IMG/VR virus record: IMGVR_UViG_3300005758_001789
Coordinates: 1-46,716 of that record
Strand: one strand, 5' to 3'
Origin: a virus
Taxonomy: Duplodnaviria; Caudoviricetes
Length of the DNA: 46,716 bases
A program made the translations under genes and the position numbers. Below the pieces are notes generated by a model. It saw only the letters and a list, made by a program, of their open reading frames with translations, searched no databases and was not told where the DNA came from. Shown in pieces: positions 1 to 46,716 of this stretch. Position 1 is the first letter of the stretch. Each line of letters starts with the position of its first letter.

Positions 1-15
1 CATAAATTGATGATA

Positions 16-1923
16 CTATTTTGTAAGACCTAACGGATCATCAATTACAATATCCATAGAATCGCTTTTTTGATTCTGAAGATTTATGAACTGCATTTTA
101 TAATAACCATTTTCATTAGATGTCGACAACATTCTTTCTATTCTGCCACTGCTGTACTTTATCTTAAAGTATTCTGGCATAAAATAAACTTTCATTTTCA
201 TCGAAGCTTCACCACTTGTTTTTATTGTATCTTTAAAAAGATCAAGATTGAGCTTCATGTTTGGGTATGGTTTAGGAGCTCCTGCTACGCTTATAAGATT
301 TTTTGTAATTTTATTCTTAAAAAAATCAAAACTTACTTCAAATTGAGAACTGTAATTAGATACCATGCCATGAGCATCAATGCTGCCAACACTGTAAATA
401 TATTTTGATGTCATAAGCATTTCAATGTCAACTACAAAGTCTTCATCTACATGTGACATAGAAGGTGAATATTCTAAATCCACAAATGACATTTCTTCTT
501 GAGTCATGTCTTGCTTATTTCCATCTATCTTTTCACCTGTAGTGTATTTTTTTGTTGAAAAATCAAAGTTTTTTTGTTTTATCAATTCAAAAGGTTCGTT
601 AATTGATGACCTTCTAAATACTTGAAATTGTTTAATGTCTCTTTGGGAATTGACAGGCATACCCCAAACTATTTTTAGTTTGGATTTTTTATAATCCCAA
701 ACAAAGTTGACATCAACAGGTTCAGGTGGAGGAATGTTTTCTACAGTTTCGATAACTGTTATTATTGGTTTTGAACTTACAAGGTATGTTATATCCCTAA
801 CTTCTTGTTCTTCCTCGTCAAATCCTTGAGTTTTTATCCTAGCGACTGACCTGATTGAATAGTAATAAGTCGTTCCATATTTGACAAGAACATCTACAAA
901 ATTTGTTATAGAAGGATTTTCTATGGCATAGCTTTTATTTTTTACGAAACCTTCAGGGGTTTTTTCAAAACGATCTATCAAATACCCTATTATAGTTTTT
1001 TCTGTTGATATTTTATTTGGATCTTCTTTTACTTTACTTATCTCCACAGCTTTTACGATAGCATCATTGACATTAAGCTCTTGTCTGTTTTTTGAATACT
1101 TGTAATAATTATTCAATTCTTTTATTGTGTCTTTTTGTAAGTAAACTTTATCAAAAAGATCTGGTATTACAAGGCAGTTTATTTGAGTTCTGAGGAATGC
1201 TTCAGGTCCCGAAACCAACTGATCAAATCCAGAGGTATTATTTATTACATTGCCTCTTTCATCATAAAAATTTATACCTAAAGATTTTTTAGGTCTATCG
1301 GCAATTTTCTCTATGTTTTCAATAGCCTGTGTTATGCTTTTCTTTGTTTTTTCTATTTTGACGCTATCGTTAGAATCGTTGAATTCTTTAAGAAGGTAAT
1401 TAACATACTGATCTATGGTGGTAGCCTGACTGTTACCAAAATCAGGATTTCCATCGTTGTTAATGTCATTGTATGCGTCTTGTATTCTATCAATATTACT
1501 AAAAGTGTAATTTATAAATTTGGAAGAAGTAAATTCATCTTCAGTTATAATCTTTTCTATATTTTGTTTAATAGAAAAAGTTTTCCTATCATCATAAGGA
1601 TCATAATAACCTGAAGGAGCTGGTGTCCATTTGATCGTCACGTACCTAGGAACTCGTAACGTAAAGTCAAGAGTTTCTGCATCATTTGCATTTAAAAAAT
1701 CTGATTTTTTCTTAATAAATTCAGGCACTCCTGAATTTTCTTGTGTTCCTTCATCATTAACGTAAAAATTGTATGTAAAAAAAGAATTTATCTCTTTTAC
1801 TTCAGGTATGTTTAATGAAAAAACAGGATTAGATGGTATAGCAAAAAATTTCTCATAAGATGTATTTACTACACTTATAGTCTGCTGAGAATTGTTATTT
1901 TGGCTTAGTGTCGGAGCTGTCAT
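16..1923 (-). CDS. putative virion structural protein with FN3/Ig-like beta-sandwich segments
   Basis: 635 aa ORF; FN3-like patterns (PPPEPVDVNFVWDYKKSKLKIVW...FQVFRRS...KYIYSVGSIDAHGMVSNYS and FVDVLVKYGTTYYYSIRSV); ATGA overlap with upstream ORF. Confidence 0.55.
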   Translation of the reverse strand: MTAPTLSQNNNSQQTISVVNTSYEKFFAIPSNPVFSLNIPEVKEINSFFTYNFYVNDEGTQENSGVPEFIKKKSDFLNANDAETLDFTLRVPRYVTIKWTPAPSGYYDPYDDRKTFSIKQNIEKIITEDEFTSSKFINYTFSNIDRIQDAYNDINNDGNPDFGNSQATTIDQYVNYLLKEFNDSNDSVKIEKTKKSITQAIENIEKIADRPKKSLGINFYDERGNVINNTSGFDQLVSGPEAFLRTQINCLVIPDLFDKVYLQKDTIKELNNYYKYSKNRQELNVNDAIVKAVEISKVKEDPNKISTEKTIIGYLIDRFEKTPEGFVKNKSYAIENPSITNFVDVLVKYGTTYYYSIRSVARIKTQGFDEEEQEVRDITYLVSSKPIITVIETVENIPPPEPVDVNFVWDYKKSKLKIVWGMPVNSQRDIKQFQVFRRSSINEPFELIKQKNFDFSTKKYTTGEKIDGNKQDMTQEEMSFVDLEYSPSMSHVDEDFVVDIEMLMTSKYIYSVGSIDAHGMVSNYSSQFEVSFDFFKNKITKNLISVAGAPKPYPNMKLNLDLFKDTIKTSGEASMKMKVYFMPEYFKIKYSSGRIERMLSTSNENGYYKMQFINLQNQKSDSMDIVIDDPLGLTK

Positions 1924-4900
1924 GACGCCGTTGAGCTTTCACCATAAGATTCTATGGAAACAAAATATTTATCAAATGTAATTTCATTTACATCAGTCTT
2001 TTTTCTTACGTATGAATCATCAGCCAATTTAATTACATCACCTTTTGCCAAATAATTTTGAAGAACTTGAGGGGATGTTAAACTTAAATCTACTGTAAAA
2101 TCATCAGGATCCACTATTGTATGATAAACTCTATCAAACTTTCTAGGACTTATTAAGTCATTTTTTAAATCTTCTATCTTAGCCATAAAAGTATGATTAA
2201 CAAAAAGTTTATTAAATGATGTTCTAGTACTAACCTGAGATAACATTCCTAAATTCTCAGTAGGTCTTGGTAATGGATTATATCGATAATACTTTTGCTC
2301 ATCAAAAGAACTATCCGATATAAATTTTAAGTAGATTTCAAACAAAAAAGATTCATAATGACTATGAAATAACAACAGTTTTTCTTGTGCAGGCAATAAT
2401 TCGTATTTGCTTGATAAAACAGTTTTATCAAGGAATATAGATCTTAATATTTTGTTGTTGTACTGAGGATCTTCTGGTAAAATATTTTGATTTTGCAGTA
2501 TTGCTGGGTCTATTACATACGAAGATAGCAATTTGGAATTGAAAAGTTCAAAATCAAATAATAAAGTTTTTGGCAAATGAACCAAGTCAGGTTTTAACAT
2601 ATCATACCTATAAATCCTTAATTTTATTAAGGATTTTCTATTGGTTTTACTGGTTATGTCAGACGCGCTTAATTGTAATCTTCTTTGCAATTTTGGAGGA
2701 ATGCCTATAGAAATTATCTTTTTGTTAAAACCTTCTGATTGTCTAAATTTTCCTTCATTTAGAAAATTCTTTAACCAGAAATTCCATGCAGAAAGATGAA
2801 TGTCTTCTAAAGGTAAAACTAAATCTAAATCAGAATTATCTTTTATTCCATAAAAATATGGAGCTACTTCTTTTAAAGGAGATGAGTAAGATAAAGATGA
2901 TCTTGTTGAAATATCTTTTAAACAGCTGTTCACAAGCTGCAATTGTTCTTTTGTCAACAGGTATTTTGACAAAGACTTATTTTTTAATGCTTCGCTAACA
3001 TTATCTAAGAATGTTTTAAATTTACCTGACTCTAAAGAATCTTTGAAATAAGAAAACTGTTTTTTCAAATTTTTTACCAGCGCATAAACAGTATTGGTAG
3101 ATTTTCTAACATATTTGATTTGTTCATAAATCATTTTTTCAGAAGCTGTAAGAATCTTGTCCATTTGATAAACAGTTATTATTTCACCTGAGTTTTGTTT
3201 AAAACCGCTGATAACATGATCATTTACTTTTTTTGTGACAAAATAACCGTAATATGGATCTGAGCAAGACGTTATTCTTTCTGGATTTGCTGCATGTATC
3301 ATGAGCATGCATAATTCAAAAAATGCAGCGTAATATGTTGATTTTGGTATTCCTGAATAAAAAGTAGTGCTTGAATCTCCTTGATTTGTTGTGGTACTGG
3401 TCATAAACCAGTTAGTTATGTCTATTTGCTTCATAACTTTTACAACGTTATCAAGCATTTCTAATCCCTTCGGCGTTACACCATCTAAAGCTTCTTTTAC
3501 GTTATTCACATAAACAGACGCGTTGGCATTCGGATCTGTTATTTGAGAGTTTGTTATCTCTGTTACTCTTTTTATAATTGCATCTGATAGCAAAGTTTTA
3601 ATCGTAATATCTTTTGTAACTGTGACTTGAGGATTTGAAACGACATTTCCTTGTTCATCATACCCAAACTCATCACCTGTATATTCTTGAACTTCTTTAG
3701 TCGCCACAAAACTTTCTAATTGATTCACTAGCATGGCCATCGTTCTCATGAAAATAAGAGTTTTTAAATGAACATCGTCGGCAGCCAAAGAAATCAACAA
3801 CCAGCTTACATCAACAGGTTTATTAGTAGAATTTGTTACAAAAACTCCATCAGTATCTCTACTCCATAACAGATTGGTATACATTGGACCGAATATAACG
3901 GTATCACCTGCTTTTGATTCTTCGGCCTTGACGACGCCTCTGTTCATTAGGGGAGATTCTGCTAAAATTTCATTTTCTATTTTTCTTATCAAATCAATAG
4001 GATTACTTAACATCTTAACAAGACCAAGAAGTTCACCTTCTGTGCTAGCTTTGTTGTAATTTTTAATTGAGTTGACAGCTCTGTTACGAGCTTCCGTCAT
4101 TTGATTTTTTCCGTTACCTGTGGCAGATGAAACGGACGAAGGAGATAATCTAAAAATCATATTTTCTAATATGATTTTAAAAGTAGATTCAGCGATATCT
4201 AATTTAGAAAGCAAAGAATTAATACGAGTTGTATCAAAAGTATTATTCACCGTATTTAAAGAACTTTCAACATAGTAATACATGCCAGGCGTTATAACAG
4301 CTCCTTGTCTTTTCAACCCTACATCATCAGCTATATAACGATCTTCAAACGTCAATATTTCAGAATTGTTGTCAACTGTTTGCGCAATGCTTACTAAAGA
4401 ATTACCATTTCCTAAGGGAGATGAAGAAATATCGGTAATATCAGCACCTGAAGATCCAATTATATAATCCCAAATATTTATAGCGTTATTCCGTGTTCCT
4501 ATAGCATAACCGTATTGGTTGGCGAATGAAGAAGTCTTCATCATTTTTGATGAATAAACATGTTCTTTGCACAAAAGATAAGCTAACCGACCAATAGATT
4601 CTTCAAAAGAATCTGAATTAGAAAATATTTTAGAAGAAAAAATATTTTTAGAAAATAAAACTTTGTAAAGACTGACAGCGTTATCAAATCCATCTTTAGC
4701 AAGAATTGATAAATCATTTATTGAAGGCGCAATAAAGGTTTTTTTATTCCATTCAAATTTCTTGATATTAGAAGAATTAGCAGATGTTAATTTATAAGGA
4801 TTTTTATAAGAACTGTTTATTACAGGTTTAACGCTTGTTGAATTTGATAAAAGATTAGAAGGATATCCTTTAGCCAATATTTCTTTTAACTCACGACACA

Positions 4901-5522
4901 TTTGCAGCCATACTTTAGTCGACGTCCAAAACTTGATATTTTCTTCATCACCTATAACATTTCCAACTTTTTTAGGAAATACATCTATTCCACCTGGATA
5001 TTCTTTTAAAGCTGCGTCTAAATCAACTTTTCCTTTATCATCATACGGAAGCAAATTTGGATATAATGGATCCAAATTTCTTCTTATATTTTCCATTTGA
5101 GATATTAAATCATTTGAATCAGCTATAAAGCTATCACAAAAATCTTTTATTTGTTCTCTGGTACCAGAGGCGTACGACTGGATATCCGCAAATATTTCAG
5201 AATCTAATAAATCTTTTATTGATCTATTGGCAGAAACAAGCAAACTTTCTTGTTTAGCCTGTAATATTTCTCCTGTTTTATTTAAAGCACCTTCATCATT
5301 GTAAACAGGTTCAAACGCGCTAAAAAATAAAATTTCAGGACTACTGCTTATTATTCCCGTGTCATTATCAAAAGGTATAGCGTTGCTTCTAACTGAAGAC
5401 GCATTGAATTTTTCTGTGTTTTCTGTTAAGACATTGCTTTTTATAATAACATCTTTTGCTTTCTCATTTTGATCTTTGCTTTTTGGTTGAGAAGCAGGTA
5501 GTCCTATTTTTGTTTTTGCCAT
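1920..5522 (-). CDS. large hypothetical protein, probably virion structural
   Basis: 1200 aa ORF, Ser/Asn/Lys-rich, no recognisable catalytic motif; in a tightly packed same-strand block. Confidence 0.45.
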   Translation of the reverse strand: MAKTKIGLPASQPKSKDQNEKAKDVIIKSNVLTENTEKFNASSVRSNAIPFDNDTGIISSSPEILFFSAFEPVYNDEGALNKTGEILQAKQESLLVSANRSIKDLLDSEIFADIQSYASGTREQIKDFCDSFIADSNDLISQMENIRRNLDPLYPNLLPYDDKGKVDLDAALKEYPGGIDVFPKKVGNVIGDEENIKFWTSTKVWLQMCRELKEILAKGYPSNLLSNSTSVKPVINSSYKNPYKLTSANSSNIKKFEWNKKTFIAPSINDLSILAKDGFDNAVSLYKVLFSKNIFSSKIFSNSDSFEESIGRLAYLLCKEHVYSSKMMKTSSFANQYGYAIGTRNNAINIWDYIIGSSGADITDISSSPLGNGNSLVSIAQTVDNNSEILTFEDRYIADDVGLKRQGAVITPGMYYYVESSLNTVNNTFDTTRINSLLSKLDIAESTFKIILENMIFRLSPSSVSSATGNGKNQMTEARNRAVNSIKNYNKASTEGELLGLVKMLSNPIDLIRKIENEILAESPLMNRGVVKAEESKAGDTVIFGPMYTNLLWSRDTDGVFVTNSTNKPVDVSWLLISLAADDVHLKTLIFMRTMAMLVNQLESFVATKEVQEYTGDEFGYDEQGNVVSNPQVTVTKDITIKTLLSDAIIKRVTEITNSQITDPNANASVYVNNVKEALDGVTPKGLEMLDNVVKVMKQIDITNWFMTSTTTNQGDSSTTFYSGIPKSTYYAAFFELCMLMIHAANPERITSCSDPYYGYFVTKKVNDHVISGFKQNSGEIITVYQMDKILTASEKMIYEQIKYVRKSTNTVYALVKNLKKQFSYFKDSLESGKFKTFLDNVSEALKNKSLSKYLLTKEQLQLVNSCLKDISTRSSLSYSSPLKEVAPYFYGIKDNSDLDLVLPLEDIHLSAWNFWLKNFLNEGKFRQSEGFNKKIISIGIPPKLQRRLQLSASDITSKTNRKSLIKLRIYRYDMLKPDLVHLPKTLLFDFELFNSKLLSSYVIDPAILQNQNILPEDPQYNNKILRSIFLDKTVLSSKYELLPAQEKLLLFHSHYESFLFEIYLKFISDSSFDEQKYYRYNPLPRPTENLGMLSQVSTRTSFNKLFVNHTFMAKIEDLKNDLISPRKFDRVYHTIVDPDDFTVDLSLTSPQVLQNYLAKGDVIKLADDSYVRKKTDVNEITFDKYFVSIESYGESSTAS

Positions 5523-5533
5523 ATCGTCGCCTA

Positions 5534-7906
5534 CTATGATAGTACGGTATATGTACTAAAAAATTCGTTTGGATCAATGAATATTGCGTTGGATCTTGTA
5601 GCTGATCCAACTGAATAGTCAATAAAGACAGGTGTAACCTGATAAAAGATGGTCCCCATGTCATTAGACATGTCGATGATATCTATAAATTCTTTTCCTT
5701 GACATGACCCAATAAGATGCTTTTTACCATTAACTTCTTTTGAAATAACATAGTGATCGTAGTTGCTTTCATCTCCTTCAATATCCCATGTTACTTTTAC
5801 TTTATTGACGTCCAGTCTTTCAGCGAATAAATCTTTAACAATAGCAGTGCTAGTCAAACTAGCCAAAGTATATGTCGCTGTTACGCCAATTTCTCCATCT
5901 TCAAAAAGTGATGTGGTTGAAATTATATTACCTTCACTATCTGAAGCCAAAAGAGTTCCATTTTTTAATGTTGTAGGTTGTCTCCACCTGTAAGGTCTAT
6001 AAGCGTATGTTTTTGTTCCTTTGCCAACTGAAACTGTAACTACTTTTACATAATCTCTAAATAAAGTAATAGGATCCCTTAAAGAAACTCTAACTTCATA
6101 ATGATAAGAAGTCATTGGGTCTAATTTTGAAACAGAAAACTTTTTTCTTGTTTGATAATCATCAACAAAAGTTCCATCAACAGGAATATCATCAAAAAGC
6201 TCTCTCTGTCCTGTTTTTAAATTAATCCTAACAACTCGATGAAAAATAAGATTATTAAACGTATCATTTACTTTTTCCATCTCATTCTGGAATTCTTCGA
6301 AGATGTCTGCGTTTTTTAAATGCAACTTTATTTTATTCGCTTCTTTTTCTTTTATCTGACTTGATAAAGAAAAAGAAAAACTTGGTTCGCCATTTGCAAC
6401 GCTTAAAACCGGAGAAGATATTACTGTAGAAATAGAAGTCGCTATAGCTGAATTTACATACCTGTATATTTGGGATCTTGATCTTCTTTCTTCTCCGGTT
6501 TTAGTTTTGTAATAGAGACTATACTCGTATATTTCATCATTTTTTACTAAATTGTCCTCAAGCACGACAGAATTAGAAATGTCTTTTATGTAATCGTAAT
6601 TGACAACAACTGTTTTTGTATCTTCTCTAATGGCGTTATTGATTATCTGCTTTCTTTCAACTTTTACCTGCGAAGCAAACACGGGTATGTTGTACAGCTT
6701 AATCAGCAAACTCGCCTCAGCGTTTGGTTTATCAACTATTACCATAGAAGTTTGATCTAGATTCATTGGATCTCCTACAACTAATGATCCAAAAAAGCTA
6801 GATTTTTTACCTGATGGCAATTCGTAAGGAGTAGACCGATATATAAAAACTTTACCTTTGCTTTTTAATGAAGAAAATAGTTTTCTTTTTTTATAAAGCA
6901 CCATTGAGTCATCAACTAAAGAATAATTTGATATTTCACCTATATCATTTATCTCTTTTCTATATGTTTGAATCGCATTAGCATTTTTATCTTCTTGTCC
7001 TATTATTATTTTTGAATTTTCTGAATAGCCTAGCTTAGGTTCATCTTTTATTATTTTAGAATATTTTAAAAATGAAGAAACATCCAGTTGCAATTTCTTA
7101 ATTTCTAAAGGAATGGTACTTTTTGATGTATATACTTCAAAATTAACATCTAAAATTTGTTCAGAATATTTTTTAGGTATTCTTACTTTTGCAAAAAAAT
7201 TAACTCTATCAATAAACTGTTGTTTCGAAACTTTTTTGTAAAGTATTTCATCTGTAGGATCAAAAGGTTTTTGAGAAATATAAAATTTTCTTATTTTTTT
7301 TACTATATCTAAAGATGAATTTTTTTGTGAATCTTGAACAGTCTCAGCAGGATCTATAAGTCTATTCGTTAAAAGTTCTAAATTTAATTTTTGAATATCT
7401 TCTTTTGTGTCTGATGAAGTAAACACATTCAGCATTTGCAATTCAAAATCTGTAAGAGGTTCAATTGTATAGACTGGATAATAAAGTGAAGCTACGTCTT
7501 TAGGATCTTTTCCGCTTTTTATTTCTGATTTTGTTATTTCAAGTACAGCTGTTTCAAGACTTCCAACAGAAGCAACAGCAATCAAGCTATCTAATTTTTG
7601 TTTTGCCAACTTGCTTTGGTTATAATTTTTTAATAGAACTTTGTGAATGCTATTTTGTGAGGCAATAGTTGTTGCAATATCATTAGAATAACTTACGTAT
7701 TTTTTTCCATCTGAATCTACTGACACATTTTTGTTATAAATTTTTACTTCAACTTTTGAAAGAAAAAATTTAACTATATAGCTTTGTAATAAGCTAAAGT
7801 TTAAATCAAAATAATAATCAGAATCATCTTCTCCATTATAAGTTGCAAAATACGGAACAACTTTGATGGAAGATACACTTTTAACATCACTTTCGTAAGA
7901 CTGCAT
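5534..7906 (-). CDS. putative virion structural protein with C-terminal FN3-like domain
   Basis: 790 aa ORF; C-terminal VKDLFAERLDVNKVKVTWDIEGDESNYDHYVISK...FYQVTPV resembles an FN3 fold; similar YEYSLYY and YHYEVRV strands upstream. Confidence 0.5.
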   Translation of the reverse strand: MQSYESDVKSVSSIKVVPYFATYNGEDDSDYYFDLNFSLLQSYIVKFFLSKVEVKIYNKNVSVDSDGKKYVSYSNDIATTIASQNSIHKVLLKNYNQSKLAKQKLDSLIAVASVGSLETAVLEITKSEIKSGKDPKDVASLYYPVYTIEPLTDFELQMLNVFTSSDTKEDIQKLNLELLTNRLIDPAETVQDSQKNSSLDIVKKIRKFYISQKPFDPTDEILYKKVSKQQFIDRVNFFAKVRIPKKYSEQILDVNFEVYTSKSTIPLEIKKLQLDVSSFLKYSKIIKDEPKLGYSENSKIIIGQEDKNANAIQTYRKEINDIGEISNYSLVDDSMVLYKKRKLFSSLKSKGKVFIYRSTPYELPSGKKSSFFGSLVVGDPMNLDQTSMVIVDKPNAEASLLIKLYNIPVFASQVKVERKQIINNAIREDTKTVVVNYDYIKDISNSVVLEDNLVKNDEIYEYSLYYKTKTGEERRSRSQIYRYVNSAIATSISTVISSPVLSVANGEPSFSFSLSSQIKEKEANKIKLHLKNADIFEEFQNEMEKVNDTFNNLIFHRVVRINLKTGQRELFDDIPVDGTFVDDYQTRKKFSVSKLDPMTSYHYEVRVSLRDPITLFRDYVKVVTVSVGKGTKTYAYRPYRWRQPTTLKNGTLLASDSEGNIISTTSLFEDGEIGVTATYTLASLTSTAIVKDLFAERLDVNKVKVTWDIEGDESNYDHYVISKEVNGKKHLIGSCQGKEFIDIIDMSNDMGTIFYQVTPVFIDYSVGSATRSNAIFIDPNEFFSTYTVLS

Positions 7907-7908
7907 TG

Positions 7909-8973
7909 TTATTCCTCTTCAGAGTCAGGTCCAAATACCAAAGTAAATAAATGAACAAAGCAGTTTGATCCTGTGTCATCTGTTAGTACTTTTCCTATAA
8001 AAAACACATGATGTGTAACTGCTTTTGGATTTGAAGTGTTATCATTAACTTTACCATAGTCAATTACATCGAGCTTTTTAACTTCATTATTGGTTATTTC
8101 AAAAAATTGAGCAACTATCTCATTGTCCCTCGATGTAGGATCAAATGATACAATCTTGACATCTTCTTCGTAATTTTTTAATTCTTTACTAATTTCAGAA
8201 AAAGTAAGTTTTTCAACAGGTCCCCAAGGAGGATAATCTCCTAACAACAAATTGTTGCTTATTAGTTGATTTATATCTGTTTTATCAACAGAAAAACTTG
8301 ATTTTTTTATAGGAGGAAGATATTTGAAATTTTCAACATTTCTTAATTTTTCATCACTAAATAAAGAATCGATTGTATTAATATTGGTAGGCGGAACCAT
8401 CTGCTGTGTGGTTGAGTCAGACCTAATAGTGAATTTTATCTTTTTTGTGTTTAAAGCAAAGTTGTAATCTTCAAATAATGGATCAGCAGTACCTAATATC
8501 ATTAGGTTGTTAAAATTATCAATTGAAGATGTAAGCAGACCTTCAATCTGAGAAGCAAAACTAGCTCCATTCATAGCATTTTCTGAAAATGCTCCTGAAT
8601 AAGAACCATCAGTCGCGAATTGCTGAATTCTATTTTTTATTTTACCTCCTACAAAAGCATTCCAAGAAACACTACCAGTAATACTACCTGTAACAGTTGT
8701 TTCACCAATTGAAATATGCTGACGAAAAGGCGTAAGCTTGCCAGAATCATCAGCTTCAAATGTTATTTGATCGTAAGGAGAATTAAAAGCCTCTAAATAT
8801 ATTTTCTGTGTAGGATCAACATGACCTTCTTCTGAATCAAGTTGATAAACTACCGCCTTGTCTGTAAAAGTAGCATACTTGACTACGAAGTTACCTTCAG
8901 CCATCTGTCTACGACCTTCGTAGGTTAGTATGGCATCGATAACCCTGGATTTATTATCTAAAATTCCGCTCAT
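7909..8973 (-). CDS. putative baseplate/tail-fibre-attachment protein
   Basis: N-terminus GILDNKSRVIDAILTYEGRRQMAEGNFVVKYATFTD resembles the ILTxxGRxxLA N-terminal motif of myophage tail-fibre/baseplate proteins. Confidence 0.5.
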   Translation of the reverse strand: MSGILDNKSRVIDAILTYEGRRQMAEGNFVVKYATFTDKAVVYQLDSEEGHVDPTQKIYLEAFNSPYDQITFEADDSGKLTPFRQHISIGETTVTGSITGSVSWNAFVGGKIKNRIQQFATDGSYSGAFSENAMNGASFASQIEGLLTSSIDNFNNLMILGTADPLFEDYNFALNTKKIKFTIRSDSTTQQMVPPTNINTIDSLFSDEKLRNVENFKYLPPIKKSSFSVDKTDINQLISNNLLLGDYPPWGPVEKLTFSEISKELKNYEEDVKIVSFDPTSRDNEIVAQFFEITNNEVKKLDVIDYGKVNDNTSNPKAVTHHVFFIGKVLTDDTGSNCFVHLFTLVFGPDSEEE

Positions 8974-9028
8974 GACATGTCATAACAAATATCAACAAAA
9001 ACTTAAAAGCTACCTGTGTTTTACCACA

Positions 9029-10423
9029 TCACAAAATCTTTGATGCCAAAGTAGCCAATTCACTTCTTTCTCCCTTAAGAAGGCTTACGTGTCCAGCTAT
9101 TGGATAATCCTTGAATTTTTCGATTGCGTATGTAAGACCATTTGTGAAAACATCAACATGAACGTTGTCAATTTGCTCAATATCACCTGTAAGAACTATC
9201 TTGGTTCCATCGCCTACACGTGTAATGATTGTCTTCAGCTCGTGCATGGAAAGGTTTTGTGCTTCGTCTATGATAATGTAGGCATTTGGAATTGAACGAC
9301 CACGGATGAATGTGATTGCCTCAATTTCAATGAGGCCTTTTTCCTGTAGTAGTGAAAGGTAGTATTCGTCAGTTGACTTTGGTTTTCCGTTTGGATCAAC
9401 ACCGCTTGGTACTTTTCGACGATTACCTTTCTTACCACTCATGAGAAAGTTCATGTTATCACGGATTGGAGCGATCCATGGTTCCATCTTTTCTTCAAGA
9501 GTACCTGGCAGGAAGCCGATATCTTTTCCAACAGGTTGTACTGGTCGTGTTACAATTAGCTTATCGTACTTGGGTATGCCACCTAATCCTTTAAGCTGTT
9601 CTAATGCGGCCGCAATTGCAAGAAGAGTTTTACCAGTACCTGATGGGCCTGTAAGTGTTAGTAGCTTGATACTGTCATCAAACAATAAGTCATAAGAAAA
9701 TGATTGTTCTTTGTTGCGAGGTTTTAAACCAAAAGCTGATTCAATTTTTGCTATAGGAATAAGTGGTTTTTCAGGATTCAGACATTTAGTCAATGCTGAT
9801 TTAATGGTTTTTCCATCAGGACCTGTTGTTTTTATGACAACTATTTGATTTGGATAAAGCTTTTTATCTCCTATAAGTTCGGATGGTATTTGAACTTGTT
9901 CTTCATGATAAAAGCTATCAACATATTCTTCAGGTACTTCTAATACCTCTACACCTCTATAAAAATGTTCTTCATCAGCTGTGACTCTCATCTTGAAATA
10001 ATCTTCACACTTTATTCCAAGAGAATCACATTTAATTCTAACATTTATGTCTTTAGAAACCAATACACAATTGACGTTGTCATGCTTAAGCTGAAACATC
10101 AAAGCTATAATCATATTATCGGTTTTTGAAGTTTGAAGTTCTCTAGGCAGACTGTTCGCCCATTCAGAACTAACGGAAACTATCCTCAAAATACCACCTT
10201 GAGGAAGAACAACGCCGTCCGTTAAACTTCCTTTTTCTCTGAGTTCGTCAAGTGATCTTGATATTTGACGAGCTCCTTTACCAACTTCATCAAGTCTACT
10301 TTTATGACGATCCAATTCTTCTAAAACAGCCATTGGAATGATAAGATCATTATCTTCAAAAGAAAAAATAGAATTTGAATCACTTAATAAAACGTTAGTA
10401 TCTAAAACGTATGTCTTCTTCAT
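9029..10423 (-). CDS. phoH: PhoH-family ATPase with N-terminal PIN domain (PhoH2/YlaK type)
   Basis: PIN motif YVLDTNVLL...EELD...DNMI...SKDINVRIK; Walker A GPSGTGKT; GFLPG; RGRS; IIIDEAQN; GDIEQID. Confidence 0.93.
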   Translation of the reverse strand: MKKTYVLDTNVLLSDSNSIFSFEDNDLIIPMAVLEELDRHKSRLDEVGKGARQISRSLDELREKGSLTDGVVLPQGGILRIVSVSSEWANSLPRELQTSKTDNMIIALMFQLKHDNVNCVLVSKDINVRIKCDSLGIKCEDYFKMRVTADEEHFYRGVEVLEVPEEYVDSFYHEEQVQIPSELIGDKKLYPNQIVVIKTTGPDGKTIKSALTKCLNPEKPLIPIAKIESAFGLKPRNKEQSFSYDLLFDDSIKLLTLTGPSGTGKTLLAIAAALEQLKGLGGIPKYDKLIVTRPVQPVGKDIGFLPGTLEEKMEPWIAPIRDNMNFLMSGKKGNRRKVPSGVDPNGKPKSTDEYYLSLLQEKGLIEIEAITFIRGRSIPNAYIIIDEAQNLSMHELKTIITRVGDGTKIVLTGDIEQIDNVHVDVFTNGLTYAIEKFKDYPIAGHVSLLKGERSELATLASKIL

Positions 10424-10434
10424 ATCTTATCTAC

Positions 10435-10440
10435 ATTATA
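10435..10440 (-). promoter_or_regulatory. putative -10 box (TATAAT) for phoH
   Basis: perfect TATAAT 11 nt upstream of the phoH ATG; no good -35 at 17 nt. Confidence 0.4.
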
Positions 10441-10469
10441 TTGCACTTAAACAACACCGTACTTATTTT
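10441..10469 (+). promoter_or_regulatory. putative sigma70-type promoter TTGCAC-N17-TATTTT
   Basis: in the divergent intergenic gap upstream of the sigma region-4 gene. Confidence 0.4.
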
Positions 10470-10490
10470 GTAGTTTGATTTTGAATTAGT

Positions 10491-10751
10491 ATGAAAAAAA
10501 GACATCTAAGTGTGATTGCGAATGAAACATGCTTTTCAACATATGAAAAGTCAAATTTCTCTTGTGGGAAAAAATCTTGTCAAAATTGGATAAATTATGA
10601 AGAAGGAAAAAACTGTGTGATAATAACTTCGAAGTCAGGTCCAAAGACCTTACAAGAAGTTGGTAAGATCTACGGCCTGACTCGAATGAGAATATGCCAA
10701 ATAGAAAAAAATATCTATGAAAAAATCAAATTGGTTATTGAGAATTACTAG
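10491..10751 (+). CDS. small sigma70 region 4 (HTH) protein with Cys-rich N-terminus
   Basis: PKTLQEVGKIYGLTRMRICQIEKNIYEKIK matches sigma70 region 4.2 (TLEEVG..F.VTRERIRQIE..AL.KL); four Cys in the N-terminal half. Confidence 0.8.
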   Translation: MKKRHLSVIANETCFSTYEKSNFSCGKKSCQNWINYEEGKNCVIITSKSGPKTLQEVGKIYGLTRMRICQIEKNIYEKIKLVIENY

Positions 10752-11005
10752 TTTGATTTTTTTGTAGATTTTTTGCTTTTCTTTTCAACATTATTTGTTT
10801 GTGCAAAAATAATTGGTTCTTGTTCTTGCACTACAGATGTTTGTTGGTCGACATCATTTTTTTCATCTTTTGCCTCTAATTGAGAATCTTTTTCTGGTGG
10901 CAAATTAGATGTCAACCTTCCATCTGGTCCTACTACATGAGGCAGCTTAGGATCTAATCCTTTGTCAGATATGTCAATAAGTCTTGCTTTATTAAAAGAT
11001 CTCAT
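10748..11005 (-). CDS. hypothetical protein with basic C-terminal tail
   Basis: 85 aa ORF filling the gap; stop codon overlaps the convergent gene at CTAG 10748-10751. Confidence 0.5.
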   Translation of the reverse strand: MRSFNKARLIDISDKGLDPKLPHVVGPDGRLTSNLPPEKDSQLEAKDEKNDVDQQTSVVQEQEPIIFAQTNNVEKKSKKSTKKSN

Positions 11006-11017
11006 ATAATTTATGAC

Positions 11018-11227
11018 TCACTTTGTTTCTGAAGATTCTTTTGCTTTCTTTTCAAGCTCAATTGTCAACTTTACAAGTTCTTTTGATTTACCTTGAAGAG
11101 CCCTTAATCCTTTTCTGGCTCTAACACCTGCTGATGCAACACCTCTCGCGTTTTTTGCAACATCTAATTCTAAAGCCTCAACTAATTGCTTTAACTCTTC
11201 CCACTTAACCAAAACATCATTGTTCAT
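11018..11227 (-). CDS. histone H1-like nucleoid protein, Hc1 family
   Basis: ELKQLVEALELDVAKNARGVASAGVRARKGLRALQGKSKEL resembles the Hc1 signature (D..K...GN.AAG.R.R); start moved to ATG 11227, which has GGAGG at 11239-11243. Confidence 0.75.
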   Translation of the reverse strand: MNNDVLVKWEELKQLVEALELDVAKNARGVASAGVRARKGLRALQGKSKELVKLTIELEKKAKESSETK

Positions 11228-11255
11228 TTTAATGAATTCCTCCAAAATAAAATAT

Positions 11256-11293
11256 AAGTCTTTTTAAGACTTGGTAAAATCATGTTTTACCAA
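11256..11293. repeat. two adjacent inverted repeats
   Basis: AAGTCTT-ttt-AAGACTT (11256-11272) and TTGGTAAAA-tcatg-TTTTACCAA (11271-11293), between the helicase stop and the Hc1 start. Confidence 0.7.
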
Positions 11294-12920
11294 ACTCAAC
11301 TGGGAACATTTTACTATTGTTGTAATAAAATCTTTCCCAATCACTGTCAAGTATATATGATTCAGCGTGATCTAGTTCATTTCTAATTGATCTACCTAGA
11401 GCTTGAATAACAGACTTAGCTGTCATATATGGATACCAAAATTTATTTTTCTCCATTCTTTTCTTTACAACTAAATCTCCCAAATAAGGAAAAGGTACTT
11501 TACATATAATCTGAAATCTGCTAAGTTCGTCATGAAGATCCACACCTTCCATCATAGATGGTGAAAGAAGAATAGTAGGATATTCACTTTTAATATGTTG
11601 TTTTAGTACTTCTTCTCTATTAGAAGAATCATGCAGCATCAATCTTTCAGATGGAACATTATCTTTAATGTATTTTGCTACTTTAAAATTAACACAATGA
11701 ATAATACCTTTGTCAGAAGCATGTTTTTCAAGCAACAACTTGATTATTTCAGCCATCTTAGGTAAAGTTAATTCAATATTATTTTTAGACATTGAACCAA
11801 CTGGCATATAGTGTATAGGCCTGTTTTTAATTGGAAATGGCGAAGGTATTGAAAGATAAGCAACTTCTTTTGGATCCAATCCTAGAGATTGGCAAAATAT
11901 ATCTTTATCTACAATTGTAGCCGACATCAACAAAACCCTTCCTCCTAATCTAAAAAATATAGATTGAGAATAAGGTGATACATCGATGGACTTAAATTCA
12001 TATTTTTTGCCTGCTTTTTTTGATTCAAGAGGATAAACAGTATTCATGATCCAATTTTCAGGATTATAGACATCCATAAATTGATCAAGCTTACCAAGAT
12101 GCTTTTCTAACATCTCATATTGTTTAGAGATTGCTCCATATCCATCTATGTCTCCACTAATTTTTAGTAGTGATTTTTCTATGTTAGATGCATGCTTTTT
12201 TGCAGCTTTTCTATAAACATTTTTTACCCAATCAAAAACAGCTTCTTGCGTTTCATTTTTTGGAGATTTACATTTAAGTACTTCTTTTGAAAACTTTTCA
12301 GAAAAAGTCAATTCAACAAACTTACCAAGTTCTTGCTCGGTATTGTGTGCTTCATCAACTACCAACATTGCACGAGGTTCTAGCTTACCAGAGTATGTTG
12401 ATTCAGCTAAGATATAGGGGAAATTAGTAACAGATATAGAAGAATCAATAAACTCTTGCTTTTCAGAAGAATATTTGCATTCTTGCTTGCAATGCTTTTG
12501 AAAGTCTGTTCCATTCAATTGTTTGCCAAGTTTACTTAATATTCTTTTCGATTCAGCACATGATTGATCTGTGTAAAAAGAGCATGTGTAGTTATTTGAT
12601 GATTTAATAGATCTTATTAGATTTTTACCGCATTGAGGTCCAAAATCTCTTAGATATTGATCTTGCAAAATCTTTTGTGTCGTAACAACATAAGCACCAG
12701 TAAGAGGTTCTCCATCGGCATTTTTTAATGTCGAACCATGAACCTCCATGTATCTGGCTATTGTTATGCCTGTCGCTGATTTCCCTACTCCTGTGCCTAG
12801 CTCCAGCACTACATACTTTTTACCATTTTCATAAGCATCTAAAGCGAATTCAATTGCTGCCCTTTGTTCTTTTCTGATATTAGAAAATGGAAAAAAGGAC
12901 ATGTAATCATGCTTAGGCAT
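11280..12920 (-). CDS. DinG/XPD(Rad3)-family SF2 DNA helicase
   Basis: Q motif RKEQ, Walker A LGTGVGKS, DEAH box, MSAT, EGVD, KVPFP, QALGRSIR; four Cys (C-x7-C...C-x3-C) where the Fe-S cluster is expected. Confidence 0.88.
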   Translation of the reverse strand: MPKHDYMSFFPFSNIRKEQRAAIEFALDAYENGKKYVVLELGTGVGKSATGITIARYMEVHGSTLKNADGEPLTGAYVVTTQKILQDQYLRDFGPQCGKNLIRSIKSSNNYTCSFYTDQSCAESKRILSKLGKQLNGTDFQKHCKQECKYSSEKQEFIDSSISVTNFPYILAESTYSGKLEPRAMLVVDEAHNTEQELGKFVELTFSEKFSKEVLKCKSPKNETQEAVFDWVKNVYRKAAKKHASNIEKSLLKISGDIDGYGAISKQYEMLEKHLGKLDQFMDVYNPENWIMNTVYPLESKKAGKKYEFKSIDVSPYSQSIFFRLGGRVLLMSATIVDKDIFCQSLGLDPKEVAYLSIPSPFPIKNRPIHYMPVGSMSKNNIELTLPKMAEIIKLLLEKHASDKGIIHCVNFKVAKYIKDNVPSERLMLHDSSNREEVLKQHIKSEYPTILLSPSMMEGVDLHDELSRFQIICKVPFPYLGDLVVKKRMEKNKFWYPYMTAKSVIQALGRSIRNELDHAESYILDSDWERFYYNNSKMFPVEFGKT

Positions 12921-12932
12921 AAATTTATGTTT

Positions 12933-12952
12933 AACATCCTTCGTGGGATGTT
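12933..12952. repeat. intergenic hairpin between clpP and the helicase
   Basis: AACATCC-ttcgtg-GGATGTT; no U-tract on the minus (coding) strand. Confidence 0.55.
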
Positions 12953-12963
12953 TTCATGCAGAA

Positions 12964-13560
12964 TTAATCACCAATAATTTTATCAACAATTCCCATTTTA
13001 ATTGCTTCTTCAGGAGTCAAAAAGCAATCGTGACCTGCTTTCATAAGGTTGTCTATTTCTTCTTTTTTCAATCTGGTTTCAGAAAGCAATGCATTGGTCA
13101 TCAGATCTTGAAGCCTAGTGAATTCTTTAATTTCATTCATAGCTTCAAAAACATTTCCAATTACTCCTCCTGAAATAGGATGAATCATGATCCTTGCTGA
13201 TTTACCGATCATTCTCTTGCCTTTAACACCTGAAGCAAGAAGAAGAACACCGGCTGACATGACTTTACCTAAGGCAATTGTATGAACTGGGCATGGCAGG
13301 AATTTAATAGTATCGTATAAAGAGAACATTTCATCTACTGATCCACCATATGTTGAAATAACAAGATGGATTGGTTTGTGATTTTGATTAGCCAATTGAA
13401 GCATTTGAACTATTACATTGCAAATAGAAGCTTCATTTACTTCTCCATGAAGAACGACTAATCTTGCATCAGGTCCACTCGGAACATGAGTGGTGTATAC
13501 AACTTCTTCCAAGTTATTTGTTTTGTTTTTTTCGTATTTGGCACTAACTGATCTTCCCAT
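12964..13560 (-). CDS. clpP: ClpP-family serine protease
   Basis: ISTYGGSV, catalytic Ser in VMSAG, His in RIMIHP, Asp in HDCFLTPEEAIKMGIVDKII. Confidence 0.9.
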   Translation of the reverse strand: MGRSVSAKYEKNKTNNLEEVVYTTHVPSGPDARLVVLHGEVNEASICNVIVQMLQLANQNHKPIHLVISTYGGSVDEMFSLYDTIKFLPCPVHTIALGKVMSAGVLLLASGVKGKRMIGKSARIMIHPISGGVIGNVFEAMNEIKEFTRLQDLMTNALLSETRLKKEEIDNLMKAGHDCFLTPEEAIKMGIVDKIIGD

Positions 13561-13796
13561 TAGATTTTCCCTTCGTAAATTTTAGACATGCTTATGTCTG
13601 GATTAACTTCTTTTAAGAAAGCACAAACTTCCTGCACTTTTTCTATATCTTCTAATTCTAAAGCGAGATAGTAAATTATCAACCATCTTTGCCTATCTGT
13701 CACACCATAGTTAGATATCTCAGCGACAATCTGTCTAGCTATGGTACTTTCTTCTGCCAATTTATCAGCTGTTGTTTGTCCAAAAGTTGTTGTCAT
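13560..13796 (-). CDS. hypothetical protein
   Basis: 78 aa ORF overlapping both neighbours (ATGA, TAATG). Confidence 0.65.
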   Translation of the reverse strand: MTTTFGQTTADKLAEESTIARQIVAEISNYGVTDRQRWLIIYYLALELEDIEKVQEVCAFLKEVNPDISMSKIYEGKI

Positions 13797-14263
13797 GGTA
13801 ATACGCCTGTTGACCTCATGAAAGATTCTACTTTAAAAAGAGTTTCTCCCAAAATTCTAATATATTTTCCGTGAATTTCATCACCTTCAACGTCAGTCGA
13901 CAATACTACAATTTCACCCCATCTTTTATTTTCTAGAACAAACTGTACTGCTTCCCATGTGGCAATATCAACATTGTTGCTTTCTAATATGCTAACAACA
14001 TTCGTGTGTAAAGATGATTTAATATCCTCCACAGTTATTAATGATTTAATGTATTCTTTTCCAATCAGAATATCAGATTTGCATATATCTGTTACTTTGT
14101 GTAAAGTTCCACAATTGTTGCATTGAGAATACTTTGGAATACAAATTCCATCATCATTTATGATAGAAAAAACTATAAATTGATGGGTGGGTGGGTCTTG
14201 TTGAGATTTAAACTGGGGAAGAACACAACGACACTTAATTAAATGCTTTTGTCCTATAGGCAT
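13793..14263 (-). CDS. hypothetical protein, possible Zn-binding
   Basis: 156 aa; CRC, CNNC and H..TDIC motifs; coupled to both neighbours. Confidence 0.6.
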   Translation of the reverse strand: MPIGQKHLIKCRCVLPQFKSQQDPPTHQFIVFSIINDDGICIPKYSQCNNCGTLHKVTDICKSDILIGKEYIKSLITVEDIKSSLHTNVVSILESNNVDIATWEAVQFVLENKRWGEIVVLSTDVEGDEIHGKYIRILGETLFKVESFMRSTGVLP

Positions 14264-15402
14264 TATTCAATTATACATCCTATATCTTTTAAAGAAGAAA
14301 ATAATTTTTCTTTTAATAAGTTAGCTGTTTGATAAGAAGAGAATGGATATAAATTTCCATCAATTCTAATAACCCCATGATCGATAGCTGATTTAATTGA
14401 TCTGATTCTCCTGTCTAAAGAAAAAGAACGAGAAGCAAATTCATTTTCGTCAGGCAAAGATAACACCACTTGCACAGTACCTAGTCTTTGTATTCTTTTA
14501 GATAAAACATCACCAGATATGCTATGAGATGTGTGTATCTTTTGCTGTAAAAAAGAAATATGTTTATTTACACGACTATAAGAATTTTTGTTTGTTATCA
14601 ATATTTTGTCTTGATAAATTTTTACGTTTTCTACTCTGTTTGAATTACTAATTTCTATACTGCTTATAAGTTGGCCTTTATTAGAAGACACAACATCATT
14701 GTTACATATGATTGCAATATCATTTATAACATTAGCGCCTTCTAAATCAAAAGGAACAACTATAGGAATTACAGATAAAGTTTTTCTATCGTAATTTACT
14801 TTTAACGTATGGTTGACTTCATCAGATAATCCTCTAACAAATAAAAAAACATTATCTTTTGTTGAAGCCGCTTGTTCTAACAACTTGTGTATTTCTGATA
14901 CATTTTCTATGTATCCATCAATGCATATTAATTTGCAATCTAAATATTCTTTAGATGAAAGCTTAAATGCCGAACTTAAATTATCAAATACGTAACTATT
15001 CGTTAATTCAATAAAATTTTTACCAACTGTATTTTTCTTAATAATAATTTTACCATATAAACCTGCAAGATTTATTGCATCGGTAAGCATATCGCAGTCG
15101 TTACCTTTCAACATCTCAGCAAAATGTTGATGATTAAAAACATGAGGAGTAGATTTGTCTACCTCTTTTTCAAATAAGGTAACAATAATATCACCGGCAT
15201 AAGGTGATATTAATTCTGCTTTATTTATAAATGAAAAAAACATGTCGAATATGCAAATAGAAGAACGACATGCTAAAGAATTCCTAAAAAGAACTAAATT
15301 TTGAAGAGGTGATTTATTAAATTTAAAATGATTACAAATACTTCTTTTGATATAATCAACTTTTAGATCAATATCATCTTTAAGATGAAAAGATGTATGC
15401 AC
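14263..15402 (-). CDS. degenerate/truncated GroEL-like chaperonin (apical and intermediate domains recognisable)
   Basis: LTDAINLAGLYGKIII, LICIDGYIENVSEIHKLLEQA, LSDEVNHTLKVN, INDIAIICNNDVVS, LSKRIQRLG, IKSAIDHGVI are colinear with GroEL [81 protein letters not shown]; 379 aa; GTG start. Confidence 0.75.
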   Translation of the reverse strand: MHTSFHLKDDIDLKVDYIKRSICNHFKFNKSPLQNLVLFRNSLACRSSICIFDMFFSFINKAELISPYAGDIIVTLFEKEVDKSTPHVFNHQHFAEMLKGNDCDMLTDAINLAGLYGKIIIKKNTVGKNFIELTNSYVFDNLSSAFKLSSKEYLDCKLICIDGYIENVSEIHKLLEQAASTKDNVFLFVRGLSDEVNHTLKVNYDRKTLSVIPIVVPFDLEGANVINDIAIICNNDVVSSNKGQLISSIEISNSNRVENVKIYQDKILITNKNSYSRVNKHISFLQQKIHTSHSISGDVLSKRIQRLGTVQVVLSLPDENEFASRSFSLDRRIRSIKSAIDHGVIRIDGNLYPFSSYQTANLLKEKLFSSLKDIGCIIE

Positions 15403-15408
15403 ATGTGA

Positions 15409-15437
15409 ATTATAGATATTTTATGAAAGAAGTACAA
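15409..15437 (-). promoter_or_regulatory. sigma70-type promoter TTGTAC-N17-TATAAT, probably giving a leaderless mRNA
   Basis: -35 at 15437-15432, -10 at 15414-15409, 6 nt gap to the GTG at 15402. Confidence 0.65.
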
Positions 15438-15438
15438 C

Positions 15439-15972
15439 TTACTTTAATATCACATAGGTATAAAACACCTTGAAAAGAAGTGTAATTACACCGCCTCCAA
15501 CCGCTGCTAAGGCCCATTTTGCCAAACCTAAAGTTGAAGTTTTGAATTGCAACAAGTTATCTACTGAATTTTCAATATTTACAATCTTATTTCCAAACTT
15601 TTCTACTTCAGCTTCAGTTTGGTCATTTTCTTTTTCTTTTTGTTCTTTCCAAGTAGAAATTTCTACTACCTTTTTTTCAATATCGTTGATAGCGTTATGT
15701 TGCTCATTTTTGCTTGATGATATCCTGGCAAACAATCCTTCATCCGGATTGTAAATTGCTTCATGTATCTTGTCAACTTTAGTCGCTATAGCATTTTGGC
15801 TATTTTCTATTGAATCTATCTTGTATAACAATCTATCAAATCCACCATTTAATGCGGCACTTCTGTCTAACTTTTGTTGGATATTGTGAAGCATTCTTTG
15901 AGAAACGACAGGATCATCTTCAAGATCTTCTTCAACTATTTTAGGTTGGTAGCGAACATTTTTCTTGTTCAT
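15439..15972 (-). CDS. coiled-coil protein with one C-terminal transmembrane helix (holin/XhlA-like architecture)
   Basis: heptad-rich body, then GLAKWALAAVGGGVITLLFKVFYTYVIL. Confidence 0.5.
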   Translation of the reverse strand: MNKKNVRYQPKIVEEDLEDDPVVSQRMLHNIQQKLDRSAALNGGFDRLLYKIDSIENSQNAIATKVDKIHEAIYNPDEGLFARISSSKNEQHNAINDIEKKVVEISTWKEQKEKENDQTEAEVEKFGNKIVNIENSVDNLLQFKTSTLGLAKWALAAVGGGVITLLFKVFYTYVILK

Positions 15973-16038
15973 TTTACCTTTTTAAATATAACCTTAATTT
16001 AACATTAATCAAATTTAACTTTTAAAACTTAAATTAAA

Positions 16039-17964
16039 ATGACTAACTTTAATATAACAAATCAGGTAGTTGAAAAATCTAAAGTATCTTTATCTAAAGA
16101 AGATAAAATTATTTTTGTTGCTGATCTATTTGCAGAAGAATATGCAGGAGGAGCTGAATTAACGTCAGAAGCGTTAATAGAATCAAGCCCACATAAGGTT
16201 CTAAAAGTGCATTCTAGAGATGTTTCTTTAGAACTTCTTAAAGAGGGCGTTGATAAATTTTGGATATTTGGCAACTTTGCAGGATTAAACCCACAATTGA
16301 TCCCCAGCATCATCGCTAATATCAAATATACTGTCCTAGAGTACGATTACAAATTTTGTAAATTTAGATCGCCAGAGAAACATTTTTCTACCACAGGAAC
16401 TCCTTGTGATTGTCACAATCAAATGAATGGAAAGCTAATATCAGCTTTTTACTACGGCGCTACAGGAATGTGGTGGATGTCCGAAGGACAACTTTCTAAG
16501 TACACTGCGTTGTTCCCATTTTTATCTGAAAAATCAAATATAGTTTTGTCTAGCGTATTTTCAAAAGAAACACTAGCCAAGGTTAAAGTTCTAAGAAACA
16601 ACATTCCAGTTGACGATAAGAAAGGTTGGATAGTATTAGGTTCAGATTCTTGGGTCAAAGGAGCGGATGATGCCAAACAATGGTGTGAAGATAACAAAAA
16701 GTCATATGAAGTTGTTTGGGGCTTAAAGTATGAAGAACTTTTGGCAAAACTTGCTAGTTCAGAAGGTTTTGTTTATTTGCCAAGAGGATATGACACATGT
16801 CCAAGAATGGTTATAGAAGCTAAGCTTTTAGGATGCAAGCTTCATATTAATGACAACGTTCAGCATGCAAAAGAAGAATGGTTCAATACAGATAATGTTG
16901 AAGAGATTGAAGAATACCTTTACGGAGCTTCAACTCTTTTTTGGAATGGAATTACTTCTATGATGGAATACAAACCAAAGATTAGCGGTTATACAACTGT
17001 TTATAATGCAGCTTCGCAAAAGTATCCATTCATTCAAACCATTGAATCTATGCTTGATTTTTGTGATGAAGTGTGTGTTGTTGATGGAGGTTCTACTGAT
17101 GGTACGTGGGATATTGTCCAAGGAATGGCAGCAGTTCATCAAAAACTAAAAATAAAACAAGTAACCAGAGATTGGAATCATCCTAGGTTTGCTGCTTACG
17201 ATGGCATGCAAAAAGCAGAAGCCCGCTCCATGTGCACAGGAGATTTTTGTTGGCAAATGGATTGTGATGAAGTTGTTCATGAAGATGACGTTCAAAAAAT
17301 ATTTGACATCTGCAGGAAATTTCCTGTAGGAGTTGATATCATTTCTCTTCCTGTCGTCGAGTATTGGGGTGGACCTGAAAAAGTTCGTGCAGATATTATG
17401 CCATGGAAGTGGCGATTGAGTCGTAATAAAGCCAACATCACGCATGGAATTCCAAAAGATGCAAGAAGAATCGATGAAAATGGTGAAGTTTATGCGGCTT
17501 ACGGAGATGGATGCGACATGATTGATTCAAGTACATTTGAAAGAATACCTCATGTTACTTTCTACAATCAAGAAGTTGATAATGTTAGAAAGAGAGCCGT
17601 GACAGGTGATAAAACTGCGTTGCAAATATACCAAAACTGGTTTGAAAACGTTATTGAAAATCTTCCCGGGGTTTTTCACTATAGTTGGTTTGATTTAGAA
17701 AGAAAAATTCATCTTTATAAAAACTATTGGACAAAGCATTGGGAAAGTCTTTCAGGAAAAAAGTATGAAGATACGGCAGAATCTAACATGTTTTTCGATT
17801 TGCCTTGGTCGCAAGTATCTGATGAAATGATTAAAGATAAAGCTGTCGAACTAAAAGAAAAACTTGGTGGTTGGATATGGCACCAAAAATGGGATGGTAA
17901 AACACTAACATCACATATCAGTATTAAAAAACAACAACCAAAGAGGATGACAACAACACAATGA
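16039..17964 (+). CDS. two-domain glycosyltransferase (GT4-like N-terminal + GT2 C-terminal)
   Basis: AGGAELT and FVYLPRGYDTCPRMVIEAKLLGC (GT-B, GT4-like); EVCVVDGGSTDGT and WQMDCDE (GT2 DxD). Confidence 0.8.
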   Translation: MTNFNITNQVVEKSKVSLSKEDKIIFVADLFAEEYAGGAELTSEALIESSPHKVLKVHSRDVSLELLKEGVDKFWIFGNFAGLNPQLIPSIIANIKYTVLEYDYKFCKFRSPEKHFSTTGTPCDCHNQMNGKLISAFYYGATGMWWMSEGQLSKYTALFPFLSEKSNIVLSSVFSKETLAKVKVLRNNIPVDDKKGWIVLGSDSWVKGADDAKQWCEDNKKSYEVVWGLKYEELLAKLASSEGFVYLPRGYDTCPRMVIEAKLLGCKLHINDNVQHAKEEWFNTDNVEEIEEYLYGASTLFWNGITSMMEYKPKISGYTTVYNAASQKYPFIQTIESMLDFCDEVCVVDGGSTDGTWDIVQGMAAVHQKLKIKQVTRDWNHPRFAAYDGMQKAEARSMCTGDFCWQMDCDEVVHEDDVQKIFDICRKFPVGVDIISLPVVEYWGGPEKVRADIMPWKWRLSRNKANITHGIPKDARRIDENGEVYAAYGDGCDMIDSSTFERIPHVTFYNQEVDNVRKRAVTGDKTALQIYQNWFENVIENLPGVFHYSWFDLERKIHLYKNYWTKHWESLSGKKYEDTAESNMFFDLPWSQVSDEMIKDKAVELKEKLGGWIWHQKWDGKTLTSHISIKKQQPKRMTTTQ

Positions 17965-18683
17965 AAGGTGTTATTCTGGCGGGAGGAACAGGAAGTAGAC
18001 TTTATCCTATTACAAAAGTCACGAACAAGTGCCTTCTTCCCGTTGGAAAAGAACCTATGATTTTTAGAATGCTTGATATCTTTAAAAGATCAAATATTGA
18101 AGATATTATGCTAGTCACAGGTCCTGAACACATGGGTGATGTTATTTCTTTATTAGGCTCAGGTGCAGAACACAGTTGTTCAATAACATATCGTGTTCAA
18201 GATGAAGCAAATGGCATTGCTGCAGCATTAAAAATGTGTTCATCTTTTGCTAAAAGTGAAAAGTTTGCTGTTATTCTTGGTGATAACATATTTTCTGACA
18301 ATGATGAGATTGCAAAACAAATAAAACTATTTGATATGCTTCTTGAAGATTATCGTTTATTTGCTAAATCTGTTAAAGATCCTCAAAGATTTGGTGTACC
18401 TGTAATATCATCTGAAGGAAAAGTCATAGACATCATAGAAAAACCAGCTATTCCACCTTGTGACAAAGCAATAGTTGGTCTTTATTGTTACACTGATGAA
18501 GTATTTGATGTGATTAACACTTTACAACCCTCTCAAAGAGGTGAATATGAAATCAGCGAATTGAATTCATGGCTTGTAAGGAATAGACATGGATCATTAG
18601 TAGATATTAACTGTGAATGGATTGATGCAGGTACTCACGATTCTTACAAAAAAGCCAATGAAATAATTTGGGGTTGTCAATGA
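17961..18683 (+). CDS. rmlA: glucose-1-phosphate thymidylyltransferase (short form)
   Basis: MKGVILAGGTGSRLYPITK..NKCLLPV, ILGDNIF, RFGV, EKP, RGEYEI, WIDAGT. Confidence 0.9.
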   Translation: MKGVILAGGTGSRLYPITKVTNKCLLPVGKEPMIFRMLDIFKRSNIEDIMLVTGPEHMGDVISLLGSGAEHSCSITYRVQDEANGIAAALKMCSSFAKSEKFAVILGDNIFSDNDEIAKQIKLFDMLLEDYRLFAKSVKDPQRFGVPVISSEGKVIDIIEKPAIPPCDKAIVGLYCYTDEVFDVINTLQPSQRGEYEISELNSWLVRNRHGSLVDINCEWIDAGTHDSYKKANEIIWGCQ

Positions 18684-19507
18684 AAGTCATAATCGGTAAT
18701 GGAAAAGTATCCAACATCATAAAAGATAAAAATGATGTTATCCTATCTCACAAAGATATAGAGATAGCTAACCCTGAATCTGTTCTCTCTTCATTACAAA
18801 AATTCCCACCAAATACACTGGTAATAAACACCGCGGCAAAAATAAATCTAGAATGGTGTGAATCAAATAAAAACGAAGCAGAACTTGTAAATGTTTATGG
18901 TGCACTAAACATAGCCCACGCTTGTCAAACATTCAACCATCGCATGGTTCATATAAGTAGTGGTTGTATTTTTGATGGTGAAGAAACAGGTAAAGTATAT
19001 ACTGAAGAAGATAAACCTAATCCTGCTTCATGGTATGCATACACAAAAAGCAAAGCTGATCAACTTCTAACTTCGTGTGGTTATGATAAAATTCTAATTG
19101 TTAGACCTAGACAACTTATATCTCCAGTTCCAAATCCAACAAATATGTTGACCAAATTCATGTCAATTGAAGCAGGTGATTTTATAGATTCTCCCAACTC
19201 AATCACCTGCATTGAAGATATGAAAGAAATGATTGATCACCTTATTTCAAAAAGCTGTGTAGGAATCTACAACACTGTTAATGTTGGTTACATTAGTCCT
19301 TATGAAATAGCCGTTAGAATAAGGGAAGAATTCAACCCTCAGATGGTTGTTAATCGTATTTCATATCTTGATTACATCAAAAAATTAAAAGTAAAAAGAG
19401 TAAATACACTTTTGTCTGTTGACAAAATGATATCTACAGGTTATACTCCAAAAACAGCATCTAACGCTTTAGAATGGTGTTTAAAAAATTATGGAAAAAT
19501 AAAATGA
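18680..19507 (+). CDS. NDP-4-keto-6-deoxyglucose 3,5-epimerase/4-reductase-like (RmlD family, NRS/ER type)
   Basis: NLEWCESNK, SSGCIF, EEDKPN, YAYTK (YxxxK), NPTNMLTK, PNSIT, GIYN; start set at ATG 18680 (ATGA overlap). Confidence 0.8.
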   Translation: MKVIIGNGKVSNIIKDKNDVILSHKDIEIANPESVLSSLQKFPPNTLVINTAAKINLEWCESNKNEAELVNVYGALNIAHACQTFNHRMVHISSGCIFDGEETGKVYTEEDKPNPASWYAYTKSKADQLLTSCGYDKILIVRPRQLISPVPNPTNMLTKFMSIEAGDFIDSPNSITCIEDMKEMIDHLISKSCVGIYNTVNVGYISPYEIAVRIREEFNPQMVVNRISYLDYIKKLKVKRVNTLLSVDKMISTGYTPKTASNALEWCLKNYGKIK

Positions 19508-20430
19508 AGGTTATCATTACGGGTGGTGCAGGATTTATTGGAGGTCATGCCGTTCAACATTTCGTTGAGTGCGGAGATGATGTAATTAATATTGATAAAC
19601 TTACGTATGCGGCAAATGTAAGTAGAACAAAAGTGTGTCGGTTTGTTCAATCGGATATTAGAGATGTGTCTAGTTTAGACAGCGTTGTAAAAGATTTCTC
19701 CCCAGATTTTATTATTAATTTTGCAGCTGAAACGCATGTTGACAATTCAATAAAAAATTCAAAAGTTTTTATTGAATCTAATTTAGAAGGGGCCGCGGCA
19801 CTGATGGATGTAAGTGTAAAAAATGGAATTCCTCTTTGTCATATTTCTACAGATGAAGTATACGGTCCTGCTGGAATTCATCCCTTTAATGAATCAGATC
19901 AACTGTGTCCTATGAATCCTTATTCTGCGACAAAAGCCGCAGCTGATTTAATGTTAAAATCATACAGAAATACTCATGGATTAAATTATCTAATTGTTAG
20001 ACCTTCCAACAACTATGGACCAGGACAGCACCAAGAAAAATTTATTCCAAAACTTATAGATTCTATCAGATATAAAAAACTTTTTCCTTTATATGGAACA
20101 GGGAATCAAGAACGTGAATGGACATACGTTACTGATACTGTTAGTGTCATTAGAAAATTGATAATGTCCGCTGAAGTCAAGTGGAATAATGATTCTATCT
20201 ACAATGTTTCTTCAGGTATTTCTCTCAAAAACATTGAAGCCGTTCGTATTATTATAAATGAATATAACAATAAAAATATGACATCTTACAATACCACAGA
20301 CATCATAAATCATGTTGATGATAGACCTGGTCATGATAAGAAGTATTGGATTTCTTCTGATAAGCTTCAAAGGCTGCTGAATTATGAATTCATTAAATTT
20401 AAAGATGGTATTAAATCTTGCGGATTATAA
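19504..20430 (+). CDS. rmlB: dTDP-glucose 4,6-dehydratase
   Basis: TGGAGFIG, DKLTYA, FAAETHVDNSI, ISTDEVYG, PYSATKAAAD, NNYGPGQ, DRPGHD; start set at ATG 19504. Confidence 0.93.
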   Translation: MKVIITGGAGFIGGHAVQHFVECGDDVINIDKLTYAANVSRTKVCRFVQSDIRDVSSLDSVVKDFSPDFIINFAAETHVDNSIKNSKVFIESNLEGAAALMDVSVKNGIPLCHISTDEVYGPAGIHPFNESDQLCPMNPYSATKAAADLMLKSYRNTHGLNYLIVRPSNNYGPGQHQEKFIPKLIDSIRYKKLFPLYGTGNQEREWTYVTDTVSVIRKLIMSAEVKWNNDSIYNVSSGISLKNIEAVRIIINEYNNKNMTSYNTTDIINHVDDRPGHDKKYWISSDKLQRLLNYEFIKFKDGIKSCGL

Positions 20431-20432
20431 AA

Positions 20433-20789
20433 ATGAAAAATATACATGAACCTGTTGGCCAGCTTTTATCTAAACGTTTAGACAAGTACAAAACCAAAAG
20501 TCTCAACAATGAAACATGTACTTTGATATATCAAGAAATTTTTGATTGTTTTGTTGATTTATTTCAAGAATCTAAAATTGAAATTTCAAACGAATCTATG
20601 AATTTGTTGTCACAAATGTACTACGATGCCATCAAGATAAACTCAAATCAAGAATTGAATCCTAACATTTTTGAAAAAAGAGCTAACCTAAAAAATATAG
20701 AAACGAAAGAATTAGCTTTACTTGTTACAATGTTAAACGGAACTCCTTTCGCCGATCCTATGATGTATGAAATAAAAAGAAGATCATGA
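20433..20789 (+). CDS. hypothetical protein
   Basis: 118 aa helical-looking ORF, coupled to the next gene by ATGA. Confidence 0.6.
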   Translation: MKNIHEPVGQLLSKRLDKYKTKSLNNETCTLIYQEIFDCFVDLFQESKIEISNESMNLLSQMYYDAIKINSNQELNPNIFEKRANLKNIETKELALLVTMLNGTPFADPMMYEIKRRS

Positions 20790-21520
20790 TTATGTCAAAT
20801 GATATAAAGATATGTGTCGTCATTAGCAACTATAATCATTCTCAATATTTGAATGATTCAATAAAAAGCATAACAGATCAAACATATGAAAATATGGATA
20901 TTGTTGTTGTTGATGATGGATCGACAAATAAGTCTAATGTAGAAGAAATTATTTCTTTATATCAATCTGATAGAAGGTTAAGATATATTTCTTATCCTAA
21001 GAATATGGGAAAGTGGCATGCTTTGAATACCGCTATAGCTTCAACTGATGCGCAGGTTGTTACATCACATGATGCTGATGATATTTCTTTATCATGGAGA
21101 ATAGAAGCACAGCTAGAGACATTACTTCAAACAAAGACAGGACACAATCTGTGTGGATTTATTTCTTGTTGGAATGATGATGATATCAAAAAAAACAAAA
21201 GCATACAAAAACCATTGCAGATGAGCGTGTATTCAGGTGAAGACATCGTAAAAAACGTTATCAAAGGGTTTGACACGCCTGGTATCAATCATTACTTTAC
21301 AGGTAATTTTGAAACCGCTGGAGTCAGCGCAATGTTCTACAAAAGGTTTTGGAATTTAGGATGCAGGTTTTTACCATCAGGTCAAAATCTTAGAACACTC
21401 ATGAGTGAAGATTCTGATTTTAACTTTAGAATGACAACATTTTTTAGGTCAACTTCTATTCTTCTTGAAAAACCTTATCTTTACAGAAGAAATACCAGCA
21501 CGAACAAAGAGGAAAGATGA
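20786..21520 (+). CDS. glycosyltransferase family 2
   Basis: VVISNYNHSQYL, IVVVDDGST, HDADD, SEDSDF. Confidence 0.9.
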   Translation: MIMSNDIKICVVISNYNHSQYLNDSIKSITDQTYENMDIVVVDDGSTNKSNVEEIISLYQSDRRLRYISYPKNMGKWHALNTAIASTDAQVVTSHDADDISLSWRIEAQLETLLQTKTGHNLCGFISCWNDDDIKKNKSIQKPLQMSVYSGEDIVKNVIKGFDTPGINHYFTGNFETAGVSAMFYKRFWNLGCRFLPSGQNLRTLMSEDSDFNFRMTTFFRSTSILLEKPYLYRRNTSTNKEER

Positions 21521-22260
21521 CGCAGTTTAAATTAGTAGTACCTGCATACAATTGTGAAGCTTGGATAATGAAATCTCTGGCTTCCATTAAAAACCAGATA
21601 CACAAAGATTATCAATGCATCGTCTATGATGATGCCAGTACTGATAACACTGGTTTATTGATAGATGATTTTATGAAAAAACATGGTGATGAAAGATTTA
21701 CTGTTGTTCATAATGATATCAATAAAAAAGCACTTCATAACATAACAGAAGGTTTTAAAAAATTAAATTCTAAAGATGAAACGGAATCAGCGTTGGCCGT
21801 TATAGATGGTGATGATTATTTGTTTTGTGAATACTCTCTTAAGCTAGTTGATCAAGTCTATTCAAAAACAGATTCTATGTTAACATACGGTAGCTTTGTC
21901 ATGTGGCCGACAGGAGAACTTTCTTTTGATCGTTCGTTTCCTCAGGAAGTAATAAAGAATAATTCTTATAGAAATTATAAATTCGTGTCTAGCCATTTGA
22001 GAACATTCAAAAGTTATTTATGGAATTCTATAAATGATGAAGATCTACGAGATACTGATGGAGAATATTTTAAAGTAGGTTGGGATGTTGCATTTATGAT
22101 ACCAATGCTTGAGATGACTGGTGGGAAATTTACATATATTCCCAACATTTTATATGTTTATAATAGATGGAACCCGATAAGCGATGATGTTATCAATTCT
22201 CAAAACCAAATGAGAGTTGATCAATCAATAAGGACAAAAAAGCCTTATCAAAAATTATGA
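21517..22260 (+). CDS. glycosyltransferase family 2
   Basis: VVPAYN, YDDASTD, IDGDD, SHLRTF, LYVYN. Confidence 0.9.
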   Translation: MTQFKLVVPAYNCEAWIMKSLASIKNQIHKDYQCIVYDDASTDNTGLLIDDFMKKHGDERFTVVHNDINKKALHNITEGFKKLNSKDETESALAVIDGDDYLFCEYSLKLVDQVYSKTDSMLTYGSFVMWPTGELSFDRSFPQEVIKNNSYRNYKFVSSHLRTFKSYLWNSINDEDLRDTDGEYFKVGWDVAFMIPMLEMTGGKFTYIPNILYVYNRWNPISDDVINSQNQMRVDQSIRTKKPYQKL

Positions 22261-23021
22261 GCAGCTACAGCTTTTCTATGCTAGGAAATTATGGTCGACT
22301 TGGAAATCAAATGTTTCAAGTCGCCGCGATCGCCAATTTAGCAAGAATAAAAAATTCAAATATTCTTTTACCAACAGCTGAAACAGCATGCATTAGAAAA
22401 TATTTTAAAATACCTTGTATTGATTTAGATTCAGAAAATATTAAAAAAATTAATGCAAGATGGGAAGAAAAAAGTTTTTCTTATAACGAAATTTTTTTTA
22501 AATTGCCTATAAACATTGACATACTAGGTTATTTCCAATCATGGAAATACATTCTAGATGAAGAATATACAAGAAAAATTTTTCAATTTTCTGATGAAGT
22601 TCTAGAGCAATCTAATAAAATTATAAATAAGAATAATTCTATTGCTTTGCATATCAGACGGACAGATTATTTAAAATTTCCTGATACTCATCCTGTACAA
22701 AGTGTTGAGTATTATCAAAATGCTTTGCAAAAAATTTGGAAAGAAGATAATAAATCTGAACCTATTATTTTTACAGATGACAAAGAATGGTGTGTATCAA
22801 ACTTCAATAACTATCAAATAGTTTCTCAAAAAGAAGAAGTAGACATGTGTGCAATGTCTATGTGTAAACATCATATTATAGCCAACAGTAGTTTTAGTTG
22901 GTGGGCTGCATGGCTAGGAAAATCAAAAAATCAAATTGTTATTGCTCCTAAAAATTGGTTCGGTATAAAAGGCCCACAAGATACGCAGGATTTATTATGT
23001 AACGAATGGATCACGTTGTAA
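22257..23021 (+). CDS. alpha-1,2-fucosyltransferase-like (GT11)
   Basis: GRLGNQMFQ, GYFQS, LHIRRTDY, FTDD..W, HHIIANSSFSWWAAWL, APKNWF. Confidence 0.9.
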   Translation: MSSYSFSMLGNYGRLGNQMFQVAAIANLARIKNSNILLPTAETACIRKYFKIPCIDLDSENIKKINARWEEKSFSYNEIFFKLPINIDILGYFQSWKYILDEEYTRKIFQFSDEVLEQSNKIINKNNSIALHIRRTDYLKFPDTHPVQSVEYYQNALQKIWKEDNKSEPIIFTDDKEWCVSNFNNYQIVSQKEEVDMCAMSMCKHHIIANSSFSWWAAWLGKSKNQIVIAPKNWFGIKGPQDTQDLLCNEWITL

Positions 23022-23830
23022 TGCATCAAATTAATATTTTTGATATAGATTTTGCGCACGCTACAAGTTCTGTCCACGGTAAAACGCCTAAAAAATTTGA
23101 ATATATAAGAAACCAACTTGACTGGAAGGGTATATCAGTTTTTACGAATGATATGATTTTTTCCAGAGTTGTCGATGCTTCAAAAGCAAAATATAAGATA
23201 GCTTGGTTATTAGAACCTAAATCAATAAAACCAAATATTTACGACTTTGTTGAAAGAGTCGAACACAAATTTGACTATATTCTCACACATGATGATTCTT
23301 TGTTAAAGAAATCAAACAAATATATTTTTGCTCCTGTAGGAGGTTGCTGGATAAATGATGATTTTCATCATGATAAAAAAACAAAGTTGATTAGCATAAT
23401 AGCTTCAGATAAAACCATCACAGACGGTCATAAACTTCGTCATGAAGTTATTCAACTTTTTGGAGATAAGATGGACATATTTGGAAGAGGATATAATCCT
23501 ATAAAAAATAAAGAAGAAGGTTTATCTGAATATCAATTTTCAATATGCATTGAAAATTGCTCTACAAAAAACTACTTTACAGAAAAGCTAATAGATTGTT
23601 TTGCTACAAAAACAATCCCAATTTATTGGGGCTGCACTAATATTGAAAAATTTTTTGATAAAAGTTCTTTTTTGCAATTTGATCGTCTAGATGATTTAAA
23701 ACAAATCATCGATAACATAGAAAATATTTCAATAGAAAAAAAGCTAATACACAAAAACTACGATCTATCAAAAAGTTATTGGATTACTGAAGATTGGATT
23801 TTTGAAAACTTTTTTGTCGACCTATTGTAA
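23021..23830 (+). CDS. alpha-1,3/4-fucosyltransferase-like (GT10)
   Basis: YQFSICIENCSTKNYFTEKLIDCFATKTIPIYWG is the GT10 motif; start set at ATG 23021 (TAATG overlap). Confidence 0.85.
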   Translation: MHQINIFDIDFAHATSSVHGKTPKKFEYIRNQLDWKGISVFTNDMIFSRVVDASKAKYKIAWLLEPKSIKPNIYDFVERVEHKFDYILTHDDSLLKKSNKYIFAPVGGCWINDDFHHDKKTKLISIIASDKTITDGHKLRHEVIQLFGDKMDIFGRGYNPIKNKEEGLSEYQFSICIENCSTKNYFTEKLIDCFATKTIPIYWGCTNIEKFFDKSSFLQFDRLDDLKQIIDNIENISIEKKLIHKNYDLSKSYWITEDWIFENFFVDLL

Positions 23831-23840
23831 TATTGTTCTC

Positions 23841-24446
23841 ATGAAAGAAATAGAAAAATGGGTTAGAGACCAAGGCGATAAAACGCATAGGGTCAACTAT
23901 CCTCTAAATAGTGAATCAATCGTTATAGATGTAGGTGCTTATCAAGGTAAGTTTATAGATTCAATCTATCAAAAGTATCAATGCAATATTTATGCATTTG
24001 AACCTGTAAAGAATTTTATTCAGATTCTTAATTCAACATGGTATCAAAACGAAAAAGTAAAAATATACGACTATGCATTGGGCTCAATCAATGAATTAAT
24101 TGACATTTGTTTAGCGGGAGACGCATCCAGCACTCATGTTTTCAATAATTCAATTACAGAGAAAATTAGAATTAGAAAAATTGATGAAGTTTTAGAAGAA
24201 TTGCAGATTAATTCTGCGGATCTAATAAAGATTAATATTGAAGGTGAAGAATATCCACTTCTTGACTACTGTTTAGAACAAGGAATTATTGAGAAATTTA
24301 AAAATATTCAAGTACAATTTCATGACTTTGTTCCTAATGCAGTTGAAAAAAGAAATTCAATAAGACAGAGATTGTCTAAAACTCACGAATTGACGTATGA
24401 TTATGAATTCATATGGGAAAATTGGAAATTGAAAGGTATAAAATGA
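23841..24446 (+). CDS. FkbM-family methyltransferase
   Basis: VIDVGAYQG, YAFEPV, DLIKINIEGEEY, IQVQFH. Confidence 0.88.
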   Translation: MKEIEKWVRDQGDKTHRVNYPLNSESIVIDVGAYQGKFIDSIYQKYQCNIYAFEPVKNFIQILNSTWYQNEKVKIYDYALGSINELIDICLAGDASSTHVFNNSITEKIRIRKIDEVLEELQINSADLIKINIEGEEYPLLDYCLEQGIIEKFKNIQVQFHDFVPNAVEKRNSIRQRLSKTHELTYDYEFIWENWKLKGIK

Positions 24447-25036
24447 TACATACGATAGGAGATAGCCATTGCGGAGGAGTTACTGGTAAACCAAAAGAAG
24501 AACAAGCTTTTGCGCAGATAGACAATGTTATACCTCATTGGCTTGGACCAAAATTAATGTTCTCTATTGGAAGAGATGGATTGGATATATCTAAATTTTC
24601 AATAAATGATAATGACACTGTCATTTTTTGTTTTGGAGAAATTGATTGCAGATGTCACGTTCATAAATATAAAGAAAATTATGTTGAAGTTATTAACAAT
24701 ATTGTAGATAAATTTTTTATTACAATCAATCGCATTCAACAACAACGACCACAAATAAAAATTTGTGTATACAATGTTTTACCACCGGTAAAAAAAGGTA
24801 CAGTTCCTGAAAATCCTGACTACCCTTATTTAGGTACGGATGAAGAAAGAAAAAAATATACTCAATATATGAATCAAAAAATTAAAGAATTATGTGCTAA
24901 ACACAATTTTATATTTTTTGATGTATACAATGGTTATTGTTGTGAAAATGGATTCCTTAAGACAGAACTAAGTGACAATAACGTTCATATTAGTGATGCA
25001 ACACATGTCAGAAATTTTATTAAAGAAAATTTATGA
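24443..25036 (+). CDS. SGNH/GDSL-family esterase or acyltransferase
   Basis: IGDSH nucleophile block, FGEIDCR, C-terminal DNNVH. Confidence 0.75.
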   Translation: MIHTIGDSHCGGVTGKPKEEQAFAQIDNVIPHWLGPKLMFSIGRDGLDISKFSINDNDTVIFCFGEIDCRCHVHKYKENYVEVINNIVDKFFITINRIQQQRPQIKICVYNVLPPVKKGTVPENPDYPYLGTDEERKKYTQYMNQKIKELCAKHNFIFFDVYNGYCCENGFLKTELSDNNVHISDATHVRNFIKENL

Positions 25037-25818
25037 AATTAAACATTGAGGATATTGAAGATACGTCTAAAGGAAAAATTGGTTTATTGTTAGCACATGG
25101 ACCAACATTATCTAATGATATTAAAAGAATACATGAAGTTTCTAAAGATAAAAACAAATTTACTTTATTCACGACAGGTGATACTTGCGTTTTAGAAAAT
25201 GCAGGATATAATTTTGATTTAGATTATTGGTGTATAGCAAATCCAACATTTAGAATTCAAAATGAATATCATAAAATTAACAAATATACGAATGTCAAAT
25301 TTGTATACGCAGATACGATGGATAAAACAAAAAACGTAGATCAAATTCTAAAAGTTGATTATGTGCCATTTGATCAAAGACATTTTGGTGGAAAGCCTTG
25401 TACAGAAAATTGGAAAAATGGTGATGTTGTAAAAATACATAATGATTATTATTTTTGCTGTCACCATGAAAATCATGATTATTTTTCAAGAAAAACAATC
25501 CAAGAATACGTTAGAGACAAGTGCAAGTCTAAAGAAAGATGTACGACAGGAGACACCAGTGCATTACACATGCTGAGCACAGCAATTATCACAGGCTGTA
25601 CAGAAATTTATGTTTTTGGTGTGGATCTAAACTATAACCTTGGGTATGTTGATAAACAAACACAGAATTCAGACACATTTGATCCGTGGATACCAAGAAT
25701 TGTTGATGATTTTAGAATACTAACTCAAAGCGCTAAGAACATTGGAATAAATGTTTTTAATGTTAGCGATATATCGCCAATAAAAAGTGTTGTACCAACC
25801 AAAAGATTTGACATGTAA
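25033..25818 (+). CDS. Maf/DUF115-like protein, putative CMP-ulosonate transferase
   Basis: LLLAHGPTL (GxGPSL-like) and TGCTEIYVFGVDLNY (G.keIyl.G.D), the motif pair of Maf/GT42-like sialyltransferase folds. Confidence 0.6.
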   Translation: MKLNIEDIEDTSKGKIGLLLAHGPTLSNDIKRIHEVSKDKNKFTLFTTGDTCVLENAGYNFDLDYWCIANPTFRIQNEYHKINKYTNVKFVYADTMDKTKNVDQILKVDYVPFDQRHFGGKPCTENWKNGDVVKIHNDYYFCCHHENHDYFSRKTIQEYVRDKCKSKERCTTGDTSALHMLSTAIITGCTEIYVFGVDLNYNLGYVDKQTQNSDTFDPWIPRIVDDFRILTQSAKNIGINVFNVSDISPIKSVVPTKRFDM

Positions 25819-25819
25819 T

Positions 25820-26731
25820 ATGACAGTTTCTATTTTCATCAACAGTGCCGGTCCAAATGTAATAGAAGAAAATATTTTTGACACTTTATCTTCTTTTAAA
25901 CAAGATAGTTGCTTTAAAGAATTTTACTTTTATTATGTTGTAGATACTCAAAGCAATTATCAAAAAGTAAAAAATGCACTTGATAAGTTGAGATTTTCTA
26001 ACAGTATAGATGTAAAAATTGATAATTCTTCATGGGCAAATTGTTATAATAAATTTTATGATGAATATGGTAAAAAGTCTGATTACATTATTCTTAGCCA
26101 TGATGATTTGAAAATAGAGGCTAAAGATTTTTATCAAAAAACAAAAAAAATTATAGAAAATTCTATTGAAAACATTGGTTGGGTTACATTTACTAATACA
26201 GGTTATTACAAACAGTTCAATATTCCACTTTCAAATTCAGTAAGAGAAGGATTCTGTATCGATAGAAATAACAAATACTTATTTGAATGTCATAAATTTT
26301 CTAATAATGAACTGTTCTCTGAACACAAATTAGCTTTACCAAGCAAACCTGTTAAGTGTCATGCTCCATTTACTCATCTGGTGCTTTTTAAGCCAAGTGT
26401 ATTAGGAAAATTGGCATATTGTGAAGATTGGTCTCCGTATACTCTCTTGATAGATGAAGACTGGGGATTATCCTCACTCATGAACAACTTCACAAATGTA
26501 TGGATACCTGAAATATCTTACATACATCCTTTAAGATATTCCGAAAGATCAATAAAAGATATCAGATATTCGAGCTCAGTTCATGAAAAGTTTCTTAAAA
26601 AGTGGGATTGGAACTTTTCTTTTGGCGGCTATAGCGATGACTATATAAACAACATCAAGAAAAATTTTTCACAAACAAATCTGTGTATGTCAATTGGAAA
26701 ATTTTCTTATGATTGGCAATACATCAAATAA
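25820..26731 (+). CDS. GT-A fold glycosyltransferase-like protein
   Basis: DYIILSHDD, IDEDWGL, YIHP; start set at ATG 25820. Confidence 0.6.
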   Translation: MTVSIFINSAGPNVIEENIFDTLSSFKQDSCFKEFYFYYVVDTQSNYQKVKNALDKLRFSNSIDVKIDNSSWANCYNKFYDEYGKKSDYIILSHDDLKIEAKDFYQKTKKIIENSIENIGWVTFTNTGYYKQFNIPLSNSVREGFCIDRNNKYLFECHKFSNNELFSEHKLALPSKPVKCHAPFTHLVLFKPSVLGKLAYCEDWSPYTLLIDEDWGLSSLMNNFTNVWIPEISYIHPLRYSERSIKDIRYSSSVHEKFLKKWDWNFSFGGYSDDYINNIKKNFSQTNLCMSIGKFSYDWQYIK

Positions 26732-26755
26732 TTTTTCTTTAGAATTACTTTTAAA

Positions 26756-27592
26756 ATGTATTCTGAAGAACTCATTATAAAAAATGACATAAACACCATC
26801 TCTCTTATTTTAAAAGAAAAATTCAAAGAATTTAAAATACCTTTTTATCATGTCAGCCATGCTGATGTAGAAAATTTTATATCTGATAAACCTTATGTTC
26901 TATGGATCTTAGGAAACGAAGAACATAAAAATTTTGACTTTAAATTTAAAGACGAAAATTGTAAAGCTATTATAAAACCTTATCCATACATCAAAGATTA
27001 TAATCCTGTTACTCCTCCTTATTTTTATGACGATAATACAAAAAAAGTATTTATCAAAGTTGAAAAAGAAGATGAAAGAGTTTTAAATATACCTTTAGGG
27101 CAAACCAAAAATTTCATACTTCAAAAAGAAGTACAAAGAGATATACCTGTTGGTTTTTATGGGCAAAGATCAGGAATTAGAAATGCAATTCTTCCTCAAA
27201 TACCTTTTATAAAAGGCTTTACTTATGAAAAATTTGGAATAAGTAGAGAAGCAAATGAATACATCAATTTTTTGAGCAGATGTGATGTATCTTTTTGTCC
27301 AACAGGTCAAAGTCCAGAAACATATAGACTATACGAAAGTGCCCTTATGAAATGCGCACTTCTTGGCACTTCTTTACCGTATACTGAATATTACAAAGAC
27401 TGTCCAATTTATACTTTGCCTTGGCAAGAATTTAATTCAAAAAACAAAGAATTGATTTTTAATATTGTAGAATTTATTCTTGTGAACAAAGATAAACTTC
27501 AATTAGAAGCTTACAAATGGTCATCTAAATGGACAGATACAAATTTTATATGTCATTTGATTCTTAGCCACCTTAATAAGCTAAGTATTTGA
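26756..27592 (+). CDS. exostosin/GT47-like glycosyltransferase
   Basis: EYINFLSRCDVSFCPTGQSPETYRLYESALMKC resembles the exostosin motif (S.FCLCP.G...S.RLYEAL..GC). Confidence 0.65.
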   Translation: MYSEELIIKNDINTISLILKEKFKEFKIPFYHVSHADVENFISDKPYVLWILGNEEHKNFDFKFKDENCKAIIKPYPYIKDYNPVTPPYFYDDNTKKVFIKVEKEDERVLNIPLGQTKNFILQKEVQRDIPVGFYGQRSGIRNAILPQIPFIKGFTYEKFGISREANEYINFLSRCDVSFCPTGQSPETYRLYESALMKCALLGTSLPYTEYYKDCPIYTLPWQEFNSKNKELIFNIVEFILVNKDKLQLEAYKWSSKWTDTNFICHLILSHLNKLSI

Positions 27593-27594
27593 TT

Positions 27595-28275
27595 ATGAAA
27601 ATAATATGTTGTATTCCTGCTCGTGGAGGCAGCAAAGGAATTCCTAAAAAAAATATAATGAATTTTCTAGGAAAACCGTTGCTTGCATATTCTATTGAAA
27701 ACGCTCTTAAATCAAAACATCATATCGATGTTTATGTAAGTTCTGATTGTGATGAAATTCTCTCTGTTGCTAACCAGTATGGAGCGAAATCTATAAAAAG
27801 ACCTGCAGAGATATCAGGAGATTTAGATTCTTCAGAATCTGCACTTCTTCATGCAATAAACGAATTAGAACTTACCAATATTGATTTTGATATTTGTCTG
27901 TTTTTGCAAGCAACTTCTCCGCTAAGAGAACCAATAGATATTGATAACGCAATTGACAAATTATTAAAAGAAAATTTAGATTCAGTTTTCTCAGGGTCAA
28001 TATTGGAAGATTTTTTGATTTGGGAATTGAATGATGGAATACTTTCTAGCGTAAATTATGATTTTATGCAAAGAAAAAGAAGACAAGACAAAAAACATCA
28101 GTTTGTAGAAAATGGTTCAGTTTATGTTTTTAAAAAAGAAACATTCAAAAAAGCAAAAAATAGAATTCATGGAAAATTTTCTATATCTTTGATGCAAAAC
28201 TGGAAAAATTTTGAAATTGATTCGATAGAAGATCATGAAGTCTGTGAAATGATTTACAAAACAAAACTAAAATGA
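27595..28275 (+). CDS. neuA: acylneuraminate cytidylyltransferase (CMP-ulosonate synthetase)
   Basis: IPARGGSKGIPKKNI, GKPLL, VSSD, RPAEISGD, LQATSPLR, ENGSVY, EIDSIED. Confidence 0.92.
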   Translation: MKIICCIPARGGSKGIPKKNIMNFLGKPLLAYSIENALKSKHHIDVYVSSDCDEILSVANQYGAKSIKRPAEISGDLDSSESALLHAINELELTNIDFDICLFLQATSPLREPIDIDNAIDKLLKENLDSVFSGSILEDFLIWELNDGILSSVNYDFMQRKRRQDKKHQFVENGSVYVFKKETFKKAKNRIHGKFSISLMQNWKNFEIDSIEDHEVCEMIYKTKLK

Positions 28276-28886
28276 AATATCAAGATTTTGTCATCAATAA
28301 CGGAGTAATGATAGGTAAATTTGAAGAAATGTACCAGGTGTTTGATGACCCTTGGGAACAAAGCACAAGAGAAAAATTTGCTTTAGAAAAGCAAATTGCT
28401 TTACAATTGCTAAAAAAAAATAACCATAAAAGTCCCATTGAGATTGGATGCGGACATGGTCATTTTACAAATGAAATATACAAGTCTGTAGGCAACGCTG
28501 CAGGCGTCGACATATCACATTCGGCTATTCAAAAAGCGAAAAATTTATATCCTCATTGTAATTTTTATTGTTCTGACATCTCAGATATTTCAATGATTAA
28601 AACTGCTGACATCGACTGTATAATGCTTGTTGAAGTTACATGGTATGTGCTAGATAAATTAGAAAAATTCAAAAAAGATATTTCAGTTTTTAAAAATATT
28701 GGATTTTTTCATAGCCTCATGACGTATAAATCAGGACAGCAACAATACGGTAAAAATTACTTTACGAATGGTGATGAAATAAAAGAATATTTTTCTGATG
28801 TAATTGACATAACAGATTTCGGTGAAATTGGTCATAAAGATTATGATGGTGGGAAAAGAACATTTTTTTACGGAAAAATTAGATGA
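28272..28886 (+). CDS. class I SAM-dependent methyltransferase
   Basis: EIGCGHG, GVDIS; N-terminal DDPW reminiscent of NodS-like enzymes. Confidence 0.85.
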   Translation: MKYQDFVINNGVMIGKFEEMYQVFDDPWEQSTREKFALEKQIALQLLKKNNHKSPIEIGCGHGHFTNEIYKSVGNAAGVDISHSAIQKAKNLYPHCNFYCSDISDISMIKTADIDCIMLVEVTWYVLDKLEKFKKDISVFKNIGFFHSLMTYKSGQQQYGKNYFTNGDEIKEYFSDVIDITDFGEIGHKDYDGGKRTFFYGKIR

Positions 28887-29842
28887 GAAAAGTATATTAC
28901 AACGGAGATTTTGTTGACGAGTCAGAAGCAAAAATTTCCATTTATGATTCAGCCTTAATGTATGGTGATATGGTGTTTGAAATGACACGGTCTTTCAACA
29001 AGAAGCAGTTTAAACTTCGAGAACACCTTGAAAGATTGTACTGTTCTATGAAATATTTACAGATTCCTATTCCAATGTCAATTGATGAAATGGAAGAAGC
29101 TGCCAACGAAACAGTAGAAATTAATGACAAATTTTTTCAGGAAGATGATGAGCATCGTTTGATGATAGACGTAACAAGAGGGCTTCTTCCTATCTACGAA
29201 AATAATGTGCCAGGAATAAAAAGTGGGGTCAACGTTATAATAGCAGATTACCCCTTACGATGGACTGTTTCAAATTTAGGTCATTTGTACGATTGTGGAA
29301 TTAATTTGGTTTTAGTTTCTCAAAGGGTAATTCCTGCTGATCTATTGGAGCCAAAAATTAAAAACAGAAGTAGAATACACTATTTGTTAGCTAGTCAGCA
29401 AGCTGCGCAAATTGCAGGTTCTGACAATTGGCCTCTCATGCTTGACCCCGATGGATTTGTAGCAGAAGGGCCAGGAAACAATATTTTTATTGTAAAAAAT
29501 GGTAAAGTTATAACACCTGAAGGAAGAAATATCCTTAGAGGAATTAGCAGAGAGTATATTTTCCATATCTGTGAGCAATTGAACATTGAATGCATAGAAA
29601 AAAATATAAATCAATATGATGTTGTGATTGCGGATGAAGCGTTTACAACCGCAACACCATTTTGTTTATTACCTGCAACAAAATTTAATGACCAACCAAT
29701 AGGTGATGGGAAAGTTGGAACAATTACTCAAAAGATTCTAGATCAATGGAGTTCCAATGTAGGCGTAAATATTGGACAGCAAATAAAAAACTGGAAACCA
29801 AAAGACGGATCGAACATCAACCCTTACCAATTTAAAAAATGA
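28883..29842 (+). CDS. PLP fold-type IV aminotransferase (IlvE/D-amino-acid aminotransferase family)
   Basis: YGDMVFE, EHLERL, KIKNRSRIHY, AEGPGNNIF, ILRGISR, ADEAF, IGDGKVG. Confidence 0.9.
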   Translation: MRKVYYNGDFVDESEAKISIYDSALMYGDMVFEMTRSFNKKQFKLREHLERLYCSMKYLQIPIPMSIDEMEEAANETVEINDKFFQEDDEHRLMIDVTRGLLPIYENNVPGIKSGVNVIIADYPLRWTVSNLGHLYDCGINLVLVSQRVIPADLLEPKIKNRSRIHYLLASQQAAQIAGSDNWPLMLDPDGFVAEGPGNNIFIVKNGKVITPEGRNILRGISREYIFHICEQLNIECIEKNINQYDVVIADEAFTTATPFCLLPATKFNDQPIGDGKVGTITQKILDQWSSNVGVNIGQQIKNWKPKDGSNINPYQFKK

Positions 29843-30606
29843 AATTTTTAGGAATTATACAAGGTCGTCTAACTAAACCCGATGAAGGTTTTCAAATTTG
29901 TCCAACAAATTGGCAAAGAGAATTTGTTGATTTACTAACACTACGACTTACACACATTGAATGGATTATCACATCTGATAGACACACAGATAACCCCTTC
30001 TTTACAGAAGATATTTCTAATTTTCCTGTGTCTAGTATATGTTTAGACAATCTTGTTGACACAAGAATAACAGAAGAAAAATTCTTAGAAAGCAACTTGA
30101 TACCTGCATGCGAAAGAATTAGACAATTAAATTGTAAGTCTATTACAATTCCTTTATTAGAAAATTCTTCAATAGAAGACAATGACAAATATGATAGATT
30201 CTTAAGAATTTTTTCAGGTGTTACCAGAGCCTATAAAGATATCAATTTTTGTGTCGAAACTGAGTTATCTCTTAAAAAACTAATAAAACTTTGCGATATT
30301 GGTGACAATATCAAAGTAACATACGATACCGGAAATACAACTTCTTACGGTATTTCTCACGAAGATTATATTAGTGAACTTTTTTCTAGAATAGAACATG
30401 TTCATCTAAAAGATAGAACTTTTGATGCAAAAACCAAAGAACCTGGCCAAGGTGATACACCTTTCACAAGAATTTTTTCAAAATTAAAAACCAAAAATTA
30501 TGAAAAATTCTATACTTTACAAACTGCAAGGTGTACTTCAGGTGAAGAATTAAATACAATCGAAAGGCATTCAAAATTCTTAAGAAAGATATATGACGCC
30601 TCATAA
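29839..30606 (+). CDS. sugar-phosphate isomerase/epimerase (xylose-isomerase-like TIM barrel)
   Basis: GIIQGRL, IEW, IPLLE, YDTGN, HVHLKDR, GQGD. Confidence 0.8.
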   Translation: MKFLGIIQGRLTKPDEGFQICPTNWQREFVDLLTLRLTHIEWIITSDRHTDNPFFTEDISNFPVSSICLDNLVDTRITEEKFLESNLIPACERIRQLNCKSITIPLLENSSIEDNDKYDRFLRIFSGVTRAYKDINFCVETELSLKKLIKLCDIGDNIKVTYDTGNTTSYGISHEDYISELFSRIEHVHLKDRTFDAKTKEPGQGDTPFTRIFSKLKTKNYEKFYTLQTARCTSGEELNTIERHSKFLRKIYDAS

Positions 30607-31417
30607 TCAATTTGACCTTTCAGAAAAAACTGTTTTAATTACAGGAGCTGCTGGATTGTTAGGTCCTAAGCATGCCGAAGCTGTTCTTGAATTTGGCGCT
30701 TCAGTAATTTTAACAGACGTAGATGAAACCAACTTAGTTAAAACTGAAAAAACTCTTAGGGGTAAATTTGGAAATGATAAAGTTTTTAGTTTGTTGATGG
30801 ACGTTACATCTAAACATTCAATTCAAAAAGCAATGAATCAATTTCAAAAAATTGATGTGCTTATCAACAATGCAGCAAAAGATCCTAAAGTAAAAAAAGA
30901 TTCATCTTTAGGTCCTGAAACAAGATTTGAATTGATGACTGAGGAATATTGGAAAGATGGTCTAGATGCCATAATCAATGGAACATTTTTATGTTCTCAA
31001 GCATTTTGTAACAAGCTTTTATCTAAAAATCACCAAGGCGTAATTGTCAATATTGCTTCAGATTTAAGTGTGATTGCACCTGATCAAAGAATTTATAGAA
31101 ATCCGCTGTTGGCGGATGAGTTGCAAAACGTAAAACCAATTACATACTCAGCAGCAAAGTGGGCCATTGTTGGAATGACAAAATATTTGGCTACATACTT
31201 TGCGAAAAGCGGAATTAGAGTAAATTGTTTAAGCCCAACAGGGGTGTACAATAACCATCCGCAAGAATTTGTTGAAAAATTATCCAACATTATTCCTATG
31301 AATAGAATGGCTAATATCGATGAATACAAAGGAGCAATAGTTTTTCTTTGCTCGAACGCCAGCAGTTATATGACTGGTCATAACATGGTAATTGATGGTG
31401 GAAAAACAGTTTGGTGA
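30593..31417 (+). CDS. short-chain dehydrogenase/reductase (PtmA-like)
   Basis: ITGAAGLLG, DVLINNAA, NIASD, YSAAK, IRVNCLSP, YMTGHNMVIDGG. Confidence 0.9.
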   Translation: MTPHNQFDLSEKTVLITGAAGLLGPKHAEAVLEFGASVILTDVDETNLVKTEKTLRGKFGNDKVFSLLMDVTSKHSIQKAMNQFQKIDVLINNAAKDPKVKKDSSLGPETRFELMTEEYWKDGLDAIINGTFLCSQAFCNKLLSKNHQGVIVNIASDLSVIAPDQRIYRNPLLADELQNVKPITYSAAKWAIVGMTKYLATYFAKSGIRVNCLSPTGVYNNHPQEFVEKLSNIIPMNRMANIDEYKGAIVFLCSNASSYMTGHNMVIDGGKTVW

Positions 31418-31431
31418 AAGTGAGAAAAATT

Positions 31432-32265
31432 ATGTCAACTTATATCATAGCAGAAATTGGAATCAATCACAATGGCGACATCAACTTGGCAAAAGAACTA
31501 ATTGATAAAGCTAAGTCGGCCGGTTGCAATGCGGTAAAGTTTCAAAAAAGAGACATTGAAAGTGTTTATACAAAAGAAGAACTTGATGCTCCTCGTGAAA
31601 GTCCATGGGGTACAACCAATAGGCAACAAAAAGAAGGATTAGAGTTTTCTGTGGAGCAGTACAAAGAATTAGCAGCTTACACGAGATCTCTTGGAATGCA
31701 TTTTGGTGTATCTTGTTGGGATATCAATTCGATTGAATTGTTAGAAGAAAATGTAAAGTTAGATTTTCATAAAGTTGCGTCTGCACTTCTCACACATAAA
31801 CAATTTTTGCAAGCATTGAAAAAGACAGGAAAAAAGATAATTGTTTCTACAGGAATGTCATCAGATGATGAAGTTACAGCCGCAATGAAACTTTTGGGAA
31901 ATTCTGTAGAATATGTTTTAGCATGCACCAGCACGTATCCTAGTAAAGCAGAAGAGATTAATCTAAAGTATATCGATACGTTAAAAGCTTTATACCCTGA
32001 AACTAAAGTAGGATTTTCAAATCATTATAATGGTCATGATGCATGTGTTGCAGCTGTCGCACGTGGTGCAGAATGCGTTGAATTTCACATAACAAAAGAT
32101 AGATCAATGTATGGATCTGATCAATCAGCATCCATTGAAAATGTAAATGAACTTGTCAATGCCGTTAGAACAACTGAAAAAATGTTAGGAACAGGGCAAA
32201 AGATTGTTCTTGATTCTGAGAAACCAATTCTAAAAAAGCTAAGAAAAGTTTCTAATATAGTTTGA
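31432..32265 (+). CDS. neuB: N-acetylneuraminate synthase-family (NeuB) ulosonate synthase, no C-terminal SAF/AFP-like domain
   Basis: IIAEIGINHNGD, AVKFQKR, KVASA, VSTGMS, CTSTYP, GFSNH, VEFHIT, GSDQSAS; 277 aa. Confidence 0.92.
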   Translation: MSTYIIAEIGINHNGDINLAKELIDKAKSAGCNAVKFQKRDIESVYTKEELDAPRESPWGTTNRQQKEGLEFSVEQYKELAAYTRSLGMHFGVSCWDINSIELLEENVKLDFHKVASALLTHKQFLQALKKTGKKIIVSTGMSSDDEVTAAMKLLGNSVEYVLACTSTYPSKAEEINLKYIDTLKALYPETKVGFSNHYNGHDACVAAVARGAECVEFHITKDRSMYGSDQSASIENVNELVNAVRTTEKMLGTGQKIVLDSEKPILKKLRKVSNIV

Positions 32266-32277
32266 AAGATTCTAATA

Positions 32278-32631
32278 ATGACAACAGAAAACTGTATTCA
32301 TCCAAAAGGTTGGGGATATGAAAAGTGGATAGTTAATAAACCCCAATATTGTGGAAAGCTTCTATATTTCAATGCTGGAAAAAAATGTTCTTGGCATTAT
32401 CATAAAATTAAAGATGAAGTTTTTTATCTTCAATCAGGAAAAATGATTGTTAAATTTTCAGAACAAGATTCAATTGAAAATTCAAAAGAAATTATTTTAA
32501 ATGCTGGCGATTCATTTCATGTTTATGTAGGATTAAGGCATCAAATGATTGCTCTTGAAAATTCTGAGCTTTTTGAATTTTCAACGCAGCATTTTGAAGA
32601 AGATAGCTATAGATTGCAAAAGGGTGATTGA
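32278..32631 (+). CDS. cupin protein (sugar isomerase-like)
   Basis: PKGWGYE, CSWHYHKIKDEVFY, LRHQM, EFSTQH. Confidence 0.8.
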   Translation: MTTENCIHPKGWGYEKWIVNKPQYCGKLLYFNAGKKCSWHYHKIKDEVFYLQSGKMIVKFSEQDSIENSKEIILNAGDSFHVYVGLRHQMIALENSELFEFSTQHFEEDSYRLQKGD

Positions 32632-32632
32632 G

Positions 32633-32932
32633 TTGTCTAAAGTTTATTTTATTGATATAGACGAAACAATTTGTTTTTACGAAAATGTTCGAGAATATCA
32701 ATTCGCAAAACCTTACAAAGATAGAATTGATAAAATCAATAATCTTTACGATGACGGAAATTATATAGTTTATTGGACAGCAAGAGGAAGCAAAACTGGA
32801 ATTGATTGGTTTCCTCTTACTGAACAACAACTAAATTCTTGGGGAGTCAAGTATCATGAATTACGCTGTGATAAGCCGTATTATGACATTTTTGTTGACG
32901 ACAAATCAATAGATTCTATAGACAAGCTATGA
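32633..32932 (+). CDS. capless HAD-superfamily phosphatase
   Basis: FIDIDETI (DxD), [15 protein letters not shown]; start uncertain (TTG 32633 or GTG 32624). Confidence 0.8.
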
Positions 32933-33903
32933 ACAAAAGAGCATTAATAACAGGCGTTACAGGACAAGACGGTTCATATCTTACCGAATTGCTTCTTAAA
33001 AAGAATTACACAGTAATTGGAATAAAAAGAAGAACTTCAGTTTTGAATACATCGAACATTGATCATTTGTATGAAAATCCCAATCTGAAATTGGTTTATG
33101 GTAACATGAATGATGTGGGGTCGATGTATAAGGTTCTTTCAGATTATCGACCTGATGAAATTTATAACCTAGCGGCACAATCACATGTTAGAACTTCATT
33201 TGACGTACCAGAAGAAACAGTCGATGCTGTAGCCATGGGCACAATGAGATTAATGGAAGCATGCAAGAATATTGTTCCATTAGCTAAATTTTATCAAGCC
33301 TCTTCTTCAGAAATGTTTGGAGACAACGCTGAAGAACTAAAAAATGAAGACACTAAGATGATGCCTGCATCACCTTATGCAGCTGCAAAACTATTCTCAC
33401 ATAACCTAATCAGAAATTATAGAATAGGTTACGGAATGCATGCATCATCAGGCATTCTTTTTAATCATGAATCGCCTCGTAGAGGTGAAACTTTTGTTAC
33501 CAGAAAAATAACTAAAGCTGTCGCTAGAATAAAGCTTGGAAAGCAAAATGTGCTTAAGCTTGGAAATATGGACGCGTATAGAGATTGGGGTTTTGCTGGT
33601 GATTATGTTGAAGCAATGTGGTTGATGCTTCAGCAAGATACTCCTGATGACTATGTCATCGCCACAGGAGAAACTCATACGGTTCGTGAGTTTGTCGAAG
33701 CAACGTTTGAGTTAGCAGGATTAGATTATAAAAAATACATAGAAATAGATCCTAGACTGTATCGCCCTCATGAAGTTCCACACCTTTTAGGTGATTCATC
33801 TAAGGCTCAAAATAAATTAGGATGGAAACCAAAACATACGTTTAAAGACCTTGTCAAACTGATGTATGAGGCAGATTTAGAAAAAGAAACTAAACAGCAA
33901 TGA
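32929..33903 (+). CDS. gmd: GDP-mannose 4,6-dehydratase
   Basis: [62 protein letters not shown]. Confidence 0.96.
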
Positions 33904-34829
33904 AAGCAACTATATTTGGCTCATCAGGTCTTTTAGGTCAAGCTCTTCAAAAAACATGTGAAAAACATAGTTTGTATTGTCCATCATCATCTCAACTTGA
34001 CCTTAGAGGCAAAGGTTTTGGAAATTCAATAGACAACAAAGATTTATGGATCAACGCTGCTGCAAAAGTAGGAGGGGTCAAACATAACACATCCTGTATA
34101 GCAGATTTTTATAAAGAAAACATTGAGATAGGAAATAATGTTTTAGAAGAAGCAAAACAATCTAAAGTAAAAAAAGTTGTATCAATACTTTCAACATGCA
34201 TATATCCTGATGCAGAATATGTAACTTACCCCTTGACAGAAGAACAATTACATTTAGGCCCTCCGCATGTTTCTAATTTTGGTTATGCATATGCAAAAAG
34301 AATGTTAGATGTCGCATCAAGAGCTTATAGACAACAATGGAATTGTAATTTTGTCACTGTAGTTCCTAACAACTTATATGGTCCTCATGACAATTATGAT
34401 ATTAATAACGGCCATGTAATACCATCTTTAATTAGAAAGTTTTTTGAGGCCCATCTAAGAAAGCAAGACGTTGTAATTTGGGGATCAGGTAAAGCTCTTA
34501 GAGAATTCACTTTTTCTGAAGATGCCGCTAAAATCATATGGTGGGCGGTAGAAAATTACAATGAAGAAACACCTATCAACATTGGAAATACCGAAGAGAT
34601 ATCCATTAAAAATCTTGCTGGAACTATTGGAGAGATTATAGGATTTAAAGGAAAAATTGTGTTTGACACGAATCAACCTGAAGGCCAATATAGAAAACCA
34701 ACAAGTAACGCAAAACTTTTGTCAAGAGGATATACTCCTAACTACACCTCAATAGAGGTTGGTCTTACAAAAACAATTGAACATTTTATTTCAAATTATC
34801 CAAACGTTAGAGGAGTTGAAAGGCGTTGA
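33900..34829 (+). CDS. fcl: GDP-L-fucose synthase
   Basis: [47 protein letters not shown]. Confidence 0.93.
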
Positions 34830-34853
34830 CATCTTCATATTTTGAACTAATAA

Positions 34854-34874
34854 GATAAAGTAAATTACTTTATC
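34854..34874. promoter_or_regulatory. perfect 21 bp palindrome (operator-like) just upstream of the nuclease gene
   Basis: GATAAAGTAA-A-TTACTTTATC ending 3 nt before ATG 34878; TTGACA at 34826-34831. Confidence 0.6.
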
Positions 34875-34877
34875 AAA

Positions 34878-35693
34878 ATGCAAGAAAATACATCTTTCCA
34901 AGTTTTACCTACAGGGAAACCTCATGTTTCATTTTCAGAGGTAAAACTTTGGAAAGAATGTTCATTTAGACACCATCTTTTTCATGTCAAAAAAATAGAT
35001 TTTTCTAAACCATCTCCTGTGTTAGATTTTGGAACTGCCGTCCATGCTTCATGCGAAAAATATCTTCTGACAAGAGAAATGGATCATCAAGTGGCGTTCA
35101 ATCACCTTGAGGAAGCATGGAAAAAGCACGAAGGAAATTCTGATTTTTCAATAGAAGCTTTAGAAAAAGCAAAAATTGAAGCCACGCAAATTTTATCAGA
35201 AGTACCTGAATTTCTCGATAGAGAATTCCACAATTGGGAAGTCGTTGATGCTGAACACCAGCTCTACGAAGCCGTCGAAGGTCATCCTCATGCTTTTAAG
35301 GGATTCATTGACGGTGTTATTAAATCAAAAGGAAAAAGGGGAGAAACAATCTATTGGATCTTAGATTGGAAAACGACACAACGAGGTTGGTTTAGAGAAA
35401 AAAGATCTGATGACATGGTCAAAGCACAGCTTGCTTTATATAAAAACTATTGGTGTCAAAAAAATCCTAATGTTCCTTTCAAGGATGTTAGATGCGGATT
35501 CGTTCTTTTAAAAAAAGCAGCAAAGCCTGGAGAACATTGCGAATTGTTTTCTGTTTCTTTAGGAGAAGTTCCTATAAAGAAATCTCTAAAAGTTGTAGGT
35601 AACATGTTAACCTCTGTAAAAAGAGGAATGGCTATCAAAAATAGAGATTCTTGCACCTACTGCGAATATAAAAATACTGAATTTTGTACGTGA
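34878..35693 (+). CDS. PD-(D/E)XK nuclease, Cas4/AddB-like with Fe-S cysteines
   Basis: SFSE..LWKEC, FGTAVH, GFIDGV, ILDWKT, QLALY, C-terminal CTYCEYKNTEFC. Confidence 0.88.
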   Translation: MQENTSFQVLPTGKPHVSFSEVKLWKECSFRHHLFHVKKIDFSKPSPVLDFGTAVHASCEKYLLTREMDHQVAFNHLEEAWKKHEGNSDFSIEALEKAKIEATQILSEVPEFLDREFHNWEVVDAEHQLYEAVEGHPHAFKGFIDGVIKSKGKRGETIYWILDWKTTQRGWFREKRSDDMVKAQLALYKNYWCQKNPNVPFKDVRCGFVLLKKAAKPGEHCELFSVSLGEVPIKKSLKVVGNMLTSVKRGMAIKNRDSCTYCEYKNTEFCT

Positions 35694-35754
35694 TATAATC
35701 AAAATTTCAGTAAAAAATTATTACAACTTATCAGAAGTAAGTAATATATCCTTG

Positions 35755-36999
35755 ATGCAAAAAAAGACGATTTTAATGTTATGCGATCATCCTTTGTCGA
35801 CATCGGGTGTAGGAACGCAAGCTCGATGGTTGATCAATGGATTAATCAACACAGGTAAGTATAGTTTTAGATGTTTTGGTGGAGCTGTCCGACACGAGAA
35901 TTATGATTTGAATGTCGTTAATCCTGATTTTGTTATTAAGCCTACCAATGGGTTTGGTGATAGAAATTTACTGAGAAAAACTCTAGCCCAATTAAAGCCT
36001 GATGCATTGGTTCTTTTTACAGATCCAAGATTCTTTGTTTGGGTCTGGGAAATGTCAGATGAAATTAGGCAAGTTTGTCCTATAGCTTACTGGCATCTTT
36101 GGGACAATCCTCCCTGGCCTGAATTCAATCGGCCTTATTATGAATCAACTGATTTGATTAATTGTATCAATTATCCAACATATGAAATGGTTCATGAAAG
36201 ATTTCCTGAAAAAACTAATTACATTCCACATGCCCTTCCAAAAGATCTTTATAAACCTTTGCCTGACGAAGAAGTAAAAACAATAAAGAAATCTTTGTTA
36301 GGTCCTGAAAGAATGGACCATTTTATCGTGGGTTATGTCAGCAGAAATGCAAGAAGAAAGATGCCAAGTGACATCGTTCTTTCATGGAAAATGTTTCTGG
36401 ATGATCTACAAGAAAAGCACGGTCACAGAAAAGCAACGCTTGTTATGCATACAGATCCTTTAGATCCTGAAGGACCAAATCTGTTTCAAGTAGTAGATAC
36501 GCTAGACGTAACACAAAATGTTGTCTTTTCAAACAGACGTGTCAATTTTCAGGAGATGAATGCCATCTATAACACCTTCGATACAATTGTCAACAGAAGT
36601 TCAAATGAAGGTTTTGGTCTTCCTACGCTTGAAGCTGCCATGTGTGGAAAGCCAATAATTGCAATAAAGACAGGAGGTCTAACCAGGCAGGTTGTAGATC
36701 ATGAGTCAGGAGAAATGTATGGAATTGGTATTGATCCTGAAACAAGATCTTTGGTAGGTAATCAAAATGTTCCTTACATTTTTGAGGATTTGATTACGCA
36801 TAAGACGTTGGCGGCAGCATTCATGAAAATGTACGATTTAGGACCAGAAGAAAGAAAAAAGTTAGGTATCAAGGCAATGAATCACGCCCACAGAGATTAC
36901 GATTTAGATAAAGTAGTTGGTGACTGGGATACGACCCTTACTAAATTGATAGATGGTTGGAAAGAGAATAAATCAACTTGGACCCATACGGAGTTTTGA
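35755..36999 (+). CDS. glycosyltransferase family 4
   Basis: DHPLSTSGVG, RNARRK, SSNEGFGLPTLEAAMCGKPII. Confidence 0.9.
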   Translation: MQKKTILMLCDHPLSTSGVGTQARWLINGLINTGKYSFRCFGGAVRHENYDLNVVNPDFVIKPTNGFGDRNLLRKTLAQLKPDALVLFTDPRFFVWVWEMSDEIRQVCPIAYWHLWDNPPWPEFNRPYYESTDLINCINYPTYEMVHERFPEKTNYIPHALPKDLYKPLPDEEVKTIKKSLLGPERMDHFIVGYVSRNARRKMPSDIVLSWKMFLDDLQEKHGHRKATLVMHTDPLDPEGPNLFQVVDTLDVTQNVVFSNRRVNFQEMNAIYNTFDTIVNRSSNEGFGLPTLEAAMCGKPIIAIKTGGLTRQVVDHESGEMYGIGIDPETRSLVGNQNVPYIFEDLITHKTLAAAFMKMYDLGPEERKKLGIKAMNHAHRDYDLDKVVGDWDTTLTKLIDGWKENKSTWTHTEF

Positions 37000-37000
37000 T

Positions 37001-38176
37001 ATGAAAAAAGTTATTCTACGAGGCCCCGCCCTAACACAATCAGGTTATGGAGTTCATTGTCGTCAAGTAGCTAAGTGGTTGTTGTCTAAAGATTCAATTG
37101 ATCTTAAGTTTCAAGCACTTCCATGGGGTGATACACCATGGTTGATTAATTCTTCAAAAAACGAATTAATAGAAAAAATAATGAAAAAAACTATTGACCT
37201 ATCTGAATCTGCTGAAAAGAAATTTGATGTTTCTTTTCAACTTCAACTTCCAAATGAATGGGATTCAACGCTTGCTTCTTATAACGTAGGTATGACAGCA
37301 GCGGTTGAGACGGATATTTGCAATACACAATGGGTAGAAGCTTGCAACAAGATGGATATGATCGTTGTTCCATCAAAACACGCAGCTGAATGTATAACTC
37401 GATCTGGTAATCTTATGAAACCTATTGTTGTTATACCTGAATCATACTGCGAAGAAATAGACTTAGATGACGTCGAGTCGACAATAGAAAAACTTCCAAA
37501 ATTTTCTACGGGTTTCAATTTCCTTATTTTTGGTCAAATTACAGGCGACAATCCAATGAATGATAGGAAAAATATATTTTTCACTATCAAATGGTTGTGC
37601 GAAGCATTTGAAAATGATCCTGATGTAGGTATCATCATTAAAACAAACATGGGAAGAAACACGTGCATAGACAAAAAGAAATCCAGCGGATTGATCAAAG
37701 CTATCATTAAAGAATGTAGAAAAGAATCATTTCCTAAAATACATTTATTACATGGGGAAATGCCTGACACTGAGGTAGCGGCCCTTTACAAGCATCCGCA
37801 AGTAAAAGCTTTGGTAAGTACGACAAGAGGTGAAGGATATGGTCTCCCTATTTTAGAAGCAGCTGCCAGTGGACTACCTGTCATTGCCACGGGTTGGTCA
37901 GGACATACTGACTTTTTAAACCACGGGAAATATATCGGCTTATCATATGCTCTGCGAAACATTCATTCTAGTCGTGTTGACAATAGAATTTTTATGAAAG
38001 ATGCCAAATGGGCTGAAGTACACGAAGAAGATTTCAAGAAAAAGATTATAAAGTTTAGAAATTCAAGTTCAGCTCCTAAAGAATGGGCAGTAGAATTGTC
38101 TAAAAAAATCAAGCAAAATTATTGTTTTGATGCCGTCTGCAAAGAATATGATGAAACTTTTAAGGATCATCTATGA
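37001..38176 (+). CDS. glycosyltransferase family 4
   Basis: SGYGVH, DRKN, TRGEGYGLPILEAAASGLPVIATGWSGHTDF; start set at ATG 37001. Confidence 0.9.
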   Translation: MKKVILRGPALTQSGYGVHCRQVAKWLLSKDSIDLKFQALPWGDTPWLINSSKNELIEKIMKKTIDLSESAEKKFDVSFQLQLPNEWDSTLASYNVGMTAAVETDICNTQWVEACNKMDMIVVPSKHAAECITRSGNLMKPIVVIPESYCEEIDLDDVESTIEKLPKFSTGFNFLIFGQITGDNPMNDRKNIFFTIKWLCEAFENDPDVGIIIKTNMGRNTCIDKKKSSGLIKAIIKECRKESFPKIHLLHGEMPDTEVAALYKHPQVKALVSTTRGEGYGLPILEAAASGLPVIATGWSGHTDFLNHGKYIGLSYALRNIHSSRVDNRIFMKDAKWAEVHEEDFKKKIIKFRNSSSAPKEWAVELSKKIKQNYCFDAVCKEYDETFKDHL

Positions 38177-38478
38177 CATATTTTTTTATAATCGTTTGTG
38201 TGATTCAGGCGTTTCTCCTGTATAGAAGCGTCAAAAAAAATCTTGAATGGATGGAATTGTTTGAAAGCATGACTGACGATTATAAAGAAGTTTTAGAAAC
38301 TTTAGAAGCTTTATATAAAAGTGTTGATAAAAAATCAAAGTTAGAATTATTTCTTGATGAGCCTGTTACTCGGGAACTCGTTGATGATATAAAGGAGACA
38401 AAGAAGGCGATAAAAAAAGCCGCCGAGAAAATCTCTGTCTTCATAGAGGAAGAAAATGAAGAAGAAAAACAAAAATGA
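38173..38478 (+). CDS. small protein with N-terminal membrane anchor and coiled coil
   Basis: MTYFFIIVCVIQAFLLY followed by a charged helical region; ATGA overlaps on both sides. Confidence 0.6.
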   Translation: MTYFFIIVCVIQAFLLYRSVKKNLEWMELFESMTDDYKEVLETLEALYKSVDKKSKLELFLDEPVTRELVDDIKETKKAIKKAAEKISVFIEEENEEEKQK

Positions 38479-39194
38479 CAAAAAAATCCACAGAAGGCGG
38501 AAAAAAGACAGATCCGCTAAAGTTATATTTTAATTCAGATACGCAGAGTGCAATCGTTGCATTTCAACTGAGCTCTAGCAAGGTAGAAAAAGATAAAATT
38601 TACATAAATGATATCTTGCCTGCTTTTGAAAAACTAGTTGAAAATTTAATAAATATTCATAAGTTTACAGGACTTCATGATAGTTTTGAGGATTTAAAAA
38701 ATGATTGTGTTAATTTCCTCTTTGAAACAATCGGTAAGTTTGATGCCGAAAGAGGAACTAACGCTTTCTCATATTTTAATGTCGTTGCAAAGAACTGGCT
38801 TATCATTAAAACAAAACAAAAAGCTTTAAAGTCAAAAAAGAATGTAAGTATTGATGACGCTTCTGCTTTGACTTTACATGAACAAAACTTGATAGATGAA
38901 TACTATTCGATTCCTTCACAAGACAGCATGTTAGATGGACAATCATCAACAGAAGAAATCATTGAAATGCTTTATGAGATTCGAGAAAAAGTTAAAACTG
39001 AAAATGAATTAATGTGCATCAATTCGATAATAACAATTTTTGAAAATGTAGATGACATTGATCTACTCAACAAAAATGCTATCCTTCTTTACATGAGAGA
39101 GTTATCAGGATTTAGTCCAAAACAACTTACTACAACAATGCAATCCATCAAAAAATACTATAAAAAAGCTAGAACAGATAGAAATAACAATTAA
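38475..39194 (+). CDS. phage sigma factor, T4 gp55 (late)-like
   Basis: LYFN, DLKNDCVNFLFETIGKFDAERGTNAFSYFNVVAKNWLI resembles sigma region 2 in the gp55 style (FD......AFSYFT....N.F). Confidence 0.72.
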   Translation: MTKKSTEGGKKTDPLKLYFNSDTQSAIVAFQLSSSKVEKDKIYINDILPAFEKLVENLINIHKFTGLHDSFEDLKNDCVNFLFETIGKFDAERGTNAFSYFNVVAKNWLIIKTKQKALKSKKNVSIDDASALTLHEQNLIDEYYSIPSQDSMLDGQSSTEEIIEMLYEIREKVKTENELMCINSIITIFENVDDIDLLNKNAILLYMRELSGFSPKQLTTTMQSIKKYYKKARTDRNNN

Positions 39195-39202
39195 GGATTT
39201 TT

Positions 39203-39574
39203 ATGCCAAACTATGAAGAAGGAATGGTTGGAAATAATGATATCGGACTAGAAGAAAAAGTTAGAGATTTTTCAGATTTGCTTGATCAGATAGAAGGATT
39301 ATCGGATAAAAAGAAAAAACTTTGGAAAGAAATATATGAAAATGCTGTCTATGATAGACAAAATGCATATACTTTATTTGTTAAGCTTGTCAAGATAGTA
39401 GAAGATAAAAGCACCGAACATGCTGTACATGGAAGATCTCTTTCTTCTTATATTGAAAAAATGAGCAAAGCAAATGATCAATTAATAAGATTGGCTGAAC
39501 TTGTCGCAAAAGCTGAAAAATCTAATGATGAAATAGATCCTGAAGAAATGTTTAAAAAGATAAACGGTAAGTAA
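39203..39574 (+). CDS. hypothetical helical protein
   Basis: 123 aa ORF, AAGGA upstream, between the sigma factor and baseplate genes. Confidence 0.65.
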   Translation: MPNYEEGMVGNNDIGLEEKVRDFSDLLDQIEGLSDKKKKLWKEIYENAVYDRQNAYTLFVKLVKIVEDKSTEHAVHGRSLSSYIEKMSKANDQLIRLAELVAKAEKSNDEIDPEEMFKKINGK

Positions 39575-39575
39575 C

Positions 39576-41135
39576 ATGACTATATATGATCCTACATACG
39601 CTTCACAAATGGCTGAAGGTGAAGCACCTACCCATCTTCGGCATATAAAAAGTGTAGTAAAAGATCCAGCATCAACATTCATGAGAATGATTGTGCTAGA
39701 AGTTATTTCTGATCCTTACATAGTTGATGATGATAAAATTTCATATTGGAGACATGTTCTTCAAGTATCAAATTATCAATATTCTAATCTTTTGCCAAGA
39801 AATGCTATAATAGCCCAAAGAATAAGAACAGCAAGAATACCTGTCTCTCAGCCTATATTTTTATTCCCATTTTTTCCATCACATCTTTCTTTGCCTTGTA
39901 AACCTGGTGAAATGGTTTGGGCGATGTTTGAAGATCCAAATGCAAAGGAAAAAGATTTAGGTTTTTGGTTTTGTAGAGTAACAGAACCACATATCGGTGA
40001 TGATGTAAATCATTCCCATGCGGCAACCAAGCTAGATCAAACTAACGTACAATCTTTAATACAAAGAAGTTCAGGTTCACAAAAAATAATTTATGAGCTT
40101 ACTAACGGCGCCGCAACCATCAACGCAAATGGAGAAAAAGTTGTTAAAGCAGGAACAGAAATAATTAGTCCTCCTGGGGGTTTTAATGAACTTGAAGTAT
40201 TTGAACAACTAATTACAAAGACTGATTCTTCAAAATTAATGCAGTACGAATCAGTTCCTAGATTTAGAAAAAGACCAGGCGATATTGCTATTGAAGGCAG
40301 CAACAATTCTTTAATAGTTTTAGGAACAGATAGACCAGGACCTATAGCTGATTATACTTTTTTAGAAAATTTACAACCTAATGAACAAAATCCTGGTGCT
40401 ATCCCAAGTATTTCAGGCATCAATGCAACATCTAACATTACAGGTAGCGCAGGTTCTATTGACCTTGTCGTAGGAAGAGGAATTCTTTCGACCACAGGAG
40501 GAACTGTAGCTTCCACAACAAGATTAACAAGCAGCACAAAAAAACCTGAAGAAGTAAAAAAAGAAATAGCAAAATTTCCTTTTGAAGTGGTAAGTCCAAC
40601 AGAGGGAGATCCTGATTTAGTTAATGACAGAAGCAGAATACTGCTTTCACAACGAACATCAGTTGACACAAATTTTGGTATATCCAATTACAACTCTCAA
40701 TTTAAAATAGCTGATGCACCAGAAGGAGATGCATCGATAACAATAAAAACAGACAAAGTTAGAATAATAGCTAGATCTGATATATCTTTAATTGTTACCA
40801 ACTTTCAATATAATCCTACATCAATTGACAACACAACAGCTGGTTATAAAGCTGACAACGTAGCTGATCAAACAAAATGGGCATCAATTACAATTAAGAC
40901 GAATGGCGACATAGTTTTTACGCCTTCATCTGAAGGTTACATAAAATTGGGTGATGACACAGCGGATCGTGCTTTGCTATGCACGGATACACCGGCCACT
41001 TTGAATCAAGGAAAAGTTTTGCCAACAACTACAGCGCTGTCAAATACAATGGGCGGCAAATTTGGAGGAACACAGATTCCTGGACAAGGAACATGGGCCA
41101 AAAAAATATTAGTAACAGGAGCTAACAAGCCATGA
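39576..41135 (+). CDS. putative baseplate hub/spike protein (gp5/gpV-like)
   Basis: LPCKPGEMVWAMFE resembles the OB-fold P..Ge.V.v.F motif; PGDIAIEGSNNSLIVLG and beta-strand-rich C-terminus; upstream of gp25/gp6. Confidence 0.6.
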   Translation: MTIYDPTYASQMAEGEAPTHLRHIKSVVKDPASTFMRMIVLEVISDPYIVDDDKISYWRHVLQVSNYQYSNLLPRNAIIAQRIRTARIPVSQPIFLFPFFPSHLSLPCKPGEMVWAMFEDPNAKEKDLGFWFCRVTEPHIGDDVNHSHAATKLDQTNVQSLIQRSSGSQKIIYELTNGAATINANGEKVVKAGTEIISPPGGFNELEVFEQLITKTDSSKLMQYESVPRFRKRPGDIAIEGSNNSLIVLGTDRPGPIADYTFLENLQPNEQNPGAIPSISGINATSNITGSAGSIDLVVGRGILSTTGGTVASTTRLTSSTKKPEEVKKEIAKFPFEVVSPTEGDPDLVNDRSRILLSQRTSVDTNFGISNYNSQFKIADAPEGDASITIKTDKVRIIARSDISLIVTNFQYNPTSIDNTTAGYKADNVADQTKWASITIKTNGDIVFTPSSEGYIKLGDDTADRALLCTDTPATLNQGKVLPTTTALSNTMGGKFGGTQIPGQGTWAKKILVTGANKP

Positions 41136-42724
41136 GTGAAGGTTTCATGCAACATGCAGGAATTCTTGATGAAAACGAAAATCTTTCACTTACAGCAAAA
41201 AATAGGATAATTGAAAGACTAAAAAAATCTTCAGAAGAAGGATTCGCTGAGACTTCACCTTTTCCATGTGCGGCTGGATCTTCAGTTCCTAGCGCAACAG
41301 GTTTTTTACCTGAAGATATTGAAGATGAGCAAAAGTATCCTGAATTTCACGAAAATATACTAAAGACGTATGAAAAAATTGCAAAAGGTTTCAATATGAA
41401 ATCTGCGCCTAACTTACCTTTTCCTTTTTGCGATCCTTCGGCAGTCGCTTTACAATTAGGATTAGAACCTCCGGAATTTGATTTGGCAAAGCTACCAACT
41501 CTTACACCCGTTAGTTTAGCGCTAACATTAGGAATTAAAATACCTTTAATGGATGGGCTAATTGACTCTTTTAATATTCCTCCATCTTTACCAATACCAA
41601 AATTTGATTTGCCTGAAGTCGATCTAAAAATCAATTTGCCTTTTCCTTCAGAATTTTCACAAAAGTTTGAGTTTGATAATTGGGCTATAAAAACTCCCGA
41701 AATGTTTGTAAAATTTACAGGAGATTTAATAGCCAACGTTGACATACCAGGAATACTCGACCTCGCAGCAGGTAAACCTTGTGTTATTATAGATAAAGTA
41801 GTTGAATCTGCAACTTTTGGTCCTAGCGAAGGCGGTGATGTTGTAAAACAAGTCGTTGTTGCTGATCTTTCTTCTTTTACTGGTGAATGTGCTTCAATTG
41901 CAGCTGTTGGTGCCACAGTAGGATCATCTCCTGTAGGGGCTACAGGTGCTTTAGGTGAAAAATATGGTTATAAAGAAGCTCAAAAAACTGAAGGCAAGAA
42001 AAGACACTCAAAGGCAAGAAATGCAATAATAGACGCATTTCAGATACTTTACAACAGACCACCTTCTTTGATAGAAGCGCAATTTTCACAAGCAATAGCA
42101 AAACTAGAAACAGACTATGGCGGGACTGGCTCTTTTTGCGTACCTGTGGATACAGGAAAACTTGATGAAAAAGGAAGGAAAAAATGGAAACCAGGAGCTT
42201 TGATACCTGAATCAGTAGGTTGTAATAACTGGGGGAATATTCACGGCTCAGGTACTGCAGGATCTTTTACAGGATATGATTACGATGCCTTTAGTCAACC
42301 TTATGTGACCTCTTTCGCAAAGTATAGAACACCAGGAGAAGGTGCTTCAGCAATATTGAAAGAATTATATTCACAAAGAATTTATCTTTTAAAATCCTTA
42401 AAATTAAATAACAACGCTTGGAATCCTGTTTTTTTAATGAGTTCAACTTCCGTATTGGGTTCTAATGTTTTAAAAGTAAATGAGGGGAAAAAAAATGTAC
42501 CTCCTGCAAAAGACGCTGTCAATCCAAAAGGTTTAACATATTATGCCGCATTTCCTACAGCGTACTATAAAAATTTTAAAGCTGCCCTTAAAGAAATAAA
42601 TGAAGAAATTGGTGAAGATCCTACCTTTGAATTTCCAGATCCTCCGCCGGGGCTCAAATTTGCACCCCATACCGCAAAATTAATAGGAACAACTATGGAT
42701 GAAATTAATGCTGTTGTCGTATAA
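41132..42724 (+). CDS. putative virion-associated peptidoglycan hydrolase (GH73/FlgJ-like C-terminal domain)
   Basis: QAIAKLETDYG, NNWGNIH, FAKYRTPGEGA, YYAAFPTAY follow GH73 motifs (AQA.LESGWG, NNLFGIK, FR.Y.S, YATDP.Y); Pro-rich N-terminal half. Confidence 0.6.
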   Translation: MSEGFMQHAGILDENENLSLTAKNRIIERLKKSSEEGFAETSPFPCAAGSSVPSATGFLPEDIEDEQKYPEFHENILKTYEKIAKGFNMKSAPNLPFPFCDPSAVALQLGLEPPEFDLAKLPTLTPVSLALTLGIKIPLMDGLIDSFNIPPSLPIPKFDLPEVDLKINLPFPSEFSQKFEFDNWAIKTPEMFVKFTGDLIANVDIPGILDLAAGKPCVIIDKVVESATFGPSEGGDVVKQVVVADLSSFTGECASIAAVGATVGSSPVGATGALGEKYGYKEAQKTEGKKRHSKARNAIIDAFQILYNRPPSLIEAQFSQAIAKLETDYGGTGSFCVPVDTGKLDEKGRKKWKPGALIPESVGCNNWGNIHGSGTAGSFTGYDYDAFSQPYVTSFAKYRTPGEGASAILKELYSQRIYLLKSLKLNNNAWNPVFLMSSTSVLGSNVLKVNEGKKNVPPAKDAVNPKGLTYYAAFPTAYYKNFKAALKEINEEIGEDPTFEFPDPPPGLKFAPHTAKLIGTTMDEINAVVV

Positions 42725-42774
42725 CGATATAATGCAAGCAGCAATTTTATTTTTGCAATAATTAAAAGTGAAAA

Positions 42775-43242
42775 ATGGCGACTATCAACTTTAAGAGCGT
42801 TGGTGTTTCTGCCACAGCATTACAACAGAATGCTGTATCTGTCACTCCTGTACCTATAGGAATAAAAACTCCTTTGCAGTTAGGTTATGAAGATGGTTTG
42901 CTTGTTATGCACTACGATCTTGCTAATCAGTTAGCAGACAATTTAAGAAATCTTCTGCAAACCAATTGGGGTGAAAGACTTGGACAGTATTTTTTTGGAG
43001 CAAATCTAAAACCTCTTACTACTGAATTTACTTCACAGGAAACTTTTGATTCTGAAGCTGTCGTAAGAATAAAAAACGCTGTCACAACATGGATGCCATT
43101 CGTGGACCTTATCGATTTTATCTCTGAGGTTGACAGAAATGAAAATAAAAACACAGCTGTAATTAGAGTAAATATTGGATACAATATACCTGCATTAAAC
43201 GTTATAGATAGAAAAATTCAAATAGTTCTATATGTAATCTAG
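42775..43242 (+). CDS. baseplate wedge subunit, gp25/GPW-like
   Basis: QLADNLRNLLQTNWGERLGQYFFGANL, IKNAVTTWMPFV. Confidence 0.88.
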   Translation: MATINFKSVGVSATALQQNAVSVTPVPIGIKTPLQLGYEDGLLVMHYDLANQLADNLRNLLQTNWGERLGQYFFGANLKPLTTEFTSQETFDSEAVVRIKNAVTTWMPFVDLIDFISEVDRNENKNTAVIRVNIGYNIPALNVIDRKIQIVLYVI

Positions 43243-43255
43243 AAAAGAGAATAGC

Positions 43256-45115
43256 ATGGCTGTTGATCCAAAGAAAAATTTACTTACTGAAGTTAGACAA
43301 AGAAGATATCTTGGTAGAGATTTTGAATCTTTACGGGCAAATCTTTTGGATTACGCAAGACAGTATTATCCAAATCAAATACAGGATTTTTCTGAAGCAT
43401 CTGTTGGGGGGCTTTTTCTTGACATGGCCGCATATGTCGGTGACAACATGTCTTTCTATTTGGATCATCTCTACGGAGAATTAAATTACGAAACAGCAAC
43501 AGAAACGCAGAACATCGAAAGAGCATTAATAAATGCAGGCATTCCCATCAATGGGGCATCACCTGCGGCAGTTAGGGTACGTGCATATATCGAAGTTCCT
43601 ACAGCCATTGCAGGTGACGCTACACCTGATGTTGAACTGCTACCTATAATAAAAGAAGGAACAATCTTTACGTCAACCAATGGAACTTCGTTTACATTAA
43701 TTGAAGATATAAATTTTGCATACGATCCAGACCAAAATGACAATTATATTCTTAATCCCAGGTCAGAAAAAAGAATAGGAAGAACAAGGGCTGACGGAAA
43801 AGTTACAAGTTACATACTTTCTTTAGATGGTTTGTGTATTTCTGGAAGACAAACTGAAGAAAGTTTTCCTATCAATACTTTCGTAGCTTTCAGACAATTA
43901 ACCTTGTCTCAACCTAATGTGACTGAGATAATTTCAGTTTATGACACATATGGTAACATTTATTATGAAGTAGGCGCTCTTACTCATGATGTTGTCTACA
44001 GAAATGTTTTAAATACTTCTGGTGACAACAAATTAGTCAAAGATGGTTTAAGAGTAATACCTGCTCCATATAGATTCACGAAAAGAACGGAACTTACAAC
44101 ACGATCAACAACGTTGACATTTGGAGGTGGAAATGCGAATACTTTAGAAGATGACGTAATACCTGACCCATCTGAATTTGCTATAGCTTTTCCTTATTCA
44201 AAAACAATTTCACGTGTTCCAATTAATCCTGAAAAACTATTAACAACCAATACATTAGGGGTTGCTGCAGAAAATACGCAAATAACTATCACATATCGAT
44301 ATGGAGGAGGGCTGCAACATAACGTAGCACCAGGAACGATTACCAACATTTCAAATCTTCAGATGCAATTCCCTAAGAACCCTCCAAATACTGATTCTTA
44401 CAAAATAAGAAATACACTTGAAGTTACAAATCTTGAAAGAGCTTCAGGTGGCGAAGATGCTTTAACATCAGAAGAACTTGTAGCTTTGATTCCCACGGTA
44501 AAAAATTCGCAAGAAAGAATTGTTACCAAAGAAGATCTTTTAGCTCGCATATACACGATGCCATCAAATTTAGGTAGGGTATTTAGAGCTGCTATAGCAA
44601 CTAACAATAATAATCCTCTTGCTACACAACTTTATATTTGTTCAAGAGACACAGAAGAAAAGTTAATTATTTCTCCTGACACTCTAAAAACAAATATAAA
44701 AAAATATCTAAATGCATACAGAATGATCTCAGATTCCATAGACATTCTCGACGCAAGAATAGTAGATTTACAATTAAAATTTACAGTTGTTTTAGATCCT
44801 TCTTTGAACAGAAGTACAATATTGACTGCTATATTAACAAAATTGCAGAATCAATTTAATGTGAAGAAAAGATTTATTGATCAACCAATCATCATATCAG
44901 ATGTCGTAAACACAATTTTTACAGTGCAAGGTGTTATAGCAGTAGATGATATAAAGTTTAGCAATATTTCAGGTATTGTGAACAATAGAGTATATAGTGA
45001 TGTTACACACGATATAAAGTCTTACACAAGAAGACAAATGATTTTTCCACCTCAAGGAGGAATTTTAGAGATTCGTTACCCAGAGGTTGATATCATTGCC
45101 AAGGTGGTGGCATAA
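43256..45115 (+). CDS. baseplate wedge subunit, T4 gp6/baseplate J-like
   Basis: YLGRDFESLRANLLDYA, DFSEASVGGLFLDMAAYVGD..SFYLD, ITYRYGGG, ASGGED, QERIVTKED. Confidence 0.88.
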   Translation: MAVDPKKNLLTEVRQRRYLGRDFESLRANLLDYARQYYPNQIQDFSEASVGGLFLDMAAYVGDNMSFYLDHLYGELNYETATETQNIERALINAGIPINGASPAAVRVRAYIEVPTAIAGDATPDVELLPIIKEGTIFTSTNGTSFTLIEDINFAYDPDQNDNYILNPRSEKRIGRTRADGKVTSYILSLDGLCISGRQTEESFPINTFVAFRQLTLSQPNVTEIISVYDTYGNIYYEVGALTHDVVYRNVLNTSGDNKLVKDGLRVIPAPYRFTKRTELTTRSTTLTFGGGNANTLEDDVIPDPSEFAIAFPYSKTISRVPINPEKLLTTNTLGVAAENTQITITYRYGGGLQHNVAPGTITNISNLQMQFPKNPPNTDSYKIRNTLEVTNLERASGGEDALTSEELVALIPTVKNSQERIVTKEDLLARIYTMPSNLGRVFRAAIATNNNNPLATQLYICSRDTEEKLIISPDTLKTNIKKYLNAYRMISDSIDILDARIVDLQLKFTVVLDPSLNRSTILTAILTKLQNQFNVKKRFIDQPIIISDVVNTIFTVQGVIAVDDIKFSNISGIVNNRVYSDVTHDIKSYTRRQMIFPPQGGILEIRYPEVDIIAKVVA

Positions 45116-46626
45116 TGTATAGAAAACTAAAATCTGATAAAGATGCTTACATAACCAACAAATTTGTAGACGGAGTTCGAGCAGTAAGCGGTAACACAGG
45201 CATTGCAGGTTCCCTGGACCTTTTTAAATTATACGGTGTCACTCTCACAGCAAGCGGTTCCACAAAAATACCGCAAACTGAATTGTCTAGAATTCTAATA
45301 CATTTTGATATAAATGAGCTTATAAATCTTTATAATCAAAATTTAATAGACATTGACGACAGTAGCTTTAGATGTTATCTTTCACTAAAAGATGTTTATG
45401 GAGGACAGCCAACACCTAATGACTTTTCAATAGAAGTATTTCCGCTATCTTCATCTTTTTCTGAAGGTTACGGAAGAGATACGGCATACTTTGCAGATAT
45501 AGATAAATGCAATTTTATCTCATCTTCTGCTGATAGCGCATGGATATTGTCGGGGTGTTCTGATGCATGCTTTGCATTAACGCCAGGTGATTACATCACT
45601 AGCTCCGTGTTGTTGCCTTCAACAAAGGTTTCACAGCATTTTAAAACAGGTGAAGAAGATCTTTTTGTTGATGTTACTAAAATTATTTCGGCAACTTTAG
45701 TAGGAGATTTACCTGATCAAGGCTTTAGAATTTCATTTTCGTCAGAGATAGAAGATAATAAAAAAACTTATTTCGTAAAAAGATTTGCTAGCAGATCTGC
45801 TTTTGATGAAACTAAACATCCTAAACTCATTTTTAAATTTGACGACTCAATTCAAGACGATACATCAAACTTAAGATTCGATGTCGCATCAAATTTATTT
45901 CTATACAATTACGTATCATCACAACCCAAAAATCTTTTTTCAGCGAGCCTTGAAGTAACAGGCTCTAACTGTCTGTTGCTTGAAATGAAAACACATGTTT
46001 CAGGTGTAGGACAATATTCATTATTTTTTACAGGATCACAGCATTATATTGGAAATAATCCCATTACAGGAATTTATTCTGTACCTGTAACAATTTCTTC
46101 AACTGACGTTAATTTAAGAACAAATCTGCAACAGTCAGCTTCAGTTTCTTTTACTCCTATTTGGTCATCTTTAGATCATTCAATATCTTATCTTACAGGT
46201 AGTACAATCAAGGCATATCCTCCCGAAAGAGGTTCAAGACGAGCAAATCCAAAATATTATGCAGTTAATGTTTCTGATTTGAATTCTGATTATGCTTTGA
46301 ATGATGACATTTCAGTAAGGGTCAACATATTTGATCAAAACAATCCTATCATAAAAGCGCAAAGATTACCTGTAGAATTACCGGGAGTTGTTGTCAATAA
46401 TTCTTATTTTGGAGTGAGAAATATTGCAACAGGAGAGTATGAAATACCATTTGATCCAACGCATATGTCGACAAAACTATCCAGCGATTCTTATGGAATG
46501 TACTGTAGGTTTAAGACATCATCATTGACATCAGGAAATTCTTATGTAATTGACATTATGATTGAGGTTGATGGAATACAACAAAAATACCTGGATGCGT
46601 CTACGGTCTTTAGAATAAAGGCTTAA
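45115..46626 (+). CDS. putative baseplate-associated structural protein
   Basis: 503 aa, TAATG-coupled to the gp6-like gene; KDAYI, SRILIHFD, VDVTKII, PKLIFKFDD beta-sandwich-like segments. Confidence 0.55.
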   Translation: MYRKLKSDKDAYITNKFVDGVRAVSGNTGIAGSLDLFKLYGVTLTASGSTKIPQTELSRILIHFDINELINLYNQNLIDIDDSSFRCYLSLKDVYGGQPTPNDFSIEVFPLSSSFSEGYGRDTAYFADIDKCNFISSSADSAWILSGCSDACFALTPGDYITSSVLLPSTKVSQHFKTGEEDLFVDVTKIISATLVGDLPDQGFRISFSSEIEDNKKTYFVKRFASRSAFDETKHPKLIFKFDDSIQDDTSNLRFDVASNLFLYNYVSSQPKNLFSASLEVTGSNCLLLEMKTHVSGVGQYSLFFTGSQHYIGNNPITGIYSVPVTISSTDVNLRTNLQQSASVSFTPIWSSLDHSISYLTGSTIKAYPPERGSRRANPKYYAVNVSDLNSDYALNDDISVRVNIFDQNNPIIKAQRLPVELPGVVVNNSYFGVRNIATGEYEIPFDPTHMSTKLSSDSYGMYCRFKTSSLTSGNSYVIDIMIEVDGIQQKYLDASTVFRIKA

Positions 46627-46630
46627 TTTC

Positions 46631-46716
46631 ATGTCTTCAAAAAATAATTCACCTTATATTCCATCATTTCTCAAGGCCGCGTTAGCCGATACTCGACCTT
46701 TTCAAATTACTTTTGG
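46631..46716 (+). CDS. start of a further ORF, truncated by the window end
   Basis: ATG at 46631, open to the end (MSSKNNSPYIPSFLKAALADTRPFQITF). Confidence 0.55.
   Translation, partial: MSSKNNSPYIPSFLKAALADTRPFQITF

Follow-up and report, generated by a model that had tools for sequence, protein, structure and literature searches.

Gene Content and Organization of the Cassette

The window analyzed herein is the whole 46,716-nucleotide stretch of the IMG/VR record IMGVR_UViG_3300005758_001789, and its gp25-like, baseplate wedge, late sigma factor, GroEL, ClpP, and PhoH genes mark the contig as that of a tailed phage. Eight abutting open reading frames (ORFs), all on the + strand and separated by intergenic gaps of -14 to +14 bp, occupy positions 27595-32932. 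These genes and their relevant neighbors are as follows:

25033-25818, +, PF01973 (MptE-like) protein, candidate CMP-ulosonate transferase (PF01973, E 2e-7, 31.4 bits against a cut-off of 34.6)
27595-28275, +, NeuA-type CMP-ulosonate synthetase (PF02348, E 1.6e-24; top NCBIfam model PseF, 140 bits against a cut-off of 206)
28272-28886, +, class I SAM methyltransferase (Methyltransf_31/11/25; weak BioC and NodS matches)
28883-29842, +, fold-type IV PLP aminotransferase, class IV (PF01063, E 1.9e-43)
29839-30606, +, xylose-isomerase-like TIM barrel (PF01261, E 1.1e-13)
30593-31417, +, PtmA-like short-chain dehydrogenase, SDR (PF13561; NF006619, 172 bits against a cut-off of 255)
31432-32265, +, SAF-less NeuB, 277 aa (PF03102, E 6e-63; no SAF match)
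32278-32631, +, metal-binding cupin (PF07883)
32633-32932, +, minimal HAD phosphatase, 99 aa, probable start TTG at 32633 (DxD motif; weak EcbF-BcbF match, E 7e-4)
32929-34829, +, GMD and Fcl-like genes of the GDP-fucose type (gmd 446, above its cut-off of 415; Fcl 227 against 500)

The GMD and Fcl-like genes are in the same operon as the cassette and serve a separate sugar, and the window also carries rmlA/D/B genes. No NeuC, DegT-type aminotransferase, or hexapeptide acetyltransferase was found, and no PseB/LegB cut-off was reached, among the window ORFs scanned (45 by Pfam and 27 by NCBIfam, with approximately 15 short or opposite-strand ORFs outside these scans). The ORF, Pfam, and NCBIfam scans thus bear out the sequence-only reading of eight contiguous genes with a SAF-less NeuB and without NeuC, Leg, or Pse genes; since the whole record is a 46.7 kb piece of a virus, the absent genes could lie elsewhere in the genome. 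A scan for promoters and terminators remained at chance level (98 observed versus 97 expected).

The viral relative L020 contains the identical eight genes in nearly the same order, so the arrangement is not attributable to chance, and the cassette is found again in other phages as well as in bacteria and archaea, with gene slots swapping between loci. No isolated phage carrying it was found among 50,697 phage records, which yielded three NeuB matches (two unannotated environmental records and one bacterial contig). A description of the cassette was likewise not found in the open-access literature, a coverage that largely leaves out subscription papers.

NeuB and the Phosphatase

The window NeuB scored 230 bits against NeuB_NnaB (TIGR03569; cut-off, 400) and 156 bits against PseI (cut-off, 340), both below the cut-offs. 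In the alignment, residues K39, R40, R55, K67, and W96 are conserved at 99-100% in 146 SAF-less relatives versus 0-16% in 37 canonical NeuB sequences. Because near-invariance of K39, R40, R55, and K67 is confined to the SAF-less relatives, the NeuB substrate is probably phosphorylated; the available part of a phylogenetic study describes the loop region with these residues as used by the human phospho-substrate enzyme, and describes SAF-less NeuB as forming whole environmental branches of which the chemistry is left open (PMC8208679). Furthermore, 59 of 77 cellular loci and 35 of 71 viral loci encode a phosphatase close to NeuB, whereas none of 40 canonical controls does. Judged from its sequence, the SAF-less NeuB would be a PEP-dependent ulosonate-phosphate synthase, and the phosphorylated-aldose route via NeuB, HAD, and NeuA that had been suggested earlier appears to be supported by the SAF-less-specific K/R residues and by the phosphatase co-occurrence. 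In the NeuB tree, loci with class III, class IV, or no aminotransferase interleave in one clade without sorting by tailoring type; this tree includes no characterized Kdn-9-P synthase, and the E. coli NeuB reference (L148) is absent from both tree and alignment.

The mini-HAD likely strips the product of NeuB of its terminal phosphate. It did not match the Kdn-9-P phosphatase model NF058599, its weak EcbF-BcbF match being the sole one, and the KdsC-type enzymes of cellular relatives also scored below the NF058599 cut-off. The two phosphatases alternate in cellular loci, where the mini-HAD occurs in 8 and the KdsC-type enzyme in 51 of 77, never together.

The Cupin as a Putative Heptose-Phosphate Isomerase

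Residues H40, H42, K45, E47, and H88 of the cupin are invariant. The protein shows a weak likeness to D-lyxose, L-ribose, and mannose-6-phosphate isomerases, and its fold matches are generic, including phosphomannose isomerase and CapF; fold searches separate no function, as CapF, D-lyxose isomerase, phosphomannose isomerase, and KdgF fall within approximately 2 Z units. A role as the missing RmlC for the rmlA/D/B genes of the window was rejected: of 61 viral NeuB loci, 23 have the cupin, but only one has RmlA and none has RmlD. In fold and in sequence, the protein is a cupin and not a SIS protein, and hence not a member of GmhA; the lack of a SIS fold lowers membership in GmhA, not the claim that it works like GmhA.

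Gene neighborhoods are more informative as to this claim. Deduplicated viral NeuB loci contain the cupin in 29 and a GmhA-like protein in 11 of 76 cases, never both, and the window's own NeuB clade contains them in 10 and 8 of 27, again never both (p = 0.011). Among 62 viral loci found without selection for either gene, 21 have the cupin, 5 have GmhA, 36 have neither, and none has both; exclusivity is not significant in this set (p = 0.12), and its loci are mutually related. In an unselected class-wide sample, GmhA stood beside none of five SAF-less NeuB of the window clade. The swap occurs in the same slot, L020 having the order SDR-cupin-NeuB-HAD and L018 and L166 the order SDR-GmhA-NeuB-HAD, and the L018 GmhA aligns over its full length to a solved GmhA (E 9e-42). 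A whole-record search for cupin and GmhA, covering 49 records from 75 loci chosen, found the cupin together with weak SIS proteins in one record. The NeuB of L001 is the closest to that of the window (71%), and the adjoining SIS protein is divergent and lacks the conserved Gln.

The cupin also occurs in split-HldE heptose cassettes without GmhA. Eighty cupin-centered viral loci include HldE-like kinase or adenylyltransferase genes in 45, NeuB in 18, and GmhA in none, and 45 loci with both kinase and adenylyltransferase include the cupin in 37 and GmhA in none; GmhA takes the cupin's place in L375. The complete P-SSM2 and S-SM2 genomes encode the kinase, adenylyltransferase, HAD, and cupin, with GmhA absent. 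Among SAF-less NeuB loci of cellular genomes, 32 of 77 have GmhA within 8 kb, versus 1 of 40 canonical NeuB loci (p = 2e-6). KdsC-type phosphatase-GmhA fusions adjoin NeuB in seven loci, and three of five genomes with the fusion encode an HldE-type kinase elsewhere. Two methanogen loci encode transketolase, transaldolase, GmhA, KdsC, and NeuB consecutively, and no HldE kinase was detected in the respective genomes. PfkB and GHMP kinases are absent from five viral records with GmhA and NeuB, as is RfaE2 from the three of these tested. The GmhA-like, kinase, and adenylyltransferase neighbors scanned in viral loci all scored below curated cut-offs.

The cupin is likely an aldose-ketose phosphate isomerase standing in for GmhA. 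Its alternation with GmhA and the GmhA-KdsC fusions beside NeuB point to heptose-7-phosphate as the NeuB substrate, and since the window lacks a heptose kinase and adenylyltransferase, the heptose phosphate would go to NeuB. Condensation of heptose-7-phosphate with PEP to a ten-carbon (C10) ulosonate has, in our estimate, an even chance of being correct, and the C8 or C9 product proposed in the sequence-only reading gives way to C10 as the likelier length because the cupin appears to be a GmhA stand-in. Possible C10 ulosonic acids were seen only rarely in a mass-spectrometry survey, according to its available text (PMC8157484), and C10 ulosonate chemical names did not appear in the open-access literature among the matches listed.

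The main rival is a nine-carbon version, in which the cupin is a phosphomannose isomerase, NeuB yields Kdn-9-P, and the SDR, TIM barrel, and aminotransferase convert CMP-Kdn to an amino, epimerized, and methylated Kdn. Synthase, phosphatase, and CMP synthetase without NeuC, all present in the window, constitute the CMP-Kdn gene set and a characterized route in the portion available of PMC6200933; moreover, the cupin weakly matches archaeal mannose-6-phosphate isomerase, GMD and Fcl, which require GDP-mannose, are directly downstream, and neither isomerase is nearby in many SAF-less NeuB rows (36 of 76 viral and 53 of 87 cellular). This version is nevertheless considered unlikely, as it leaves unexplained the cupin in HldE-like cassettes without GmhA, the cupin/GmhA slot swap by NeuB, and the GmhA-phosphatase fusion.

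Proposed Oxidation, Epimerization, and Amination

The aminotransferase scored below the ilvE_I (186 against 246) and Dat (124 against 277) cut-offs, and the only matches to its model were transaminases of amino acids and amines. In the alignment with archaeal BCAT, K160 falls in the region of the PLP lysine, where the window enzyme reads KNRSRIH versus KSLNYLN in the BCAT; K158, K160, R162, R164, and H166 are invariant in 26 aminotransferase sequences. A single-sequence scan of viral data gave no matches, and an alignment search yielded 42 loci, of which all 42 encode a CMP-synthetase and 36 encode NeuB; the class IV subfamily appears tied to ulosonate loci. The oxidase partner is an SDR in 24 and a BtrN-like radical SAM enzyme (best match BtrN, E 5.5e-11) in 16 of the 42 loci, or in another count 32 and 9 of 41 viral loci, never both. 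The PtmA-like SDR of the window, in which GxxGxxG and YxxxK motifs are visible in the translation, is likely the oxidase. Class IV and class III aminotransferases occur in 30 and 32 of 163 NeuB rows and never together (p = 7e-4; p = 0.025 for NeuB-centered rows only), and the class IV enzyme alternates with the class III enzyme or a reductase. The near-constant oxidase partner and this swap favor the earlier suggestion that the amine would be installed by oxidation and then transamination.

Among 151 loci examined, the TIM barrel is accompanied by an SDR in 60 of 63 loci bearing it, and the third slot of these loci is an aminotransferase, Gfo/Idh/MocA, or extra SDR (24 of 25 viral and 37 of 38 cellular). 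No clear solved relative was found for the TIM barrel. As it travels with the SDR and not with the isomerase, it likely epimerizes a keto-sugar intermediate rather than supplying an aldose phosphate; hence, of the cupin and epimerase that the sequence-only reading had named as suppliers, the cupin is retained through its swap with GmhA and the epimerase is the less likely supplier. AciC of Acinetobacter may be a TIM barrel as well, a likeness not counted as evidence here.

Tailoring could alternatively precede NeuB, with the TIM barrel epimerizing a ketose phosphate in a UlaE-like manner, the SDR and aminotransferase aminating the precursor, and NeuB taking an unusual amino-aldose phosphate. 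A cellular TIM homologue has its best scores, below cut-off, with L-ribulose-5-phosphate 3-epimerase models, and several invariant basic residues of the aminotransferase would suit a phosphorylated substrate. The coupling of the TIM barrel to the SDR and not to an isomerase, the NeuB sequences unsorted by tailoring type, and the Acinetobacter SDR-type enzymes, reported to come into play once the nonulosonate has been formed (PMC12053666, PMC5595891), render this order improbable. Even less probable is that the class IV enzyme supplies a small amine or amino acid, e.g., a D-amino acid, for later attachment, with the ring and side chain only epimerized. Its closest solved relatives are indeed amino-acid and amine transaminases, and 10.1101/2021.09.04.459008 assigns nucleotide-sugar aminotransferases to fold type I, but the cassette showed neither a ligase nor an acyltransferase, the enzyme alternates with class III or a reductase and nearly always adjoins a sugar-type oxidase, and its scores are below the IlvE and Dat cut-offs.

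Methyltransferase and Candidate Transferase

Only 3 of 71 viral loci and 1 of 80 cellular loci have a homologue of the window-type methyltransferase; thus, the enzyme placed in the pathway by the sequence-only reading is present but accessory to it, not part of its core. This class I SAM enzyme may, by its sequence, act in O- or N-methylation alike.

The PF01973 candidate transferase is encoded just upstream of the cassette, outside the span read earlier. Its Atlas clusters are viral PF01973, and it may be Maf-type, given the link between PF01973 and Maf. Of 71 deduplicated viral loci with a SAF-less NeuB, 24 encode a homologue and a different 9 a GT29-like protein, with no locus encoding the two together; the PF01973 protein matched neither the PDB nor its GT29-like neighbor.

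Proposed Pathway

We consider it an evenly balanced proposition that the eight genes constitute a single pathway yielding a CMP-activated ulosonic acid that bears an amine and probably has a ten-carbon backbone. From the gene content, families, and co-occurrence observed, the pathway may be drawn as follows, with all substrates, the order of the fourth and fifth steps, the aminated carbon, and the acceptor put forward provisionally. First, the cupin would isomerize host sedoheptulose-7-phosphate to D-glycero-D-manno-heptose-7-phosphate in a GmhA-like manner; second, the SAF-less NeuB would condense this with PEP to 3-deoxy-dec-2-ulosonate-10-phosphate, as Kdn-9-P synthase acts on mannose-6-phosphate; third, the mini-HAD would remove the phosphate; and fourth, NeuA would make the CMP sugar. 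Fifth, the SDR would oxidize a side-chain hydroxyl, the TIM barrel would epimerize the neighboring carbon, and the class IV aminotransferase would convert the ketone to an amine. Sixth, the accessory methyltransferase would add a methyl group, and seventh, the PF01973 protein would attach the sugar to a glycan built by the phage, most probably one carried by the virion or the host surface.

That the phage merely boosts the ordinary formation of Neu5Ac, Leg, or Pse out of host precursors, with the accessory genes as unrelated cargo, would accord with a fragment record whose precursor genes possibly lie elsewhere and with NeuC near 6 of 77 cellular loci, but is highly improbable given a NeuB below the NeuB_NnaB and PseI cut-offs and without SAF, NeuC in 0 of 71 viral SAF-less NeuB loci, and the TIM barrel, both aminotransferases, and KdsC in 0 of 40 canonical NeuB loci.

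The C10 pathway may be generalized, tentatively and at somewhat less than even probability, to large phages and many bacteria and archaea that would make a C10 amino "deculosonic" acid, in which the cupin, as a second and non-homologous heptose-phosphate isomerase, feeds the SAF-less NeuB, a fold type IV enzyme aminates the oxidized and epimerized CMP sugar, and a Maf-like transferase adds it to the virion. If true, the large uncharacterized SAF-less NeuB clade would acquire a product, and sialic-acid-like sugars a new class defined by carbon number. It would also mean that heptose isomerases comprise a second family, that a fold type IV enzyme can aminate sugars, and that a phage encodes an entire sialic-acid-like pathway.

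Comparison With Known Systems

The pseudaminic acid pathway is not represented, as PseI, PseF, and PseB are below cut-off and no DegT enzyme is present. The Bacteroides Kdn-9-P synthase carries SAF. As described in the available text on Bacteroides thetaiotaomicron and Prymnesium parvum (PMC6200933), the CMP-Kdn pathway shares PEP condensation on an aldose phosphate, dephosphorylation, CMP activation, and the lack of NeuC, whereas the window has a SAF-less NeuB, a 99-aa mini-HAD, an isomerase slot of the heptose type, and four tailoring enzymes.

For Magnetospirillum gryphiswaldense, the accessible sections of two sources give mass-spectrometric evidence for CMP-activated C10 ulosonic acids (PMC8157484; SugarBase, 10.64898/2026.04.20.719630, section 12) and assign no genes to the compound, which bears two N-acetyl groups and gives a marker larger than that of Leg/Pse by one CH2 (SugarBase section 12) and would therefore mismatch the product predicted from the cassette.

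In the parts available of PMC5595891, PMC12053666, and PMC9676051, the Acinetobacter elaABC and aciABCD/aciAECD modules and the phage-borne epaAB share with the window a CMP synthetase and side-chain-remodeling SDR-type oxidoreductases, and epaAB indicates that phages can encode side-chain epimerization enzymes. These modules act on host Leg/Pse and end in reduction, whereas the window phage encodes the synthase too and has an aminotransferase in the last slot. The Kdo8N enzymes KdnB and KdnA of Shewanella, as far as the available text describes them (PMC5125639, 10.1101/2021.09.04.459008), resemble the proposed route in oxidizing a hydroxyl of an ulosonate and then transaminating it; there, oxidation falls to an iron-containing alcohol dehydrogenase (KdnB), transamination to a fold type I enzyme (KdnA), and the synthase is of the KdsA type, whereas the window has an SDR, a fold type IV enzyme (PF01063), an epimerase, and a NeuB-type synthase. 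Finally, in the ADP-heptose pathway (GmhA, HldE, GmhB, and HldD), the cupin fills the GmhA slot in split-HldE cassettes as it does by NeuB, whereas the window isomerase is a cupin and not a SIS protein, and is accompanied by neither heptose kinase nor adenylyltransferase.

Gene content and phage setting

The eight contiguous genes described in the sequence-only reading form a real and conserved cassette, uncharacterised in the literature covered, which very probably directs synthesis of an aminated ulosonate by a phospho-aldose route, summed over its variants; that the backbone is a ten-carbon, heptose-derived chain tailored after NeuB has about an even chance of being correct. The 46,716-bp virus contig is the whole record, and carries genes for gp25-like, baseplate-wedge, late sigma factor, GroEL, ClpP, and PhoH proteins; it is therefore part of a large tailed phage. 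The features concerned are as follows.

16039-38176, one strand: glycosylation cluster (three GT2, GT11, GT10, two GT4, rmlA/D/B, GMD, Fcl, FkbM, SGNH)
17961-20430: rmlA-, rmlD-, and rmlB-like genes, with no rmlC in the window
25033-25818: PF01973 protein
25787-26731: ORF upstream of NeuA, with no family match; 3 of 61 viral NeuB loci carry a homologue
26756-27592: ORF just 5′ of NeuA, with a weak RXYLT1_C glycosyltransferase-like match
27595-32932, plus strand: NeuA, methyltransferase, class IV aminotransferase, TIM barrel, short-chain dehydrogenase (SDR), NeuB, cupin, mini-HAD
39576-46626: tail/baseplate block right behind the glycosylation cluster (gp25-like, wedge subunit, three to four large unassigned ORFs)

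The genes are separated by gaps of -14 to +14 bp, and domain and family scans upheld the family calls made for all eight; position 32633 is the likeliest start of the HAD gene. NeuB (277 aa) lacks a SAF match, as had been claimed, and scores under both the NeuB_NnaB and PseI cut-offs, and no NeuC, DegT-type, or hexapeptide gene occurs among the 45 ORFs scanned in the window. The PF01973 protein, overlooked in that reading, is a candidate transferase: of 71 deduplicated viral loci, 24 encode a homologue and 9 others a GT29-like protein, the two never co-occurring. In several relatives, the glycosylation cluster is bordered by a GT4 pair, a PD-(D/E)XK nuclease, and a sigma factor.

Recurrence of the cassette

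All eight genes recur in one viral relative (L020). Scans centred on NeuB gave 61 viral and 362 cellular loci, the 80 top-ranking of the latter being used. By tblastn, the viral loci contain the aminotransferase in 15, the TIM barrel in 22, the cupin in 23, the HAD in 26, and the methyltransferase, which is accessory, in 2; the 80 cellular loci contain the aminotransferase in 8, the TIM barrel in 38, and the cupin in none. The window NeuB falls within a 27-member viral clade (SH-aLRT 99) inside a large SAF-less group in a quick tree that holds no characterised synthase. Plasmids of cultured Azospirillum and Methylomagnum (L145, NZ_CP029359; L146, NZ_AP019784) encode a SAF-less NeuB with either an HAD phosphatase and SDR/TIM genes or a transketolase, class III aminotransferase, and SDR. 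Another cultured carrier, Paramagnetospirillum caucaseum SO-1 (L073), combines a SAF-less NeuB with a GmhA-like gene, a TIM barrel, a class III aminotransferase, and an SDR. Near the main cassette of five loci (L012, L013, L016, L021, and L077) lies an additional NeuB-like gene, degenerate and 240-270 aa long, which is paired with a short SDR; the one such protein scanned reaches approximately 88 bits to NeuB_NnaB.

Probable phosphorylated substrate of NeuB

Residues K39, R40, R55, K67, and W96 are conserved at 99-100% in 146 SAF-less relatives versus 0-16% in 37 canonical SAF-bearing enzymes. The human enzyme reportedly uses a loop region for its phosphorylated substrate, according to the part of the report covered (PMC8208679), and the basic residues K39, R40, R55, and K67 probably map to this region. 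Of 77 cellular loci, 59 have a phosphatase near NeuB (51 the KdsC type, 8 the mini-HAD, none both), as do 35 of 71 viral loci; canonical NeuB has one nearby in none of 40 control loci, all from one bacterial class.

Probable source of the aldose phosphate

In viruses, NeuB is accompanied by a GmhA-like SIS protein in 11, the cupin in 29, neither in 36, and both in none of 76 deduplicated rows, a set that includes loci retrieved by searching with GmhA and with the cupin. Among the 62 loci found otherwise, the counts are 5, 21, 36, and 0, respectively (p=0.12); exclusivity taken alone is therefore not proven. The two proteins exchange in the same slot, SDR-cupin-NeuB-HAD in L020 versus SDR-GmhA-NeuB-HAD in L018 and L166. 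The GmhA-like protein of L018 aligns over its full length to solved GmhA, and the SIS protein of the closest relative (L001) is divergent. The cupin weakly resembles D-lyxose-type isomerases and has a His/His/Glu/His metal set. As an independent line, of 80 cupin-centred viral loci, 45 also encode an HldE-like kinase or adenylyltransferase, and none of the 80 contains GmhA. Among 45 kinase-centred loci also bearing the adenylyltransferase, the cupin is present in 37 and GmhA in none, a count biased by cupin-linked kinases as query, and L375 has the same kinase/adenylyltransferase cassette with GmhA in the cupin's place. In both P-SSM2 and S-SM2, whose genomes are complete, the cupin occurs with the kinase, the adenylyltransferase, and the mini-HAD, and GmhA is absent. 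Among PSSM2_311 and PSSM2_312 of P-SSM2 (L431) and SSM2_207, SSM2_210, and SSM2_211 of S-SM2 (L430), those labelled "phosphoheptose isomerase" are mini-HAD phosphatases, and "cysteine dioxygenase" or "nucleotidyltransferase" is the label of the cupin. Viral GmhA is often solitary (L360-L372, L376-L383); among 80 GmhA-centred loci, NeuB lies within 7 kb in 17 and a PfkB-type kinase in 8.

Among cellular NeuB genes, 32 of 77 of the SAF-less kind have GmhA at a distance of at most 8 kb, compared with 1 of 40 canonical genes (p=2e-6); HldE genes flank just 1 of the 32. Seven loci have a GmhA-KdsC-type phosphatase fusion adjoining NeuB, and two methanogen loci run transketolase, transaldolase, then GmhA; no HldE kinase was found in the incomplete genomes of these methanogens. 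Counting against the heptose reading, GmhA is absent from all 5 unselected SAF-less loci of the window's NeuB clade, an HldE-type kinase occurs elsewhere in 3 of 5 fusion-bearing genomes, and the viral GmhA-like, kinase, and adenylyltransferase neighbours scanned all score under curated cut-offs. In the heptose reading, the cupin and GmhA would both yield D-glycero-D-manno-heptose-7-phosphate; because its aldehyde end equals that of mannose-6-phosphate, a Kdn-type condensation would, by known chemistry, give a ten-carbon product.

Proposed tailoring of the product

The 42 aminotransferase-centred viral loci, counted without deduplication, contain a CMP synthetase in 42, NeuB in 36, and NeuC in none; the likely oxidase partner is an SDR in 24, a radical SAM/SPASM protein in 16, neither in 2, and both in none. 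The best solved relative of the radical SAM protein that replaces the SDR beside the class IV aminotransferase (e.g., L010:7157-7942 and relatives) is BtrN, a sugar-alcohol dehydrogenase partnering an aminotransferase. Of 163 rows, 30 have a class IV and 32 a class III aminotransferase, never together; a glyoxalase/VOC protein (L006:10407-10835 and relatives) is present in 30 of 31 class III loci and in no class IV locus. In the window aminotransferase, the PLP lysine is retained alongside a distinct set of invariant basic residues; its scores lie under the IlvE and Dat cut-offs. The TIM barrel is paired with a PtmA-like SDR in 25 viral loci and 35 cellular ones (TIM without SDR: 0 and 3), and the remaining slot of TIM loci is filled by an aminotransferase or reductase-type enzyme in 24/25 viral and 37/38 cellular cases. 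The tailoring order thus reads as oxidation, epimerisation, and then amination or reduction.

Comparison with known systems

No account of the cassette was found in the open-access literature searched, and term look-ups in the covered parts of two large-phage papers (PMC12619734; 10.64898/2026.10.24.761521) returned glycosyltransferases and neither NeuB nor heptose genes. The new elements are the cupin/GmhA swap joined with a NeuB cassette, the canonical-NeuB-locus control, and the swap between SDR and BtrN-like oxidase. In membership tests, the cassette falls outside the Neu5Ac/Leg, Pse, and KdnAB pathways. The covered portion of PMC8157484 describes possible C10 ulosonic acids as rare, and the Magnetospirillum C10 compound, as outlined in SugarBase section 12, is unlike the predicted product. 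The side-chain epimerisation modules of Acinetobacter, as far as the excerpts extend (PMC5595891, PMC12053666, PMC9676051), follow a parallel tailoring logic with different enzyme families, and the Kdo8N route likewise parallels the proposed oxidation-then-amination with other families. The Kdn route, as given in part of PMC6200933, shares its phosphorylated-aldose logic with the SAF-less NeuB and phosphatase loci. The cassette probably works like CMP-Kdn synthesis with a Kdo8N-like amination.
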